From NCBI GenBank assembly GCA_019057385.1, contig JAHQJS010000007.1:512001-576000 (forward strand): a DNA stretch of 64,000 bases, written 5' to 3'. This stretch comes from Candidatus Borrarchaeum weybense. GTDB taxonomy: Archaea > Asgardarchaeota > Sifarchaeia > Borrarchaeales > Borrarchaeaceae. The notes under the pieces are model-generated. The model saw only the letters and a program-made list of their open reading frames with translations. It did not search any database and was not told the origin of the DNA. Of the stretch, positions 1-64,000 are shown in pieces (positions within the stretch are counted from its first letter, which is position 1; each line of letters starts with the position of its first letter). Position numbers and translations under genes: made by a program.

Positions 1-2
1 GA

Positions 3-236
3 TTAGGCGACCTACAAATATTCTTTGGACATGAAAAAGAAACTCAGATAAGTCCAATTTTTCTATTTAAGAAGTCAATTCTAATGTTAATCCGTGGTGC
101 AAAAGAAGCGCTGCGCGCTAGACTGCCAATTCATTCTAGAATAATATATTTCTTTTATTATTATTTCTTTTACATGATAAGAGGCATATATTTCTTTTTA
201 TATTTTTATAAAGGTTTTTCTCACTTAAAATATTAG
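3..236 (+). CDS. 3' end of a gene entering from the left edge (possibly a glycosyltransferase)
   Basis: Open frame LGDLQIFFGHEKE...FSHLKY* from position 3 to TAG at 234-236; aromatic/basic C-terminus; adjacent to glycan genes. Confidence 0.4.
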   Translation, partial: LGDLQIFFGHEKETQISPIFLFKKSILMLIRGAKEALRARLPIHSRIIYFFYYYFFYMIRGIYFFLYFYKGFSHLKY

Positions 237-483
237 TAATTCTTACATATTTTGTTCTTAGGTTTCACAAAAGGTGAATCTTCTTTTTCGCTTCAATTTT
301 GAAGTAATTTCACAAATATATTCTGCAAAAATATACTTAATATATTTGTTTTTTTTATTGCTTTAATTTCTTGATCTTCTGAGGCATTTATTGAATAACA
401 TTTCTTAAATTTATTAACTTAGAATGCATCATTCTTAAATAAATCAGTGATTATAGAATATCTATACTCTAAGGTGAGTTTCC

Positions 484-1644
484 TTGACAATTATTGTAAC
501 TGGTGCAGATGGGTACGTAGGTTGGCCTGCAATGTTAAGGCTTGCCGTTAAGTACCCTGACGAAAAAATTATTGGCATTGACAATGAAGCAAAAAAGCTA
601 TGGTCGCAAGAAATAGGAATATGGAGCGCAATACCAACATATTCAATGGAAAAGCGAATAGACACGTTTGAGAGAGTTTTTGGTCAAAATAATATTATAT
701 ATAGAAAATTTGATCTCAGAAATCGAAGAAAATTATTAGATTTATTTATACAAACGGAACCTCACTCTATAGTTCATTTAGCTGCACAGCCAAGTGGGCC
801 TTATAGCATGTTAGACGCCGAACATTCAATTTCTACACAAATGAATAATATTGGTTCAACGCTATCATTGCTTCATAGTATCAAAGATGTTATACCAGAT
901 GCACATCTGATTGAGTTAACGGGGATGGCCTTATATGGACTTGAGATCCCTGAGTTCTATATGGAACTCACTACAGCAGGGTTTTACGGGTTTCCAGAAA
1001 TTGATGCAATTGATTGGTATCATTTATCAAAAGTATTTGATTCGAATAATTTACGCTTCGGTCAACTTGTTTACAATCTAAGCATAACAGATTTTAGAAT
1101 AGGAATTGTCCATGGTACACATACTGAGGAAATAAGCAAAAACGAGAAACTTGCAACTTCTTTCTATTTCGATTTTTGGTTTGGAACGCTTTTAAACCGA
1201 TTTTGCGCTCAAGCTAGTGTAGATTATCCCTTAACTGTTTATGGAAAAGGAGGACAAACAAGAGCATACATCTCCCTAGATGATGCGGTTGAAATGTTAA
1301 GTTATGCAATTGAAAGAAAAGCAGAATGTCAATATAACGTCATTAATGCATATGTAGACTGTGCGAGTGTTAGAGAGATTGCAGAAATGATACAACAGGC
1401 TGGTAAGAATCTTGGTATGGATATCGCTATAATGACGGTTCCTAATCCAAGAATGGAAATTGAAGAATGTTATACTCCAGAAGATACAGGACTGACTTCG
1501 ATAGGATTTCAACCTAAAGATACAATAGATTCAAATCTTGAAACCATTCTTATAGATTTGGCAAGAGTAAAGGAAAGAATCAAAGCTAAGAAAGACAAAT
1601 TTCTCCCTAGGATTCTACGAGATAAGGCGAAAATTACAAAATAG
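484..1644 (+). CDS. UDP-sulfoquinovose synthase-like SDR (Agl3/SqdB/SQD1 family)
   Basis: TGADGYVGWP Rossmann motif, HLAAQPS, YHLSK catalytic YxxxK, FGTLLNRFCAQA, LTVYGKGGQTR and PNPRME all resemble SQD1/Agl3; GGTGA SD. Confidence 0.8.
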   Translation: MTIIVTGADGYVGWPAMLRLAVKYPDEKIIGIDNEAKKLWSQEIGIWSAIPTYSMEKRIDTFERVFGQNNIIYRKFDLRNRRKLLDLFIQTEPHSIVHLAAQPSGPYSMLDAEHSISTQMNNIGSTLSLLHSIKDVIPDAHLIELTGMALYGLEIPEFYMELTTAGFYGFPEIDAIDWYHLSKVFDSNNLRFGQLVYNLSITDFRIGIVHGTHTEEISKNEKLATSFYFDFWFGTLLNRFCAQASVDYPLTVYGKGGQTRAYISLDDAVEMLSYAIERKAECQYNVINAYVDCASVREIAEMIQQAGKNLGMDIAIMTVPNPRMEIEECYTPEDTGLTSIGFQPKDTIDSNLETILIDLARVKERIKAKKDKFLPRILRDKAKITK

Positions 1645-1652
1645 GTGCTTAG

Positions 1653-1952
1653 ATGCCAGTCATTGAATTTGTTTTTTACTCAACATTTAAGAGAATAGCG
1701 GGTGAAAAAAAAATCTCAAGAGAAGTTGGACCGACTGTAAAAGATGCGATTGAAGCTTTAGTGGAAGAATTTGGAAGTGAAATGGAAGATCTTTTGATTG
1801 ATTCAACTGGAATACTAAAACGCAATCTAATTTTTTCTTTAAATGGCACAGATATAAGAAAACTCAAGAGATTAAAAACATCCTTAAAACCAGGAGATAC
1901 CATTTCCTTAGTTCAAGCCGTAGCGGGAGGAAGCGATTATCCAAGCATTTAA
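1653..1952 (+). CDS. MoaD/ThiS/SAMP ubiquitin-like protein with C-terminal extension after GG
   Basis: beta-grasp pattern (LNGTDI, LKPGDTISLVQAVAGG) followed by SDYPSI*. Confidence 0.85.
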   Translation: MPVIEFVFYSTFKRIAGEKKISREVGPTVKDAIEALVEEFGSEMEDLLIDSTGILKRNLIFSLNGTDIRKLKRLKTSLKPGDTISLVQAVAGGSDYPSI

Positions 1953-2027
1953 GAATCGGAATATTCCCTAAAAGTGATTTCTTAATTCAGAACAATTGAA
2001 TTCACAAATTTTCTAGGTGAAGAAACA

Positions 2028-3242
2028 TTGAAAAAAAAATCTTCAACTCAAGGAAGAAACCCTATTCGAAAAAACAAAAAAATACCCTTAGCAAACCCAT
2101 TTGTGGGTCAAGAAGAGATTGATGCGGCTTCAAGTGTCTTACGTTCTGGGATCTTGACAAGTGCAACAGGAAGAGGGCCGAAAGTCATAGAGTTAGAGCA
2201 AAAATATGCTCAATATAATGGTGTAAGACATGCGATCGCCTGTTGTAACGGCACGGCAGCATTACATGTTGCATTAACTTCACTTGGGATTAAACCAGGT
2301 GATGAAATCATTACTACTCCATTTAGTTTTATTGCATCAGCAAATGCTGCCCTACTAGTAGGTGCAATTCCTATCTTTGCAGATATAGATCCTCTCACAT
2401 ATACAATAGATCCGGATAAAATAAAAAACGTAATCACTTCAAAAACCAAGGCAATTATTCCTGTGCATTTATTCGGATGTCCTGCAGAGATGGACTCAAT
2501 AGAAAAAATTGCTGACCAACATGGATTGTATATCATTGAAGATATTGCCCAAGCACATGGAGCACGTTATAAAGGTAAAATGGTTGGTTCATTTGGTGAT
2601 ATTGGCTGCTATTCTTTTTATGCAACCAAAAATATTCATTCAGGTGGAGAGGGAGGGTTAATTATCACTAATAATAAAGAAATTGCAGTGAGATGTAAAA
2701 TGATGGTTGCACATGGACAAGGTGCAAGATATGAACATAGTTTATTAGGGTTCAATTATCGAATGCCTGAAATTTCAGCAGCTATAGCATTGGCACAATT
2801 TGATCGATTGGAGTATTTTAACAAGAAAAGAAAAGAACATGCAAAAATATTGGATGAAACATTGAAGCTGGTGAAAGGAATAAGTATGCCGCATAAACCT
2901 GATTATGTGGATCATGTTTATCATTTGTATGTTGCAAAAATTCTTGAAGACTCGGATTGGACAAAGGATGATCTTATTAAAGCTTTAGATACTGAAGGAA
3001 TCGGAGCTGCAGAGGTATATCCAATTCCCATTTATAAACAACCTGTGTACAAGAAAATCAATGATCCAAAAGTAAACTGGGCCGCTAACATTTGTGAATA
3101 TCCAGATTATTCCAAAACTAGATGCCCCATTACGGAAAAACTATGTCAGCAATTAATTCAGTTACCAGTACACCCAGGTTTAACAGAGTTAGATATGCAA
3201 AATATAGTAAACACATTAAGAAAATTGTTGCCAACAAACTGA
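2028..3242 (+). CDS. DegT/DnrJ/EryC1/StrS PLP-dependent NDP-sugar aminotransferase
   Basis: NGTAALH, IIPVHLFG, IEDIAQAHG, SFYATKN (PLP lysine), GEGG, GFNYRM. Confidence 0.93.
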   Translation: MKKKSSTQGRNPIRKNKKIPLANPFVGQEEIDAASSVLRSGILTSATGRGPKVIELEQKYAQYNGVRHAIACCNGTAALHVALTSLGIKPGDEIITTPFSFIASANAALLVGAIPIFADIDPLTYTIDPDKIKNVITSKTKAIIPVHLFGCPAEMDSIEKIADQHGLYIIEDIAQAHGARYKGKMVGSFGDIGCYSFYATKNIHSGGEGGLIITNNKEIAVRCKMMVAHGQGARYEHSLLGFNYRMPEISAAIALAQFDRLEYFNKKRKEHAKILDETLKLVKGISMPHKPDYVDHVYHLYVAKILEDSDWTKDDLIKALDTEGIGAAEVYPIPIYKQPVYKKINDPKVNWAANICEYPDYSKTRCPITEKLCQQLIQLPVHPGLTELDMQNIVNTLRKLLPTN

Positions 3243-3272
3243 CGAATTTCTCTATTATTTTTTGTCATTTCA

Positions 3273-4304
3273 TCAGGATATGATATGTTGGTTTTGTTCT
3301 TTCTTATAGTGACGACTTTCACTCGTCAAATTAGGAACAAGCATCTTAGAATTGTTAAATAATACTTTAAAATTTTCAGCAAGTTCTCTGATTCCATCAA
3401 CAACTGAAAATCTAGTATGAAAACCAAGTTTCTGTTTGATTTTCGAAAAGTCAACGTTATATGAAAAATGAAGCCCGTCTTTTTTGATATGAACTATTTC
3501 TACGTCGTTTTCTACATTCTCCTTCACAAGTTGTGCAACTTGGTTTACTTTGTAATTCTCCTCAGTTGATCCAACATTAAACACTTCCCCGATTGCGACA
3601 TCTTCCGGTGCTCTGATTGCTGTAGTTATTGCCCTTACAGTATCTTGGACATGAATATAAGGTCTCCAGTCTTCTCCAGTATCAAAGATTGTTATTTTCT
3701 CGCCTATTACTGCTTTAAATGTAAAAAGGTTAATTGCAAGATTGAATCGTATTCCAGGAGACCAACCATAGTTTGTAGCAAATCGTAAGCAAGTTACAGG
3801 TAGTTTATAATCTTTGTGATACTTAAGACATTCCAATTCTCCTTTGTATTTTGCATCTGCATATGGATTTGGGGGTGTTATTGAAGATTTTTCATTTAAT
3901 AATTTGTTTTCTCGCTTTCCTCCATACACATTACAAGTAGATGCATATATTAATCGATTGATACCTTGTTCTAAGCAAGTTTCAACAACGTTTTTGGTTC
4001 CCTCGTAATTTACTTTCATAAAAAGATCTGGCATATTAAATGAATCACAGGCTCCAGTTATCGCAGCTAAATGAATAACGATATCTTTATTCTCCATTGC
4101 TTTTAGAAGATCTTGTTTTTTTAGAACATCGCCTCTAAAAAATCGATATTTAGCCTTTGAGGGCAAATTTGCGAGCATGTATTCTCTTCCAGAAGAAAGA
4201 TTATCGAAAACAGTAATATTGATTTTATCAGTAAATGCAAATGGAAGTTTTCTGATTAAAAGAGAACCAATATATCCACAACCACCGGTAATCAAGAGAT
4301 TCAA
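3273..4304 (-). CDS. NAD-dependent NDP-sugar epimerase/dehydratase
   Basis: TGGCGYIG, HLAA, YADAK (YxxxK), LRFATNYG, WRPYIHVQD. Confidence 0.9.
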   Translation of the reverse strand: MNLLITGGCGYIGSLLIRKLPFAFTDKINITVFDNLSSGREYMLANLPSKAKYRFFRGDVLKKQDLLKAMENKDIVIHLAAITGACDSFNMPDLFMKVNYEGTKNVVETCLEQGINRLIYASTCNVYGGKRENKLLNEKSSITPPNPYADAKYKGELECLKYHKDYKLPVTCLRFATNYGWSPGIRFNLAINLFTFKAVIGEKITIFDTGEDWRPYIHVQDTVRAITTAIRAPEDVAIGEVFNVGSTEENYKVNQVAQLVKENVENDVEIVHIKKDGLHFSYNVDFSKIKQKLGFHTRFSVVDGIRELAENFKVLFNNSKMLVPNLTSESRHYKKEQNQHIIS

Positions 4305-4475
4305 TAATTCTGCCTTCCTTTTATTCTAATTTATTCTATTTAGGTATTCGCGTAATATGAGTTCTAATTCCTTGTTTGTCTTTATATACTTTCGACAATT
4401 TTTCGTATAAATAGAATTTTGGAAAAAAGTTTTTCTGTCAAATATTCTTGATCAAAATTGTTGGGAGACTAACTC

Positions 4476-5471
4476 TTAAATGGGTAAATTGTATTTGCCA
4501 ACACGCTTTTCCCATGGCCATTTTCGACCATTATTTTCAAACCAAGTTATTGTATGCCTTAATCCTTCTTCAAGGCTAACCTGAGGTGACCATTTTAAAA
4601 TTTTCTTTGCCTTTTCATTACTGCAGCACAGGCGATCTACATCAAGTGGACGTAATCTCATAGGATCTGTATTGATTTCAATGTCCGTCTTACCTTTTAA
4701 ACGTGCAATAAGATAGGTCAAATCTTTGATCTTAATATCATTATTACTACCTAGGTTTATTGTTTCTCCCCTCGCAGTTAAAGTTTGCCCAGCAAGTAGC
4801 AAACCTCTAACTGTATCTGAAACATAAGTAAAATCGCGGCTACTTTCGATATTACCTAAATTGAGTATATCTGATCTTGACAACTGACTAATCAGTATAG
4901 GGATAATATATGGATGTGTCTCGCGCGGCCCATAAGCATTAAAAGGACGGATTATCACGATTGGAAGGTCCTGTTCATGATATAGTGTAAAACATAATCT
5001 ATCTGCGGCCAATTTTGAGGCTGCATAAGTTGAATGAGGATTTAGAGGATGTTTCTCGTCCATTGGAATGTATTGGGCAGTTCCATAAACTTCTGAGGTT
5101 GAAACGTGGCAAATCATCTTGATATCTGCTATTTCGGAAGTAGCAGCTAAGAGCACATTTAAAGTACCTGTCACATTGACTTCAAAGGTCATTCTAGGGT
5201 AAGCATAAGAAGCAGGAATAAAGGGAAAAGCGGCTAAATTAAAAATCACCTCTTGATCCTTAACTAATTCCTTAACTAATTCTTGGTCACGTATATCGCC
5301 TCGGACAACATTTACTCTTTGTAATTCGGCAAGATTAGCGTCCGCACCTGAGGAAAAATTATCCAAAACCGTAACCACAGCTCCAAGTTCATGTAACTGC
5401 CTCACTAATTCTGAGCCAATAAAACCAGCTCCCCCAGTTACTAGAATAGGTGTGTCTTCGTAGCGATGCAA
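4476..5471 (-). CDS. NDP-sugar 4,6-dehydratase/epimerase (extended SDR)
   Basis: TGGAGFIG, STSEVYG, YAASK, RPFNAYGP, RDFTYVSD. Confidence 0.9.
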   Translation of the reverse strand: MHRYEDTPILVTGGAGFIGSELVRQLHELGAVVTVLDNFSSGADANLAELQRVNVVRGDIRDQELVKELVKDQEVIFNLAAFPFIPASYAYPRMTFEVNVTGTLNVLLAATSEIADIKMICHVSTSEVYGTAQYIPMDEKHPLNPHSTYAASKLAADRLCFTLYHEQDLPIVIIRPFNAYGPRETHPYIIPILISQLSRSDILNLGNIESSRDFTYVSDTVRGLLLAGQTLTARGETINLGSNNDIKIKDLTYLIARLKGKTDIEINTDPMRLRPLDVDRLCCSNEKAKKILKWSPQVSLEEGLRHTITWFENNGRKWPWEKRVGKYNLPI

Positions 5472-5749
5472 ACTTAAATCACCTTCATCTTAGGCATGTA
5501 AAGTAAATTTTTTGAAAAAATGATGATAGAAATTAACTAGAATAGCAAACTAGTTGATTTATTTTATAAACTTGGACCGTATTTTGAAATATAAAACACC
5601 TGAAAAATCGAATTTCCCAGGCTTTTTATCCGTTTTAAAAAACATTGAGGGAAAATAAGTGTACTCGATATCTCTAGATTGTCAAACTTATGTTAGATTC
5701 GAAATTTAGATACATGCAAAATAAAAATTGTTATGTTTGAGGAACTTTA

Positions 5750-6883
5750 ATGAAATTTCAGCGAATTGAAGACATGCTTCTGTTCCAGACTATCATGGAT
5801 GATAGTAAATTATTCGTTAAAGAACTGGAAACGATGAGGAAGAAAAAAAATTCAATTGACTGGCTTTACATCATAGAGTGTGCTAAAAGGAATTCTATTA
5901 TTCCTCAAGTTTACATTTTTTTTGATATTGCTAAAGATATTCAAGTACCAAAGGAGATTCTTGAACAATTAAGGCGTTTATATTATAAATACTTATCTTA
6001 TTATCTTACAGCAAATTATACGATAAAAGAAATCATAAAGTTGTTTAATAAAAACAATATTCGATTTCTATTAATAAAAGGACATTCCATTGACCAATTC
6101 TATCCTCATTCTCATTACAGACAGTTTTTAGAGATTGATGTTTTAGTCTCCTCAGTGAAAAAATTCAAAATGGCTTGCAAAAAATTAAGAGATTTTGGAT
6201 ACAGGGTTTTCCCAAAAAGACAACTTAAAGAAAAACATCTGTTCGCCTTAAATTTTGCTAAAAAGGATAGAATAAGTATTGATCTCCACAAAGAATTAAT
6301 TTGGGGAAATCATAAAAACTGCAAAGAAGAACTTTTTCGAAACAAAAATATAATGAAAATTGATGGATCAAATCTCTTTACAGTTTCTCCAGAAGCCAAC
6401 ATTTTGTTTATTTGCTCAAGATTATTTGAATCAGGGTATTTTCTGATTAGAGATATCTTCGACGTTATAAGAATAATTTCTTATTCCAAAGACCAACTAA
6501 AATGGGATCACATTTTATATAGTGCGCAGAAGAATAATCTGTTATTTCCACTTCTATGTCTCCTTTATCTTGTTCACTTCTTTTATCATCCAGATTTAAT
6601 TCCCAGAAGCGTTTTTAAACAATTGTCAAGAAATTTCTTTTTAAAACTGATTTGGGCGTTATTGAAAAAAACTAAAATAGAATTTCCATTATTCTGGAAC
6701 TCTTCAGTAAGTAAGATAGGTCTATTATACGGAAATCTCCTTAAATCTAAAAGAAATTTGAAACAATTTATTTTAGATGTCCAAAGATCTGGACTGAGTC
6801 ATGAATTACGATTTCTTTTGGCTCAACGCATTAAACAGCCAATTGCTTTCCATTATATTAAAGAAATGCTTATACGAAAATGA
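5750..6883 (+). CDS. Nucleotidyltransferase of the NTP_transf_5 type (RiPP/lasso-cluster associated)
   Basis: LLIKGHSI...YP...RQFLEIDVLV (KG...R...[DE]xD motif), IDLH, C-terminal helical IRDIFDV; context with HprK-like kinase and PqqD. Confidence 0.8.
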   Translation: MKFQRIEDMLLFQTIMDDSKLFVKELETMRKKKNSIDWLYIIECAKRNSIIPQVYIFFDIAKDIQVPKEILEQLRRLYYKYLSYYLTANYTIKEIIKLFNKNNIRFLLIKGHSIDQFYPHSHYRQFLEIDVLVSSVKKFKMACKKLRDFGYRVFPKRQLKEKHLFALNFAKKDRISIDLHKELIWGNHKNCKEELFRNKNIMKIDGSNLFTVSPEANILFICSRLFESGYFLIRDIFDVIRIISYSKDQLKWDHILYSAQKNNLLFPLLCLLYLVHFFYHPDLIPRSVFKQLSRNFFLKLIWALLKKTKIEFPLFWNSSVSKIGLLYGNLLKSKRNLKQFILDVQRSGLSHELRFLLAQRIKQPIAFHYIKEMLIRK

Positions 6884-7092
6884 AGACTTATCTCATTTAC
6901 TAAAGTGAATTCAGATTATGATGAATAATAATTAAAGGTGACGTTTTTCGAAAGTTATTCCTTATAAGTCAATGAATTTCGGGTTAGATTATATATATTA
7001 AAAGCATAGACTTTTGATAATTTGGTAACTGGAAAAGGGTTTTCGTCGAAATAAAGGTATCAGCGAAATATCGACAAGAGGAATATACAGAA

Positions 7093-7803
7093 ATGACACG
7101 TGGAATTATTTTTGCACATTCAGATATGACTGAAATATCAGAACCTCTTTATTTTCACCCCGCAACTTTAGATGAGACATTAGTTCACCAAATTGCAATC
7201 AAAGCAGCCACCCTCGTTATGACCACCATAGATCTCTCCATAGATTTTGAAGGCGCTTCATTATTTCAATTTCCCGACAAAGGGATTACTATTTTAGTCT
7301 ACTATTTTCTTTTTTCACTTGAAGAGAATGAAACAGAAAAACAAACCCCTGCAACTATATCTTTGTTAATAGAATCAAAATACGATTGGTTTTTCTTTAA
7401 AGAGATTAAACCTTTAGTACGCCGCATTGCTCTAATAGTAAGAAGAATCAGAGATTCTGGAGAAATTCTAATAGAAGAATTCAAAGAATTGTACAAATTT
7501 CTTAACACGGTGTATCGTCGAGATGAAGACCTTAAAAATTCACGAATTTTTTCGTCCCAAGCGATTAAGAAACCAATTTACATTTCAGATCCTCAAGGAT
7601 TTTTAGATTACTACCCTTATGTCAATCTGGATTTGGGAGATGCGATTATCTCACATCTAATAGATGGCGATGCTACTATAGCAGAACTATCAACGATCTT
7701 GAGTGCCTCATCCTTTGAGCTACTTCCCATATTTCAACGGCTTTTTCGTTATAAACTGATTTCTCTTAAGAATAATGCGTCAGTTTTAGAATTAAAGAAA
7801 TAG
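7093..7803 (+). CDS. Hypothetical protein; putative longin/uDENN-like N-terminal domain plus C-terminal winged HTH
   Basis: GIIFAH...EPLYFHP...IAIKAATLVM...FQFPD...VYYF...ATISLLI pattern resembles Asgard uDENN/longin proteins; C-terminal DGDATIAELSTIL...LFRYKLISL looks like a wHTH. Confidence 0.45.
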   Translation: MTRGIIFAHSDMTEISEPLYFHPATLDETLVHQIAIKAATLVMTTIDLSIDFEGASLFQFPDKGITILVYYFLFSLEENETEKQTPATISLLIESKYDWFFFKEIKPLVRRIALIVRRIRDSGEILIEEFKELYKFLNTVYRRDEDLKNSRIFSSQAIKKPIYISDPQGFLDYYPYVNLDLGDAIISHLIDGDATIAELSTILSASSFELLPIFQRLFRYKLISLKNNASVLELKK

Positions 7804-7962
7804 TAAATTAATGTATAAAATCTCATTTTAAAGAGTTTTTCCCTAAATAATAAATTAAGAACTCTCTAGGATACCAAAGGATTATTTACATTAAGAAGAA
7901 CATCTTTCAGAAGTAAATAGAAACCCCCAATAATTTATTGTATTGTATTTGAGTGATTCACA

Positions 7963-8135
7963 ATGAAAAAAAATAGAAACGTCTAGAAATTAAAGTTCTG
8001 GCTTTAAGTCAAAATGCGCTTCTTGGAGAAAAAAAACATTGGGTGACTTTATGGTTCCTGGAAAAAAACGAAAGGATACATCTCAGACTTTGCAGCAGAT
8101 TTACAGGAATTATATGTACAAAAGACTTTCATTAA
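7963..8135 (+). pseudogene. Possible decayed paralog of the RiPP precursor
   Basis: GAGTGA SD, ATG, A8 run, then TAG AAA CGT CTA GAA ATT AAA GTT CTG = (*)KRLEIKVLALSQNALLG, which aligns without gaps to WEKPEIKELDVEIGVVKG. Confidence 0.3.
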
Positions 8136-8262
8136 GAGAAAAGAATTCTAAAAATGGCTAAGAATATCTCAAAAATACGAAATCCAATTGAGGAAACCGT
8201 TAATTTTAAATATAAGGAGTAAAGATATTAGAAAAAGATTAACGTATCAATTGGTGTTATAC

Positions 8263-8337
8263 ATGAAATGGGAAAAACCAGAAATTAAGGAACTTGATGT
8301 CGAAATTGGAGTCGTCAAGGGATCTTGGGGATTCTAA
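8263..8337 (+). CDS. Putative RiPP precursor peptide MKWEKPEIKELDVEIGVVKGSWGF (24 aa; below ORF-track cutoff)
   Basis: GGTG SD at 8253-8256; WxxPxI/L leader motif typical of RRE-bound lasso/PqqA-type leaders; T-rich tract after the stop; lies between the NTase and kinase genes. Confidence 0.72.
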   Translation: MKWEKPEIKELDVEIGVVKGSWGF

Positions 8338-8370
8338 AATATTTTTTTATTTAATTCCTGCTATTTTTTA
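8338..8370 (+). terminator. T-rich archaeal-type terminator after the precursor gene
   Basis: ATTTTTTTATTT...CTATTTTTTA directly after the TAA. Confidence 0.35.
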
Positions 8371-8468
8371 GTATATTTTGGGCTTAGTCAACTCATATTA
8401 AGCTAGTTTTCAATATAATCTTTTTTAAGATTGAATAAAAAAATCTAAAATACTGGCTAGTTTTAGTA

Positions 8469-9485
8469 CTAATCGTTATTATCGAAAATATCATCTACAG
8501 TTTTTAAAACTTGAGAGTGATTCTTTCCTAAAAATAAATCATAACATTTTATGTTGCGAACTAAACTGTATGCTATTTCAAATATACTTTTGCGAATTGA
8601 TGTGTCCTTTTGTACAGATGGAAATGGATCAAAAACGCAAGGTAGTAATCTTTGAAGTGCTTCCTCTGATGACAATTGTTTATAATTAGACTTTCCAGAA
8701 GTTAAAATCGGAAATGCAATAAATTTAAGCTTAGCTTTTCTTGTTAAACAATTTGCATATATCTCAGTAATGTCAATGTAAGGACGCTTAACTCGTGTTC
8801 CTTTTCTCCTCGTATAAATTTGAAATTCTGAAAATTGTTCAATTATATCTGGCCGGACTTTCAATCTAAGAGGAAAAGCAAAGATCTCAAAAGTAGAATT
8901 TTTACTTAAAATTAGTGGATAATCATCAGACAGAAAATTATAGCCCAATCTTGTCAATATAATTGAGAGTGTGGTTTTTCCGCTACCTGCTTTACCTGGA
9001 AATAGAATTCCCGCGTTATTCTTTGAAGCTGCTGCAGCATGAACACTAAATATCTTTTTTTTAATTAGTTTCTTTGTTAAGATATTCATAATCATGTCTG
9101 TGAGCATATGGTACACTGAAAGATTTTCAACTGTTGAGTATCCGTGATAAATTTCCTGATCTGGATTAGCTAGAAAGATAACATTGCCAGACATACCGTT
9201 TATAATTATCCAACTATCATCTAACACACTAATACTAAATTCCGCTAAATCGTCGGTAAGAATTTCCTTTATCAGTTTGGCTTCTTTTAAACCATAAAAA
9301 TTAATAGGAAACGACTTTAAATCATTCATAATTTGGAAAAATACGTTTGCATCTAAATTTGAATCCTTTATTGAGTTTAACTCGAAATGTTTATAGTCTT
9401 CCAATATTTCATCGTGATAGAAATCTGAATTAGATATGAAATTCAGTCTTACACCATGTACTGATATCTTTGTAATCCTGAACAT
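8469..9485 (-). CDS. HprK-related kinase (lasso-peptide kinase / ScmC-like)
   Basis: VHAAA, P-loop GKAGSGKTT, FLSDDYP di-aspartate, FAFPLRLK. Confidence 0.82.
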   Translation of the reverse strand: MFRITKISVHGVRLNFISNSDFYHDEILEDYKHFELNSIKDSNLDANVFFQIMNDLKSFPINFYGLKEAKLIKEILTDDLAEFSISVLDDSWIIINGMSGNVIFLANPDQEIYHGYSTVENLSVYHMLTDMIMNILTKKLIKKKIFSVHAAAASKNNAGILFPGKAGSGKTTLSIILTRLGYNFLSDDYPLILSKNSTFEIFAFPLRLKVRPDIIEQFSEFQIYTRRKGTRVKRPYIDITEIYANCLTRKAKLKFIAFPILTSGKSNYKQLSSEEALQRLLPCVFDPFPSVQKDTSIRKSIFEIAYSLVRNIKCYDLFLGKNHSQVLKTVDDIFDNND

Positions 9486-9512
9486 GAAATCGAACTCATG
9501 TTTTTGTTATCT

Positions 9513-10061
9513 TCAATTAAAAATATGAAAAAAATTTCCTCTGAGTTTTCGTGATATATTACTTCTAAATATCTTATACTTCTTTAGCTGTTTTGGCCTC
9601 AATTTTGAAACAAATATTTCAAGTAGAAAGCCAATCTTAGTCTTGAAATTAACATTGCTGTACTTATTTTTACTATTTAATTCGATTACTTTAGCAAAAA
9701 CAGATCTAGCTTGAATTGGACGATCAGCAAAATAAGAATTATCTCCTTTGGTTAAGAAATAAGTTGTCTTTAATTTGACTTTCCATAAAACTCTGTGTCC
9801 AATCAATGTTCCTGCTTTTTTAAACAGAATGATATCTCCAATTTTAATTTGTTCAACAGTCACTTTTTGAAAAAAAACTTCTTCTCCATCTTTAATTGAA
9901 GGTTCCATACTTTGTCCACGAAAGGGTAGTTTTACCTTCTTTTGATTTTTCAATGCCCTCAATATTAACTCTAAGCTAATCTTTTCTTCACTTTGTTCTT
10001 CTGTATTTTGTTCACTACTTTTTTTCACAAAAACACCCAACTCAGGACATATAAATCTCAA
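9513..10061 (-). CDS. S24/S26-family peptidase without membrane anchor (probable leader peptidase); likely start GTG at 10028
   Basis: GQSMEPSI (Ser), GHRV (His), TKGDN...D; no N-terminal TM helix. Confidence 0.85.
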   Translation of the reverse strand: MRFICPELGVFVKKSSEQNTEEQSEEKISLELILRALKNQKKVKLPFRGQSMEPSIKDGEEVFFQKVTVEQIKIGDIILFKKAGTLIGHRVLWKVKLKTTYFLTKGDNSYFADRPIQARSVFAKVIELNSKNKYSNVNFKTKIGFLLEIFVSKLRPKQLKKYKIFRSNISRKLRGNFFHIFN

Positions 10062-10262
10062 AACAGTGATAATTGCATTTTTTTTATATTAATCGCTTGA
10101 ATTAAATAACTTATATGTTTAAGACTTCAATCACTCTAAACAGATCATTATTACCTATTTGTATGACCTATATTGCTTTTTTTAGTAATTCTTAAATACC
10201 CTTTCGGACACGATAACCAGTTCTTATAAAAATTTAGAATCTTTCTTAGGAGCGGTTTTTCA

Positions 10263-13200
10263 TTGGGAATAACTTGCATAATTAATAAGAAGCCTTATTA
10301 TTATATTTCAAAATTTAAAAATCCAAAAAAAGTTTTTTGCTTCGCTTTTATACTTATCTTCACTTTAAGCATAATATCTTATACTTTTCTTTTTGATAGT
10401 CGTTCACCTCAATTGGAGATTATTTCTCCACTGGACAATTCTACTGTTTTTGGAAACGTTAAGATTGAGGTAAATGCAGAGGCTTATCACGAGATTTATA
10501 GAGTAACATTAAGCATAAATGAGGGTACATCTTCACAGATGGATAAAATTAATGGAAATAGCCAGCAAGGCAAGTATGTTTATGTTTGGAATACGCAGGA
10601 GATTCCCGATGGAACATATGAACTTAATGTTCAATTGATTGACACTTTCGGACATACAACACAAAAACAAATTACAGTATATGTAAAGAACGTTTTTATT
10701 AGTACTTTCAGTAGTTCAGCAAAGGATTCTTCTAATGAATTGGTAACGGATTCAAACCAATACCACTATTTGTCTTTTGATCAGATATCGGAAACTGGTT
10801 TCATAGTGGAAACTGAAGAAATAGAAGAAACATTCAATGTAATTGTTGAAAAAACAGAAAGAGAGGAAGATAGGGTCCTAATATCAGGAGTTTTGTCATT
10901 TAACGGGCCACTTCCAGATGCTTTTTGGTTTAATGTAACAGGAGATACAGGACAGTTATTAAACTATAAATTTAACCCAGAAATTCCAGAAGATGCTATA
11001 TTGCAAATAACTGAGAATGAAGAACCGCCACTCATTATTAAAATAGACGGAAACGCGATAAACGAACAAGAAACCTATCTTTTCGAACTTTATTTTGAGA
11101 ATGACAATGAATTTAACGGTAAAATCAAAGTTGGAACTGGTACAACTGTTGTCTTAGTCTATGAAGCACAAAACGATCCTACTATAGACGGAACATTAAC
11201 TTCTGGAGAGTGGGATGGCGCTTATGTTATGGCATCAGATTGGAAAGCTGAAAATGGAGGAGCATCTCCAACATTTGATATCGCTGCATATATAATGCAG
11301 AACTCCACACATGTTCTTGTTGCTTTTAATATTTCAGATGCCATTATCGTGAGCGATCCCTATGGAGATTATGCAGTAGTTTATTTTGATGTAAATAATG
11401 ATGCTCCACCTCCACAAATTGTTGGTGATCCAGCGATAGATGACCATGGTTATGGTATAGTGAGAACTCCAACTGGAGGACTTCGTGAAGAACGTCAGGG
11501 AATAGGTACCAGCACAGGAAGGGAAGGTTGGGATGATTCAGGCAAATGGCGATATTGGGATATTATTGATCCTCCTTCTGCAGCTTGGAAATCTGGCTTC
11601 TTTGATGACGATACTTATTGGTCAATTGAATTAGCAATTCCTTTTTCTGAACTTGGAGTAACTTCTCAAGATGTAATCGGTATTAAATGTCTATACGGTG
11701 AGAGTGCAACTGAAACGGAATTCGCATGGCCACCTGGTGGCGGAGATCCAGGTGAACCTGTAGGTGATTTGGATGCAGAAGATGACACTGCCAGTTATGG
11801 TGATGCCTATTTGGATATTGATGGTCCAATAGTGTGGAACGTTACAGTAAGTCCTCAACAAGCGATAGAAGGAACTCTTTTCACGTTTACAGCAACTGTT
11901 AATACGACAGCGTCTGAAACGATTACCAGTGTAACAATAGATATTACAGAGCCTGATAAAACACCAGTAGCGTCTATTACTTTATATGATGACGGAACTA
12001 GTAGCGGTGATCTTGTTGCTGGAGATGATATCTGGACAGGCCAGTGGGATTCTACGGGGAATTCAGTTGGAGATTATTATTTATCAGTTGACGCAGAAGA
12101 CATTCAACTTGATTTAACAACAGTAAATAATATGACTTTAGTTGAGATAATAACGTCAGATATTCTACCGCCTGAAATCTCTAATGTTCAAATAACTCCT
12201 TCTGTAGGTCAATCCGGCGATAGTTTCACTATAAATGCTGATGTTACGGATCCTTCTGGTGTTAGTAGCGTGATTGCACATATTCAAACTCCTGATGAAA
12301 CTGATATTGCTACAGTAACTCTATATGACGATGGTTTGCACAATGATGGTGCTGATGATGATGGCACCTATGGAAATACTTGGGACTCCACAGGACAAGC
12401 AGAAGGTACTTATTACGTTGATATCGTTGCAACGGACACTGCTACAAACTCAGGAGAGTTAGAGAACGGAGACACGTTTATTATTGATAACACTGCTCCT
12501 AGTGTATCTAATGTCCAAGTGACACCTTCTGAAGGCCAGTCTGGCACTATTTTCACCATAACCACCGATGTCACTGATACACTTTCAGGTGTTAATAGTG
12601 TGATCGCTTATATCCAAATGCCTGATGAAACTACCATTGCTACTGTAACGCTGTATGATGATGGCTTGCATAATGATGGAGCTACTGGAGATGACACTTA
12701 CGGAAATACTTGGGACTCCACAGGGCAACCTGAAGGTACCTATTATATTGACGTTGTCGCAACAGATAATGCCAGTAATTTAGAAGAGGCTGAAGATGGG
12801 GACACGTTTATAATTGATAACACGCCGCCTGTAGTCTCAAATATTCAAGTATCTCCTTCTGCGGGTCAATCTGGTACAACTTTCATCATCACAGCGGATG
12901 TCTCGGATGCCTTGTCTTTAGTCAGCAGTGTGACGGCCTATATCCAAATGCCTGATGAAACTACCATTGCTACTGTAACGCTGTATGATGATGGCTTGCA
13001 TAATGATGGCACTGCCGGAGATGGCACCTACGGAAACACCTGGGACTCCACAGGACACGCTGAAGGCACCTATTATATTGACATTGTTGCAAGTGATGGT
13101 GTTGGCAATTCAGTAGAGGAGGAAAATGGGGACACGTTTATAATTGATGATAGTCCTCCAAATGTTTCCAATATACAGGTAACTCCTTCTGCCGGTCAAT

Positions 13201-15938
13201 CAGGGACTGTTTTCGTCATAACGGCTGACGTGTCAGACCTGCTCTCAGGAGTCAACAGTGTGACTGCCTATATCCAAATGCCTGACGAAACTACCATTGC
13301 TACCTTACAATTATTTGATGATGGCTTGCATAATGATGGCACTGCCGGAGATGGCACCTACGGAAACACCTGGGACTCCACAGGACAATCATCCGAGATA
13401 TATTTCATTGATATCGTTGCTGATGATAACCTAGGCAATTCAGGAGAAACTGAGAACGTTGACACATTTATTGTTGACGATGACCCACCTACACTTCCCG
13501 ATCCTTTTGTACCACAACAATCAGTTGAATATCCTAATGACCAAGATGATGTCACTATAACAATTCCAGATCCAATTGACCTTTCACCCATTGCTGTCTA
13601 CCTTAATTATACAATAAATGGAAACCCGCAATCTTCAATACTTATGCAATATGGTAGTTCATATAGCGGTACAATACCTGCCCAGCCTGCAGGTACAACA
13701 GTAACATACTTCTTTCATATTTTTGATAGTGCTGGAAATGATCTGGTTAATTCTAGTTCGGCTTATGCATATATTGTCGACGGTGCCCCACCTGAGATCT
13801 CAAATGTTCAAGTTACACCCTCTAGTGGTCAATCGGGGACTGTTTTCGTCATAACGGCTGATGTGTCAGACCTGCTCTCAGGAGTCAGCAGTGTGACTGC
13901 CTATATCCAAATACCTGATGAAACAACCATTGCTACAGTAACGCTGTATGACGATGGTTTGCACAATGATGGTGCTGCTGAAGATGGCACCTACGGAAAC
14001 ACCTGGGACTCCACAGGACAATCATCCGAGATATATTTCATTGATATCGTTGCTGATGATAATGCCAGCAACTCAGGCGAACTGGAGAATGGAAACACTT
14101 TTATCATTGATGACGATCCTCCTCAGGTTTCGAACGTTCAAGTTACGCCCTCTACAGGTCAACCTGGCACTATTTTCACCATAACCGCCGATGTCACTGA
14201 TACACTTTCTGATGTCATTAGTGTAACTGCTTATATCCAAATGCCTGATGAAACTACCATTGCTACAGTAACGCTGTATGATGATGGCTTGCATAATGAT
14301 GGAACTACTGGAGATGACACTTACGGAAATACCTGGGACTCCACAGGACAATCTATCGGTACCTTCTATATAGATATTGAAGCGGTAGATACTCTCGGTA
14401 ATTCTGGTGAGACTGAGAATGGAGCTATTTTTGCGACTGATGATACGCCGCCTGCAGTCTCAAACATTCAAGTATCTCCCTCTGCAGGTCAATCTGGTAC
14501 AATTTATACCATCACGGCGGATGTTTCGGATGCCCTGTCTGGAGTCAGCAGTGTGACTGCCTATATCCAAATACCCGATGAGACAACCATTGCTACAGTA
14601 ACGCTGTATGATGATGGCTTGCATAATGATGGTATTGCCGGAGATGGCACCTACGGAAACACCTGGGACTCCACAGGACAAGTTGATGGTACTTATTATA
14701 TTGATATCGTTGCAAGTGATGGTATTGGCAATTCAGTAGAGGAGGAAAATGGAGACACGTTTATAATTGATGATAATCCTCCAAATGTTTCCAATATTCA
14801 GGTAACTCCCTCTGCCGGTCAATCTGGTACAATTTATACCATCACAGCGGATGTTTCGGATGCCCTGTCTGGAGTCAGCAGCGTGACTGCCTATATCCAA
14901 ATGCCTGATGAAACAAACATAGCAACATTACAATTATTTGATGATGGAGCACATAGTGATGGATTAGCTGGAGATGGTACCTATGGAAACACATGGGACT
15001 CCACAGGTCAATCATCAGAGATATATTACATTGACATTGTTGCTGATGATAGCCTAGGCAATTCAGGAGAGACAGAGAACGGTGAAACATTGATTGTTGA
15101 CGATGACCCACCTACACTTCCTCCTGATTTTGAGCCACAACAATCAGTTATTGATCCAGATGATCAGGAAGCTGTCACCATTATAATACAAGATCCTCTC
15201 GATCTTTCGATTAGTGAGGTATATCTTAACTACACAACGAATGGAAACCCACAACCTTCAATACTTATGCAATATGGTAGTTCATATAGCGGTACAATAC
15301 CTGCCCAGCCTGCAGGTACAACAGTAGCATACTTCTTTCATATTTTTGATAGCGCTGGTAATGATTTAATTGAAAATAATGGTGGTTTGAACTATACATA
15401 CACAGTAAGCAGTTCTGGCGGTGGAGGAGGTGGCGGAGACGGTAGCAGTAGCAATGGTGACGGCGACAGTAGCAGTGGTAATGGAGGAAGCAAGACAACT
15501 GCAAAAACAATGATATTAACATTACTAACTGAAATTCCTTCTGCTGTTACTCAAGGTACAAGAGTCACTGTGAAATTTAGTTTAACAGATGAATCTGAGA
15601 ATGGCATAGAAGGTGCAATTGTTTCCTTAACGATAGCCAATGAATCAATAGTTTGCACTGATTTAGGAGATGGAATATATACCACTATGATTGACACTTC
15701 TGGTCTATCTCCAAGCGACTATACTGTATCAATCTCAGCAAGCAGTGAAGGCTATGAGTCAAAAACTACTACTTTCACTCTTACAGTAACTCAACAAGTT
15801 CCGTTGATTTTAGTAGGAGCAGGAGGCGTAATTGCAGCATGTGCAGTTCTTGGTATAATTCTGGTCTTAAAAAACGCTGGTATAATTTTTTCAAAAAAAT
15901 TAGCTTCATATTACCAGAAAATTCATCAAATGACCTAG
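10263..15938 (+). CDS. 1891-aa acidic cell-surface protein: Ig-like domain, DOMON/CBM9-like domain, nine LYDDG-type (choice-of-anchor X-like) repeats, Gly/Ser linker, Ig-like domain, C-terminal TM
   Basis: N-terminal hydrophobic segment; PTIDGTLTSGEW...WSIELAIPFSELG; repeated TLYDDGLHNDG..GDGTYGNTWDSTG; C-terminal LILVGAGGVIAACAVLGIILV. Confidence 0.85.
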   Translation: MGITCIINKKPYYYISKFKNPKKVFCFAFILIFTLSIISYTFLFDSRSPQLEIISPLDNSTVFGNVKIEVNAEAYHEIYRVTLSINEGTSSQMDKINGNSQQGKYVYVWNTQEIPDGTYELNVQLIDTFGHTTQKQITVYVKNVFISTFSSSAKDSSNELVTDSNQYHYLSFDQISETGFIVETEEIEETFNVIVEKTEREEDRVLISGVLSFNGPLPDAFWFNVTGDTGQLLNYKFNPEIPEDAILQITENEEPPLIIKIDGNAINEQETYLFELYFENDNEFNGKIKVGTGTTVVLVYEAQNDPTIDGTLTSGEWDGAYVMASDWKAENGGASPTFDIAAYIMQNSTHVLVAFNISDAIIVSDPYGDYAVVYFDVNNDAPPPQIVGDPAIDDHGYGIVRTPTGGLREERQGIGTSTGREGWDDSGKWRYWDIIDPPSAAWKSGFFDDDTYWSIELAIPFSELGVTSQDVIGIKCLYGESATETEFAWPPGGGDPGEPVGDLDAEDDTASYGDAYLDIDGPIVWNVTVSPQQAIEGTLFTFTATVNTTASETITSVTIDITEPDKTPVASITLYDDGTSSGDLVAGDDIWTGQWDSTGNSVGDYYLSVDAEDIQLDLTTVNNMTLVEIITSDILPPEISNVQITPSVGQSGDSFTINADVTDPSGVSSVIAHIQTPDETDIATVTLYDDGLHNDGADDDGTYGNTWDSTGQAEGTYYVDIVATDTATNSGELENGDTFIIDNTAPSVSNVQVTPSEGQSGTIFTITTDVTDTLSGVNSVIAYIQMPDETTIATVTLYDDGLHNDGATGDDTYGNTWDSTGQPEGTYYIDVVATDNASNLEEAEDGDTFIIDNTPPVVSNIQVSPSAGQSGTTFIITADVSDALSLVSSVTAYIQMPDETTIATVTLYDDGLHNDGTAGDGTYGNTWDSTGHAEGTYYIDIVASDGVGNSVEEENGDTFIIDDSPPNVSNIQVTPSAGQSGTVFVITADVSDLLSGVNSVTAYIQMPDETTIATLQLFDDGLHNDGTAGDGTYGNTWDSTGQSSEIYFIDIVADDNLGNSGETENVDTFIVDDDPPTLPDPFVPQQSVEYPNDQDDVTITIPDPIDLSPIAVYLNYTINGNPQSSILMQYGSSYSGTIPAQPAGTTVTYFFHIFDSAGNDLVNSSSAYAYIVDGAPPEISNVQVTPSSGQSGTVFVITADVSDLLSGVSSVTAYIQIPDETTIATVTLYDDGLHNDGAAEDGTYGNTWDSTGQSSEIYFIDIVADDNASNSGELENGNTFIIDDDPPQVSNVQVTPSTGQPGTIFTITADVTDTLSDVISVTAYIQMPDETTIATVTLYDDGLHNDGTTGDDTYGNTWDSTGQSIGTFYIDIEAVDTLGNSGETENGAIFATDDTPPAVSNIQVSPSAGQSGTIYTITADVSDALSGVSSVTAYIQIPDETTIATVTLYDDGLHNDGIAGDGTYGNTWDSTGQVDGTYYIDIVASDGIGNSVEEENGDTFIIDDNPPNVSNIQVTPSAGQSGTIYTITADVSDALSGVSSVTAYIQMPDETNIATLQLFDDGAHSDGLAGDGTYGNTWDSTGQSSEIYYIDIVADDSLGNSGETENGETLIVDDDPPTLPPDFEPQQSVIDPDDQEAVTIIIQDPLDLSISEVYLNYTTNGNPQPSILMQYGSSYSGTIPAQPAGTTVAYFFHIFDSAGNDLIENNGGLNYTYTVSSSGGGGGGGDGSSSNGDGDSSSGNGGSKTTAKTMILTLLTEIPSAVTQGTRVTVKFSLTDESENGIEGAIVSLTIANESIVCTDLGDGIYTTMIDTSGLSPSDYTVSISASSEGYESKTTTFTLTVTQQVPLILVGAGGVIAACAVLGIILVLKNAGIIFSKKLASYYQKIHQMT
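11815..15410 (+). repeat. Intragenic ~330-bp tandem repeats with a 1623-bp higher-order duplication
   Basis: Nine ~110-aa units; TGACCCACCTACACTTCC at 13481 and 15104 gives the 1623-bp period. Confidence 0.9.
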
Positions 15939-15963
15939 AAAAAGCAAAATTGGGGTATAAAAA

Positions 15964-16227
15964 ATTCTCCCGAAAACTAGTGAAGATATAGTATGGAAAA
16001 AGAATAATGACAAAATCGTTATATTTGATGCTAAAAGTGGAAAATTGTTTGAACTCAGTGAAACAGCCGCATACATATGGGAATTATGTGATGGACAAAA
16101 AACAGAAGACGACATAATTTCAATTTTAGCCAAAGAATTTAACAAAGATGAAGCAGATATCAGAGGAGACGTCATGGAATTTATGGAAGAGATGTATCAG
16201 AAAGGATTTCTTGATAAGAATACCTAA
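15964..16227 (+). CDS. Stand-alone PqqD/RiPP recognition element (RRE); 5' end lacks an in-frame canonical start
   Basis: In-frame ILPKTSEDIVWKKNNDKIVIFDAKSGKLFELSETAAYIWELCDGQKTEDDII...DVMEFMEEMYQKGFL is a classic PqqD pattern; in-frame TAA at 15958. Confidence 0.88.
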   Translation: MLPKTSEDIVWKKNNDKIVIFDAKSGKLFELSETAAYIWELCDGQKTEDDIISILAKEFNKDEADIRGDVMEFMEEMYQKGFLDKNT

Positions 16228-16485
16228 CATCATCTTTTTATCCTTTTTTGAGAATAGAAGAAGCAATCACAAATATTTCCTAAGACTGATAATGCAATGA
16301 AGACTAGGAGTTGGGATTAAGCAATTATGAAAATGAATATGCAGAATAATAATTAGAAAAGTAACTGTAATGATAGTAATAATTAAAAGAGAAAATTTAG
16401 AACTCTAAAAAAACAAAATCAAATCTCTTATGCTTAAACAAACAAGAAATCAATCCATTAGAAAAAACAACTGGTAGGGATTAAT

Positions 16486-16953
16486 ATATATCCATTTGGT
16501 CATATCTTCTTTGCTTTAATATTACTTGATATTTTTAGTCGAAGAGAAAGGATTGATATTTCTAATATGAATAAGCTCCTTGTTGCATTTCTTTCAATTT
16601 TTCCAGATATAGATTATGGGATTGACTTGATATATGGGACTCATTTTCATGGATTCCAGTTCTTTCCTCTTACAATATCATTTGTTATCGTTTCAATTCT
16701 ATATTTTAAAACAGAAAAATTTCACAGGAAAGGAATCTTTTTATTATTTATAGCTCTTGGAAGTCAGTTTTTCGGTGATTTACTAGTCGGATCACAAACT
16801 TACTTAATATTAGCATTCACGCTGCATGTAATTCCTGGCAATTTCTTTTTGTTTATGGCTTCATTTGAGATTATAATGCCTATAATTTTCCTTATTTACA
16901 AATTATTAACAAGGAATGCAGATATGACTACAGATACGGAAATGATGAATTAA
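16486..16953 (+). CDS. Membrane protein, YdjM/metal-dependent hydrolase-like
   Basis: Upstream extension (I)YPFGHIFFAL plus SIFPDIDY, HFH and several TM helices; probable ATA start after GGTAGGG. Confidence 0.5.
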   Translation: MYPFGHIFFALILLDIFSRRERIDISNMNKLLVAFLSIFPDIDYGIDLIYGTHFHGFQFFPLTISFVIVSILYFKTEKFHRKGIFLLFIALGSQFFGDLLVGSQTYLILAFTLHVIPGNFFLFMASFEIIMPIIFLIYKLLTRNADMTTDTEMMN

Positions 16954-17144
16954 TAAAAGCGAATAAAACCTGTGTCCTGTCAAATTTTCGTCTCTAATGG
17001 TGTTTTACTTTATTGAATAATTATTTATTTCTTTCAAAATTCTAAAAAGTCACAATACAAAATCTACAGTCTCAATTTAACAAAACATTACAAAAAAGCT
17101 TTTAAAAATGTCTTATAGTCTAATAATGAACCTCTATATTGAAA

Positions 17145-20100
17145 TCATCTTCGATGGCGTAGCCTAAGAACTTGATCCCGGATGATCACAAATATAGCCC
17201 CAAGAATTATTGACATCATACCAATCCGAATTGGCAGAAATAGACTAGAGATGTAATTATTAATAGCTGTCGGAATGATCATCTCTTTAATTTCTATGAC
17301 TTTTATTTCTTCATAGGTTGAATAGCCGTCTTTTTTTACTGTTATAGTAATTTCATGCATTCCCAGATTTAGATCAGTTGTATCTATTACACATGTATAT
17401 GTATCGACATCATCGAAAATTGCATAAAATATTTTTTCAAGAATTTCTAATTCTACTGAAGCATCGGAAATTATTTTGTTCTCATCATCAAATACCTTTA
17501 TTTTAACAAAGATTTTATCACCTTGGAAAACAGTTGTTTCGCTAAAGTTTATTATGGCAATTAAATCCAAATTATCCTGATCTCCACTGCCTCTTCCTCC
17601 ACCCCCAGTGTCCTCTTCTTGTGATGATTCAACTGTTACGATCAAAAAGTCGCTTGCAAAATTTCCAAAGGTGTCATTTGCATTTATTATATAAGTGTAC
17701 TCTCCAATGCTTAATCCGTCTATATTGATGATAATTTGAGCGCCACTTGAGTAAGATCCACTCTGAACCAAAATACCATTTCTTGTAACATTGTAGTAGT
17801 CTGGATGTGGTTCATTTATTATCCAACTAATGATATTCCCTGTAGTTCCTATCTCGTATGATATATCACCTGGAGAATTGAAAGTAGGAGGAGTAACATC
17901 AGGAGTAACCGTTATATTGATAATATCACTTGCCGAATTACCAGAGCTGTCATTTGCATATAGTATAAACGTATAAATTCCAACACCTAATCCATCTACA
18001 TTAACTAAAACACTTCCGTAGTATGCTCCGCTTTGTACCACAGTACCATTTCTTGTGACATTATATTTATCCGAATAGGGTTCATAAATCGTCCATGAAA
18101 TGGAATTTCCAGATTGTCCAGCCTCATATGAGAAATCTGCGGGTGAAGAAATTGAGGGGGCGGTGGTGTCCGGTCCAGTTTCAATTTCAATATTAGCACT
18201 GCTCGCAAAAGTATGATTGAAAGATAAGATCTTTGTTAAAAAATCGTGATTAAATAATACTGGTGCTCCATTGATTGTAATGGAAGCAACTGGGAGATTA
18301 CAATAAACTAAAAATTCAGCATCTGTGCCTGAATGAGCAGTAGCGTTTATTATATAGATATTTCCAATAGCACCTTCATTTGTAACTGACACTATATTAT
18401 CACTTGCTTTTGCATAGACCAATGAGATATATTCATATTTGGCTTCTTTAATAATAAACCAATGAGCAATTTCTCGTTCAAATGTAAACTCAAATCGTTC
18501 ACCTTTCTGGAAAAGTACATCTCCATTATCATCGGTTACTAAAGTCTTATTAGTTTCGCTTAGTTCAACGGAATCTAAAATATGTGAATTATATCCCAAA
18601 TTCGAGGTCGGACGGTCAAAGACATAGATCAAATAGTCTTTGTTTGCTTCCATAAAATCGGAAAAGTCCACCTGCGTTGTATGGTAAGGGATAGTCCGAA
18701 CTTCAAAATCAGTGCTTGAGAAAGAATCATAATAAATCGAAACAAGTGTTGCGTAAGAGTTGTTATAGACTGTATAGTACATATACTTGTCTCTTGTGAA
18801 ACCATTGACCCATCCTGCATCTAAGGTAACGTTTACATGACAAACTTTATCGGTATTATCTGTAAGATAATAAAATGTTCTCATAAATGTTTCAAAAAGT
18901 CTACCACCCATCGGGTAATCTAATGGGTAAGTACCTGAAGATTCATATGGCGTATAAGCAATATATCCGCTCCCAATATCATCTCTTATGTAAAGATAAG
19001 GCATTTTCCACGAATTGTCTCCATACCAAATGATAACATATTCAGCATTTGCCTCATTAGTTACATTATACATGCCATCTGCAAAATTGTTAACTCTTAA
19101 TCCTTCCCATTCGGGTTCTCCAAGCATATTAGGCAAATCAGGCTGATAACCTTCAGAATTATCTACTAATCCACGATACTCTTCGTCATTTATGATCCAA
19201 TGACTCTCATCAACAAAGAAATTATCATTTATTTCATCCCAACTAGCGTTAACGCATTGCAAACCCAATAATTGCTCCCAATATCCTGTTCCTAAACTAG
19301 TTCCATTTGTGCTATATCGTCCAACATCACCCATAAACCATACAGCCCCTCCATCCATCACATAGCTTGTAACACTCGAATTTAACTTGTCTGAATATAA
19401 TGAATGATAAGTTGTATCTGGGCTTCCAGTATTTTGCCCTGCAATTACTAGTAAATCACAATCATCTGGAATGCCATTTTCTTCAATATAATAAGTTGAG
19501 ATAAAATCAAGCTGAGCAGGCAATCGGAAAAATAAGGATTTATGATAAAGTCGTGGTGTCATTCTCGTCCCATCTGCTGCACCATAAAAATCTGAAATTT
19601 GTCGCGCGGATACACCGACCATAAAATAAACCTTTGCTATTTTGCGATCGGAAAATTGCTTGTATGTTTTCCATACTTCTCTGAAATCTTCATGTGCTTG
19701 CCTGTAATCATCATACCTATCTTCAGGAATATTATATCCATACGGGCTTTGGTGATTATACATAATTGCTGGTAAGGTACCTTGAGCACTTGTCCTTTGT
19801 AAAGTGGCTCTTAATCCTTCATGATCAAGATCATCTTGCCATGTTTCTTCCCAATCATTCATAAAAGGCACTCTAGTACTCCAATAGTCCACATAGTTGA
19901 TGAAATACTCATCATCAATATTAGTTCCTTTCTGATGTTCAAAAATATCTGCACCAAGCCGAATTGCCAAGTCTGAAGATTGTAGTCGATTATCATCACC
20001 ATCGTACAAAATTACGCTAACATTATGATTTTTTGCTTGATTAATTAAGAGTTTATACCATTCATTATGGATAAGCTTTTGTCTAAAGTATAACCAATCG

Positions 20101-21887
20101 TTCATAAAAGGAAGTGAATCATTCCTACCACGTGGGAATGCACTGTTTTCTTCAAAAGTAACCCATGAGAGTTTAAAATCATCTTTATATTGTGTATAAT
20201 TTCCTAAAAACCAGTCAATAACTTTCTTTGTTACCATACCGCTCCAACCCTGATTCCACGCATTCCATACGCCGAGAGCTCTAGTATCACCATAATTAGG
20301 ATGAATACCGTCAATCGCACACTCTCCATTTGGCAAAGTGCAATTTTCATAATACCAGTTCATCAATTCGAGTAATTTATCTCTTACAAAATAGGGATCA
20401 TCATCATAATTGCCGATTGGAGCGCCTATTCTGTGATAACCTTCCATATAATAGATTTCATACAAATGATTATGTGTAGCATCGTGTATAGTAAGAATAC
20501 AAGTTTCGTTATCAAAACTCCATTGTTCATGGCCATTTCCATAGGTCAAATATTGGGCATCGTTAACATCGTAAACGTCCCAATAGTCTTTTTGTTTAAG
20601 GCAAATAGAAACATCTCCAAGAAATACTGAAATATCTCCAGTAGGCCCTTCATTCTCTAAGGATTTCATACGTGCTTCGAATTGCATAAAGGCATTATGA
20701 GCCCTGAAGTCAGCCCGTCCACTATCTTCGTTATAATAATCTCCATCAGCGTATCCGGAATCAGTGTAATTATCTAACTGTGTCCAAAAAGAATAGCCCA
20801 TAGTTGATCCACAATAAATTAATCGAGGTTCTATCCAAATTCTATATCCTTCTTTCTTTAACGAGATAATTAAATCCCTAAAATTATCTTTACCCCACTT
20901 ACTGTTAATTGGACTTAAGGGATACTTCCAAGCAACATTGATTTGAATTATATCACCTTCTTGTGCTCCACAGCCTTCCATTCGATCCAAAATATACTGT
21001 GTCATATTTGTTTCATCGTATTTTAGATCCCATGCCATAGCGATAGTGCCGCGATAATCATAGACTTCTATTCCCAATGACAAATCTCCAGAAATAGTTA
21101 TGTTTTTACAGTACATTCTCATCCCATAAACCTCACTTGGCGTGGGAGGATAAATTTCAACGTAATAATTACCAGCGGCTATTTCGGTAAAGGTTATTTC
21201 ACCATTTATATCGGCTTGACCATAAGCAGTTTTGTTCCAATGTTCATTCGCCAATTTTACCCAACAATAGCTATAATCTTCTTTCGTTACATCTTCAATT
21301 ATATGAAGTCGTAACTCATAGGATCCTCCTCCAAAGATAGGATCAAAAATAACAGAATCAAATACACTCAAATTTCCACTATATCCAGTAATTTTGAGTG
21401 TATGCCAACCCTCTGGTATCTCCAAATAGTAAAAGGTATCAGTAGTATTCCCTTTAGTGACATTATCCAGTTCTATTTCAAAATAATCGAAATCTCCTGT
21501 AGCATTCCAAGTTGCGTTGACATATTTTGTTGCTAAAATCGTACCATTTAAAGGATGTGTGATTGTTATGTTCAACTCTTCGTTGTTAGTTGTGTTTGAA
21601 TCTAATGCCAGATGGTTAATTCCAGATCCATTATAGGAAATTATATGTGGAGGAATGTCAAAAGGTGCCCATTCTTCAACCGTTTCGGAAGATTGCTCAT
21701 AAATCTCTTCGAAATCATCTAAAGTTAAAACATATTGGGGGGTCTCTATTTCATCAACAGTATTTTCACTTTTTAATAGTTCTTCATCTATTTGTGTTGC
21801 ATTATCGTTTGAAAATGCATGCTGAACTGGAAAGATAAACGTTGAGAACATTAACAAGACTATAATTAACAAAATTCTTTTATTCAT
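17145..21887 (-). CDS. 1580-aa secreted, membrane-anchored glycoside-active protein with GH112-like core and Ig-like stalk
   Basis: Signal peptide MNKRILLII...AFS; segments DYWDVYD..WSFDNET..H.YEI, DWLYFRQK...VILYDGDD and LDFISTYYIEENGIPDDCDLLVIAG..YVMDGGAVWFMGD resemble GH112; C-terminal TM with RLRHRR tail. Confidence 0.65.
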   Translation of the reverse strand: MNKRILLIIVLLMFSTFIFPVQHAFSNDNATQIDEELLKSENTVDEIETPQYVLTLDDFEEIYEQSSETVEEWAPFDIPPHIISYNGSGINHLALDSNTTNNEELNITITHPLNGTILATKYVNATWNATGDFDYFEIELDNVTKGNTTDTFYYLEIPEGWHTLKITGYSGNLSVFDSVIFDPIFGGGSYELRLHIIEDVTKEDYSYCWVKLANEHWNKTAYGQADINGEITFTEIAAGNYYVEIYPPTPSEVYGMRMYCKNITISGDLSLGIEVYDYRGTIAMAWDLKYDETNMTQYILDRMEGCGAQEGDIIQINVAWKYPLSPINSKWGKDNFRDLIISLKKEGYRIWIEPRLIYCGSTMGYSFWTQLDNYTDSGYADGDYYNEDSGRADFRAHNAFMQFEARMKSLENEGPTGDISVFLGDVSICLKQKDYWDVYDVNDAQYLTYGNGHEQWSFDNETCILTIHDATHNHLYEIYYMEGYHRIGAPIGNYDDDPYFVRDKLLELMNWYYENCTLPNGECAIDGIHPNYGDTRALGVWNAWNQGWSGMVTKKVIDWFLGNYTQYKDDFKLSWVTFEENSAFPRGRNDSLPFMNDWLYFRQKLIHNEWYKLLINQAKNHNVSVILYDGDDNRLQSSDLAIRLGADIFEHQKGTNIDDEYFINYVDYWSTRVPFMNDWEETWQDDLDHEGLRATLQRTSAQGTLPAIMYNHQSPYGYNIPEDRYDDYRQAHEDFREVWKTYKQFSDRKIAKVYFMVGVSARQISDFYGAADGTRMTPRLYHKSLFFRLPAQLDFISTYYIEENGIPDDCDLLVIAGQNTGSPDTTYHSLYSDKLNSSVTSYVMDGGAVWFMGDVGRYSTNGTSLGTGYWEQLLGLQCVNASWDEINDNFFVDESHWIINDEEYRGLVDNSEGYQPDLPNMLGEPEWEGLRVNNFADGMYNVTNEANAEYVIIWYGDNSWKMPYLYIRDDIGSGYIAYTPYESSGTYPLDYPMGGRLFETFMRTFYYLTDNTDKVCHVNVTLDAGWVNGFTRDKYMYYTVYNNSYATLVSIYYDSFSSTDFEVRTIPYHTTQVDFSDFMEANKDYLIYVFDRPTSNLGYNSHILDSVELSETNKTLVTDDNGDVLFQKGERFEFTFEREIAHWFIIKEAKYEYISLVYAKASDNIVSVTNEGAIGNIYIINATAHSGTDAEFLVYCNLPVASITINGAPVLFNHDFLTKILSFNHTFASSANIEIETGPDTTAPSISSPADFSYEAGQSGNSISWTIYEPYSDKYNVTRNGTVVQSGAYYGSVLVNVDGLGVGIYTFILYANDSSGNSASDIINITVTPDVTPPTFNSPGDISYEIGTTGNIISWIINEPHPDYYNVTRNGILVQSGSYSSGAQIIINIDGLSIGEYTYIINANDTFGNFASDFLIVTVESSQEEDTGGGGRGSGDQDNLDLIAIINFSETTVFQGDKIFVKIKVFDDENKIISDASVELEILEKIFYAIFDDVDTYTCVIDTTDLNLGMHEITITVKKDGYSTYEEIKVIEIKEMIIPTAINNYISSLFLPIRIGMMSIILGAIFVIIRDQVLRLRHRR

Positions 21888-22099
21888 TCTTTTTAAACCT
21901 ACAAAGCTATTCTGGACTCAGAAATATAATATTCAACCTGCAATAAAAATAGTTGGAAAAATTCAAAATACTGACTCTCCGCTAAGAATTGGATCCTACC
22001 CATCAGAATCATTTAGAGAATTTTTTTTAGCCAGATATTTGCTTGTTTTAAAAAGTTTACGAACAAAAGGGTAAATTCTACGCATTTTTTTAAATGTTG

Positions 22100-22138
22100 T
22101 AGTAAAACTCTCCGCAAGTCTAGTAAAATCTTCCGCAA
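22100..22138. repeat. Imperfect 21-bp-period direct repeat TAGTAAAA-n4-CCGCAA
   Basis: tagtaaaactctccgcaa (22100) and tagtaaaatcttccgcaa (22121); similar ctagtaaaagtcttcgca at 24780. Confidence 0.45.
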
Positions 22139-22412
22139 TATCTTACTTAAAACAGTCAAATCAGTCAACAAACTGTTGAATTTTCGATCCTGAAACCGCA
22201 TGTGTTAATTTATCGAAAATCAAAAATCATATCAAGTTATATGATTCTTAAAAGAAGTAGGAACGTTAGTATTTTCTTTAAATAAAAAACATATATCTAC
22301 GAAAGCACTATGGTCAAGGTAATTGGGTTCAAATGAAGCGATAAACATCTTTAGTAAATTATCAATAAATCTTTTAATTCAAAGTTACTTAAATCATAAG
22401 ATTGGTCTTATT

Positions 22413-22816
22413 ATGGAAAAACTAAACGTGAAGAAGACAAGGAAATTAGATTTATGTGTTTCTTGCGAGATTTGTTCTGCTGTATGTCCTGAAAATTCAA
22501 TTATAATGGAGTATGATTTTGGTCAATTTCTTCCAAAAGTTGATGATGAAAATGTACAAAGTGTGGGCTTTGCTTAGAACTTTGTCCAGGTATTGATATT
22601 GACCCCTTAAATTTCAGATACAACAAAATTACAACTAAGATGCTAGTGGGAGATCCTTTAGAAATTTATACAGCTTTTAGTAAAAATTTAAAAATTAGAA
22701 ATAAGTCCACAAGTGGTGGGTTAATCACTAACTTCATTACTGCACTAATCGAAAATAAATATTTTGTAGTAAATTATCTTAGTATTCCAAGAATCAAGAT
22801 AGTGAAAGTTCAATAG
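22413..22816 (+). pseudogene. Frameshifted, truncated FrhB/FdhB-like (F420-dependent beta subunit) gene with 4Fe-4S dicluster
   Basis: CVSCEICSAVCP, then a frameshift near 22550 to KCTKCGLCLELCPG...IRNKSTSGGLIT; ends prematurely. Confidence 0.75.
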
Positions 22817-22993
22817 ATGTGGTGACAAATTAACGGGATTTTTGGCTAATTGCGAATAAAGATGTGTTTGTAAGTCAAATGGATTTCTTAAAATAGTTTT
22901 GGAAGGCCTAAATCGTGGTTTTACATTTTGTACGTGAAGGTTTTTACCAAAAATCATAAGAACTACGAATTTCGATGTCAATGATAGATAACC

Positions 22994-23266
22994 ATGAAAT
23001 CATATATTGTAACCCCGTTCAGTAAACTTGAAAAAAACTCAAATACTTCCACAGAAAACTTTGATGAGATTAATGCGGCGATTAAGTCTTTCCTGAAAAA
23101 ACCATCTATTTTAGCAGAATTAGAAAAACCATTTGAAAAAGTAATAGGGTACAATTTTTTTAACAAAGAGCTAGATAACAGTTTTGATGAGAAAGTCAAA
23201 GAGTTAATCGCTAGCGGTATAATGTTCAAAATTGATGAATACGGAAAAATGATTGTACTTGATTAG
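22994..23266 (+). CDS. Hypothetical protein
   Basis: 90-aa ATG-started ORF with protein-like composition. Confidence 0.5.
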   Translation: MKSYIVTPFSKLEKNSNTSTENFDEINAAIKSFLKKPSILAELEKPFEKVIGYNFFNKELDNSFDEKVKELIASGIMFKIDEYGKMIVLD

Positions 23267-23622
23267 AGATTAATGATTGTGAGTAACGAATACTGATTTT
23301 TGACATGCCAAAACAAATCTTCAATACATTGAAAAAGACTACAGCATATCCCTATTTTGCTATAAGATATTGTGATAGTATCAAAAATGTATACGCTTTT
23401 TCAACATATCATTTGAAAAGATTATAATTAAGATATATATTATGACTAGGTATTTGCGAATATTACAATTATTAACAGAAAAACTGCGAACCTGTCCACA
23501 ATCTTTTTTAGACCGTGTATGGTATAAACACACAAGGATATTGTATTTGCCTATTATATGACTTCATCCAAATTTGTAGACTATATGTGCTTTGAAGCGC
23601 TTTATGAAGGAGGAAGTTAATT

Positions 23623-24237
23623 ATGGGGCTTTTTAACCGAGTTAAGAGAAATAACGAAGAAGAAAACCCAGAAATGCAAAAGGAAGAAGTTATAGACACC
23701 AATTCTCCAGAAATTCCTCCTGAAATGGAACAAGAGCATGAAATAGAAGAAATTGTGGAAGAAAAAGACGTTGAAACAACCATCTCTGACGCTAATGCAG
23801 AACATCTAGAAGAAGAGAAAGAAGGTGAGACTGTACCGATTGAGACCACTGAGATAGTTGAGCAACAGGAAGAAGAATTAAAAGAAGAAAATGTAGAAGT
23901 AACAGTAGCGAAGGAAGTTAAGAAAGAAGTACATATGTCAGTACCTGAAGAACAAGACGTTGTTGACGTAGGTATTATTGAAATGGAAGATATTCCAGAA
24001 ACTGAAACCGAGCGTGTTGATCCCTTAGTTGATTCATCAAAGAAGTACTACTCTGATGTTAAATTAAGCGTATTAGAGAAGCGGCTAGATACGCTTCTTC
24101 ATACGAAAAAACAACTGCTCAGCAATCCAAAACCAGACAACAAGAAACTAGAGGAAATTATGCTATGTATTCAAGTCATTAAAAGTGAAATAGACGATGT
24201 AAAATATGAAGCGTGCCGTTTTTCTTCAGAAGTATAA
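23623..24237 (+). CDS. Glu-rich, largely disordered protein with C-terminal helical hairpin
   Basis: GGAGG SD; acidic low-complexity region followed by LEKRLDTLL...IQVIKSEIDDVK. Confidence 0.75.
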   Translation: MGLFNRVKRNNEEENPEMQKEEVIDTNSPEIPPEMEQEHEIEEIVEEKDVETTISDANAEHLEEEKEGETVPIETTEIVEQQEEELKEENVEVTVAKEVKKEVHMSVPEEQDVVDVGIIEMEDIPETETERVDPLVDSSKKYYSDVKLSVLEKRLDTLLHTKKQLLSNPKPDNKKLEEIMLCIQVIKSEIDDVKYEACRFSSEV

Positions 24238-24476
24238 TAGCTATTTTAGACAAAGTATATTGCAGTTAACTCTTTTTAAGTTGAACTTTTATCAGGATAT
24301 TACACATCGTCTTTTAATAGGTTAGTTTATTTCCTTCTTAGATTTACTTTTTACTTTTACGTTTATAAACAATATTTTTCTTAGAAGTGCTCACACAAAA
24401 GCGTGTAGCTCTTTAAGATAAAGATTAACAATATCCGCTAATCTAGTTAAGTGCTTTCTATTTCGAGCTAAATTAA

Positions 24477-24725
24477 TTAACGGGAGTATCCTTTTTCAAG
24501 AACGACTCCTGAAAGGGCAAATATATAGACTACCCCATTTATGAATACACTTTGCGTGAGGTTATTTGCAGTCCATATAAATCCTGCACTATAAAGGAAT
24601 GGATCAAAAACACTGGCAACAATTAAAATAGCAGAAAAAGTCATTAGAGCGGACTTCCATCCGCTATATTTTGCAAGGTGGTAGGCAAGTAATAAGAAAC
24701 CCAATCCTTCGACTAGATACAACAT
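24477..24725 (-). CDS. Small membrane protein
   Basis: 82 aa with three hydrophobic segments. Confidence 0.5.
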   Translation of the reverse strand: MLYLVEGLGFLLLAYHLAKYSGWKSALMTFSAILIVASVFDPFLYSAGFIWTANNLTQSVFINGVVYIFALSGVVLEKGYSR

Positions 24726-24881
24726 ATGCTTTTAAGACGCCAATATAATAAATAATTTCTGGGAAAAACTTTCGTACATCTAGTAAAAGTCTTCGCATTA
24801 TTTTTTTAAAAACTAGAGAGTTTTTCGCTCCTTTAAACAAGGTTTCTAAGGGATTTCTTGGTATAATACAAATGAGACTAC

Positions 24882-26232
24882 GTGAACTACCACCCTACAA
24901 GTAGGGTGGCTTCCTGAATCATCCATTCCCCAGCGGGACATGTCAAACAGGCTCTACGGGCAGTTCCTGCCCTGATGGTGATGATGATGATGAGAGTGAT
25001 GTGTCATAGTGAGTGGATCGCTGTAACACCGTGATGGCAGAATTTTGATCTTTGACTAACACCAACCCACAGTACGGACAGCTGTGGATACGGGTTGCCA
25101 GTGTTTTCGGCACCAGTTTGCCACACCTACTGCACAATTGTGTGGTGTGATAAGCACTCACATACTCTACCAGCGTACCAGCTTCCTCCGCTTTGTACTC
25201 GGTAAAACGCATGAGTTGCCCCCAACTGGCGTCACTAATCGACTTTGCTAAATGATGGTTCTTCACCATGTTGGTGATCCTAAGCTGCTCATACACAATC
25301 AGGTCATACGTATCGACCAGTTTCCGACTGAGTTTATGATGAAAGTCCTTCCGCTGATTACGTATCTTTCTGTGTACCTGTGCTACCTTCCTGTTCTGCT
25401 TGTGGCGGTTACGTGAGCCCTTCAGCTTCCTGTCTTTTCTTCGCTGCACTTTAGCAAGTTGATTCTCCGAGTGTCTCAACCAACGGGGGTTGTCTATGGT
25501 GTCGCCATTATTGAATGTCAGTAAATTCGTCAACCCCACATCCACACCTATTGCCTTCTGTATGGCTCTCTGAGAAGAGTCAGGAGGCGCAGGATCAGGC
25601 AGTTCGACTGAAAAACAGGCATATCAGTGGTCAACATCGCGTTTGATAGTACAGGTCTTGATCTCGCCTTCAGATGGGATAGCTCGGTGGAGTTTAATGG
25701 AAATATTCCCGATTTTCGAGAGGCGAAGTTTCTTGTTGTTCTCTTCAAGAACAAAACCGCTTTGAGGATAGGTGAAGGAGTCATACCTGTAGTTCCCTTT
25801 AAAGCGTGGGTAACCTGCTTTTTCACCGTTGTTAAGGCGTCGAAAAAAGTGCTGGAAGGTTTTATCCAGGCGTCTCAGCACGTCTTGCAGTACCTGTGAG
25901 TGCAGCGCTTGCAAAAACGGAGTGGTCTGTTTGGTGTCTGTGAGTTGGTTGGCTTGCTCGGTATAGGTAACCGACCGTTGTTCGGTTGTCCATGCATTTC
26001 TGCGCTCAGCAAGTGAGGTATTATACAACATACGGCAGGTAGTCAGCCATTGCCTTAGGATAGCCTGCTGTGATTTGGTGGGATACAGGCGAAATTTATA
26101 AGTGCGGTTCATAGTAGGTAGTATCCGCACACTACTATTTAAACTGAGAGACACTATGCTGAAAGTGAAACCCGTAAAACACAGGCGATTCATCCACCCA
26201 ACAAGTTGGGTGGTCTTCTCGCCAGCTAAGCT
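24882..26232 (-). mobile_element. IS200/IS605-family TnpB-only (IS1341-type) element
   Basis: GC-richer island; right-end hairpin GTGAACTACCACCCTACAAGTAGGGTGG; left-end hairpin CCACCCAACAAGTTGGGTGG; adjacent TTTAT (minus strand) is the candidate TAM. Confidence 0.88.
24943..26112 (-). pseudogene. tnpB: tnpB with a single in-frame TGA at 25624-25626
   Basis: YKFRLYPT HTH, GYPRFK, KRDVDH*YACFSVE, GVDVG, VYEQL, CSRC/CPYC, KDQNSA; both ORF-track halves share one frame. Confidence 0.88.
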
Positions 26233-26272
26233 ATAAAATAGTTGTTGATCTTTCTAATCATGAAGGGATACA

Positions 26273-26416
26273 ATGAAATGCCAAATGTTAAAATCATATT
26301 TTTCTGTTAAAGATACAGGAGTGAAGAATATTCGACTTGGAAATATAGGAGTTTTTGCTAAAACCCAAGATGATTGGAATGCACTATTAGCTCTCGCAGG
26401 TGAAGATGCAATTTAA
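26273..26416 (+). pseudogene. Short remnant resembling the C-terminus of an archaeal radical SAM protein
   Basis: MLKSYFSVKDTGVKNIRLGNIGVFAKT; lies next to the IS left end. Confidence 0.3.
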
Positions 26417-26446
26417 GGTGTGTAATTTCTCAGGAAAGGTGCTGTA

Positions 26447-27547
26447 ATGAGTAATAGAAATGATGAAGATATTGTTGATCGTATTGTTTTACGGCAAGCC
26501 TTGATGACAGTTATTTCAAACTTTGAAGACGTTCTGAGAGAAAATGTCTATGAAACAACTGCTCAAACACCTCAGGTAATTGATGTGCGCGATGTAGATG
26601 AAGTCACTAGATTTGGAGCAACTGGACAGGTTCATCTGGTAACTATCGATTTTAGTAGTGAATTTGGCGCACATCAAACAATGTGGGCTATAAAATTCTC
26701 TTCTAGTGGAGAAAAAGTCTTCTCAGAAGCATCTAACTCGCGCTGGTTATTTAAACAATTAGAATATTTAAATTATGGTAACCTACGTACTCCAAAACTA
26801 CTTTTTGCCTTTCCGGAAGAGAAAATTTTGATATACGAAGGAATTCATGGTGATACATATTTTCAAGCTGATGTAGCACCAAGAAAGAAGGCAGTGCTTG
26901 CAGGGCGACTATTAGCTGCAATTCATGGGTCACCTACGCGTTCAGTTGATGCTGAAAGTTATGAAAACCTCATGGCCTTAATGTTGTTAGACTTGCCGAT
27001 CTCTGCTTTGCGAAGAGAAGTTATTGGTAAGGCAAGTTCGATATATTTTGAGGAAATGAAAGACTCAATAGGTGGAGGCAATATTTTTGGTGATTACCAC
27101 CAAAGAAATGTAATACTTAGTAGAGAAAAACAAAATACTCATTTGCAAAAAATCTATGTTATCGACCCTGAATACATGATGTTTGCAGATAATTGCCGAT
27201 GTGAAGATATTGCTAACTTTTTTGTTTTTCAACTCATTGAAGAGTATAAAAATACACATTCAATAGATGAGACACGATCTGCGCTGCATTTTTTTCTTTT
27301 AGGATATAACCAAGTTCTCAGGGACTTTAATCTATCACTTAATGAATTATATCCACACATGCCATTAGAATTTCATTTAGCATATCATATTTTCATAAAT
27401 ATTCGAATGAGGATAAAACGCTCTAGACAGAAATTGAAAGGATCTAAGCAGGTAAATAAACGTTCCGTACAAGACTTCATTGCAGAGGTTAAAGAATTAA
27501 TTTCTCTTGCAGAGTTTTTGTTAAAAGAACGTCCTCTGACAAGTTAA
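26447..27547 (+). CDS. Aminoglycoside-phosphotransferase/protein-kinase-like fold protein
   Basis: WAIKF, LAAIHG, FGDYHQRNVI (catalytic loop), VIDPE, CEDIANF. Confidence 0.75.
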   Translation: MSNRNDEDIVDRIVLRQALMTVISNFEDVLRENVYETTAQTPQVIDVRDVDEVTRFGATGQVHLVTIDFSSEFGAHQTMWAIKFSSSGEKVFSEASNSRWLFKQLEYLNYGNLRTPKLLFAFPEEKILIYEGIHGDTYFQADVAPRKKAVLAGRLLAAIHGSPTRSVDAESYENLMALMLLDLPISALRREVIGKASSIYFEEMKDSIGGGNIFGDYHQRNVILSREKQNTHLQKIYVIDPEYMMFADNCRCEDIANFFVFQLIEEYKNTHSIDETRSALHFFLLGYNQVLRDFNLSLNELYPHMPLEFHLAYHIFINIRMRIKRSRQKLKGSKQVNKRSVQDFIAEVKELISLAEFLLKERPLTS

Positions 27548-27640
27548 CTCTAGAATTGATCAAATGATATTTAATGACCTGAGTGTTGACTTTTCTTTTC
27601 CGTTAATAACTTGTGCAATGTTAAGCAAGACATAATTTAT

Positions 27641-27692
27641 GTGAACTACCTCACGCTGAAGCTGTGGTGCTTTCTTGCTTAGTTGTCTGTAA
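27641..27692. mobile_element. Minimal palindromic IS605-derived element (PATE-like, ~52 bp)
   Basis: Starts like the right ends (GTGAACTACC) and finishes like the left end at 36740 (CTTGCTTAG...CTGTAA) around one hairpin. Confidence 0.6.
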
Positions 27693-27766
27693 CTTTGATC
27701 TTGTCTAATATCATTTCAAATTCACACCTTTCATACTAATTCATTTATAAAACATATAATTAGAAC

Positions 27767-28639
27767 TTGGCTATACAGTCTTTCACATTCAGAGGATATT
27801 TCTTTTCAAATTTCAATGAAAATGGCGAACCGAAAATGAAACAGTCGAAACAATCTGAAATAGAAACTGAATCTAGAAGCAAAAGAATCGAAAATTCCAC
27901 TCCTAAATCGTTAAGTGTTTCGATTGTCATCCCTGCAAGAAATGAAGAAACAAACATAGCTCAGCTGATTTCGAGGATTGAAAAGATATTTTCTTCTAGT
28001 CGTCCCAAAGGCAGTTTTGAAATAGTTTTAGTTAACGATAATAGCAATGACAGGACAGGAGAAATCGCAGAACAGTTAAGCAATGTTTATGGGAATATCC
28101 AAGTTATTCATAGGACAAAAGATCCAGGATTTGGACGTGCAATAAAGACAGGGCTCAGAAGTGCACGAAAAGATGTTATAATTCCGATGATGGGTGATAA
28201 TTGTGATGATCCAGCAGATGCACTGAAGATGCTTGAAGAAATAGAAAAGGGCTTTGACTTTATAGTAGGTACACGATATAACAGAGGAAATATTAGTGGT
28301 ATGTCAATATTAAAAAGAATTTCTAGTCAAGGTTTTACTGTGTTTAGTAACTTCTTAGGAGTTTCAATGAGTGACATTTGTAATGCCTTTAAAGCTTATA
28401 GGAGATATGTAATTAAGCGAGTTAATCCAAAATCAGATGGCTTTCAGATTTTAGTAGAACTACCTTTGACAGCATATCTACTAGGCTATCGCTTCAAAGA
28501 AATATCAGTGTCGTGGCAAGCAAAAAAACGTACTAGTAAACGGAGTGTAATAAGACGAGGGCCTAAGTATTTAAAAAAGGCATTAGAACTACTAGCAAAA
28601 TTTAAATTTAGGAAATGTGAACTACCACCCTACAAGTAG
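27767..28639 (+). CDS. GT2 glycosyltransferase, dolichol-phosphate mannosyltransferase-like
   Basis: SIVIPARNEE, VNDNSND, GFGRAI, MMGDNCD, VGTRY, DICNAFKAY. Confidence 0.88.
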   Translation: MAIQSFTFRGYFFSNFNENGEPKMKQSKQSEIETESRSKRIENSTPKSLSVSIVIPARNEETNIAQLISRIEKIFSSSRPKGSFEIVLVNDNSNDRTGEIAEQLSNVYGNIQVIHRTKDPGFGRAIKTGLRSARKDVIIPMMGDNCDDPADALKMLEEIEKGFDFIVGTRYNRGNISGMSILKRISSQGFTVFSNFLGVSMSDICNAFKAYRRYVIKRVNPKSDGFQILVELPLTAYLLGYRFKEISVSWQAKKRTSKRSVIRRGPKYLKKALELLAKFKFRKCELPPYK

Positions 28640-28649
28640 AATGGCTTCC
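28617..28649. mobile_element. Solo IS605 right-end remnant that supplies the GT2 stop codon
   Basis: GTGAACTACCACCCTACAAGTAGAATGGCTTCC is nearly identical to 24882-24914. Confidence 0.7.
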
Positions 28650-28665
28650 AGAGCAGGAGTTGTGA

Positions 28666-28944
28666 GTCAATTACCCCCACTCTGAAGGGTAGGGGCTTGT
28701 TCCTTGAGGGACGAGAGTAATTAGTTGATTAGCCTAAGAGAGGTCATGGTGAAACACACATGGCGACATTTACGTTATCAGGGGAGTTAAAGAACACACC
28801 AAGGGATGCTTCTCTAGTCCCTTGCTCTGTAAACGGTGGTTTAAACAGAGAGGAAACTCTCAGTGATCATCGTAGAGTACTGACTGATAACCTTGGCGAA
28901 GAGAACCAACCGACTTTAAAGCAATTTAAAGGAGGAGATAGGAC
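28666..28944 (+). ncRNA. HEARO / IscB omega RNA scaffold
   Basis: GTCAAxTACCCC...GGGGCTTG...GTTGATTAGCCTAAG...TACGTT...GGGATGCTTCTCTAGTCCCTTGCTCT...TTGGCGAAGAGAACC directly upstream of iscB. Confidence 0.85.
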
Positions 28945-30147
28945 TTGAGAGTACCTATCTATGTGTTGAACTTGAGAGGGCAACCGCTCATGCCTACCAC
29001 ACAACATACCGGAAAGAAATTATTAAAGGAAGGCAAGGCACACGCTGTTCAGCGATGCCCTTTTACCATTCAGTTGAACTATGCCACTGGAGAAAGTAAG
29101 CAACCGATTAAACTTGGAATGGACCCGGGATATATGAAAATCGGGTTTAGCGCCAAGACCGACACATTAGAAGTCATCAGTGGCACATTGACGCTGCGCA
29201 AAGATGTGTCTACCAAACTACAAGCACGACGCAGCTATCGTAGAACGCGTCGAGCTAGCTTAGGGTATAGGCCACCTCGATTTAATAACCGAACACAACC
29301 TGAAGGCTGGTTAGCCCCCAGTATTCAGCATAAACAAGAGTCACATATTCGATTAGTTGAAACACTGGCAACCCTGCTACCGTTCAGCTACAAAAGGATA
29401 GAGGTGGACAATTTTGATACACACAAAATGCAGAATCCTGAAATTACAGGCGTAGAGTATCAGCAGGGCGAACTTCAGGGTTACGAAGTCAAAGAATATC
29501 TGTTAGATAAGTGGGGGCGTACATGCGCCTATTATGGCAAAACAAACGTTCCCTTAGAAGTCGAGCATATTATCCCGAAAAGCAGAGGTGGAACTGACCG
29601 AGTGTCGAATTTGACGATCTCATGCAGGAAATGCAATCTAAAGAAAGGAGATAAAACCGCCGAGGAGTTCGGCTCCCCCCACCTCCAGCAACAGGCTACA
29701 CAACCGCTTAAAGCACCAGCCTGTCTAAATAATATTCGTTGGAAGTTAGTAGAGCAGTTAGACGCAGAGTATACCTACGGATACGTCACCAAATACCACC
29801 GCAATAAGTTAGGTTTAGAAAAGTCTCATGTGAATGACGCGTTCGTCATTGCCGGCGGAACCAACCAAGAACGCTGTAGACCGTATGAGATCATCCAAGT
29901 GAGGCGTAATAATCGTTCGCTACAGACGAACCGAAAGGGATTCAAACCATCTATTAGGAGACAAAAATACCCGCTGCAACCGTACGACCTTGTCATGTAT
30001 AATAATAGAATATATAGAGTAAAAGGCGTCCATTGTTACGGAAAATGAGTTGTATTGGACAATCCTAAAGGAAAAAATCCCAGTGTCGCAATTAACAACG
30101 TGAAGTTGATAACATATGGCAAAGGGTTATTATTCAGTTTATGCTAG
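28945..30147 (+). pseudogene. iscB: iscB (RRXRR/HNH OMEGA nuclease); premature TGA at 30046 removes the last ~33 aa
   Basis: PLMP motif, GMDPG RuvC-I, RRSYRRTRR bridge helix, EHIIPKSRGG..SNL..CN HNH, KSHVNDA; frame continues after TGA to TAG at 30145; CAYYG instead of CAYCG. Confidence 0.88.
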
Positions 30148-30204
30148 TCTACACGCCTCTTTCCTCTCCATCTTAAAAGATAGGAGTCTCCAGAGGAGAT
30201 TTCA

Positions 30205-31890
30205 ATGAAAGGCAAGAACCTTTATACAATTTACATTGCTTTCTTAGTGTGCTTTTTCGGAGTTTATTTCATATTATCTGGTTTTCAGATAGTAAATAGC
30301 CCGATAAGTGTCGTAACGAAACTGTACAACAGCATTCTGCTAATATTCGAGTTTGCATTTGTTATTATTTTGTTTTTCAGCAATTTAGGAACACGATCAT
30401 CGTTTAGTGAAAAACTATTGGATACTGAAACGCCATTCCTAAAAAAATACCCAGTTGTTTCTGTAATCGTCTCAATATTCAATGAACCGATCAGGGTTGT
30501 AAAAAATACTTTAGTTGCACTTAGCCAACTGACTTACCCGAAAGAAAAACTCGAAATATTCATTGCCGATGATTCAACAAGAGATTACTTTGTACACTGG
30601 TGTCAAAAAAACTGCGAAAAACTCGGCATAAACTATATCCATCGTAAAGATCGTACCAATCGTCGAGTGGGGGCTCTAAATGACGTTATTTACAATCACA
30701 CAAGAGGCGAGTATATCGTAATGTTTGATGCTGATAACTTACCAAAAGAAGATGCTATTCAAAAACTACTTTATGAATTTGATAACACAAATAACGATAA
30801 ATTAGCCTTTGTACAGGGAATTTTTGATATAACAAACAACAATACTATCGCCGCACGACTTAGTTATCTGGTAGAATATGCCTATTTCACAACAGTCATC
30901 GCAAGACTAAATGAAAAGGGATTATGCGTCCTATCAGGACATTCATGCTGCATTAAGAAGTCTGCTTTACTTGAGATTGGAGGTATACAGGGTAAAACCT
31001 TTCAAGATGACTATGAGACGTCTACCGTTTTCTTTGCAAATGGCTTCGAAGGAAAGCGTGCTAATTTTCATTGTTCATCAGTTGTAGCACCTACTACAAT
31101 TAGGGCCTTTCTGAATATGTATTTTAAGTGGCTTCTTGGTGGTCTGTCAGTTTTACGCACAAATTTTTGGACTATTCTAAGATCAAAGAAAATGCAATTT
31201 CGTCAGAAAATTAACTTATTTATTGGTTTTTCTGCGATGTTCATGAATTTATTCGTTGTTTTATGGGCAATAGGATTACTTCTGTTAGTTTTGTTTAATA
31301 TCCCATTAATTCGTGGTAATCTCTCTTTTTGGATCTTTAGTTTCTCCTCTTTTACACTATTTATGGCAGTTTTTATTGTAAATGGTTTTATGAATTCATT
31401 TGGAGTTTATGTAATGTATCTCAGACGAGGAATAATGCTGCCTAGACTCTTTAAACGCTTTTTTCCAGCACATCCTACCACAATGATCCCTGGTAACACA
31501 AGTTCCCTAGACTGCATTCGAATAGATGCTTTTGCTCCTTTCCTTCTTATCTTAATACCTTTTCTTGTATTTTTACAGTTTCTTCTCGTGTTGTTTGGTG
31601 GAAAACCACCATCTTTCCTTTCAGAAAAAAGAGAAAATGTGAAACTCAATCGCAGTTTTAGTTCTGAAATATCGCGTGTTTTACTTGTTCTTCTCGGCTT
31701 CGTTTTCCTTTATGCAGCATACATCATATACTTCACAAATCAGATTTTGGCATTTACTCTCTTTGGTTTTTCTCTTGCTTTACTGTTAACGCTCCCATTA
31801 ATTGTGTTCGAATTCTTTGAAAACAAAGATAAAATTACAAGTGAAGAATACGACCGTCTAGAAGAACGAGAATTCGATTTGGAATATTAG
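30205..31890 (+). CDS. Membrane GT2 glycosyltransferase, cellulose-synthase-like architecture
   Basis: Two N-terminal TMs, IADDST, GALN, MFDADN (DxD), FVQG, QDDY, YFKW, several C-terminal TMs. Confidence 0.85.
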   Translation: MKGKNLYTIYIAFLVCFFGVYFILSGFQIVNSPISVVTKLYNSILLIFEFAFVIILFFSNLGTRSSFSEKLLDTETPFLKKYPVVSVIVSIFNEPIRVVKNTLVALSQLTYPKEKLEIFIADDSTRDYFVHWCQKNCEKLGINYIHRKDRTNRRVGALNDVIYNHTRGEYIVMFDADNLPKEDAIQKLLYEFDNTNNDKLAFVQGIFDITNNNTIAARLSYLVEYAYFTTVIARLNEKGLCVLSGHSCCIKKSALLEIGGIQGKTFQDDYETSTVFFANGFEGKRANFHCSSVVAPTTIRAFLNMYFKWLLGGLSVLRTNFWTILRSKKMQFRQKINLFIGFSAMFMNLFVVLWAIGLLLLVLFNIPLIRGNLSFWIFSFSSFTLFMAVFIVNGFMNSFGVYVMYLRRGIMLPRLFKRFFPAHPTTMIPGNTSSLDCIRIDAFAPFLLILIPFLVFLQFLLVLFGGKPPSFLSEKRENVKLNRSFSSEISRVLLVLLGFVFLYAAYIIYFTNQILAFTLFGFSLALLLTLPLIVFEFFENKDKITSEEYDRLEEREFDLEY

Positions 31891-32135
31891 CTCTTTTTGT
31901 TCTAATATAATAAGAAAAAGAGAAGCGGAACAAAAAAATGAAAAATATAAGAGCATGAATAACACGTTAGATATATCTAGCTTCATTAGTGAAAACAAAG
32001 TTCTTGAGAACATGATTATCGCCTTAGGGACGGAGGAGATGGAATGTTCTATTTCACTCCATGTTTTTAGGGCTTTCTTTCAATGCACTAAGGAGGGGAC
32101 ATATAGACATCTAGCTTAAGGGAGAGGAATAGACT

Positions 32136-32612
32136 GTGGCTAGAAAAGTAATTATTCCTATGGAACTAAAATATGATTTTGCTTTAAGAGCATACACAAG
32201 TATCTACAAAGGATTCTTTTATGCAATCCGCGAGGAATGCGATGCTGCTACAGCATTTAAAGTTTATGAAAGGCTCTGCAAAATGGGTGATAGAATAAAG
32301 AATCTTGCAAATTTTGTTCTAACCGTCTTTAAAATTGAGGGCAACGATGTTGAGGCTATAGATAAGTGGTTTGACATCTGGGCTGAGCTCATGGGGATGG
32401 AAAGAATCATACTTGAGGAGACAAAGACATTCAGCAAAGCTAAAATTACAAAATGTAATGTTAAAACAGAATTCAAAGATATAGACGGTCATTGCTTAAT
32501 CTTCACCAATATTATCTTTAACACTATAAATCCCAAGGCTATCGTTGAACGACCTAAGGGAATGTGCGCTGGGGATCCTTATTGTGAATTCATCGCAAAA
32601 ATAGAAGAATGA
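32136..32612 (+). CDS. V4R/ATC-hydrolase-like small-ligand-binding protein (paralog 1)
   Basis: ITKC...C...INPK...KGMCAGDPYCEF. Confidence 0.7.
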   Translation: MARKVIIPMELKYDFALRAYTSIYKGFFYAIREECDAATAFKVYERLCKMGDRIKNLANFVLTVFKIEGNDVEAIDKWFDIWAELMGMERIILEETKTFSKAKITKCNVKTEFKDIDGHCLIFTNIIFNTINPKAIVERPKGMCAGDPYCEFIAKIEE

Positions 32613-32677
32613 TTCTATTACAATTATTTTAAAATATACTTTAAAGTTGTAATCAAATTAAGGAGGAAGATGAAACT

Positions 32678-33154
32678 ATGTCTAAGGAAGTGGTGATACC
32701 TTGGGAACTCAAATACAAATTTGTTAGGGGAATGATGACAACCCTGTTCAAAGGGTTCATGTATGAGATTCGCGAGGAATGTGGCGCAGCAACTGCACTC
32801 AAAATACATGAAAGGCTCAATAAGAGAGATGATAGAATAAAGAATATGACATATACACTTAGAGAAGTCTTCAGCATAGAAGGCAATGATATCGAAACAA
32901 TTGAGAGGTGGTATAATATCTATTGGGAGCTCACCGGGATTGAAGGTACTAGACTTGAGCAATCCAAAACATTCGGTAGGAATAGAATCACTAAGTGTCC
33001 GTTTAAAACAGGCTACAAAGATATCAGCGAATGGTGTGTAAACTTCAACAATATTATTATTAAGACTATTAATCCAAAGACTATCCTTAATCGAGTTAAA
33101 GGAATGTGTGCTGGAGATCCCTATTGCGAATTCATCACAAAAATAGAAAAATGA
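32678..33154 (+). CDS. V4R/ATC-hydrolase-like protein (paralog 2, tandem duplicate)
   Basis: Same length (158 aa) and motifs as 32136-32612. Confidence 0.7.
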   Translation: MSKEVVIPWELKYKFVRGMMTTLFKGFMYEIREECGAATALKIHERLNKRDDRIKNMTYTLREVFSIEGNDIETIERWYNIYWELTGIEGTRLEQSKTFGRNRITKCPFKTGYKDISEWCVNFNNIIIKTINPKTILNRVKGMCAGDPYCEFITKIEK

Positions 33155-33193
33155 GGAAAGTGGTTTTAGAAAGATATAACTCCAACATTCGCA

Positions 33194-34324
33194 TTATTCG
33201 AATAATTTTGTCCATAATTCCATTCGAGTTAGCATATATTGCAAATAGTCCTGCTGTGTACCTTGTACGTAGTTTAATTTTTGTTTAAGTCCCTCTATTA
33301 ATGATTGATATGCACTGCAATAATCCGTAGTATCAATAAATTCGACAGAATCTACCATCTTCCATAAAGTTTCGCCAAGTTCAATACCAGGTAACTCTGC
33401 TCGTATATCTTTAAATACACTCCTTGGAGTCTTTTCATGAACACATATAGGTGCTCCATGAGCGAGATATGTTCCTATGTGATCACAAACTTTTTTAAGG
33501 AACAAACCAGACCAGATATCATCAAAACGGTCAATTTTTTCTTCAGGACCCATAGGTAGCTGATAGAAAGCAGGGATAACCTCTGGAGAAAACGCGAGAT
33601 TCATGGTACAGACTGTCAAATATGTTTTCTTTGCAACAACAGTATGTTGATCCTTAAGTCTAATTGATTTTGACTGTGGTCTTCCATTTAAGCCGCCCTG
33701 CAAAAGGATGGTGACTGCATCTAAATCAGGATCATTAATCCATAGACCCTGATTGAGAACAATTTTTCCATCGATCTGTTCCTCATAATAACCAAAATTT
33801 TCTCGCGTATCCTGAGCATAAGGATAGCCGCGTGGGAATAGGCCTTCCATTTCAAGTTCTAGATTGGTAAGAACATTATACCATTTGTTTTTTGTACTAA
33901 TAGCTTTATCAACGGAAATAGAATTTTCAATAACTTGCTCGTGTAACCCTAAATAGTCATAGTCCATGGAAGGGTGCGTATCATCATCAATCATTATAAC
34001 TAAGTTCGGTTCTTCTTCATATGCAAGAATGAGACCAAAACTGGTTTCAGAGTGGGCACGTAGAGGAATAAGTTGTTCGTATTTTTCCCATTGTTGACCA
34101 AATCGATCTTGAAAATACTTTTCGCGCTCTTTCTTACCCCAAAATTCGGTTTCAATATCCGAAAAAAGTTCTTGGTTCTTTTCTCGAATTTTATTTGCTT
34201 CTTCATCAATAACAAGTGCTTTTATCCGCTCTAAACTATGATTATATTTCTTAAAATTCTCGATATATTTTTTCCAATACTCGAATACGTGAATTGAGGG
34301 AATTATTAAGACTATTTTCTTCAT
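33194..34324 (-). CDS. GT75 / reversibly glycosylated polypeptide (UDP-arabinopyranose mutase-like)
   Basis: MIDDDT, PRGYPY, QGLW..DPDLDAVT, MNLAF, PAFYQLPMG, RFDDIWSG. Confidence 0.82.
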   Translation of the reverse strand: MKKIVLIIPSIHVFEYWKKYIENFKKYNHSLERIKALVIDEEANKIREKNQELFSDIETEFWGKKEREKYFQDRFGQQWEKYEQLIPLRAHSETSFGLILAYEEEPNLVIMIDDDTHPSMDYDYLGLHEQVIENSISVDKAISTKNKWYNVLTNLELEMEGLFPRGYPYAQDTRENFGYYEEQIDGKIVLNQGLWINDPDLDAVTILLQGGLNGRPQSKSIRLKDQHTVVAKKTYLTVCTMNLAFSPEVIPAFYQLPMGPEEKIDRFDDIWSGLFLKKVCDHIGTYLAHGAPICVHEKTPRSVFKDIRAELPGIELGETLWKMVDSVEFIDTTDYCSAYQSLIEGLKQKLNYVQGTQQDYLQYMLTRMELWTKLFE

Positions 34325-34464
34325 CCCAGCTACACCAACAGCTAGTACCTTTTGATCTTATTTTTTTTAATTTTTTTGTAAATTCATCCGAAACCTAAAA
34401 ATACATATGGTATATACTACCCGCCTACTATTGCAAAGACCTGCACGGAAAAGGAGGTTGCTTA

Positions 34465-34743
34465 ACGGTAGACGATAATTGTATCTACATCGGAAGAAAA
34501 CCTGTAATGAGTTACGTCTTAGCCGTGATCACACAGCTAAACAAAGCCGAGGACGCTTTAATACGTGCAAGATGTAGAAATATCAGCAAAGCAGTTGACG
34601 TGGCTGAAATTATAAAACAGCGATTCATGAAGGATCAAGCGGACGTGAAAAACATCGAAATTGGATCAGAGATTATAAAAGAGGATGGCGGCGGTAGAGA
34701 ACGTAATGTAAGCACCATAAACTTTCTAGTAAAGCGTAGTTAA
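34465..34743 (+). CDS. albA: Alba chromatin/RNA-binding protein (ACG at the expected start position)
   Basis: IYIGRKPVMSYVLAV...ARCRNISKAVDVAE...IEIGSE...RNVSTI; GGAGGT SD precedes ACG at 34465. Confidence 0.85.
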   Translation, partial: TVDDNCIYIGRKPVMSYVLAVITQLNKAEDALIRARCRNISKAVDVAEIIKQRFMKDQADVKNIEIGSEIIKEDGGGRERNVSTINFLVKRS

Positions 34744-34893
34744 AACTAAAACTTCTAAAAATATACCTCTGTAACCGCAAATTTCCTTTTTTGATTTTTG
34801 TTTTTTTTGATGATTTGTCCTTCAAATTCATTGCAGATCTTAAGAAATTAGACTATGTGTTAGTTCCATGCTCTGGAATTCATCAAAAAAGAA

Positions 34894-36287
34894 GTGAACT
34901 ACTCCACCCTGACGGATGGCGCTTCCTGCGAGTCCTCCGAACCATGTCCAATAATTGGACTGGGGACTTTCGTTTTACCATTGGCTGTGTGTCGCAGATT
35001 ATCAAGAAAATCTTGATAGCCTGTCCACTTGGCATTCTGTGATAGGTAGCGTTTCATGATCACCACGCAACTATTTTTGTCTCTGGCGATCACGTTACCA
35101 CACTCACAAATCATAACTCTTTGCCAGATCGGCATCTCATGGAGTTTACCGCACATATAACACTCCCGGGAGCTATTACGTTCGTCAAATTCTATTAGTC
35201 TTTTACCTACCCGATTGGATTTGTAGGTTAGAAACTGCACGAACCGCCCCAGTGAACCTGTGTTCTGTGTAGCGCGGTGTAACCCCTTTCGTATATGGGT
35301 GGGCACCTTCCTTGACTGTGCCATACCCTTGACGTTCAAGTCGCCTACGATAATGGTATTTGCCCTGGTATTCTCTACTAACTTCTTGCTGAGTTTGTGC
35401 TGGAAATCTTTGAGCTGATGATCACGTTTTCGTTCGTACTTGCGCTTGATGGCGTTGAGATAGTTCCAGCGTTGGCTATACTTCTTGCAATGGTCCCGTC
35501 GTGCCTGTATCTTGGCGATTTTTGGATTCCAATATTTATCGGGGCGTTGGTTTTTAACCACCAAAAATTTTCCCGAGGTATTGACCGCCGTCACGATGTT
35601 GGTGATCCCCAAGTCTATCGCTTGGTACCTCCCATTGTCCACATAGGCTGGTTCTTTGACTTCATAGGTTATGGCGATAAAATACTGCGCATGTTTCTTG
35701 AAAATAGCCACTTGGGTAATTTGTGTATCGTTAAGGAACGAAAACTTTTCAGGTATGACAAACTCCAACGGTATGTTGTTACATTTATGAGAAAAAGAGA
35801 TGCTGTCCTGTTCCAGCTTGAAGCCCGACTGGTTGTAAATCATGGTAGTAAAGTAGTTCTTGCCTTTAAAGCGTGGCGGGCGAGCATTGGCGCGTCCATG
35901 TTTGTTCAAAGCAAAAAAAGACGCATAATCGGCGGCTAAAGCCCTGAGAACGTACTGTAACACCTTTGAATACACCCAGCAATATTCCGGGTAGCGCTGT
36001 TTGATGGCTGGCAGGTCATTTTGCTGTTTACGATAGTTGACACCCGTAATACCGTATCGATAGGCATGCTGTCGTTCGGCAAGGGCAAAGTTATAAATGA
36101 GCCTGCATTTCTCCGAGAGTTTCCAGAGCACCTCCTCCTGTTCAAGAGTGGGAAAAATCCTGATTTGCTGTGTCAGATTCATAGGCGTCACGCAGACTCT
36201 GATATCAGTACTTATATCCCAAAACTATATATGAAGACCGCGGCTTTCACTCCCTCCCTGTCGGAAGGGTACTTCCTGCCGCATAAG
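34894..36287 (-). mobile_element. IS200/IS605-family TnpB-only element
   Basis: Right end GTGAACTACTCCACCCTGACGGATGG; left-end hairpin CCCTCCCTGTCGGAAGGG; adjacent TTTAA candidate TAM. Confidence 0.85.
34899..36191 (-). CDS. tnpB: TnpB RNA-guided nuclease, apparently intact
   Basis: IRIFPT, PPRFK, AIDLGI, IVGDL, CYMC/CECG zinc finger, ARDKNS. Confidence 0.88.
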   Translation of the reverse strand: MTPMNLTQQIRIFPTLEQEEVLWKLSEKCRLIYNFALAERQHAYRYGITGVNYRKQQNDLPAIKQRYPEYCWVYSKVLQYVLRALAADYASFFALNKHGRANARPPRFKGKNYFTTMIYNQSGFKLEQDSISFSHKCNNIPLEFVIPEKFSFLNDTQITQVAIFKKHAQYFIAITYEVKEPAYVDNGRYQAIDLGITNIVTAVNTSGKFLVVKNQRPDKYWNPKIAKIQARRDHCKKYSQRWNYLNAIKRKYERKRDHQLKDFQHKLSKKLVENTRANTIIVGDLNVKGMAQSRKVPTHIRKGLHRATQNTGSLGRFVQFLTYKSNRVGKRLIEFDERNSSRECYMCGKLHEMPIWQRVMICECGNVIARDKNSCVVIMKRYLSQNAKWTGYQDFLDNLRHTANGKTKVPSPIIGHGSEDSQEAPSVRVE

Positions 36288-36303
36288 TTAAATAGGTACG
36301 GTC

Positions 36304-36753
36304 GTGAACTACTCACAGCTAATGAAATGGGCTTCCTGCTTCGACGACCGAACTTTCTATCACCTAAAGGAATACTATAGCTGTATCCTCCTATCACAGT
36401 AGAGGGTTCAGTCTCCACTGGCTTAGCATCCCTACGTTCCGTAGGTAGTGCGAACGATCCTGATGCAATCGAATTAGAGTATGCACCTTGTCTACAAGCG
36501 TGCTTATTATCCCTCCGAATGCGATTGATACCATTATACCATCTGATTAGCCATAACAACTGCAAGGACTTCCATCACTTCTTTGATACTACCTGGGGGT
36601 CTTGTATCCCTGCCTTCGTCCCGATATTAATCAGGATACCATAGCCACCAAACTATTTATGTATAGGGGACCCCATGATGAAAGTAATGAAAAGTGAACA
36701 CTAACCGCAATTCATTCCACCCCTTAAGGAGTGGGCATCTTGCTTAGCTACCT
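36304..36753 (-). mobile_element. Non-autonomous IS605 derivative retaining ends and the tnpB 3'/omega RNA region
   Basis: GTGAACTACTCAC...GGGCTTCCTG right end; PTERRDAKPVETEP tnpB-tail remnant; left-end hairpin CCACCCCTTAAGGAGTGG; adjacent TTTAC. Confidence 0.75.
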
Positions 36754-36960
36754 GTAAAAATTATTAATTAGCAGTTAATTGCTTCACGGGTCTAAATGCT
36801 TAGACATTTGCTAAATAATTGTTAACTGCTTTACAAAAAAGAATTAAATAGGTACATCTGTTTAAGTTATTAGTTAGCAGTTGAGCAGTGTAATCAGTTA
36901 TATAAGCCGTTCAATGTTTAAGGGAAGATACAGAATTGTGTGTCCTACTGAGGGATTTGA

Positions 36961-37812
36961 ATGGACATCAAGAAAGAAATTGAAATTGCAATAGAAAAGG
37001 CAATCAGTTTAAGAGAACAAGGAAACGTTGAGGAAGCCTTAGAAGCATATCATAAGATTGCTAAACTTCTAGAAGAAGAAGGTGATATATTAAATGCTGC
37101 CAATGCGTATCTTGAGATGGGATTGCTGTTAAATGAAAATGGTGAGGATGAAAAAGCATTAGAATGGCATAAGAAAGCGTTTACTTCTTTTCAAGAACAT
37201 AAAGATGAACGTACAGCTCTTGTGGCTGTTTATCTATGTGTGACGCTTACAAATTTAGGAGATCACTCAGAAGCTATAAATTATGGTTTACAAAGCCTTA
37301 AGATCTATGAAAAAATGAATAATGAAGAGGGTATGGCTGGTATGGCTGAAGCGTATTATGCTTTAGCACTTGCCAAAACTGAAAGCAATGAAACTCAAGA
37401 AGAGGCTTTTGATTATTTTAACAAAGCATTAGAAATAAATAAAAAACTAAATAATAAAGAAGCCATTTCAGCGATTCATAATGAGTTAGGCAACATACAT
37501 TTGACCTATGATAAACTTGAAGAAGCTATGACACACTTCAAGAAGGCGTTAGATTTATACAAAAAATTGGATGATATTGAAGGAATGGCTTCAACGTTTG
37601 TAAATATTGCAGAACTTCATGAGATTAAAGAAGATTACAGAAACGCCGGATTCAATTTCTTGAAAGCTGCAGAACAGTTTATTGCGTGTAGTCTACCTGA
37701 TTTAGCAGAAGAATTTATCGCTAGAACAGATTCATTAATTCAAGAATTGCCAAAAAGTACTCGTCGAACAATCAGGAAAAAAATCGACGAGTTAAATGCA
37801 AAAATCAAATAG
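36961..37812 (+). CDS. Tetratricopeptide repeat protein
   Basis: Repeated A..Y..LG...EAL..Y.KAL motifs. Confidence 0.85.
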   Translation: MDIKKEIEIAIEKAISLREQGNVEEALEAYHKIAKLLEEEGDILNAANAYLEMGLLLNENGEDEKALEWHKKAFTSFQEHKDERTALVAVYLCVTLTNLGDHSEAINYGLQSLKIYEKMNNEEGMAGMAEAYYALALAKTESNETQEEAFDYFNKALEINKKLNNKEAISAIHNELGNIHLTYDKLEEAMTHFKKALDLYKKLDDIEGMASTFVNIAELHEIKEDYRNAGFNFLKAAEQFIACSLPDLAEEFIARTDSLIQELPKSTRRTIRKKIDELNAKIK

Positions 37813-37827
37813 AGAGATTTGCTCTTT

Positions 37828-40170
37828 TTATAATTTTTCGGGTGTTAATTCATCATAAGAAGCATCTTCTTTGAAGAAGACTACTTTAACTGCACCAAAA
37901 TTCCTGAAAATATCTCTTGTAGCTTTTATACTCTTTGAGTCCATCATTTCTGCTTCAACAAAGACGGTTTTACCTAAAAAGGCCCCCATACGTCCTAAAG
38001 TCCCAATGATCGTTCCAACTGCTTCTGCTGAACTTAAACTCTCCAGTGATTGATATTCAAGGAGTTCTGTTTTTTCAGAATTATCTAGTACTCTTCGAAT
38101 AATAGATTTATCTTCAACAGACCAGTTGACCACGTCTAGTCCATACTTTTCAGCAACTTCTGGTAGCGATTGATTAATTCTCGAAATCATTTGCGTACGT
38201 AATTCTGGAATTATTGAATCTAGCCATTGAACATATAAATACAAAATCTTTCTACGAAGTAATCCCTGATTGTATTCTTTCTTTTCTTTTTCAATATCTA
38301 CGACACGTGATTTTAGAAGTTGGCTTTCACTTTCTAATTTAGTCTCCAACTTAAGTAAGCGTTCTTTTTCAGATCTAGTACGTCTTAAATCTTCTTTAAG
38401 TGTTTTTTCTTCATTTACTAGCTCATTTATCCTTTTTTGACTCGATCCATCTTGTAGCGTTTTTACTTTTACTTTTATTTGTTCAAGTTTTTTATTCAAT
38501 TTATTGATTTCACTTTGAAGACTTTTTGCTTCTTTTTCGAGTTTCTTGATGTCTATATCTTGCTTTTTGTCCTCTTTTGCTTCTTCAACCACTGAAAGGT
38601 TTTCTAATTGTCTTATCTTTTCAAGTACTTCTTTTAATTCTGATAATTTCTTGTTAGCGTCTTTGATATTATCCTTCAATGTCTTTAAGAACTTCTTTTC
38701 TAATTGTACTTCTTTATTGATTGAGACAATTTGGGACAATTTACCGCTACGATCACTTACTGCTTTAGCGTCCGTTTTCAGATCGGAAATATTTTTCTTA
38801 GTTTGAGAAATAGCCTCCTTATAGTGTGTTATATTTTCTTCTGCATAATTTAGCAACGCTTTTGATTCAAAAGAAGTAGTACAAACCGGACAATTTTTAG
38901 TCTTTTTCTCCTTAAGAGTAGGCAGTATAACATCCAACGCTTTAATCATGTTTTTATCGCTTTTTATACTTGCTTCAAATTTGTTGATTTTCTCGCTTAG
39001 GCTCTTTAATTCTTTTTCTAGTGTTTTCTTTTCATTTTCAAGCTCTTTATCTGATAATTTTGAAATTCCTTGTTCTTTCATTGTTTTTATAAGCATATCT
39101 TGGTACTTTTTAAGTTTTAATTCACTATTTTTTTCTTTCTTCTCTAGATCAAAAATCTTTTGTTTTTGTGAATCTAATTCTTTTAATAGAATACCCGAAG
39201 TAAGTTCATCTTCCATCTTATATTTTTTAGTTAACTTTTTAATCTCATTATCTAATTTCTCAATTGATTTCCTGCATTCTTCCTGTTTTTCAACTTTCTC
39301 TTGGATATCTTCTTTTCTGCCTTCTAATTGCTCTTTTAAATATTGTAACCGTTTTTCCTTTTCTTTCAATAACGCTTGCGTATTTCTCTGTTCTTTTTTC
39401 ATTGTTTGTAATTCATAATTTTGGCGATTGAACTTTTCAAGATCTTGTTGTATTTGACTTATCTTATCTTCATATTCTTCAATTTCTAGATTTAGGGTTG
39501 TTATTCTTCCTGTTTTCTCTTCACGAGATCCTTCTACTTGAACAAGTTTTTCTTGTTCGTTTTCTTGTGAATCAATTCTTGATTTTATGTTCAATAAACG
39601 ATCATTTTCGATTTGGATAAGCCTCTCGAAAATTTTGCGTGTGCGAAGCAGTGTGGGGACAAGCGAACTTTCCTCAATCCGTTCTTGGTAGTTTTTTAAA
39701 TTATCTTCAATCTTCTCTAGAAAAATTACGGAATTATCGAAATAGCTACCCTGTTCCGCACCAGATTCTTGAGCAAGGTAATTCAATACCTCTTCAGGAG
39801 TACCTGCAATTACTTCATCTCCATTTTCGAATAGACCCGAGTGAGTAATGCCTCCCGGCTCAATGATATGCTGAAGTGTGTATTTCCTCCCATCAATTTC
39901 TAAAAAGACCTCAACTTTTCCATCTTGTGTTTTTGTCTTAGAACTTTTTGGATCAATAATCTTTATTAGACGCTCGATAGGTGGATTACCACCAAACACG
40001 GAGTTTAATGCTAGAAGAGATGTCGTTTTTCCCGAAGCATTTCTGCCAAAAACTATTACATCATCATTCTTGGTTGGAAATAGCACTTCTGTTCGATTAT
40101 GAAAACTACCAATTCCTTGAATTGCATATCCATTAACGATTATTTTAGGAACTGAGGAGTTCGTTGACAA
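37828..40170 (-). CDS. Rad50/SMC-like ABC ATPase with zinc hook; degenerate signature and Walker B
   Basis: GRNASGKTT Walker A, long coiled coil, central CPVC, LSSAE signature, VFVEAEMMD. Confidence 0.8.
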   Translation of the reverse strand: MSTNSSVPKIIVNGYAIQGIGSFHNRTEVLFPTKNDDVIVFGRNASGKTTSLLALNSVFGGNPPIERLIKIIDPKSSKTKTQDGKVEVFLEIDGRKYTLQHIIEPGGITHSGLFENGDEVIAGTPEEVLNYLAQESGAEQGSYFDNSVIFLEKIEDNLKNYQERIEESSLVPTLLRTRKIFERLIQIENDRLLNIKSRIDSQENEQEKLVQVEGSREEKTGRITTLNLEIEEYEDKISQIQQDLEKFNRQNYELQTMKKEQRNTQALLKEKEKRLQYLKEQLEGRKEDIQEKVEKQEECRKSIEKLDNEIKKLTKKYKMEDELTSGILLKELDSQKQKIFDLEKKEKNSELKLKKYQDMLIKTMKEQGISKLSDKELENEKKTLEKELKSLSEKINKFEASIKSDKNMIKALDVILPTLKEKKTKNCPVCTTSFESKALLNYAEENITHYKEAISQTKKNISDLKTDAKAVSDRSGKLSQIVSINKEVQLEKKFLKTLKDNIKDANKKLSELKEVLEKIRQLENLSVVEEAKEDKKQDIDIKKLEKEAKSLQSEINKLNKKLEQIKVKVKTLQDGSSQKRINELVNEEKTLKEDLRRTRSEKERLLKLETKLESESQLLKSRVVDIEKEKKEYNQGLLRRKILYLYVQWLDSIIPELRTQMISRINQSLPEVAEKYGLDVVNWSVEDKSIIRRVLDNSEKTELLEYQSLESLSSAEAVGTIIGTLGRMGAFLGKTVFVEAEMMDSKSIKATRDIFRNFGAVKVVFFKEDASYDELTPEKL

Positions 40171-40327
40171 TTCTTGCTACCTCCGTAATATTCTCCTCAG
40201 GCACTTTGCCAGATTGTAGTTCTTTTATGGTTTCAATAAATCCTTTCCTTAGAAGTTCAATATCTATAGGAAAATCCTTTGAAACCTTAATTTTATTAAG
40301 TAATTCAATAATATCAGTCAAGCTCAC
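40145..40327 (-). CDS. Small helical protein overlapping the start of the SMC-like gene
   Basis: GGAGGT SD, GTG start 7 nt after the upstream stop, overlaps the next start. Confidence 0.6.
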   Translation of the reverse strand: MSLTDIIELLNKIKVSKDFPIDIELLRKGFIETIKELQSGKVPEENITEVARIVNELLSS

Positions 40328-40334
40328 GAGTGTG

Positions 40335-41732
40335 CTACCTCCACTCTGGGATTATTTGCAGTTGTACTTTTGCTTTCATGCCTTCCTTTAGCCCAATACT
40401 TATTGCTGCCCTTTTTGGTATTGTTATTTCAAATCGGTGATTTGGATATCCTTTTCTGAATTCACGAACTTTTGTTTCGAAAATGCCCCCACTGACGTTT
40501 AATAGTTCATATTTTTCGATAAGTGTTTTCACAATAGACAGCGCTTCACTTTGTGTTCGTAAATTTCTTGTAAACAATAATTTGTCTTTATTTTTTTGAA
40601 CTTTTTGACTAAATTCCATTGAGTCAAGAAGGCGAATTTTTTGAACCGTATAAATACTATTTTCGCTAAATTCTGCCACTTTATCTTCAATTTGCTTAAG
40701 TTGATCTTCATCTATAAGTTTTGGAAACTCTATGTTGGGATACACTATATTTACGTCGATATTAAAGTGTTTATTAACCTTTAAAATTCGAATATCATAT
40801 GGAAATTTGACTACTCCCTTTTTCTGTAGAGATTCCTGTGCATTTTGAATCACATCATCCGAAGGAGTAATTAGATGAACATCCGAGATGCTAGTCTTTC
40901 CGATGATCACATTAAATACATCATCTTTTGAAAGAGATCTTTTCGCTTCATTTTCAATATACCATGAGTACAAACATACACTACTTTGGCAATAGACAGT
41001 CCAAGAGCTATCTTCATGTTCTATAAATGCTAAAGGTTCAGTTTCGCATTGAGGACAAAGATATTTTTTTTCCTTTTCGTCTTCATCTTCGATAATGCGT
41101 AGATAGGATTGTAATGCAGTCCAAATAGTTTCAGAAGCTGGAATGAGGCGAATCTCTACAAGTTTCTTAAGATATAGTATAATTTTCTTAGCTGTTGTGG
41201 ACTGTTTTTTTTGGATTGTTCGTAATTGATGTGGGGGTATTGGAGAATCAATATCGATCAAATCAAGATTTACCAGCTTTAATAAATTTAAACTAGCCTT
41301 ATCATAAGAAATTGACTTTTCTGTTTTTTTTAGAACTTCATATAAAGTAAATTTTCGCTTCTTTGTATTCAGATATTCATTTCGCATATATTCGTAGATT
41401 AAAAAGGTTTTTGTATCCTTTAAAGTATTTACTAAGTGATTAAATTCAACAGAAGTACTTAGATTGATATCTTCTGAGGAAATTGTATTGCCACTATCAA
41501 GATCGGTTATTAAAACAATTATTTCTTTGTTTTTGAAGAATAGCTGAACAAAAAACTTTTCCAGAATAAAATTATTTGCCAAGTTATTGAGTCTTTCTCT
41601 GAGTGAATGGATAGGTCTTCCAAGAATTTTTGCGGCTTTTTCCACTGAGAGACCCTTTTCTATCTTAATTAAATCTAGAATTTCCTGGTTTAGTCGTGAA
41701 GATAGGGTGCTTAAGAGTTCTGTTTCCTCCAG
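40335..41732 (-). CDS. Multi-domain DNA-binding-like protein: wHTH, zinc ribbon, C-terminal AbrB/SpoVT-like domain
   Basis: In-frame extension to CTG at 41732 with GGAGG SD; EILDLIK..GLSVEKAAKILG..LRERLNNL wHTH; CPQC...CQSSVC; RFEITIPKRAAISIGLKEGMKAKVQL. Confidence 0.65.
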   Translation of the reverse strand: MEETELLSTLSSRLNQEILDLIKIEKGLSVEKAAKILGRPIHSLRERLNNLANNFILEKFFVQLFFKNKEIIVLITDLDSGNTISSEDINLSTSVEFNHLVNTLKDTKTFLIYEYMRNEYLNTKKRKFTLYEVLKKTEKSISYDKASLNLLKLVNLDLIDIDSPIPPHQLRTIQKKQSTTAKKIILYLKKLVEIRLIPASETIWTALQSYLRIIEDEDEKEKKYLCPQCETEPLAFIEHEDSSWTVYCQSSVCLYSWYIENEAKRSLSKDDVFNVIIGKTSISDVHLITPSDDVIQNAQESLQKKGVVKFPYDIRILKVNKHFNIDVNIVYPNIEFPKLIDEDQLKQIEDKVAEFSENSIYTVQKIRLLDSMEFSQKVQKNKDKLLFTRNLRTQSEALSIVKTLIEKYELLNVSGGIFETKVREFRKGYPNHRFEITIPKRAAISIGLKEGMKAKVQLQIIPEWR

Positions 41733-41963
41733 TTGTAGTTCCTCCAGTTATATTTTGACAATTCAATTACAGAATAAGACTGCGCGCGCTTATAAATATT
41801 TTCTAAGGGCACTTCGCTTGATTTAATCACTTTGAAATTTCTTTCATTTGTTTTTGAATTTCTATGAGGAATGGAAAATTTATATTAAAGTAGAAATTGA
41901 CAAGTATTTCACATTACTATGAAAATCATATTTTGCATAATTTAACGCGGTGGAGGTGATCAA

Positions 41964-42248
41964 TTGTTTGGGCAAGTGCCAATCGACCTAAGTCAAGTAA
42001 AAGAAGAGAACATTGACAAAGAGATTTTAAGAACTGCAATAATTGCGGAATTGGATGCAATAAATGTTTATGAACAAATGGCAGCAAGGAGTAAAAATAC
42101 TGATCTCAAAATTGTTCTTATGGATATAGCGAATGAGGAAAAAACACATATGGGAGAATTCCTAGAACTTCTACTAAGATTAGATCCTCAACAAGTAAAG
42201 GAGCTCGCTGAAGGAAAAGGGGAAATTGAAGAATTACTTGGAAAATAG
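41964..42248 (+). CDS. Short ferritin-like/rubrerythrin-family protein
   Basis: AIIAELDAINVYEQ...DIANEEKTHMGEF (ExxH). Confidence 0.88.
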   Translation: MFGQVPIDLSQVKEENIDKEILRTAIIAELDAINVYEQMAARSKNTDLKIVLMDIANEEKTHMGEFLELLLRLDPQQVKELAEGKGEIEELLGK

Positions 42249-42333
42249 CGCTGAAATTATTGTCACATTAGGATAATTAATAAGGCATAATTTACAAATG
42301 AAAGGACATAAAAAGTGGATAGGTGAATTAAGA

Positions 42334-42711
42334 ATGGCAACCCTATATCAAACTGCAGATTGGAAAGCAGAGAAACATGTCCCAGTAATTGACGATCCTG
42401 TAAAAGAAGGAGATCTTTTCAAGGTAACCGTTAGTGTTGGCAAAGAGATAGCCCATCCGAATACTACTCAGCATCATATCCGATGGATAGACCTGATTTT
42501 CTGGCCAGAAGGCGAAAAATTTCCATACCAAATAGGCAAAACAGAATTTCTTGCTCATGGTGAATCAACTCAGGGTCCTGATACAAGCACAGTATATACA
42601 CATCACTGGACAACGTTTGCTTTCAAGACAGAAAAACGGGGAAAACTTATTGCTACCTCTCATTGCAACATTCACGGCCTTTGGCAAAGTGAAAAAGCAT
42701 TAATGGTCTAG
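42334..42711 (+). CDS. sor: Superoxide reductase (neelaredoxin, 1Fe-SOR)
   Basis: EKHVP, HPNTTQHHIRWI, CNIHGLW; AGGTGA SD before ATG at 42334. Confidence 0.92.
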   Translation: MATLYQTADWKAEKHVPVIDDPVKEGDLFKVTVSVGKEIAHPNTTQHHIRWIDLIFWPEGEKFPYQIGKTEFLAHGESTQGPDTSTVYTHHWTTFAFKTEKRGKLIATSHCNIHGLWQSEKALMV

Positions 42712-42862
42712 TAAACTCTAGCCTGTAAAATGCTGAATATCGCAATACCTTATTTCTACTATTTTTTTATTAGCATTTTAATTTTTAAATGAACTGTACT
42801 GGTTTTAACATTAATTAAATTGCTTAATTTGTGTATACATCTAAGTTTTTTAAAGAGATTCA

Positions 42863-44059
42863 ATGTTATTAGAAGACAGGAACAATTTGAGGAGATTCTT
42901 AATGACAAAAATTAGTGAAATATGGATTGACGCTGATAAATGTATGCGCTGCGCAAATTGTTTGGCAAGTTGCCCAGTATTAACAACTGCGGGATTTAGT
43001 GCCTTCCCTGGTCCTCGAAACGTGATGGGAGAAGCTCCAAGACCATTTGAAGAAATTGATGCAACACGTGATCTGTTTCACCTCTGTACAACATGTGGAC
43101 ACTGTAGAGAAGTTTGTCCTTCTGGAATAAATACCCCACAAGCAATGAGCCTCTTAAGAGAAGCAGTAGCCAAGAAAGGCTATGAGGACTTCTACATTCA
43201 GGCAGCAGCAAAATCTACCATGAAATTTAAGAACCCCTACACGAAAGAGCAAATAGAGAGGTGCGAATGGTCAAAAGGATTTCAATTTTCTAAAACCTCA
43301 AATATTCTGTTTTATGCAGGTTGCACTTACTCTTTCAATTACCCTGAGGTGTTAAAATCAACGATCGATATTCTTCAAAGAGCCGATATAGAAGTGCAGT
43401 ATCTGCAGGAGAAAGAAGAATGCTGTGGTATCATGCTGTACGATGGTGGTTACCTTGAGGAGTTTCAAGCTCAAGTTAAGACAAACATAAAGAGATTTGA
43501 AGAAGCAGGTATAGATTTGCTTGTAACACCCTGCCCCGGCTGTTATGGAATGATTAAACGAGAGTACTCGAAGTTTGCTGATTATAATTTTCGTGTACAA
43601 CATTTCACTGAATTTCTAATAGAGCTGATTAATCAAGGTAAGCTAAAATTAAAAGACTATAATGCTACGGTCACTTGGCATGATCCATGTCATTTATCAC
43701 GAAAAATGCGAATTTTTGACGAACCAAGACAAATTATTGAATCAATTCCAGGTTTAACATTCAAGGAAATGCCAAATACAAAATATGACAGTTTTTGCTG
43801 TGGCGCAGGTGGTGCGGTACTCGCATCAAGAGCAGATGTCTCAATAAAGTTAGCGAAACGGCGCGTTAGTGAAGCTGTAAATATTGGCGCTAACATAATC
43901 TTAACGATGTGTCCAGCATGTGAATCTATTTTAGAAAAGGCAATTCGTTATCTCGCTTGGGAAGACATGGATGACGAGGATGAGGAGGATTTCGACCTCT
44001 CTGATTCCCGTGTAAAATTAATGGATCTATCTACACTGATTTCCCAGTGCATAGCTTGA
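42863..44059 (+). CDS. Fe-S oxidoreductase with CCG domains (GlpC/HdrD-like)
   Basis: CMRCANCLASCP, CTTCGHCREVCP, ECCG, HDPCHL, FCCGAGG. Confidence 0.88.
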   Translation: MLLEDRNNLRRFLMTKISEIWIDADKCMRCANCLASCPVLTTAGFSAFPGPRNVMGEAPRPFEEIDATRDLFHLCTTCGHCREVCPSGINTPQAMSLLREAVAKKGYEDFYIQAAAKSTMKFKNPYTKEQIERCEWSKGFQFSKTSNILFYAGCTYSFNYPEVLKSTIDILQRADIEVQYLQEKEECCGIMLYDGGYLEEFQAQVKTNIKRFEEAGIDLLVTPCPGCYGMIKREYSKFADYNFRVQHFTEFLIELINQGKLKLKDYNATVTWHDPCHLSRKMRIFDEPRQIIESIPGLTFKEMPNTKYDSFCCGAGGAVLASRADVSIKLAKRRVSEAVNIGANIILTMCPACESILEKAIRYLAWEDMDDEDEEDFDLSDSRVKLMDLSTLISQCIA

Positions 44060-44096
44060 GTTATCTTCTTATTTTTAGTTTTTCACGCAATCAAAA

Positions 44097-44615
44097 GTGA
44101 AGGGATTCCGACGAAAGCACGCATTTTGACTTTCTGCCGATTTTTATATATTTTTCAATTATGAAATATATTGAGCGCTTAGAGATCGTACCAACCTTAC
44201 AATCATTTATAAAACTGTGGAATTATTAACAATATCCCACATTTTATAATAATTCTCAATCATTCCGTTAGTGGATAGACCAGCCTTAAGGTTATCAGGC
44301 TGTGCACTCGTCACCGAGTTCAAGACATGTTTCATCAATATCGTTTTTTTCAATATTTCGAGAGTCTTGAAGGAGGTTATCCTGCTTTGCTTGAAGAGAT
44401 CATGGATCATCGACCATATACGGTAAGGACTGCCCTGTTTCACACGGGGCTCGATAAACTCCCCGACTTGTGAGAGCACCCAATCATAGATGGCTGGAAT
44501 TGCTTCCTTAAATCCAAGCCCTCTTCGAGCTATTACATAACTTGCTAAATGATGGACTGACAAATTATGTAATCTTGAATACTTGTATTTTCCGATTATA
44601 GAGGTATATTGATGT
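44097..44615 (-). pseudogene. 3' remnant of a TnpB-related (IS200/IS605 accessory) gene plus probable right end
   Basis: YTSIIGKYKYSRLHNLSVHHLASYVIARRGLGFKE; downstream sequence ends in TTCAC (minus strand) at 44097. Confidence 0.7.
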
Positions 44616-44826
44616 TTTCTTCGGATTTATGTAAATCCTCAACATTCTCCTTCTTCTCGATCTACTTTATAAAGCCCGCTATTTTTTTAAAAAAACTATA
44701 AAAAGCTAAAAAATTATTTGCAGAAACTCACAATTAATTACAAAGAAACCGACTAAAATGATATTCTGATGAAATCATATTATTAGAGTTTGCTTTGATA
44801 CTATACAAGCAAGATAAGAATTCTAG

Positions 44827-46131
44827 TTGATCATAACGAAGATGATGAAGATACCAATAGATTTAAGTATTAAAAGCCCTAGTTCGATGTGGAATATCTA
44901 TCTATCTATTGTAAATGTAACACACCAACTGGGTGTGTGTGTGAGAATGGATTCTGTTGTGAAACCATTGCTGGAAAACGATGTGGATGTATTTGAATCA
45001 TCCGTTCGACTTTTAGTGGACCAGGGAAAAGCCTCAGTGGATTCTGTACTCAGTCGTTCAGACGACTTTATTGACATCTGTAAAATGATGAAAAAGGCTA
45101 AAGAAGACGGGAAAACCATTCATATTACAGGGATGGGAAGGTCTGGAAAATCAGGAATGCTAACTGGAGAGCTACTAAAAAATATTGGTTTTCATGTGAG
45201 TTATATTGGAAAGACACTTGCGCGTCCAATCAGAGAGGGAGATATAGCGATCGCCTTCTCGGGGAGCGGCTGGACTAGAGAAACTTGTGCAGATATAGAT
45301 TATGCCATACAAAAGGGTGCTACAATAATTGGTATCACAGCTGACCTAAGATCAAAAATTGGAAGGATTTCAGACGTTGTACTTAGACTTCCTGGTAAGA
45401 CGGACATTCCTGAAGGGTCTAGATATGTTACAAAGCAGATGGAACAGATTATTAAAACACCTTTAGCACCAATGGGTACAACATTCGAATTATGTGTGAT
45501 TCTATTCGGAGCGGGACTAATAGGGGGGCTTTATTCTACTTCAGACTATATAGAAGGTTTCAAAACGATTTCAACCAAAATGTTATCCGACCTCGACTGG
45601 ACATTATCAGACCTGCTAAGTTATCAAAATAATCGAGCGCAGCTTATTGATGTGATCCATCTATTTGAAAATGCGATCATGAATAGACATCCATCATACT
45701 GGATTGGCAGCGGGTTGACAGATATCGTTGCTGGGATGCACGCCATGAGATTCCAACATCTTAAGTCAGATGTTGAACTCACCTATGATTGGAGATTCCG
45801 TGAAAAAAATCATTTGCTAGTTCTGATAAGTGGAAGTGGTGAAACACCATCAATTCTACATTATGCAAATGATGCACGAGAAATCGGTATGAATGTGCTT
45901 GGGATAACAGCGTATATGCCTTCTTCACTTAGCAAAATGTGTACACATACACTTGTAGTTCATGGCAGAGATTCACGCGAATCGGCTTATAATAAGAGAA
46001 TCAATGGTTCAGCTGAGTTGTTTTTACCGGCATTTGAATACTCTACAGCTAATGTTCTAGATGGGATCGTTGCACAATTAGCATTCAACCTTGGCGTTTC
46101 AGAACATGAAATGGAGTATGAACACGCATAG
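44827..46131 (+). CDS. Tandem SIS-domain protein, 6-phospho-3-hexuloisomerase-like (likely start 44947)
   Basis: TGMGRSG, AFSGSGWT, PLAPMGTTFE; second SIS domain GSGLT, ISGSGET, PAFEY. Confidence 0.82.
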   Translation: MIITKMMKIPIDLSIKSPSSMWNIYLSIVNVTHQLGVCVRMDSVVKPLLENDVDVFESSVRLLVDQGKASVDSVLSRSDDFIDICKMMKKAKEDGKTIHITGMGRSGKSGMLTGELLKNIGFHVSYIGKTLARPIREGDIAIAFSGSGWTRETCADIDYAIQKGATIIGITADLRSKIGRISDVVLRLPGKTDIPEGSRYVTKQMEQIIKTPLAPMGTTFELCVILFGAGLIGGLYSTSDYIEGFKTISTKMLSDLDWTLSDLLSYQNNRAQLIDVIHLFENAIMNRHPSYWIGSGLTDIVAGMHAMRFQHLKSDVELTYDWRFREKNHLLVLISGSGETPSILHYANDAREIGMNVLGITAYMPSSLSKMCTHTLVVHGRDSRESAYNKRINGSAELFLPAFEYSTANVLDGIVAQLAFNLGVSEHEMEYEHA

Positions 46132-46180
46132 GGAAGTCTAAAACTTTCCCTGGTCTTTTTTTTTAATAATATAATGGTGC

Positions 46181-46930
46181 TTAGATGTGCGAACATGCCT
46201 CGCAATCGTCTTGTCTTTTGATTTGCATTATGTCAAAAGACATAGCTTCTCCATCAAAAATCAGCAAGCGACCTGTTAGGGGAGTTCCTATTCCAAGAAC
46301 CAGTTTAAATGCTTCCATTGCTTGAAGTGTAGCAAGGACAGCTGGAGTTGCACCAAGAACGGGAAATTTCTTTTGTTCCATAGGTGGATTAGGGAATATA
46401 CATTTTAAGCATGGGCCTTTTCCTGGCACGATCGTAGTTAATTGACCTTCAAGTCCATAGATGCCGGCATGAACAAAGGGAATTTTATAATGAGTACAGG
46501 CATCATTTATGAGATATCTTGTATTAAAATTGTCCATTGCGTCAATTACAACAGTAGCACCTTTTACCAAGTCAAATATGTTTTCCTCGGTAATTTCAAG
46601 AGGTAAGGCCTCAATAACTATATCAGAATTCATTTGTATTAATTTTTCTTTTGCAGAGATTGCTTTATCTTTACCTATATCCTTTTCCCAATGTAGAATT
46701 TGTCTATTCAGATTTGAGAGATCAGGTTTATCTTTGTCAATTAGTACAAGATGGCCGACACCACCCACTGCAAGATATATTGAAACAGGACACCCGAGCC
46801 CCCCAACGCCCATTACTACAATTTTAGATTTCTTAAGAATTTTTTGGCCTTCAACTCCCCAACCTTTGATCATCATTTGTCGATCATATCGTTCCAGTTC
46901 CGATGGTTTCAAATCCTCTGAATGACTCAT
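46181..46930 (-). CDS. HesA/MoeB/ThiF E1-like activating enzyme (UbaA-like)
   Basis: RYDRQ, GVGGLG, SNLNRQ, DAMDN, CLKC, CEAC. Confidence 0.92.
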   Translation of the reverse strand: MSHSEDLKPSELERYDRQMMIKGWGVEGQKILKKSKIVVMGVGGLGCPVSIYLAVGGVGHLVLIDKDKPDLSNLNRQILHWEKDIGKDKAISAKEKLIQMNSDIVIEALPLEITEENIFDLVKGATVVIDAMDNFNTRYLINDACTHYKIPFVHAGIYGLEGQLTTIVPGKGPCLKCIFPNPPMEQKKFPVLGATPAVLATLQAMEAFKLVLGIGTPLTGRLLIFDGEAMSFDIMQIKRQDDCEACSHI

Positions 46931-47075
46931 TTCTTTCGCCTTCTGTAATTATGACAATGGGTTAATATAAATTAAAAAGTTTTATGATACTTGTTCTTTT
47001 GCTACCGCTTTTAGGTTTTCCCTAAAAAAGGCATCTTTTTCTATAAGAACTCTATATCCTTTACGACGGATTAAT

Positions 47076-49061
47076 TTACATAAAAAGCGAAAGAAGTCGA
47101 AAAGCAATTCCACCTAGAATAAGTGCTAACGCGATATCAACAAAAACTATTATTAGAGTTCTTTTCCAGCCAAATTCACGTAACAATGCTCCTATAGTGG
47201 CTATGCAGGGTATGTAAATCATCGTGACAAGAGCAAAAACAATCATTTGCACTGGAGTGAGAACCAGATCAAAATTAACTGTACCCGCTATGTCTGCCAA
47301 TAATATTAATGTTAATTCCCTTCTTAAGATTCCAAACACTAAAGGAATCGAAGTGATATCTGGAAGTCCCAGCCATCCCGTAACGACAGGTGCCATCACA
47401 ATACCAATTAAATTGAGAAGCCCAAATATTCGAAATACTTCTATTAGTAAACTTCCTGAAATAATTAAAGGAAATGCGATATACACAAAATCCTTGCTTC
47501 TATGCCAAGTCTTAGTAACCACTACTTTTATCGAGGGCATCTTATAAGGCGGCATCTCCATAATTAGACCCATAGGTTCACCAGGGACTGTTTTAAATGC
47601 AATTCGTCCTAAAATAAAAATCAAAATCAAATTAAAAACATATAACCCCATTGCCCACCCAAAACCAAGATATCGACCCACTAATCCGATTATTACTACA
47701 GTACGAGCAGCACATGGAATTAAGACTACCACAAACCCTGCAAGTAGCCGTTCTCTATCTGTTTCCATTATACGACAGCCAACGCAGGCAGGGACACTGC
47801 AACCATATCCAAGAATTAATGGAATGAATGCCTTTCCATGGAGACCAATCTTATGCATAATATTGTCCATTAAAAATGCAGCTCGAGGTAGATATCCTGT
47901 GTCCTCTAAAAACGATAGAATAATGTAAAATGGAACGATAAAAGGTAACGCAATGGTTATTCCTGCAATTATTCCTTCTACTAAACCACGAGATATCAAA
48001 CTAACTGCTACTGGAGGCAAACCAGCATTTAATAGTATTATTTCAAGTTGTGGCAGCATTAAATCATAAAATAAACTTTCTAAAAGACTGATTAAGAAAT
48101 CTCCAACACCAAAAACGATAGCAAACATTAGAGCCATTATTCCAATTAAAATAGGATATCCGAGGATTCGATGAGAGGTAAGACTGTCTAGTTTTTCCTC
48201 AAGAGAAAGTTGCGGTGGAGAAACGAACTCTTGAGATTCATGAGCGATACGATTTGCAATATTATATCTTTCAGCAGCTATTGCTACTGGAGCGATATGT
48301 CCATGCAAATCTTCAATCTTCACAATAAATTCACGCGCTAATTCGAGTACAGATGATCCATTTTCTTCTTCTTGTACTTTCTTCACAATAATTTCATCTT
48401 TTTCTAGCAGTTTAATACTTAACCATCGTGTAGCATAAAGTTTAGAAAGTTTTGGAAGATTATTCTCGATTTTTTCTTTTAATAGTCCTATATATTTCTC
48501 AATTTCAGTCCCATATTTTGCTGGCTTAAGATCTACTTTTGTTTTCCCTTCTGCAACAGAAACTACTTTTGAAATTAATTCACTTATCCCTATACCCGAA
48601 ATAGCTGTAGTTGGAACGACCGGGATGTCATTTAATAACTTTGATAGCTTTTCACAGTCTAAACAAATACCTTTCTTTGCGCAAAAATCCATTTGATTAC
48701 ATGCAATAATAACTGGGACTTCAAGCTCAAGTAATTGAACAGTAAAATACAAATTTCTTTCTAAATTAGAGGCATCTACGACATTGATAATAATATCTGG
48801 CTGTTCTAAGGCTATATATTCGCGAGATACAACTTCTTCAAGGCTATATGCACTCAAACTGTAAATTCCTGGCAAATCAATTACATGAATAGTGTACCCT
48901 TCAAAATAAAGTGTCCCTTCAGCTCGTTCTACCGTCTTTCCAGGCCAATTACCCGTAACTTGATTTAGGCCAGTTAACTGGTTAAATACAACGCTCTTCC
49001 CGACATTTGCATTCCCAGCTAAGGCGATGCGTAAGACTTTCTTCTCTTCCAAGAAAATCAC
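47076..49061 (-). CDS. feoB: Ferrous iron transporter B
   Basis: GNANVGKS, GNWPGKTVE, DLPG, NLERN, FLEDTGY, GYGCSVPA, IPCAAR, YIPCIAT. Confidence 0.95.
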   Translation of the reverse strand: MIFLEEKKVLRIALAGNANVGKSVVFNQLTGLNQVTGNWPGKTVERAEGTLYFEGYTIHVIDLPGIYSLSAYSLEEVVSREYIALEQPDIIINVVDASNLERNLYFTVQLLELEVPVIIACNQMDFCAKKGICLDCEKLSKLLNDIPVVPTTAISGIGISELISKVVSVAEGKTKVDLKPAKYGTEIEKYIGLLKEKIENNLPKLSKLYATRWLSIKLLEKDEIIVKKVQEEENGSSVLELAREFIVKIEDLHGHIAPVAIAAERYNIANRIAHESQEFVSPPQLSLEEKLDSLTSHRILGYPILIGIMALMFAIVFGVGDFLISLLESLFYDLMLPQLEIILLNAGLPPVAVSLISRGLVEGIIAGITIALPFIVPFYIILSFLEDTGYLPRAAFLMDNIMHKIGLHGKAFIPLILGYGCSVPACVGCRIMETDRERLLAGFVVVLIPCAARTVVIIGLVGRYLGFGWAMGLYVFNLILIFILGRIAFKTVPGEPMGLIMEMPPYKMPSIKVVVTKTWHRSKDFVYIAFPLIISGSLLIEVFRIFGLLNLIGIVMAPVVTGWLGLPDITSIPLVFGILRRELTLILLADIAGTVNFDLVLTPVQMIVFALVTMIYIPCIATIGALLREFGWKRTLIIVFVDIALALILGGIAFRLLSLFM

Positions 49062-49753
49062 CGGCTTTTTTGCATTGCCAAACGGGTTCGTATACTTAAT
49101 TCTCCTACAGGTTTAACAAAAATTCTTTTAGCTATCTTGTTGCCAATCGCAAGACATGTGTTGCGGATACAGATTTCAATTGGTCCATGAAACGGCGCTT
49201 TGTTATTGATTGTTATTTCGGCCCCGGGAGTCAACCCTAGGTCAGCAAGTCTTTGTACTTGCCCTCTACCTCCAAACATAAACTGAATAATACCCTTTTC
49301 TCCAGTATGGAGATATGCAAGAGGTAGTATGTCTTCTATCCGTCCTTCAATTTCCTCAAGATTGCGATAAAAATAACTTATATTTGAATTATTAAGTCCA
49401 TGTCTATCCCAATCAATGAACTCATCGTTCATTTTTCCATGGTGGTGTCTTTTACCACCTCTACCTCTCCTAATCATATTTCGAAGGCCTTTTCTCGGAT
49501 GTATAAACCGATCATGTAAATATTTTTCTCTGTGGATTCTTAAGACCTCTTTTCCTTTCTTTGTGACCTTAAAAATACCTTTATCTTTAGAAATCAAATC
49601 ATTAGACTGAGCAATCGCTATAACATTTTCAATATCCGAAACAGGAACTCCTAACTCATCAGCAATCTTTTGAAGAGGAAATGACTCTCCACCATTGACA
49701 TTTATTAGTTCAAGAAAACATGGGATGAGTTCTTCCAATTTCTGGATAGACAT
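49058..49753 (-). CDS. feoA: FeoA-domain protein with N-terminal winged HTH (DtxR-like architecture)
   Basis: C-terminal QRLADLGLTPG...APFHGPI...AIG; N-terminal IADELGV..TKKGKE wHTH; His-rich linker. Confidence 0.75.
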   Translation of the reverse strand: MSIQKLEELIPCFLELINVNGGESFPLQKIADELGVPVSDIENVIAIAQSNDLISKDKGIFKVTKKGKEVLRIHREKYLHDRFIHPRKGLRNMIRRGRGGKRHHHGKMNDEFIDWDRHGLNNSNISYFYRNLEEIEGRIEDILPLAYLHTGEKGIIQFMFGGRGQVQRLADLGLTPGAEITINNKAPFHGPIEICIRNTCLAIGNKIAKRIFVKPVGELSIRTRLAMQKSR

Positions 49754-49828
49754 GCAGTCACCTAATCTAATTTGCTATACGAATTTTTCTTTTTTGACAT
49801 GCTAATAATTTATACTATATAAATAAAT

Positions 49829-49844
49829 TTTAGGAATACCTAAA
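49829..49844. promoter_or_regulatory. Palindrome TTTAGG-AATA-CCTAAA, DtxR/IdeR-type metal-regulator box upstream of feoAB
   Basis: Perfect 6-bp inverted repeat beside the TATA-like TTTATATA at ~49815-49823 (minus strand). Confidence 0.6.
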
Positions 49845-50088
49845 TCTTATTGATTTAAAAAGCTTCTTATATTTTTTTGTATCTACAGAGGATTTTACTA
49901 ATAGAGTGATTAAAGAACACCTTTGAAAGAAATTCTAAAGACTTAGCTATCTTTTTCTTTTAGATTGCTTTTTTAGAGCTACATGAGACCGTTGCGATAA
50001 AACAAAAAGATATATTCTCACTTTTCTAAACTATAGATATTCCATTGTCATAAAATGGTGTAACGAAACATAGAGAGGAGGCACAAAC

Positions 50089-51396
50089 TCATAAGTTTTC
50101 GACAGCATTTAATCCAGCAATGTATCCAGTGGTAAGTGCGATGCCTAGACCTGATTTTTCACTAATATAGTCATAACCAGCGAGAATAGATCCTGCTCCA
50201 AAAAGATTATCTGCTAGTACCTTTCCATCTAGATCGAAGGGTCTTAAGGTTTCATCTGTTATAATTCCCGTAAAGCCTATATTATGTTTTCCAGATTCAA
50301 GACGTTTTCCTGCAAAATAATCGGTTTTACTATCACTACGTACTGGTAAATCAAAAATTGGCTCATAGAACTTTGTTCCATCGAAATATAGTCCTTCTGC
50401 GATAAAGCTACCAGTCGCAAGCACAAAAACATCTGCCGTAAATGTCCGCCTATAAATATCTGCTACTGTTTCCAAAGTTTTACATTCATTATTTTCGACA
50501 TGTGCACTTAAAACCTGAATTCCTCTGTGAATCTCGACACCAACGTCATTAGCTGCATTCTCTAAAATCTGTTGAAGTCTCTGTCCAGGTACTGATGGGG
50601 GGAGAGATAAACATTCAAACACTTGAACACCAAGTTCCTTTTCAAGATGCTGATGGTTTTGAAACCAATTTTTGTATCCTAATATTGCTGGAAAAACAAC
50701 TGTATACGCATCTGTTTCATTTACAAACTTTTGCAGTTGTTTCAGAAACCCTGAAAATAATTCTTCATTATCTAATGCTTCAGCAATCTCTATTGATGTA
50801 ATTTCTTTATCTTTTCCTAAACTGGGTATCATTATGTCTTTCGAAACGATTTCTTTGATTGTAGTTTGTTCAAAAAAGGAATTCACAACATATTGTAAAG
50901 ATTTTGAAAAGAATTTAGCGTTGAACTCTGAATAACACGGCACTCCAACAGTCATGAGTTTTGAATCTTCGAATTCGAGAAGGTTACCATGCAGCATTGA
51001 TATCGGGACAATGCAACTTGGTCTGAATGTGCCGAAATAGTTAGATAATACAACATTTTGAGAAGTTTTGCCGGCATAAGTCATATTTGTGATCTCTAAA
51101 AAATCTTGAATCGAAATTTTCAAAATCTCTAAGGTTTTTTTAGCGTCTCCATTGCCAATTTTTGCGTAAGGATGATATGGTGAGGTATTAACAAGTTCCT
51201 TAATATGTTCTTCTGGATTAATAACCAATTCGTTTTTGAAATACCCAAGTAAATCAATTACGCCAGTACTCATGTTTGTTGTTCCTAAACCCCTACTAAG
51301 AACTGCAACTTTCTTTCCTGTTTCTGCAATCTTTCTTGCTGCAGTTAAACCTGCCATACCTGCGCCAATAACAATTGCATCGTATTGTATATCCAT
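50089..51396 (-). CDS. glpB: Anaerobic glycerol-3-phosphate dehydrogenase subunit B
   Basis: IGAGMAG, PPSVPGQRL, VLATGSFI, EPIFDLP, EKSGLGIA; overlaps the glpA stop. Confidence 0.9.
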   Translation of the reverse strand: MDIQYDAIVIGAGMAGLTAARKIAETGKKVAVLSRGLGTTNMSTGVIDLLGYFKNELVINPEEHIKELVNTSPYHPYAKIGNGDAKKTLEILKISIQDFLEITNMTYAGKTSQNVVLSNYFGTFRPSCIVPISMLHGNLLEFEDSKLMTVGVPCYSEFNAKFFSKSLQYVVNSFFEQTTIKEIVSKDIMIPSLGKDKEITSIEIAEALDNEELFSGFLKQLQKFVNETDAYTVVFPAILGYKNWFQNHQHLEKELGVQVFECLSLPPSVPGQRLQQILENAANDVGVEIHRGIQVLSAHVENNECKTLETVADIYRRTFTADVFVLATGSFIAEGLYFDGTKFYEPIFDLPVRSDSKTDYFAGKRLESGKHNIGFTGIITDETLRPFDLDGKVLADNLFGAGSILAGYDYISEKSGLGIALTTGYIAGLNAVENL

Positions 51397-53036
51397 TATT
51401 CTTGACTCTCCAGCAGTTTTTTGTGTAATTGGTCATAATTTCCAACACAACTAAATACTGATTGACTTAACAGTTCTTGTCGAAGCTGGTTCATCCAAAG
51501 AACAAATTTAGTGCCTTTCCACCTTTCCTCAATAAAATCAATGATTGCTTTTTGTATATCGGCTATTTCGTTATCTTTTGAATACTCAAACAATTGATGC
51601 GCAAGTTTGAGCGTACATAAACCACCTTGACAAATCCCAAATCCAGCTTGCGTTCTTTTACAAATATCCTCAAGACTGTAAGCCCACATTTTATCGATAA
51701 TATATTTCACTTCTGCATTTGACACATATTCACACGAACATGCTGTTAATCTTGTGGCAGGATTTTCTTCCATAGTAGCAAAAATTGTTTTAGCTGCGGC
51801 TTCCCATCTCCCAATTGTACGCTCTGTAAGAAGCCAAGGGATTTTTAATTTTTTAGCAATTTCCACAAAGTTAAGATCATGTTCTTCTGCACCAGGAAGT
51901 TTAGTTTTATGTGTCACACAATCTGCTCGTATTCCAAGTTTTTTTGCAACAAGATCTGAGGTCTTTTCTGCCATAAGTCTATAAGTTGTAAGCTTACCCC
52001 CCGTAATTGTAATTAGACCAGAAACACCATCTCTCGTCTCATGATCAAGTACTTTAAATGTCCTACTAATTTCCCTTCCTTCTTCTCCCGGCTCAGCTCC
52101 TAATAATGGTCTATTACCTGCATATGCTCGTACCATTCGGGCTTCCTTAACAAATGGAGAAAGAATTGCGCCTTCACGAATCATTTCGTCAACTTCAGCT
52201 GCTGTAACTGGACATTCATCAGGACTATCCATAGAAACTGAAGTTGTTCCGATAATAGCTGTACTAATATGGGGAACTATAATATCACCATTTGCTGGAA
52301 AACGAAGTCTGTTAACTACTCGTGTGAAAAGTCTTCGATCAATAATAACCATGACGCCTTTAGATGGTGTTATTGGAATGTGAATATCAGCTAATTCAGC
52401 AATTTTTCTAGCCCAAACACCAGTCGCGTTTATCACAAAATCTGCATATAAATCATAGATATTTCCTTTTCTATGATCTTTAACTCTGACGCCGGTAATT
52501 GCCATATTATCTTTATGGAACGCTATTACCTCTGAATATGTTCGAATAGAAGCACCTAGCTGTGCCGCCTGGAGTGCTGTTTCTACAATAAGGCGAAATG
52601 GGTAAACACTTCCATCATTAACGTGAAATGCCGTCTCAACATCTTCGTTAATAAATGGTTCCATTTGAAGAGTTTCTTTTTGCGATAATTCTTTGAATTC
52701 AACATTGCATTCTCGACAACCTTGAATGAATTGATCTTTAAATTCGGGATCATCAATTCCAGAAATTCCTACAAAAAGTCCTCCTGTTAGGTGAACTGAG
52801 TTTGACGCTATTTCTAGAAGAATTTTGCTTTCCTCGGCACATTCTCTTGCCGATTCTTTATCTTTAACAACATATCTGCCACCGCTATGAAGAAGACCAT
52901 GAGATCGTCCACTTGTTCCACTGCTCAGATCATGTCTTTCAAGTAAAACAGTTTTTAGTCCTCTTAGTGTAAGATCTCTTGCCACTTCTGCCCCAGTTGC
53001 TCCTCCTCCTATTATTATAGCATCAAAACGTTCCAT
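51396..53036 (-). CDS. glpA: Anaerobic glycerol-3-phosphate dehydrogenase subunit A
   Basis: IGGGATG, GTSGRSHGLLHSGGRY, GGKLTTYR, C-terminal CSCE...GICQGGLC; GAGGAG SD before ATG at 53036. Confidence 0.93.
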   Translation of the reverse strand: MERFDAIIIGGGATGAEVARDLTLRGLKTVLLERHDLSSGTSGRSHGLLHSGGRYVVKDKESARECAEESKILLEIASNSVHLTGGLFVGISGIDDPEFKDQFIQGCRECNVEFKELSQKETLQMEPFINEDVETAFHVNDGSVYPFRLIVETALQAAQLGASIRTYSEVIAFHKDNMAITGVRVKDHRKGNIYDLYADFVINATGVWARKIAELADIHIPITPSKGVMVIIDRRLFTRVVNRLRFPANGDIIVPHISTAIIGTTSVSMDSPDECPVTAAEVDEMIREGAILSPFVKEARMVRAYAGNRPLLGAEPGEEGREISRTFKVLDHETRDGVSGLITITGGKLTTYRLMAEKTSDLVAKKLGIRADCVTHKTKLPGAEEHDLNFVEIAKKLKIPWLLTERTIGRWEAAAKTIFATMEENPATRLTACSCEYVSNAEVKYIIDKMWAYSLEDICKRTQAGFGICQGGLCTLKLAHQLFEYSKDNEIADIQKAIIDFIEERWKGTKFVLWMNQLRQELLSQSVFSCVGNYDQLHKKLLESQE

Positions 53037-53094
53037 AAATATCTCCTCTACAATAAAAAACAAGTTAAAAAAAAGTAAGTAGGCAGCAGTTCTT

Positions 53095-54600
53095 CTATGT
53101 TTCGATCCAACCAGTTGCACGCTTTACTGCTCTATTCCAACCTTCATACAACTCTCGCCTTTTATCTTCGCTGATTTCTGGTTCAAAACGTCGATCTACA
53201 CCCCAGTTTTTCTTGAGATCTTCTAGATCCTTCCAATACCCAACAGCTAAACCAGCAGCATACGCAGCACCTAAAGCAGTCGTTTCATCTACTGTGGGAC
53301 GCACACAAGGGACTCCAAGAATATCTGATTGAAGTTGCATCAGAAAATTGTTTTTAACTGCTCCACCATCAACTTTTAGTTCTGATAGTCTGATACCTGA
53401 ATCTTTCATCATTGCTTCTAAAACATCCCTTGTTTGATAGCAGATTGACTCTAGCGTTGCACGAATCAAATGTTCTCTTGAAGTACCCCTCGTCAATCCT
53501 ACGATTGTACCACGTGCATACATATCCCAATAAGGTGCCCCCAAGCCCACAAAAGCTGGCACGAAATAGACACCGCCAGTATCTGGCACAGATGACGCGG
53601 CTTCTTCTGTTTCTGCGGCATTTTGAATAACCCTTAAGCCATCTCTTAACCACTGAATTGCAGCTCCTGTAATGAAAATTGATCCTTCAAGTGCATAAAC
53701 CGTGGGCTCTCCTGATAATCCATATGCAACTGTAGTTAGTAGACCACTCTTACTGGATACGGCTTTTGTACCAGTATTCAACAACATAAAACAACCTGTG
53801 CCATACGTATTCTTTGCTTCTCCTGGAGAATAACAAGTTTGACCAAATATTGCTGCTTGTTGATCTCCTAAGTCTCCACAGACGGGGATTTCCTGATTAA
53901 AAAATGTGTCTTGAGTAGTATGCCCGTACAGATCTTTATCAGAACTTGGTCTTGGTTCTGGCAACATTGCACGTGGAATACCTAATTCTTCTAATATTTC
54001 GTCATCCCAATCAAGCGTATTTATATTAAAAATCAGAGTCCTAGACGCATTGGAATAATCAGTAACATGTGCTCGTGTTAGGTTCCATATAATCCATGTA
54101 TCTATATTTCCAAATAGGACTTCACCTGTTTCAGCTCTTTTTCGTACACCAGGATCATTATCAAGTATCCACTTGATCTTGGTTCCACTAAAATATGCAT
54201 CAATTACGAGTCCTGTTTTTTCTTTAACCATTTCTGAAAGGCCCTTTTGTTTCATATCGTCACAAATTGGGGCTGTACGACGGCATTGCCATACAATTGC
54301 ATTATATACGGGCATTCCAGTTTTTTTGGACCAGATAACAGTCGTTTCTCTCTGATTTGTCACACCAATAGCTTGAATCAACTTTGGGTCAATATTTTTA
54401 ACTTCCAATGCTTTTCTCATTACCTTTTGAGTCTTCGACCAGATTTCTAGTGGGTCATGCTCGACCCATCCCGGTTTTGGAAAGATCTGTTCGTGCTCCT
54501 CGTAGGCTGAAGTTATCACGCTTCCTGAATGGTCAAATACCATAAATCTAGTGCCGGTTGTTCCTTGATCTATAGCTGCAACATATTTTTCTTCACTCAT
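53095..54600 (-). CDS. glpK: Glycerol kinase
   Basis: [42 protein letters not shown]. Confidence 0.97.
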
Positions 54601-54614
54601 ATTAAACCCCTCAT

Positions 54615-54991
54615 AAGATTACCTCAAGGAGACTCCAGCCCTTCAGGGCGGAGAGGAATTAAGGTCGGGTGTTGTTCACACAACCCTTTCTGCGGAGACA
54701 GGGGTTGGTGTACCCAACCTAGCGGTGTTTTATTGACGGGTACTCTCAAGTCCCGCCACTCCCAACACCAAGGGAGTAGGTCCACTTCGAGGCTGTTGTA
54801 AAGGCTTGTTTGATCGGCAGCACCGTTCCTACCCCTCAGAACTTTTAACCACCGACGACAGAGCAGGGGGCTAGTGGAGCACCCCAGGGTGTCATGACCT
54901 AAACAACTGCTGCTCCCCACTAAGGGAAGCCCTCTAATCAACTAAGAGACTTGGTTTCCCAAGCTCTACCCTTTCGGGTGGGGTAGTTGAC
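54615..54991 (-). mobile_element. Non-autonomous IscB-derived element carrying only the HEARO/omega RNA
   Basis: Minus strand GTCAACTACCCC...GTTGATTAG...TGCTCCACTAG...CTCGAAGTGGACC, then TTGAGAGTACC (first iscB codons), then terminal hairpin GGAGTCTCC + 13 nt + ATGA. Confidence 0.85.
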
Positions 54992-55207
54992 TTTCAATAT
55001 CTGAATCCTTTTTTTCCAAATAAGTAAGGATTGTTATTCAGCTCAAGATATTTAAGATATTAAGATCAAATTAGTCTTAGGAAAGTTTAGAACTTTCAAT
55101 ACTACAACTAAAGCATATAATTAAACAAGATTGCTAATTGTAATTTGAAAATCTATTATAATGCAAAATTTTTAATTTCAAATTAAGAGAGCTAAAGGTG
55201 GGTAATT

Positions 55208-56659
55208 ATGTTAAAAGATTCTAAATTTGAGTGGTTTGAAAATAATTTAAGGCCTGAACAATCGAATAGAGTTGTGTTGGCCAGTGGAAAGGGTCCAATC
55301 AGTAATGCAGATATATCTTGTTATGTTCTAACTTACAAAACATTAGAAGAACTCTATAAAATTGACGACGCATTTAAGACCAAAGTTGAAAATTGTGAAT
55401 GCGTATTTATCAAGCCAAATTTAACTCAACCCCCATCTTTTTTTGAAGACGATGAAAAACTAGATCGGCCATTTTCCAACGGAGTGAATACAAGTGTTTT
55501 CGCCTGTCAAGCTGTAGTCGATTTTCTATTTGAAAACGATGTACCAAATTGCTATATTGGTGAATCTGTCGTGTGGACCCCATCAACACACGATACTTTT
55601 GACGAGTGTGGATATACAGAATTATTTATGGATTATGGCGATGCGGTAGATTTAATCGATCTGAGAACAACTGAGGAAGACGTTGAAGTCGGCATGTATG
55701 GAGCTGTTAATGAAATTGATAAACCAGAGGCTCAATTAACTATTCCATTAGAAGGGGATTTTGCAGTTACTGCTCGAAATTCGGTTATTCAATGTCTAAA
55801 GAATACAAAGTTCGAAAATAAATTGGATCAACTTATTGACAATAATCTCAGTTTTACGTTAAATAGAACAATTGAAGACATTGACCTGTTCATTAGCGTA
55901 GCTAAATTAAAGACTCATACTCAGATGCTTTTCTCAGGTGCGATTAAAAACAGATTCGGACTTTTGGAACCACCTTCAAGAAGACATGCAGCCCATTTAC
56001 GCATAGATCCATTATGGCGGAATCAAACTCGCTACGAACTTGCAATGAGTTTTGAATATTTAACAACACTTATTTGCAATTTAGACAGAGCACTGACTTC
56101 TTTTTTCGAAAGAAGAAAAATAGGTCAACTAGATATCATTGAAGGTGGATATTGGGCACTTGAAGGAGATGGACCTTTATGGCATGGGCATGAACGCCGT
56201 GAAAACATAGTACTGGCAACATATAACAACCCATTAGCAATTGATACAGTAGCAGCAGAACTTATGTTTTCAGATATCTCACCCTCAGATACTTATCAAG
56301 AACGTTTGAAACATCATGCAACTGCATTTTTTGAACGAAACAATCTGCCAAAAGACTCTGTAGCATTTAAAACGCTAGAAAATGAACTTTTTGAGTTCTA
56401 TCCTATCTCTTTTGCTCAAAAACAACAATTAGGCGAATCAGATCTCTCGAAAATTGGAATTTGGATGTATGACCTCGACCGAACTCCTCAATATCTAGAA
56501 GATATGCGTCAGGGAGGATTGTTTTTAAGCCCTATTCCTTTCAAGAGCATGGCAAGTCTTACTCATAGAGCCTATGGTGTGCTTTTCGAGGAATTTCCGG
56601 ATCTTAACGATGAGAAAATAGTCGTCGTAGAAAAGAAAGCACGACCTAAGCATTCATAA
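55208..56659 (+). CDS. DUF362-family protein
   Basis: VFIKPNL, IGES, KLKTH, GAIKNRFG, LEGDGP, NPLAIDTVA. Confidence 0.8.
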   Translation: MLKDSKFEWFENNLRPEQSNRVVLASGKGPISNADISCYVLTYKTLEELYKIDDAFKTKVENCECVFIKPNLTQPPSFFEDDEKLDRPFSNGVNTSVFACQAVVDFLFENDVPNCYIGESVVWTPSTHDTFDECGYTELFMDYGDAVDLIDLRTTEEDVEVGMYGAVNEIDKPEAQLTIPLEGDFAVTARNSVIQCLKNTKFENKLDQLIDNNLSFTLNRTIEDIDLFISVAKLKTHTQMLFSGAIKNRFGLLEPPSRRHAAHLRIDPLWRNQTRYELAMSFEYLTTLICNLDRALTSFFERRKIGQLDIIEGGYWALEGDGPLWHGHERRENIVLATYNNPLAIDTVAAELMFSDISPSDTYQERLKHHATAFFERNNLPKDSVAFKTLENELFEFYPISFAQKQQLGESDLSKIGIWMYDLDRTPQYLEDMRQGGLFLSPIPFKSMASLTHRAYGVLFEEFPDLNDEKIVVVEKKARPKHS

Positions 56660-56673
56660 GGAGTAGATGATTA

Positions 56674-57591
56674 ATGAAACTACATCCATTGGTTATAGCG
56701 CATAATTGTGGTTATATTGGCTATAAGGAAGAATGCTATTCGTTAGAGGCTACTAGGAAGGCTTATCAAGAATGTGATTACTTAGAGATTGATTTAATAT
56801 TAAAACAAATTAATGGAGAAAAAAAATGGTGGTATTTTCACGAAGGGATTTTCGGTGGTGAAGATAGGGAGGACGGGATCTCCATCGATCAGTTTTTAGA
56901 CGAATTCAATGCCGTTGCGGATGAAATAAGTTCAAGCCCTAAGAAACCTGGCTTATTTTTAGATCTTAAAGAACACCTTAACGGAGAAGGTGTGAATAAA
57001 CTAATGGATTATCTCAATAATAAATATAAAAACAATATAATCCCTACTGGCACGCCTCTAATGATCTACACGGGGCGAGATGCTCTTCAAGCAGTATTTC
57101 GAGACACAACACGTCATTTTGTGATGTGGCTATGCAATAATGAAAATTCATTGATGTTGGATTCCGAATATTGCCCCAAATTGACAATTGTGACCAGAGA
57201 AGTTGATGTGGAAAAAATAGTAAAAGGTAAAATAAAGGCAGCTTTGAACGACGACGAAAAAACATGGTTTTGGGATAATTTCAATAAAAAGGTCTGGTGG
57301 AGTTTCAATCCACATCCAAGTTGGCTTTACAAATATTTTCACAAATACTTTAAACAAGAATATCAAATCTTTGAAAATAGCATCACACTTATTCCTTGGT
57401 TTACCAAAAGAGAAGAAACGGAAGAGGAATGGATTAAAGTCATTCTTACAATACTAAAAAATTATTGGCTATATAAGAGTCATTGCAGTAAGTCTGGAAT
57501 GACGCCAAACCCAGCTTCTTGGGGAATTATTTCGTACAAACCGAAAGAATTAATAGATTTTGTGAATAATCTGTCCTTTGATGACTTCTAA
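56674..57591 (+). CDS. Putative GDPD/PLC-like phosphodiesterase (divergent)
   Basis: VIAHNCG, YLEIDL, YFHE and LFLDLKE match GDPD TIM-barrel motif positions. Confidence 0.5.
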   Translation: MKLHPLVIAHNCGYIGYKEECYSLEATRKAYQECDYLEIDLILKQINGEKKWWYFHEGIFGGEDREDGISIDQFLDEFNAVADEISSSPKKPGLFLDLKEHLNGEGVNKLMDYLNNKYKNNIIPTGTPLMIYTGRDALQAVFRDTTRHFVMWLCNNENSLMLDSEYCPKLTIVTREVDVEKIVKGKIKAALNDDEKTWFWDNFNKKVWWSFNPHPSWLYKYFHKYFKQEYQIFENSITLIPWFTKREETEEEWIKVILTILKNYWLYKSHCSKSGMTPNPASWGIISYKPKELIDFVNNLSFDDF

Positions 57592-57617
57592 TTCAAAAAT
57601 CAGTGAACTTAACGAGA

Positions 57618-59291
57618 TCAATCGGTCTTATACTTTTTTACTACAAATTTTATATGCTTTTTGGCAAGTTTATGATCTGGATTGATTCTCAACGCCCTAC
57701 TATAACATTCAAGGGTTTTTTTGTAATCTTTTATTGAGAAATATGCAAAGCCCAATTTAAACCATGCTTCTGCATTCTTAGGGGTAATTTCTACAACCTT
57801 TTGATAATGTTTAACTGCTTTCTCATGCTTACCAAGACCGCTATATACTACCCCCATGTTGTACCACGCTAAGACGTATCTAGGATTTAGTTCCACAGCT
57901 TTCTGATAAGATTCAAGTGTTTTCTTGAGTTTTGTCATTTTAAAATAAGCGTTTCCCATGTTATGCCATATCTTATATAGTTCAGGGGAGATTTTCAGTG
58001 CTTTTTCATATTCTTCAATAGCTTTTTGGTAATTTTCTTGCTTGAAATATGAATTCCCCATCTCCAGATGATCTTCTATAGATATCATGTTCATAAAACT
58101 GTTCTCTGAGCTTAAAAATTTTTGATATTGTGAATACCTCCGAATTGTTTCGTTTAGCTTTCTTTTTGATGGGTCATAACCTGGATTGATCTTTAATGCT
58201 TGATTATAACATCTTATTTCTTGAAAATAATCTCCTAAACTCCCATATGCAAGTCCCATGCTATGCCATGCACCAACATATTCATTATTATGCTCAATTG
58301 CCTTCTCATAGTAGTTGATAGCATTGTTGTAATCGCCGAGTGCGTAGTAAGCCTCTCCTATATTATGCCAGATTCTATATTCTCCTGGGGATGCATCTAC
58401 TGCTTTCTTGTACTCTTCAATTGCATTTTGGTACATTTTTTTCTCAAAATATGCATTTCCTCTCTCTAAATAGTCCTCTACCGAAATCTCTACTGAATTT
58501 TTCCTTTGAGTTACTCCCTCTTCTGGTAAAACGACTTTCTTTTCTACTGTGTCTTCCTCTTTGTCCGTCTTTTTTTCACTTTCTTGCTCTTCCTTCATTA
58601 TTTCATCTTGATATTCTGATTGCTTTTCAATAGCTTCTTCCAACTTCTTTTTTACAATCTCATAGTTGGGATTGATTTTCAAGGCATTTTCGTAACATTC
58701 AATTTCTAAGAAAAGATCTCCTAACTCTCCGTAAGCTACCCCCATATTGTACCATGCACTTGCATACTCACGATTAATTTCCACTGCTTTCTTATAAGAA
58801 TCAATTGCTTGCTCGTACCTGCCCAATTCTATATTCGCTGCACCCATATTGCTCCATGCTAATGCATTCTTAGAATCGATTTTTACGGCTTTTTTATAGA
58901 CAGCAACTGCTTGCTCATATTTGCCTAATCTGTGATAGGAAATGCCCATTCGATTCCATGCATCTACTAGATCTGGATTGATTTGTAATGCTTTTTGACA
59001 GCATTCAAGAGCTTTTTCATAATCTTCTATCTGAATGTAAGCATCTCCCAAGTTATTCCAAGCTAATGTATATTCTGGATTGAGCTCCACTGTTAATTCA
59101 TATGAGGCTATCGCCTTTTTGTATTCACGTAAATTATGGTAAGCAACACCTAAGCCATTCCATGCAGCATGGTAGTTTGAATCGATCTTTACTGCCTTTT
59201 GATACTCTTTTATTGCTTTTTTGTACTGACCTTGTGCCAAATAGTTGTCTCCTGTTTCAAAATACTCCTCAGGCGTATGCTTTGTATACAT
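57618..59291 (-). CDS. Tetratricopeptide repeat protein (multiple canonical TPR blocks)
   Basis: Many AWYNMG...Y.KA.EINP repeats in three blocks. Confidence 0.92.
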   Translation of the reverse strand: MYTKHTPEEYFETGDNYLAQGQYKKAIKEYQKAVKIDSNYHAAWNGLGVAYHNLREYKKAIASYELTVELNPEYTLAWNNLGDAYIQIEDYEKALECCQKALQINPDLVDAWNRMGISYHRLGKYEQAVAVYKKAVKIDSKNALAWSNMGAANIELGRYEQAIDSYKKAVEINREYASAWYNMGVAYGELGDLFLEIECYENALKINPNYEIVKKKLEEAIEKQSEYQDEIMKEEQESEKKTDKEEDTVEKKVVLPEEGVTQRKNSVEISVEDYLERGNAYFEKKMYQNAIEEYKKAVDASPGEYRIWHNIGEAYYALGDYNNAINYYEKAIEHNNEYVGAWHSMGLAYGSLGDYFQEIRCYNQALKINPGYDPSKRKLNETIRRYSQYQKFLSSENSFMNMISIEDHLEMGNSYFKQENYQKAIEEYEKALKISPELYKIWHNMGNAYFKMTKLKKTLESYQKAVELNPRYVLAWYNMGVVYSGLGKHEKAVKHYQKVVEITPKNAEAWFKLGFAYFSIKDYKKTLECYSRALRINPDHKLAKKHIKFVVKKYKTD

Positions 59292-59495
59292 TGTAAAAAA
59301 CCTACAGAAAGCCAGTTAAATTATGAGAATTACTGCGTCAACTTATTTTTAGTTTCTGGAAAATGTTTCCACAACATTTTCTAGAGGCCTCATTTCAGTT
59401 TATCATATTGCTCACGTCGTATATCAGGCGTTCTGTATTTCTTATTCTTCCAAAAAACAAAAAAAACGATCTTTTTGATTATAGATCGGACAAAA

Positions 59496-59798
59496 CTACG
59501 AATTGGCGTGATAAACAATAATGTCTTTGCTAAGGGGATTAACACTAGCGCTATAACCATTTGTTGAGGTAATTTTTTCAATTATTCTCTCAAACGCCTT
59601 GTGATTCTTTATGTTTTTAAGAGTGATTTTGTCGTGGAGTTCTAACAAATCTAGTAGAAATTGGGTGCAGATACCCTGTCCTTGAAATGCTGGTTCGATT
59701 TGGATGTCATCTATAAGTAATTTACCACCATTTCTGAAGGTATAATAGCCTACGTTCTTACCACTGTAAATAATGTCCTCTATCATTTTAATTTCCAC
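59496..59798 (-). CDS. GNAT-like small protein
   Basis: IDDIQIEPAFQGQGIC acetyl-CoA-binding motif. Confidence 0.5.
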   Translation of the reverse strand: MEIKMIEDIIYSGKNVGYYTFRNGGKLLIDDIQIEPAFQGQGICTQFLLDLLELHDKITLKNIKNHKAFERIIEKITSTNGYSASVNPLSKDIIVYHANS

Positions 59799-60103
59799 CA
59801 GAATGCGCGAATTTAGGCTTTAATTCACGCTTTATTCGTTCTCCAAAAAATTCGCGTAAACACATTGCTTTCATAGATACTATTGTTGGACTATTAAGCT
59901 AAGATGTAATTGCTCTTTCTTGGATCTCAGGATAAGTATGCCGTATCAATCTTGATATTTAAAGATTCTGGTAAAGTCATCCTTCATTTTATAGACTATA
60001 ACAAATGCGGCATTTTTCTAAACACGTGCTATTAACATGGGATATATTTCTAGTCTAAAAAACTCTGTATAGCTTTTGAATATAATTAGATCTTCAATAA
60101 CCT

Positions 60104-60232
60104 TTATGATTCGAGCGTAAATGTAACAACGGCACCTTCATCAATTTCTTCAATTTCTGTGATCTCAGCTTTTACTTTAAGTTCTTCTAGCAAGAACCTA
60201 AAGTCATCAAAGTAGTCGTAAAACCCGCAAGT
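60104..60232 (-). pseudogene. Orphan 3' half homologous to gene 61719-61982 (att-like remnant)
   Basis: TCGFYDYFDDFRFLLEELKVKAEITEIEEIDEGAVVTFTLES* with no 5' half. Confidence 0.8.
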
Positions 60233-60287
60233 TTATATAGATATTTTTTTTAATATATATGGAATTTTAAATTAAGGAGAACTTAAT

Positions 60288-61640
60288 TTGGGAAAACATA
60301 GAAAGACTAGAAGACTTTATACTAAAGAAGAACTACTTGAAAAACTGAGAAATTGGGCTGATAAACATGGGAAATCACCAACTCAACGAGAAATAGAAAA
60401 AGATTCAAGTATGCCTAGCTATGTGACGTACATAAGAGCATTCGGATGTTTTAATAATGCAAAAAAAATGTTGGGACTAAAAGTAAATAATTCTCGAAGA
60501 CAATATACAAATGAAGAACTTATTGATAAATTGAAAGAATGGGCAGAAAAACATGGAAGAAGTCCAGAATCCGATGATTTGGATAAAGATAAGACAATGC
60601 CCTCCTCAAACACATATTGGCGAATTTTTGGCAGCGTTAATAATGCAAAGAAACTTGCAAATTTGCCAATTTTCACATTTGATTCAAAATTGAATCATAC
60701 AGGAGAACTCCTCAAAGAATGGAGAAATGAGAGAAAGGGGGAACTTTTAGAGAATTCTATAATAAATTACTTGAAAACACTACAACCGTTTGAAGAATTT
60801 CTGAATGAAAGAGGTAAAGAAATACAAGATTTAAAAATTGATGATATTGAAGACTACTTTTTAAAGATTAAAGATATGTATACAAGGTATACTCTGAGAA
60901 TAAAATTCACCGCTTTTCGAAATTTCTTTGATTTCATTCTTCGCAAGGCGATCATTGAAGAGACTGAACCACTTATTGACATTAAAACAATAGAACTTGC
61001 AAGAATCTTTTTCAAGAGATTAATAAGAACTATAGATGATGATAGAATTGAAGATTGTGCTTTAACAGAAAAAGACGTGATAATAATAAAAGAGAAGTTA
61101 AAAGATTATCCAATGTTGCATAATCTATTTATTCTTGATCTTAACTTAGGGCTGAGGGCAAGTGAATTTGCAAAGATAAAGGTTACAAAGGGTTTTATTA
61201 AAAATACAAAACAGGCTAGCAAAGGGGATATTTGGATTGACCTCAACCGAGGGATTATGATGATTTATCGGAGTAAAACTAGAAGACCTCACCTAGTTTC
61301 ACTTACTAAAGAAATGAAAGGAGTGGTAGAAAAACAATTATTATTACGTAAACTGCATGGAATCGAACATGAATATTTTTTCTTTTCTAAAAGAGGCTAT
61401 CCATTACAAAAAGACAATATATTTACTTATTATAAGGAAATATCGACAATAACAGGCATAAAAGTAACATCTCACAAAGTGCGACGTACAATGTCTACAA
61501 TGTTAGAAAAACGTGGAGTTCCACATGCGCTAATTCGTATGCGGATGGGACATATACCAAAAGATGGAACTCAACTATATCAAAGATACTCTATAGAAGA
61601 ACGCCAAGAAATCATGGAAGAAAAAATTGGTATTCTTTAA
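60288..61640 (+). CDS. Tyrosine recombinase/integrase with two N-terminal homing-endonuclease-associated helical repeats
   Basis: Two YT.EEL..KL..WA.KHG.SP...MPS..TY...FG..NNAKK repeats; GLRASE, HKVRR, MGH, YQRY catalytic set. Confidence 0.9.
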   Translation: MGKHRKTRRLYTKEELLEKLRNWADKHGKSPTQREIEKDSSMPSYVTYIRAFGCFNNAKKMLGLKVNNSRRQYTNEELIDKLKEWAEKHGRSPESDDLDKDKTMPSSNTYWRIFGSVNNAKKLANLPIFTFDSKLNHTGELLKEWRNERKGELLENSIINYLKTLQPFEEFLNERGKEIQDLKIDDIEDYFLKIKDMYTRYTLRIKFTAFRNFFDFILRKAIIEETEPLIDIKTIELARIFFKRLIRTIDDDRIEDCALTEKDVIIIKEKLKDYPMLHNLFILDLNLGLRASEFAKIKVTKGFIKNTKQASKGDIWIDLNRGIMMIYRSKTRRPHLVSLTKEMKGVVEKQLLLRKLHGIEHEYFFFSKRGYPLQKDNIFTYYKEISTITGIKVTSHKVRRTMSTMLEKRGVPHALIRMRMGHIPKDGTQLYQRYSIEERQEIMEEKIGIL

Positions 61641-61718
61641 AAACATTGAGAATAAAAGGCATTGACACCATAAAGAAATCGAGACTTTCTTCATAAAGAA
61701 TAAGCAGATTTTTCTACT

Positions 61719-61982
61719 TCATTTTAAACTAAATTTAGCTATGCCACCTTCATCCGTTTCCTTAATACCGATAATTTTGCTCGTAAGGCCAAAATCTTCT
61801 AATAAAAAACGAAAATCATCAAAATAATCATAAAATCCACAAGTGTGGCAATGCCCAGTAAACTCAATTCTAAATTTACTATTATCAATTGAGATTAATC
61901 TAGCTATAACTTCAGGAGTTCGATATTTGTTATACTCTTCGATCGTTTTCTTTAGTATTTTTTCCAATGACTGCTTCTTCAA
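61719..61982 (-). CDS. Small archaeal protein with CxxC (CHTCGFYDYFDDF)
   Basis: EEYNKYRTPE...FTGHCHTCGFYDYFDDF. Confidence 0.75.
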   Translation of the reverse strand: MKKQSLEKILKKTIEEYNKYRTPEVIARLISIDNSKFRIEFTGHCHTCGFYDYFDDFRFLLEDFGLTSKIIGIKETDEGGIAKFSLK

Positions 61983-62081
61983 AGAGATGCCTCAGCTACA
62001 ATCTAAGAAAAATATTGGTTCTATTACATCATATTTGAGAAGTATGAACAAATTTAAAGACAATTATGTTAACATCAAGTT

Positions 62082-62801
62082 ATGAATCTTTCAGAAGGTC
62101 AAATATTAATTATTGGTGGTGGAGAGGTCGGATATAACGCACTCACGTTTTGCAAGAGGAATAATTTTTCAGTTTTAATAGTTGATAGTAATCCAAATTG
62201 CAGAGTTCGCTCAGAAGTAGATTTTTTTGTAATAAACCATGATTTTGATCAAATTAAACGAATTCAAGCAGGTAAGTCAATTTTATTTGTCATTGATGAA
62301 AGCTTAAATGAATTACTCAGTCTACTTCAAAGATTCGAGTTTGAATATATCATTCCAGCGATCCCAATACATGCAATGGCGAAATTAACATATGTTTACT
62401 TAAAGCAAAAGGGTATAGATGTAAATCCATCACCCAATTTGATTCAATTAATAAAGACAAGAATTGATCCTAGTTTAATTCACAATTATGATCAAAAAGA
62501 AGGAATAATAGTTGCTAGTTTCATGCCTCATGGTCTAGAATGTGCTCCAAACTGCTGTGAATCGATGGTATGTCCAGTTACTGGAATTGAAAAATTAAAA
62601 CCCCTACATGAAATACTTAAAGATGCTTGTAATGGATTTTCAGCAAAGATATTGGTCAGTAAGCAATTACAGGCAGATTTAGGAGGCATTCCAGGAACTT
62701 CGGTTGAAGAATTATTTAGTTTTCTAGATTTGATGAATAAACAAATAATTGTGGGTACAGCGTGTATTTGTCATGGAATTATTAACGCTTTTGAATTCTG
62801 A
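62082..62801 (+). CDS. Rossmann-fold protein with Cys-rich C-terminal domain
   Basis: IIGGGEVG...IVD, IPAIPIH, CAPNC..CPVTG, GTACICHG. Confidence 0.7.
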   Translation: MNLSEGQILIIGGGEVGYNALTFCKRNNFSVLIVDSNPNCRVRSEVDFFVINHDFDQIKRIQAGKSILFVIDESLNELLSLLQRFEFEYIIPAIPIHAMAKLTYVYLKQKGIDVNPSPNLIQLIKTRIDPSLIHNYDQKEGIIVASFMPHGLECAPNCCESMVCPVTGIEKLKPLHEILKDACNGFSAKILVSKQLQADLGGIPGTSVEELFSFLDLMNKQIIVGTACICHGIINAFEF

Positions 62802-62893
62802 GAATCGAAGAAACTAATTTAAGCTTTATAGTAAGAAAAAGTAAGAAAAAATAATGAAAAATGTCTATTGTTCTTCAGTTCTTCTTCCCAATA

Positions 62894-63055
62894 TTAATCA
62901 GTTGGTTCGAAGGCATCTTTATCGGCCCCGCACACAGGACATAACCAGTCATCTGGAAGATCCTCAAAGGATGTCCCAGGTGCTACACCAGAATCTGGAT
63001 CTCCTGCTTCGGGATCATATATATAGCCACAGACCGAACATTGGTATTTCTGCAT
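62894..63055 (-). CDS. Rubredoxin (53 aa; below ORF-track cutoff)
   Basis: [53 protein letters not shown]; GGAGGG SD. Confidence 0.95.
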
Positions 63056-63150
63056 TTATAGCCCTCCATAATTTGTTATCATTTTCATTACGTATATTCT
63101 TATATTTAATGGTGAAGACAAAAAACGAAAAAGAAAAAATAGATATTGAG

Positions 63151-63912
63151 TTATACTTGTGGCAATCGATTTAAGAGTGCGGAGAAATAATATACCGCCA
63201 GTGCTTGACCTATTAAAAGAAGCGGAATAAATGCCGTTACAATATCATGAAAATCTTGTAATTCTGGTACGAATGTGAAAAGTAAGCCTGTACCCAGAGC
63301 TACAAATACGCCCAGTTTCAATAGATTTTTCACAATGTTCATTTGTGTTGTAGTTAATCCTGCAACTAATTGTTCCCTCGCAGAAAATTCAAATTTTTTG
63401 ACACTGAGGCAAATTCCATCATCGTCTAAATTGCAGAAATCAACGAAAACTTCATGTTTACCTTTACTTAGAGGGATAATGTTCACTGAAACTTGTGCTG
63501 TTTCGCCAGGAGTTATATTAAGTTCTATATCATCAGGGGAAAGAACGGTTAACACGGATGCAAACTTAAGCCGAATTCCAGAAGTCTCTGCGATGTTTTT
63601 AATTAACATCCGTGCTTTTGTTGCAGTTTTGACAACAAAGGGTTTATCAGTATCTATATCTAGTATTGCTCGCTCTGTTATGAAATCACTTTCAATTTCC
63701 CGCAATTTTCCTATTGCAACATCTTCTTCGTCGTCTGCTAATAGCGCATCTGCTGAAAGAAATATTACAAATACTAAGGTACAAATGACTGCACTCAGCC
63801 CTAATAGATACGGATCTGCTGTTCCCGTTATAAAAGCATTGAACTCATAGATCATAAGCGCCAAAACCGCGATCATCGCTAACGTATTCATTACCTTTGC
63901 AATTGTTTTCAT
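63151..63912 (-). CDS. Membrane protein with four TMs flanking an Ig-like domain
   Basis: Two TM helices at each end and a central beta-rich segment; GGAGG SD. Confidence 0.7.
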   Translation of the reverse strand: MKTIAKVMNTLAMIAVLALMIYEFNAFITGTADPYLLGLSAVICTLVFVIFLSADALLADDEEDVAIGKLREIESDFITERAILDIDTDKPFVVKTATKARMLIKNIAETSGIRLKFASVLTVLSPDDIELNITPGETAQVSVNIIPLSKGKHEVFVDFCNLDDDGICLSVKKFEFSAREQLVAGLTTTQMNIVKNLLKLGVFVALGTGLLFTFVPELQDFHDIVTAFIPLLLIGQALAVYYFSALLNRLPQV

Positions 63913-64000
63913 ACTTGTTTTCCTCCTACACCTTCGCTTCTAAACGCTCAATTTCTTGTAATCTGTAATTTCTGATTATATAGAAAACTAAAGTAAGCAC

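Follow-up and report, generated by a model that had tools for sequence, protein, structure and literature searches.

A probable archaeal form of the linear polyphosphorylated peptide pathway in Candidatus Borrarchaeum weybense

Background

Linear polyphosphorylated peptides (LPP) were first described by Popov et al. (Nat Commun 2026, PMC13381572) in Bacillota, to which the class is described as restricted. As defined there, an LPP locus lies in a capsule region and combines a soluble archaeal-type signal peptidase, which removes the leader in an RRE-dependent way, with an HprK-like kinase and an NTP_transf_5 enzyme; the core set also includes an MsbA-like ABC exporter. In the experiments of the same study, LppS cleaved the precursor after T-1 in an RRE-dependent manner and LppK polyphosphorylated the core Ser3; LppN was silent in the heterologous host, and a missing substrate or partner was postulated by the authors for this nucleotidyltransferase (PMC13381572).

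Besides LPP, three other systems are close enough to be compared. The paeninodin- and pseudomycoidin-type lasso clusters (PadeK/PsmK, PsmN) also have a B1-type RRE, an HprK-like kinase and an NTP_transf_5 enzyme, and in these PsmN attaches a hexose to the phosphate of a phospho-Ser (PMC6993621). The second is a PqqD-Transglut_core3-radical SAM/SPASM-ScmC-like kinase cluster (L021), and the third is the tapA-sipW-tasA operon of B. subtilis, where the gene for SipW, a peptidase of the family considered here, adjoins the gene of a secreted structural protein.

Results and discussion

The window analysed here is a stretch of 64,000 nucleotides from Candidatus Borrarchaeum weybense, an Asgard archaeon whose genome has a completeness estimate of 100%. 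It carries a conserved set of genes whose predicted product is a very small modified peptide, and orthologous cassettes are found in related metagenomic lineages (the loci and lineages compared with the Borrarchaeum cassette bear L-numbers such as L009, L012, L033 and L116). All five features named in a previous sequence-only reading of this DNA were recovered at the positions it had given, with PqqD, NTP_transf_5, HprK-related and S26 models all matching at the predicted genes. The system has a precedent in the LPP class, published in May 2026 (PMC13381572): the gene set is already described in Bacillota, and the cassette is an archaeal variant rather than a new kind. In our judgement it is probably an archaeal (Promethearchaeota/Asgard) form of the LPP-type RiPP pathway, whose product would be a linear peptide with no ring. 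What the sequences show is the gene content and its conservation, the relation of the peptidase to LppS, the spacing of the Ser and the absence of a cyclase; the chemistry, the position of the cut and the sugar are inferred.

As in LPP, the cassette joins a soluble SpI peptidase with Ser/His/Asp, a stand-alone PqqD RRE, an HprK-like kinase and an NTP_transf_5 enzyme with no cyclase in the setting of a polysaccharide locus, and in its precursor a Ser follows an aromatic-xxP motif by exactly 19 positions, ahead of a variable tail (Gly/Pro/Asn-rich); the same 19-position spacing from aromatic to Ser was seen in the Paenibacillaceae lppAKBSDN loci annotated for comparison. The differences are the archaeal host, a leader with WxxP instead of YxxP and without HQxIxFET, a W-type RRE, some archaeal cores of just 6-8 residues, about 80 extra N-terminal residues in the archaeal kinase, another order and strand arrangement of the genes with no linked MsbA-like exporter, and, as built-in parts of the archaeal cassette, one gene for a giant surface protein and one for a longin-domain protein.

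Precursor peptide and its recognition element

The LppA-like precursor gene (8263..8337, forward strand) encodes 24 residues, MKWEKPEIKELDVEIGVVKGSWGF, with a predicted leader at 1-18, a predicted core KGSWGF and a predicted phospho-site at Ser21, and it is the sole ORF of its kind in the genome. In line with the sequence-only reading, orthologous WxxP short ORFs stand beside related cassettes: they recur in at least six related metagenomic lineages (L009, L012 with three copies, L033/L039, L116 and L118), and orthologue pairs differ by 3-4 synonymous vs 0-2 non-synonymous changes in 17 leader codons. A chance ORF is ruled out by this conservation and synonymous change. In the family the leader is near-invariant, with W1, P4, G14 and S19 (numbered from the Trp) invariant, and the tails are variable and Gly/Pro-rich; when the genome contigs were scanned for the leader, a 9-codon pattern gave matches and a 14-codon pattern gave none.

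Compared with the LPP consensus YxxPxVLxHQxIxFETxxS, the precursor has in common the aromatic-xxP, a hydrophobic residue 6, the Ser at 19 as in Bacillota LppA and the variable tail, with W replacing Y. Since the aromatic-to-Ser spacing is common to LppA, the cut is predicted as most likely after Val18, giving phospho-Ser21 as residue 3 of the core KGSWGF, and this makes cleavage after Gly20, as proposed at first, unlikely. The site is uncertain, because the leader is without HQxIxFET and G-V-V, not the F-E-T of LppA, stands directly ahead of the predicted cut. The short-type cores, namely KGSWGF, KGSWGW, KGSFGPGF and KGSLGPGPGLPMDW, have no acidic residue at 7-9, where a lasso core would need Asp or Glu to close its ring, and mostly none anywhere. 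The leader start WEKPEVK[DE]L is near-identical to that of lasso precursors (L025, L028, L030, L036), whereas the core is unable to form a ring and has its target Ser at an internal position close to the cut, unlike the C-terminal target of the lasso peptides.

The stand-alone PqqD-type RRE (LppB/B1-like; 15964..16227, forward strand; PF05402, E 1.5e-20) is the only PqqD in the genome. Among proteins of solved structure it is best matched by TbiB1 and TfuB1, both lasso B1 proteins, and in sequence it stands closer to W-type RREs than to LppB. No ATG, GTG or TTG is seen in its frame ahead of 16045, and the codon at 15964 is ATT where L009 and L073 have ATG. Upstream of the precursor lies a decayed second precursor gene (7963..8060, end approximate, forward strand), which aligns from the RBS and the ATG with the L012 precursor paralogues and carries TGG>TAG, CCA>CTA and an internal deletion. 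The ATT start and this decayed copy mean that the pathway may be weakened in the Borrarchaeum genome. It is quite unlikely, though, that the whole cassette is a decaying relic there whose product is no longer made, as might be argued from the same two features, from a surviving precursor that is shorter by two N-terminal codons than its orthologues and from the lack of a linked exporter: the five main ORFs are intact with their catalytic residues kept, and the RRE frame, preceded by a Shine-Dalgarno-like GGGG(T), is open for 87 codons from a start codon accepted in table 11.

Predicted leader peptidase and the giant surface protein

The archaeal-type signal peptidase I homologue (LppS-like; 9513..10061, reverse strand) matches TIGR02228 at 3e-16, above the cut-off, along model positions 36-122 only, and its Ser51, His89 and Asp107/Asp113 are invariant in the alignment. 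The hydropathy profile agrees with the earlier view of an anchor-less enzyme: no hydrophobic anchor or TM segment is present, with a maximal 19-aa hydropathy of 1.05 vs 2.99 in the housekeeping signal peptidase of the same genome. By phmmer it matches Paenibacillaceae LppS at 1e-14 to 4e-9 and its own housekeeping enzyme at 1e-4, and the ML tree, which has long branches, groups it with LppS at 99/98, apart from the housekeeping peptidase and SipW. SipW-type enzymes, which are membrane-anchored (hydropathy 2.4), lie on the opposite side of this split.

Divergent from the peptidase gene is that of a repeat-rich surface protein of 1891 aa (10263..15938, forward strand), in which Pfam and hydropathy indicate an N-terminal signal/anchor, Big_7/Big_3_3/CBM_56 domains and a C-terminal TM segment. 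The giant gene is nested in the cassette, between the S26 and RRE genes as in every lineage seen, and a homologue diverges after the S26 gene in L009/L010, L039, L073, L116 and L118, which is every lineage with DNA there. The RRE begins 25 nt past its stop codon, with a spacing of 24-25 nt also in L009 and L073, and it is predicted to be co-transcribed with the giant gene. From such an arrangement, together with the homology of LppS to B. subtilis SipW that the LPP study describes (PMC13381572), one might suppose that the S26 enzyme is a dedicated maturation peptidase of the giant protein, as SipW is for TasA, and that the kinase and nucleotidyltransferase modify this protein. We regard this as improbable, since an enzyme with no membrane anchor cannot reach a translocated signal peptide; moreover the peptidase groups with the RRE-dependent LppS and not with SipW, a conserved WxxP precursor is present in the cassette, and no WxxP-type motif is seen by eye at the N-terminus of the giant protein.

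Kinase, nucleotidyltransferase and absent enzymes

The HprK-like (ScmC-family) peptide kinase, LppK-like (8469..9485, reverse strand), matches TIGR04352 (1e-11, below the cut-off), Hpr_kinase_C (8e-3) and PF27840 ScmC (precomputed), and its P-loop GxGKT, His149 and Asp187/188 are invariant among distant relatives. The equivalog cut-offs of HPr-rel-A (TIGR04352/TIGR04353) are missed by both partners, with 44 bits vs 200 for the kinase and 22 vs 35 for the PqqD. Among 2880 relatives at E<=1e-3 just one exceeds 33% identity, and the homologues of the kinase from three further Asgard genomes, with 29-32% identity, stand in unrelated contexts (AAR2, CDC48, proteasome, NYN) and not in cassettes; word-based protein searches with the kinase and the S26 enzyme returned close relatives only. 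The nucleotidyltransferase (LppN/PsmN-like; 5750..6883, forward strand; PF14907, E 1e-34) has one copy in the genome and is present in L009, L033, L116 and L118. Its motif KG...S..R..[ED]ID is shared with the enzymes of L009 and L033 and with that of L036, which is lasso-linked. A nucleotidyl-Ser product, as suggested at first, is without precedent, and the related PsmN adds a hexose to the phosphate (PMC6993621).

The similarity of these partners to the Bacillota enzymes is remote: kinase, RRE and nucleotidyltransferase match LppK, LppB and LppN at E 1e-5 to 1e-2 (4e-5 for the kinase against Paenibacillaceae LppK), as searched in a small database. The nearest distant relatives of the kinase (33% identity) and of the RRE are found in the L021 cluster, the precursor of which has a Ser-Pro at 19-20 from the aromatic, and which differs in its B2 cysteine protease and radical SAM enzyme, with no S26 and no nucleotidyltransferase on the fragment seen. 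Because of this the pathway may have a separate origin, put together around a peptidase of the LppS kind. A recent transfer from Paenibacillaceae is not supported, as clear specific kinship is seen in the peptidase only.

In the window, profile searches gave no match for Asn_synthase, Transglut_core3, Radical_SAM, SPASM or YcaO, and this agrees with the sequence-only reading, which had noticed no cyclase, B2 protease, intact radical SAM or YcaO gene. The search for a lasso cyclase was carried to the rest of the genome, where the only Asn_synthase homologues are AsnB-like (52 bits vs a cut-off of 525 for the lasso-cyclase model, with no PF13471 match); the whole genome has no lasso cyclase, B2 cysteine protease, YcaO or second PqqD. 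A lasso peptide is thus ruled out, as there is neither cyclase nor B2 protease. In PQQ biosynthesis a PqqE radical SAM, along with PqqB and PqqC, stands beside PqqA and PqqD, and the window is without any radical SAM gene. There is only a very small chance that we are dealing with a PqqA-like or SPASM-type precursor, cross-linked by a radical SAM enzyme encoded elsewhere with the kinase, nucleotidyltransferase and S26 just tailoring and processing it. This is favoured by a PqqD score slightly over the PQQ_PqqD cut-off (47.4 vs 46), by the kinase and RRE relatives in the L021 cluster and by 7 SPASM enzymes in the genome. Against it, no radical SAM gene is near the cassette in any of its lineages (here the nearest lie outside the window, 15 kb ahead of its start and 52 kb past its end), the cores have no Cys and no conserved residue pair suited to cross-linking, and the RRE finds its best solved relatives in the lasso B1 type.

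Setting in the cell envelope

The cassette is located in an island of glycan and surface-protein genes. NDP-sugar genes for epimerases/dehydratases, a DegT aminotransferase and a LegB-like 4,6-dehydratase (484..5471), which may be regarded as possible sources of sugar donors, precede it, and the same genes border the cassette in L009, L033 and L116. The location points to the cell surface, that is to a fast-evolving envelope island with the RRE linked to the giant surface protein. No MsbA-like exporter is found within 40 kb (among ORFs of at least 110 aa scanned, 484-49753). A hydrophobic membrane protein of 128 aa (16567..16953, forward strand) downstream of the RRE has no Pfam match and is of uncertain membership; it has 80% identity in L009, and in L073 an ABC ATPase gene takes its place adjoining the RRE.

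Directly upstream of the precursor genes in all cases is the gene of a 236-aa protein (7093..7803, forward strand) that has no Pfam match. An AF2 model (pLDDT 67; an earlier one from 8 sequences, with pLDDT 38, was set aside) gave Foldseek matches to the longin domains of C9orf72, Lokiarchaeota Roadblock-Longin 8yqg, Lst4 and FLCN, followed by a C-terminal three-helix/wing domain. The protein keeps 72-94% identity where the kinase keeps just 41-65%, and it is the cassette-linked paralogue of a genus-wide gene, with paralogues of 56-59% in 4/4 congeners without the cassette. A second RRE within it is not supported (hhalign against PqqD, probability 1%).

Proposed pathway and its meaning

From the characterised Bacillota LPP and the sequence, the following pathway can be drawn. 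The stand-alone RRE would bind the 24-aa precursor via its WEKP motif, and the kinase would phosphorylate the invariant Ser21, core residue 3, probably several times. The RRE would then present the leader to the cytoplasmic anchor-less S26 peptidase, most likely cutting after Val18 and freeing KGSWGF, and finally the NTP_transf_5 enzyme would probably decorate the phosphate, plausibly with a sugar from the neighbouring NDP-sugar genes. The mechanism of the sequence-only reading stands in so far as an RRE presents the peptide, a soluble S26 cuts the leader, and a Ser is the target of kinase and nucleotidyltransferase, with no ring formed; its Gly20 cut is unlikely, its nucleotidyl-Ser is without precedent, and its proposal of a primer, carrier or signal for envelope glycan is not supported beyond the location in the island of glycan and surface-protein genes and an RRE gene 25 nt behind the giant gene. 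This core mechanism is supported because it was shown experimentally in the homologous LPP system of Paenibacillus alginolyticus (PMC13381572), to which the peptidase of the cassette has a specific kinship.

More speculatively, the LPP-type pathway may be wired into Asgard envelope biogenesis: with the RRE on the transcript of the giant, fast-evolving surface protein and the nucleotidyltransferase drawing on the adjacent genes for an unusual NDP-sugar, the phosphoglycosyl-hexapeptide would act on or with the surface protein or its glycan, for instance as an anchor, primer or cue, and the eukaryote-like longin protein would control or escort the peptide. We consider this joint reading rather unlikely as it stands.

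The LPP class, reported in 2026 without a known final product or function, is extended by an archaeal variant, which places the route to linear phosphopeptides by way of a soluble signal peptidase in a second domain of life. The core of 6 residues with a single Ser is the simplest substrate for learning what the nucleotidyltransferase adds, and the nucleotidyltransferase beside NDP-sugar genes offers a concrete candidate for the substrate or partner missing in the LPP study. Moreover, three cluster types share a spacing of 19 positions between the aromatic bound by the RRE and the target Ser, which could aid the prediction of modification sites. The physical tie to the giant surface-protein gene is a testable lead on function, and if the wiring into the envelope were true, it would give the first function for the LPP class and connect a peptide natural product with a longin-type regulator of Asgard archaea.

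Genes of the cassette and content of the genome

All ORF positions of the sequence-only reading were matched when the window was re-inspected. Profile searches identified an NTP_transf_5 nucleotidyltransferase (5750-6883, plus strand, domain match 1e-34) and an HprK-related P-loop protein (8469-9485, minus strand); an archaeal signal peptidase I of family S26 (9513-10061, minus strand) scored above the model cut-off, and a PqqD domain, the RRE (15964-16227, plus strand), matched at 1.5e-20. In the PqqD frame no ATG, GTG or TTG occurs before 16045 and the codon at 15964 is ATT; the orthologues in two related archaeal cassettes, L009 and L073, have ATG at exactly that position. The peptidase motifs GxSMxP, GHR and GDN..D are kept across all cassette lineages, and the cassette peptidases have no hydrophobic segment, their maximum hydropathy being 1.05-1.63 against 2.99 for the organism's own signal peptidase and 2.38 for one SipW.

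The genome searched (4.18 Mb; estimated completeness 100%, contamination 7%) has a single PqqD and a single NTP_transf_5 gene. The window indeed holds no lasso cyclase, B2 protease, radical SAM or YcaO gene, as had been claimed, and the whole-genome search for a cyclase was also empty, the Asn_synthase homologues being all AsnB-like. Transglut_core3 and YcaO are likewise absent from the whole genome, and none of its radical SAM/SPASM genes lies inside the window, nor is such a gene found in any cassette lineage.

A family of short precursor peptides

Related lineages were recovered through loci encoding a kinase, 236-aa protein or peptidase closely homologous to that of the window, together with a DNA pattern for the leader. 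At least six were found in sediment metagenomes and MAGs (L009-L011, L012, L033/L039, L073, L116 and L118), and every one whose DNA covers the spot has 1-3 short leader ORFs, which bears out the expectation of the sequence-only reading that WxxP ORFs stand beside orthologous cassettes. The leaders follow the consensus [K/E]W[E/K]KPE[I/V]K[D/E]L[D/N/E]VE[I/V]G, and the tails are variable: KGSWGF, KGSWGW, KGSFGPGF, KGSLGPGPGLPMDW, AKSPAATKPPG... and ALSPALEGPPG.... Between orthologues, the 17 leader codons show 3-4 synonymous and 0-2 non-synonymous changes; judged by this conservation, the short ORF (8263-8337, plus strand) is a real gene. A second, decayed copy lies at about 7963-8060, and no further peptide of this type was found elsewhere in the genome. 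Moreover, the only invariant Ser sits exactly 19 positions after the Trp in all eight intact archaeal precursors, a spacing not built into the search, as the leader pattern stopped at position 9.

Mosaic divergence around a longin gene

In a comparison of 5750-17000 and its flanks with L009, identity is 94-98% for the sugar genes on either side but only 46-84% for the cassette genes (nucleotidyltransferase 84%, S26 73%, RRE 70%, kinase 65%, giant protein 46%). In L033, DNA identity is 87% over the longin gene, intergenic region and precursor (protein identity 94%), and the kinase, S26 and nucleotidyltransferase next to them reach only 36-42% in protein. The cassette-linked longin holds 72-94% identity where neighbouring genes fall to about 40%. 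Divergence is concentrated in the cassette, around a conserved core of longin gene and leader, and this mosaic suggests recombination or very unequal constraint. The cassette is also rare: the kinase is present in one of five congeners and no comparable kinase was found in 400 genomes of the phylum.

The 236-aa longin gene (7093-7803) is always upstream of the precursor genes. Its product has an N-terminal domain of predicted longin fold (AF2 pLDDT 67), with Foldseek matches to C9orf72, a Lokiarchaeota Roadblock-Longin protein, Lst4 and FLCN, and a winged-helix-like C-terminal domain. Other Asgard families have Rag/Gtr1- and Ras-like GTPases whose N-termini are homologous to this longin domain. 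A paralogue 56-59% identical is present in all four congeners compared, the same four without a kinase match; paralogues lie at G000:C4:840858-841538 and G000:C5:105045-105743. At locus L119 (G000:C5:104000-111500), a distant paralogue (29% identical) has a radical SAM/SPASM gene (L119 positions 4771-5766) at a distance of about 3 kb, possibly by coincidence.

In all lineages whose DNA covers this part, the S26 and RRE genes are separated by a gene for a giant surface protein, and the RRE gene starts 24-25 nt past its stop. A second giant membrane-tethered surface protein of 1580 aa (17145-21887) is convergent to the cassette, its C-terminal part being 73% identical in L009.

Further along the window are two IS605-family OrfB/TnpB genes (OrfB_IS605 plus Cas12f1-like TNB; 24943-26193 and 34899-36191), the first split into an HTH part (25624-26193) and a core (24943-25545). 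A 367-aa protein (28945-30048; PF14239 at 1e-57, PF01844) combines RRXRR and HNH domains in an IscB/IsrB-related architecture, here in an Asgard genome. A glycosyltransferase-rich island includes GT2 genes (27767-28639 and 30205-31890) and a reversibly glycosylated polypeptide homologue (33194-34324; PF03214, 8e-23), a family best known in plants.

Relationship with linear polyphosphorylated peptides

The LPP clusters of Bacillota, frequently located within capsule loci (Popov et al., Nat Commun 2026, PMC13381572), are defined by five genes, which encode LppS (a SpI homologue of archaeal type), LppB (a discrete RRE), the HprK-like kinase LppK, the NTP transferase LppN and a pump resembling MsbA. 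On heterologous expression, LppK added 1-4 phosphates to core Ser3, leader removal by LppS after T-1 required LppB, and LppN had no detectable effect (PMC13381572). We confirmed the order lppA-K-B-S-D-N in L110, a genuine Paenibacillaceae locus. Another, L113 (G464:C43, about 8616-8696, minus strand), has an LppA-type precursor of only 27 aa, below the published range of 35-200 aa (PMC13381572), so very short cores are not exclusive to the archaeal variant.

In LppA, 19 positions separate the YxxP Tyr from the phosphorylated Ser (PMC13381572). Since the archaeal Trp-to-Ser spacing is the same, the leader cut is predicted by analogy after Val18, with Ser21 as core Ser3. The aromatic-to-Ser spacing is again equal in L021, an unrelated PqqD-B2-rSAM/SPASM-kinase cluster, and may serve RRE-guided HprK-like kinases generally as a ruler. 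The precursor of that cluster type (L021, about 2279-2390; L023, about 534-650) has YLKP, then Ser-Pro at positions 19-20.

The cassette S26 matches Paenibacillaceae LppS at 1e-14 to 4e-9; against SipW and the signal peptidase of its own genome, the match is no better than about 1e-4. A maximum-likelihood tree, with long branches and an arbitrary root, sets the archaeal cassette S26 and LppS apart from SipW and the archaeal housekeeping enzyme (support 99/98). Other features differ from LPP. The archaeal leader is WxxP without the HQxIxFET block, and over its first nine residues it is nearly identical to true lasso precursors from clusters with kinase and nucleotidyltransferase (L036; Paenibacillus L025, L028 and L030). 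The archaeal RRE profile matches RREs of W-leader clusters at 5e-14 to 4e-9 against 7e-7 to 6e-3 for Bacillota LppB, consistent with the reported discrimination of W from Y leaders by RREs (PMC13381572). The best distant kinase relative (33% identity) comes from L021, and no linked exporter was found among the scanned ORFs of at least 110 aa between 484 and 49753.

From the peptidase kinship and these differences, the archaeal cassette is LPP-like in logic and peptidase, and originated either as a deep branch of the LPP family or by separate assembly. Recent import from Paenibacillaceae is not supported, since clear specific kinship is confined to the peptidase. By analogy, the mechanism first proposed, in which the RRE would deliver the peptide, S26 cut the leader, and the kinase and nucleotidyltransferase act on Ser, is essentially right. 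Our literature search turned up no published account of LPP-type clusters from archaea; the class itself having been published in 2026, the cassette is to be counted as its archaeal variant and not as a new kind of system.

Follow-up and report, generated by a model that had tools for sequence, protein, structure and literature searches.

In the window, by which we mean the whole stretch of 64,000 nucleotides analysed here, a gene of 24 codons occupies the spacer between the genes of a 236-aa protein and of an HprK-like kinase. The nucleotidyltransferase (NTP_transf_5) and 236-aa genes lie upstream of it on the same strand, the kinase and peptidase genes lie downstream and convergent to it, and the RRE gene is found 7.6 kb away, behind the 5.7-kb gene of a surface protein. 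The 5' flank is an island of sugar-nucleotide and aminotransferase genes, and the whole locus is situated inside a glycosylation island. The features are as follows (Lpp names refer to the linear polyphosphorylated peptide, LPP, published in May 2026 by Popov et al. in Nat Commun, PMC13381572):

5750-6883, forward strand: NTP_transf_5 nucleotidyltransferase, LppN/PsmN-like (PF14907, 1.2e-34), syntenic in L007, L011 and L062
7093-7803, forward strand: 236-aa Asgard-specific protein, directly upstream of the precursor gene and syntenic in every locus
7946-8030, forward strand: decayed second precursor gene (SD-like GAGTGAT, ATG at 7963, TAG at the Trp codon, 21-nt internal deletion)
8186-8212, forward strand: conserved upstream block ending in TATA-like TTTAAATA (8205-8212), about 55 nt 5' of the ATG
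8253-8256, forward strand: Shine-Dalgarno-like motif GGTG, 6 nt 5' of the ATG
8263-8337, forward strand: 24-codon precursor gene (LppA-like), reading MKWEKPEIKELDVEIGVVKGSWGF plus TAA
8263-8316 and 8317-8334: predicted leader (M1-V18) and predicted core (K19-F24), the boundary being derived from the LPP spacing (PMC13381572)
8323-8325 and 8335-8337, forward strand: Ser21 codon TCT and stop codon
8342-8369, forward strand: two oligo-T tracts 3' of the stop (T7, 8342-8348; T6, 8364-8369)
8469-9485, reverse strand: HprK-like (ScmC-type) kinase, 338 aa (PF27840/ScmC; TIGR04352, 1.2e-11; P-loop GKAGSGKT and an Asp-Asp pair)
9513-10061, reverse strand: soluble archaeal-type signal peptidase I, LppS-like (S24/S26 peptidase; Ser50, His88, Asp106)
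10263-15938, forward strand: Big-domain surface protein, 1891 aa, between the peptidase and RRE genes, in the same arrangement in L007 and L061
15964-16227, forward strand: discrete PqqD-family RRE, 87 codons (PF05402, 1.5e-20), about 25 nt after the surface-protein gene and syntenic in L007 and L061

The signals around the small gene are shared with related loci. GGTGAT stands at an equal distance before the ATG in L007, in all three copies of L010 and in L011, and an ATG with GGTG(AT) 6-8 nt upstream is kept in all copies (n=6). The block at 8186-8212 is nearly invariant between the window, L007 and the first copy of L010, whereas the adjoining intergenic DNA diverges; we infer that it is an archaeal BRE/TATA promoter for the precursor gene. 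The first oligo-T tract (T7) is kept in L007 and L010, and the T7 and T6 tracts likely act as an archaeal terminator.

Conservation of the precursor gene

The region 7700-8600 is overlapped by 14 ORFs of at least 20 aa, among which size alone is uninformative; the precursor ORF is lifted above chance because it is conserved between loci. Contigs syntenic with the window (L007/L008/L009, L010, L011, L061 and L062) were obtained through relatives of the kinase and the peptidase and through the 236-aa protein. Among 5.8 billion proteins, close relatives numbered two for the kinase and three for the peptidase. Five other public contigs (L007/L009, L010, L011 and L062) carry this small gene in the equivalent position. 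Every syntenic contig that includes the spacer between the genes of the 236-aa protein and of the kinase has it there, either singly or in a tandem array of three that have a common leader and differing tails. The L062 precursor is an identical copy of that in the window, those of L007 and L009 end in SWGW, and that of L011 ends in SFGPGF; the three tandem copies of L010 comprise one with the SWGF tail and two in which the Ser is followed by a long tail, of 19 and 23 residues respectively. The six archaeal peptides, which come from four distinct loci, follow the pattern W-x-K-P-E-[IV]-K-[ED]-L-[DN]-V-E-[IV]-G-x-x-x-x-S; Gly16 and Ser21 are invariant in all six, and the tails after the Ser vary from 3 to 23 residues. 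Gene callers left the precursor ORF uncalled in L007, L009 and L062, and called the two longer paralogues of L010.

Over the stretch from Trp to Ser (19 codons), the changes between orthologues by codon position are 0/0/4, 0/0/5 and 0/1/7. As a proof of the frame, this third-codon-position test does not suffice: one of the antisense frames has its wobble positions in common with the sense frame and contains no stop in any copy, so that the wobble pattern alone leaves the strand unfixed. The open antisense frame, like the failure of gene callers in three assemblies, would also suit a conserved regulatory element, an RNA or an antisense small ORF in place of a peptide gene. We regard such an explanation as highly improbable. 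The sense frame is fixed because an ATG with its SD motif stands before every one of the six copies, because the Ser is retained across a switch of codon family (TCT/TCC in the short precursors, AGT in the long ones), because the amino-acid changes between paralogues are conservative in the sense frame only, and because the leader matches known RRE-binding leaders (see below); moreover, the stops are followed by T tracts, and the antisense ORF has neither a conserved start nor a conserved end. By this measure the ORF of 24 codons is a genuine, conserved gene.

These results bear out the 24-aa ORF that the initial annotation had placed here, its translation being as described and conserved in five other contigs, and the three signals attributed to it are recovered as well: an SD (GGTG, 8253-8256), a leader motif (W-x-K-P) and a terminator-like T tract (T7/T6). 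The alignment of short ORFs across homologous loci, which that annotation had called for, found the ORF conserved with orthologue changes mainly at the third codon position.

Upstream of the intact gene, the decayed copy at 7946-8030 gave local alignment scores of 39 and 36 against copies 2 and 3 of L010 (shuffled maximum 30 and 34, respectively). A leader profile run over 400 genomes of the phylum matched the window's own genome only, all other matches having E > 0.03. In 60 related genomes the kinase had no close relative but weak HprK-like matches, the short flanks of which were without a precursor.

L011 carries a diverged allele of the locus: its kinase, peptidase and NTP transferase are 41%, 43% and 36% identical to those of the window, and its NTP transferase gene is also inverted. 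The 236-aa gene of L011 is 94% identical to that of the window, and the 236-aa gene, the spacer and the leader form a single DNA block of 87% identity (3483-4724 in L011 versus 7093-8324 in the window). This block stops at 8324, inside the Ser codon, and therefore the junction between leader and core coincides with the divergence breakpoint; its end points to a recombination or divergence breakpoint at the leader/core junction.

Enzymes and other neighbours

The kinase and peptidase genes are separated by 27 nt and adjoin each other in every locus. The peptidase, the true start of which may be at about 10028, matched TIGR02228 with 59.7 bits (cut-off 51.85) over the profile positions of the catalytic core only (36-122). 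Its Ser50, His88 and Asp106 align to SEC11A, and it has no hydrophobic membrane anchor. The housekeeping full-length Sec11-type enzyme of the genome is a separate protein encoded on contig C4 (104 bits). By phmmer, the peptidase scored 32-49 bits against the peptidases of LPP loci versus 17 bits against the Sec11 of its own genome, and short SpI genes taken from LPP loci of Paenibacillaceae resemble the archaeal enzyme in matching TIGR02228 at positions 38-12x only (51-64 bits). In a maximum-likelihood tree the peptidases fell into four clean groups (SipW, Asgard Sec11, Bacillota LppS-like and archaeal RiPP-linked), and a branch of the unrooted tree with 95/87 support separated SipW plus Asgard Sec11 from the Bacillota LppS-like plus the archaeal RiPP-linked enzymes; the tool warned of long-branch attraction, and the joint grouping of the latter two clades may be due to it. 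In three Paenibacillus genomes, a Sarcina genome and a deltaproteobacterial MAG, a search for an archaeal-type SpI gave no match above the family cut-off.

The best relatives of the RRE with a solved structure are lasso B1 proteins (TbiB1, 7e-6). The Asp equivalent to D70 of LppB is conserved, and the equivalent of Asn33 is Ser in the window and L061 and Asn in L007. The RRE gene starts with ATT in the window (region 15958-15969) versus ATG in L007 (2210-2222) and L061; the next in-frame canonical start is a TTG at 16045, from which translation would yield a protein without its first two beta strands. Possible explanations of the ATT are a rare start codon, an error of assembly or sequencing, or the loss of a start codon. 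In three loci the giant Big-domain gene is divergent from the peptidase gene and is followed by the RRE gene (10263-16227 in the window, 1956-6678 in L007 and 1299-6305 in L061), an arrangement that suggests co-transcription of the RRE with the surface protein. A complex prediction for the peptidase, the RRE and the 24-aa precursor kept its score when an unrelated protein replaced the peptidase, and thus speaks neither for nor against binding.

The archaeal enzymes are distant from their counterparts in Bacillota LPP loci, with identities of 24-38% for the peptidase, 28% for the RRE, 21-27% for the kinase (Paenibacillaceae) and 25% for the NTP transferase; paeninodin-type kinases stand a little nearer to the kinase of the window (32% by BLASTP). 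A search of 1.84 billion proteins for remote kinase relatives led to other PqqD-linked contexts and to no further archaeal LPP-like locus. Two of these cassettes, with kinases 29-33% identical to that of the window, consist of PqqD, Transglut_core3, radical SAM/SPASM and kinase genes in one case, and of PqqD, DUF3108 and kinase genes in the other (L126, 511-3359; L128, 358-2552).

The 236-aa protein belongs to no Pfam or NCBIfam family, nothing like it was found in a search of reference genomes, and its family is assigned to Promethearchaeota by Atlas. Its AlphaFold model has a mean pLDDT of 42, too poor for use. The idea that its C-terminus forms a second RRE was dropped (no family of Pfam or NCBIfam matched, hhalign assigned the comparison with the RRE a probability of 0.25%, and the Atlas leads were < 0.9). 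Homologues with 58% identity occur without precursor or kinase at two further loci (L014, 422-1117; L015, 6001-6696); in both a cupin gene follows, and in L015 the homologue comes after an ArsR-type regulator and a MacB-like ABC transporter. The 236-aa protein may be a regulator and not a part of the pathway.

Comparison with LPP, lasso and PqqA systems

The LPP system of Paenibacillus alginolyticus (LppA/K/B/S/N/D) comprises, besides the precursor, the SpI-like LppS, the discrete RRE LppB, the HprK-like LppK, the uncharacterised NTP transferase LppN and the MsbA-like pump LppD. LPP clusters sit in capsule loci and encode between one and three precursors, 35-200 aa long, that follow the consensus YxxPxVLxHQxIxFETxxS. 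Within the core, Ser3 is polyphosphorylated by LppK. Cleavage by LppS falls after T-1, which places Y at -16, and requires presentation of the leader by LppB; the unphosphorylated precursor is poorly cut, and substitutions of core residues 1-5 left cleavage unimpaired. LPPs were called restricted to Bacillota, and in the supplement Thermoproteota are represented by housekeeping peptidases only, without RRE or kinase (all PMC13381572). A survey of archaeal RiPPs makes no mention of LPP-like clusters.

Of the five core genes of LPP clusters, four (kinase, SpI, RRE and NTP_transf_5) are present in the window, in a genomic setting of the same kind, and a cyclase is missing from both systems. Both have several precursors with a constant N-terminus and a variable tail (three in L010, one plus a decayed one in the window). 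Both share the motif aromatic-xx-Pro and a Ser 18 residues after its aromatic residue (position 19 if that residue is numbered 1), which corresponds to W3 and S21 in all six archaeal peptides. W3, P6, I8 and S21 of the archaeal precursor fall into the same columns as in the Paenibacillaceae LPP precursors that we fetched, and a MAFFT alignment of archaeal, LPP and lasso precursors was ungapped over the leader, with no Ser of the lasso precursors in the Ser column.

There are also differences. The host is an Asgard archaeon and not a member of Bacillota, and the leader has WxxP where LPPs have YxxP. The remainder of the consensus (VLxHQxIxFET) is absent, the archaeal leader reading K-E-L-D-V-E-I-G-V-V there, so that the predicted -3/-2/-1 residues are G-V-V in the window versus F-E-T in LPPs. 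The core has about six residues, and the short precursors have 24-28 aa compared with the reported 35-200 aa. The archaeal kinase is longer by about 75 residues, which lie N-terminal of the P-loop, the RRE gene is set apart by the giant surface-protein gene, and the enzymes are 21-38% identical to those of Bacillota. Furthermore, the window's contig (C7) has no MsbA-like exporter (PF00664), nor was one found among the scanned neighbours, the matches in the genome being on contig C4 only. A short precursor was also seen in a Paenibacillaceae LPP locus (L110, 8513-8596, reverse strand), with 27 aa and a predicted core of 7 residues, below the published range.

A DNA search with a degenerate pattern for W-[EK]-K-P-E-[IV]-K-[ED]-L gave eight matches in a 596-Gb genome collection, five of which are small ORFs ending in Ser. 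At the examined loci of Paenibacillus forsythiae and Sarcina an Asn-synthase-like cyclase and an ABC transporter adjoin, in Paenibacillus together with an HprK kinase, and the matching precursors there are of the paeninodin lasso type. Leaders near-identical to the archaeal one (W-E/K-K-P-E-V-K-E/D-L) were observed in four lasso precursors from Paenibacillus and Sarcina (L046, 3808-3948; L049, 435-611; L051, 7131-7367; L048, 6539-6709), which end in Ser; both L046 and L048 have an Asn-synthase-like cyclase as neighbour, L046 an HprK kinase as well. In view of these near-identical leaders, the archaeal leader belongs to the RRE-binding [Y/W]xxP type, of which WxxP is the paeninodin signature (PMC13381572).

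With the paeninodin and pseudomycoidin systems (PadeK, PsmK, PsmN) the archaeal locus shares the WxxP leader, an HprK-like Ser kinase, a PqqD/B1-type RRE and a nucleotidyltransferase of the PsmN type, which in pseudomycoidin is required for the addition of hexoses to the phospho-Ser (PMC6993621). It differs from them in the absence of an Asn-synthase-like cyclase, of a B2 cysteine peptidase and of an Asp/Glu ring acceptor at core position 7-9, in the position of the Ser, which is internal and near the leader but C-terminal in lasso precursors, and in its peptidase, a serine SpI. The B2 peptidase (Transglut_core3, PF13471) had no match in the genome, and Asn-synthase (PF00733) had none in the window, the nearest being about 276 kb beyond the window end. 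With no B2 peptidase, no cyclase in the window and a tail of six residues that is too short and holds no Asp/Glu, a lasso peptide was excluded, as the initial annotation had already maintained. The gene might instead be an orphan or relic of a paeninodin-type lasso precursor from Bacillota, left without cyclase or B2 peptidase and with little of its core, as would fit the leader and the slightly closer paeninodin-type kinases. This we consider very unlikely: the tail is under purifying selection with its Ser invariant, each locus retains the gene alongside kinase and peptidase genes that are intact, and neither the genome (Transglut_core3) nor the window (Asn-synthase) nor the Ser column of the lasso precursors agrees with such an origin.

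PqqA, in which a Glu-Tyr pair becomes cross-linked, resembles the archaeal precursor in its N-terminal K-W-x-K-P motif and its PqqD-fold partner. The precursor scored 15.7 bits against the Pfam family PqqA (PF08042; cut-off 21.1), over residues 2-13 only, and the families of PqqB, PqqC and PqqE had no match among the ten neighbouring gene products scanned. The archaeal peptide has no Tyr, and therefore the Glu-Tyr pair of PqqA cannot be present.

Core, cut site and fate of the peptide

Taken as a whole, the ORF is probably a translated, LppA-analogous precursor of an LPP-type RiPP pathway in an Asgard archaeon, and the system is best described as an archaeal LPP variant with a minimal core. 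By analogy with the Paenibacillus system, the leader motif W3-x-x-P6-x-I8 would be bound by the discrete PqqD-type RRE, the HprK-like kinase would add one or more phosphates to Ser21, and the soluble SpI-like peptidase together with the RRE would cut V18|K19, two residues before the Ser, to give the phosphorylated hexapeptide KGSWGF, the phosphate of which the NTP_transf_5 enzyme may decorate further. Ser21, which the initial annotation had named as the kinase acceptor, is well supported in this role by the comparison with LPPs and is the best candidate for it, since it is invariant in 6/6 archaeal peptides and aligns with the phosphorylated core Ser3 (PMC13381572).

Because LPP precursors are cut two residues before the Ser and the spacing from the aromatic residue to the Ser is identical, homology gives KGSWGF as the core and V18|K19 as the cut; under the same spacing the cores would start with A-K-S and A-L-S in the long paralogues of L010 and with K-G-S in L011. 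As F-E-T is absent at -3/-2/-1, together with the rest of the LPP motif, the cut site is an extrapolation, and we would give V18|K19 not quite an even chance. The initial annotation had proposed a cut two residues further on, G20|S21, according to the small-x-small rule of S26 peptidases (V-K-G), which would yield the tetrapeptide SWGF with a phosphorylated N-terminal Ser. The V at -3 and the G at -1 do suit the preference of signal peptidases in the four peptides of the SWGF/SWGW/SFGPGF type, and the Ser is invariant. However, the two longer paralogues with the common leader read L-A-K and L-A-L at the same positions (K or L at -1), the characterised LPP cut lies two residues before the Ser and tolerates substitutions of core residues 1-5 (PMC13381572), and the aromatic-to-Ser spacing is identical in archaeal and LPP precursors. 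A cut at G20|S21 with release of the tetrapeptide is accordingly unlikely in our estimate, and the 4-residue core is probably two residues off. The same annotation had assigned the product to a different class; it is indeed a non-lasso class, but one that is no longer new, having been published in May 2026 as LPP.

What remains of the probability for the cut falls to other sites (e.g., after the invariant Gly16) or to no cleavage at all. A peptide that is modified and stays uncleaved, or is cut elsewhere, could function as the whole 24-mer or as an octapeptide, for example as a phospho-Ser carrier of glycans. Gly16 is invariant in 6/6 peptides, an exporter is missing, the locus is embedded in sugar-nucleotide genes, and a PsmN-type enzyme is needed for the hexoses on the phospho-Ser of pseudomycoidin (PMC6993621), all of which would fit. 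On the other hand, a dedicated soluble SpI with an intact triad, its gene separated by 27 nt from that of the kinase in every locus, argues for processing, as does the LPP precedent of a cut with the aromatic residue at -16, and we hold a function of this kind to be rather improbable.

A cut LPP-type peptide need not leave the cell either. In an exporter-less LPP-like Asgard module, the phosphorylated mini-peptide of about six residues would be a cell-bound intermediate and not a secreted natural product, a proposal that we put forward as doubtful. One possibility is that such an intermediate serves as a phospho-Ser primer for glycan assembly by the NTP_transf_5 enzyme and the glycosylation genes; another is that it becomes attached as a tag to the giant surface protein, the gene of which always lies between those of the peptidase and the RRE. 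If the intermediate is cell-bound, the soluble RiPP-type SpI may be an old archaeal invention that was later acquired by Bacillota.

With the LPP class itself already in print, what is new here is most likely the Asgard archaeal host and the unusually short core. Precursors of this size are missed by gene callers, as the loci described above show. The occurrence of a W-type leader alongside a peptidase of the LPP type is relevant to the published idea that Y marks LPP and W marks lasso pathways, and a precursor of 24 residues with a core of about six would be a minimal substrate that could ease the dissection of the kinase, peptidase and NTP-transferase steps by mass spectrometry. An archaeal version would extend the LPP class to another domain of life, and within it to the lineage closest to eukaryotes.
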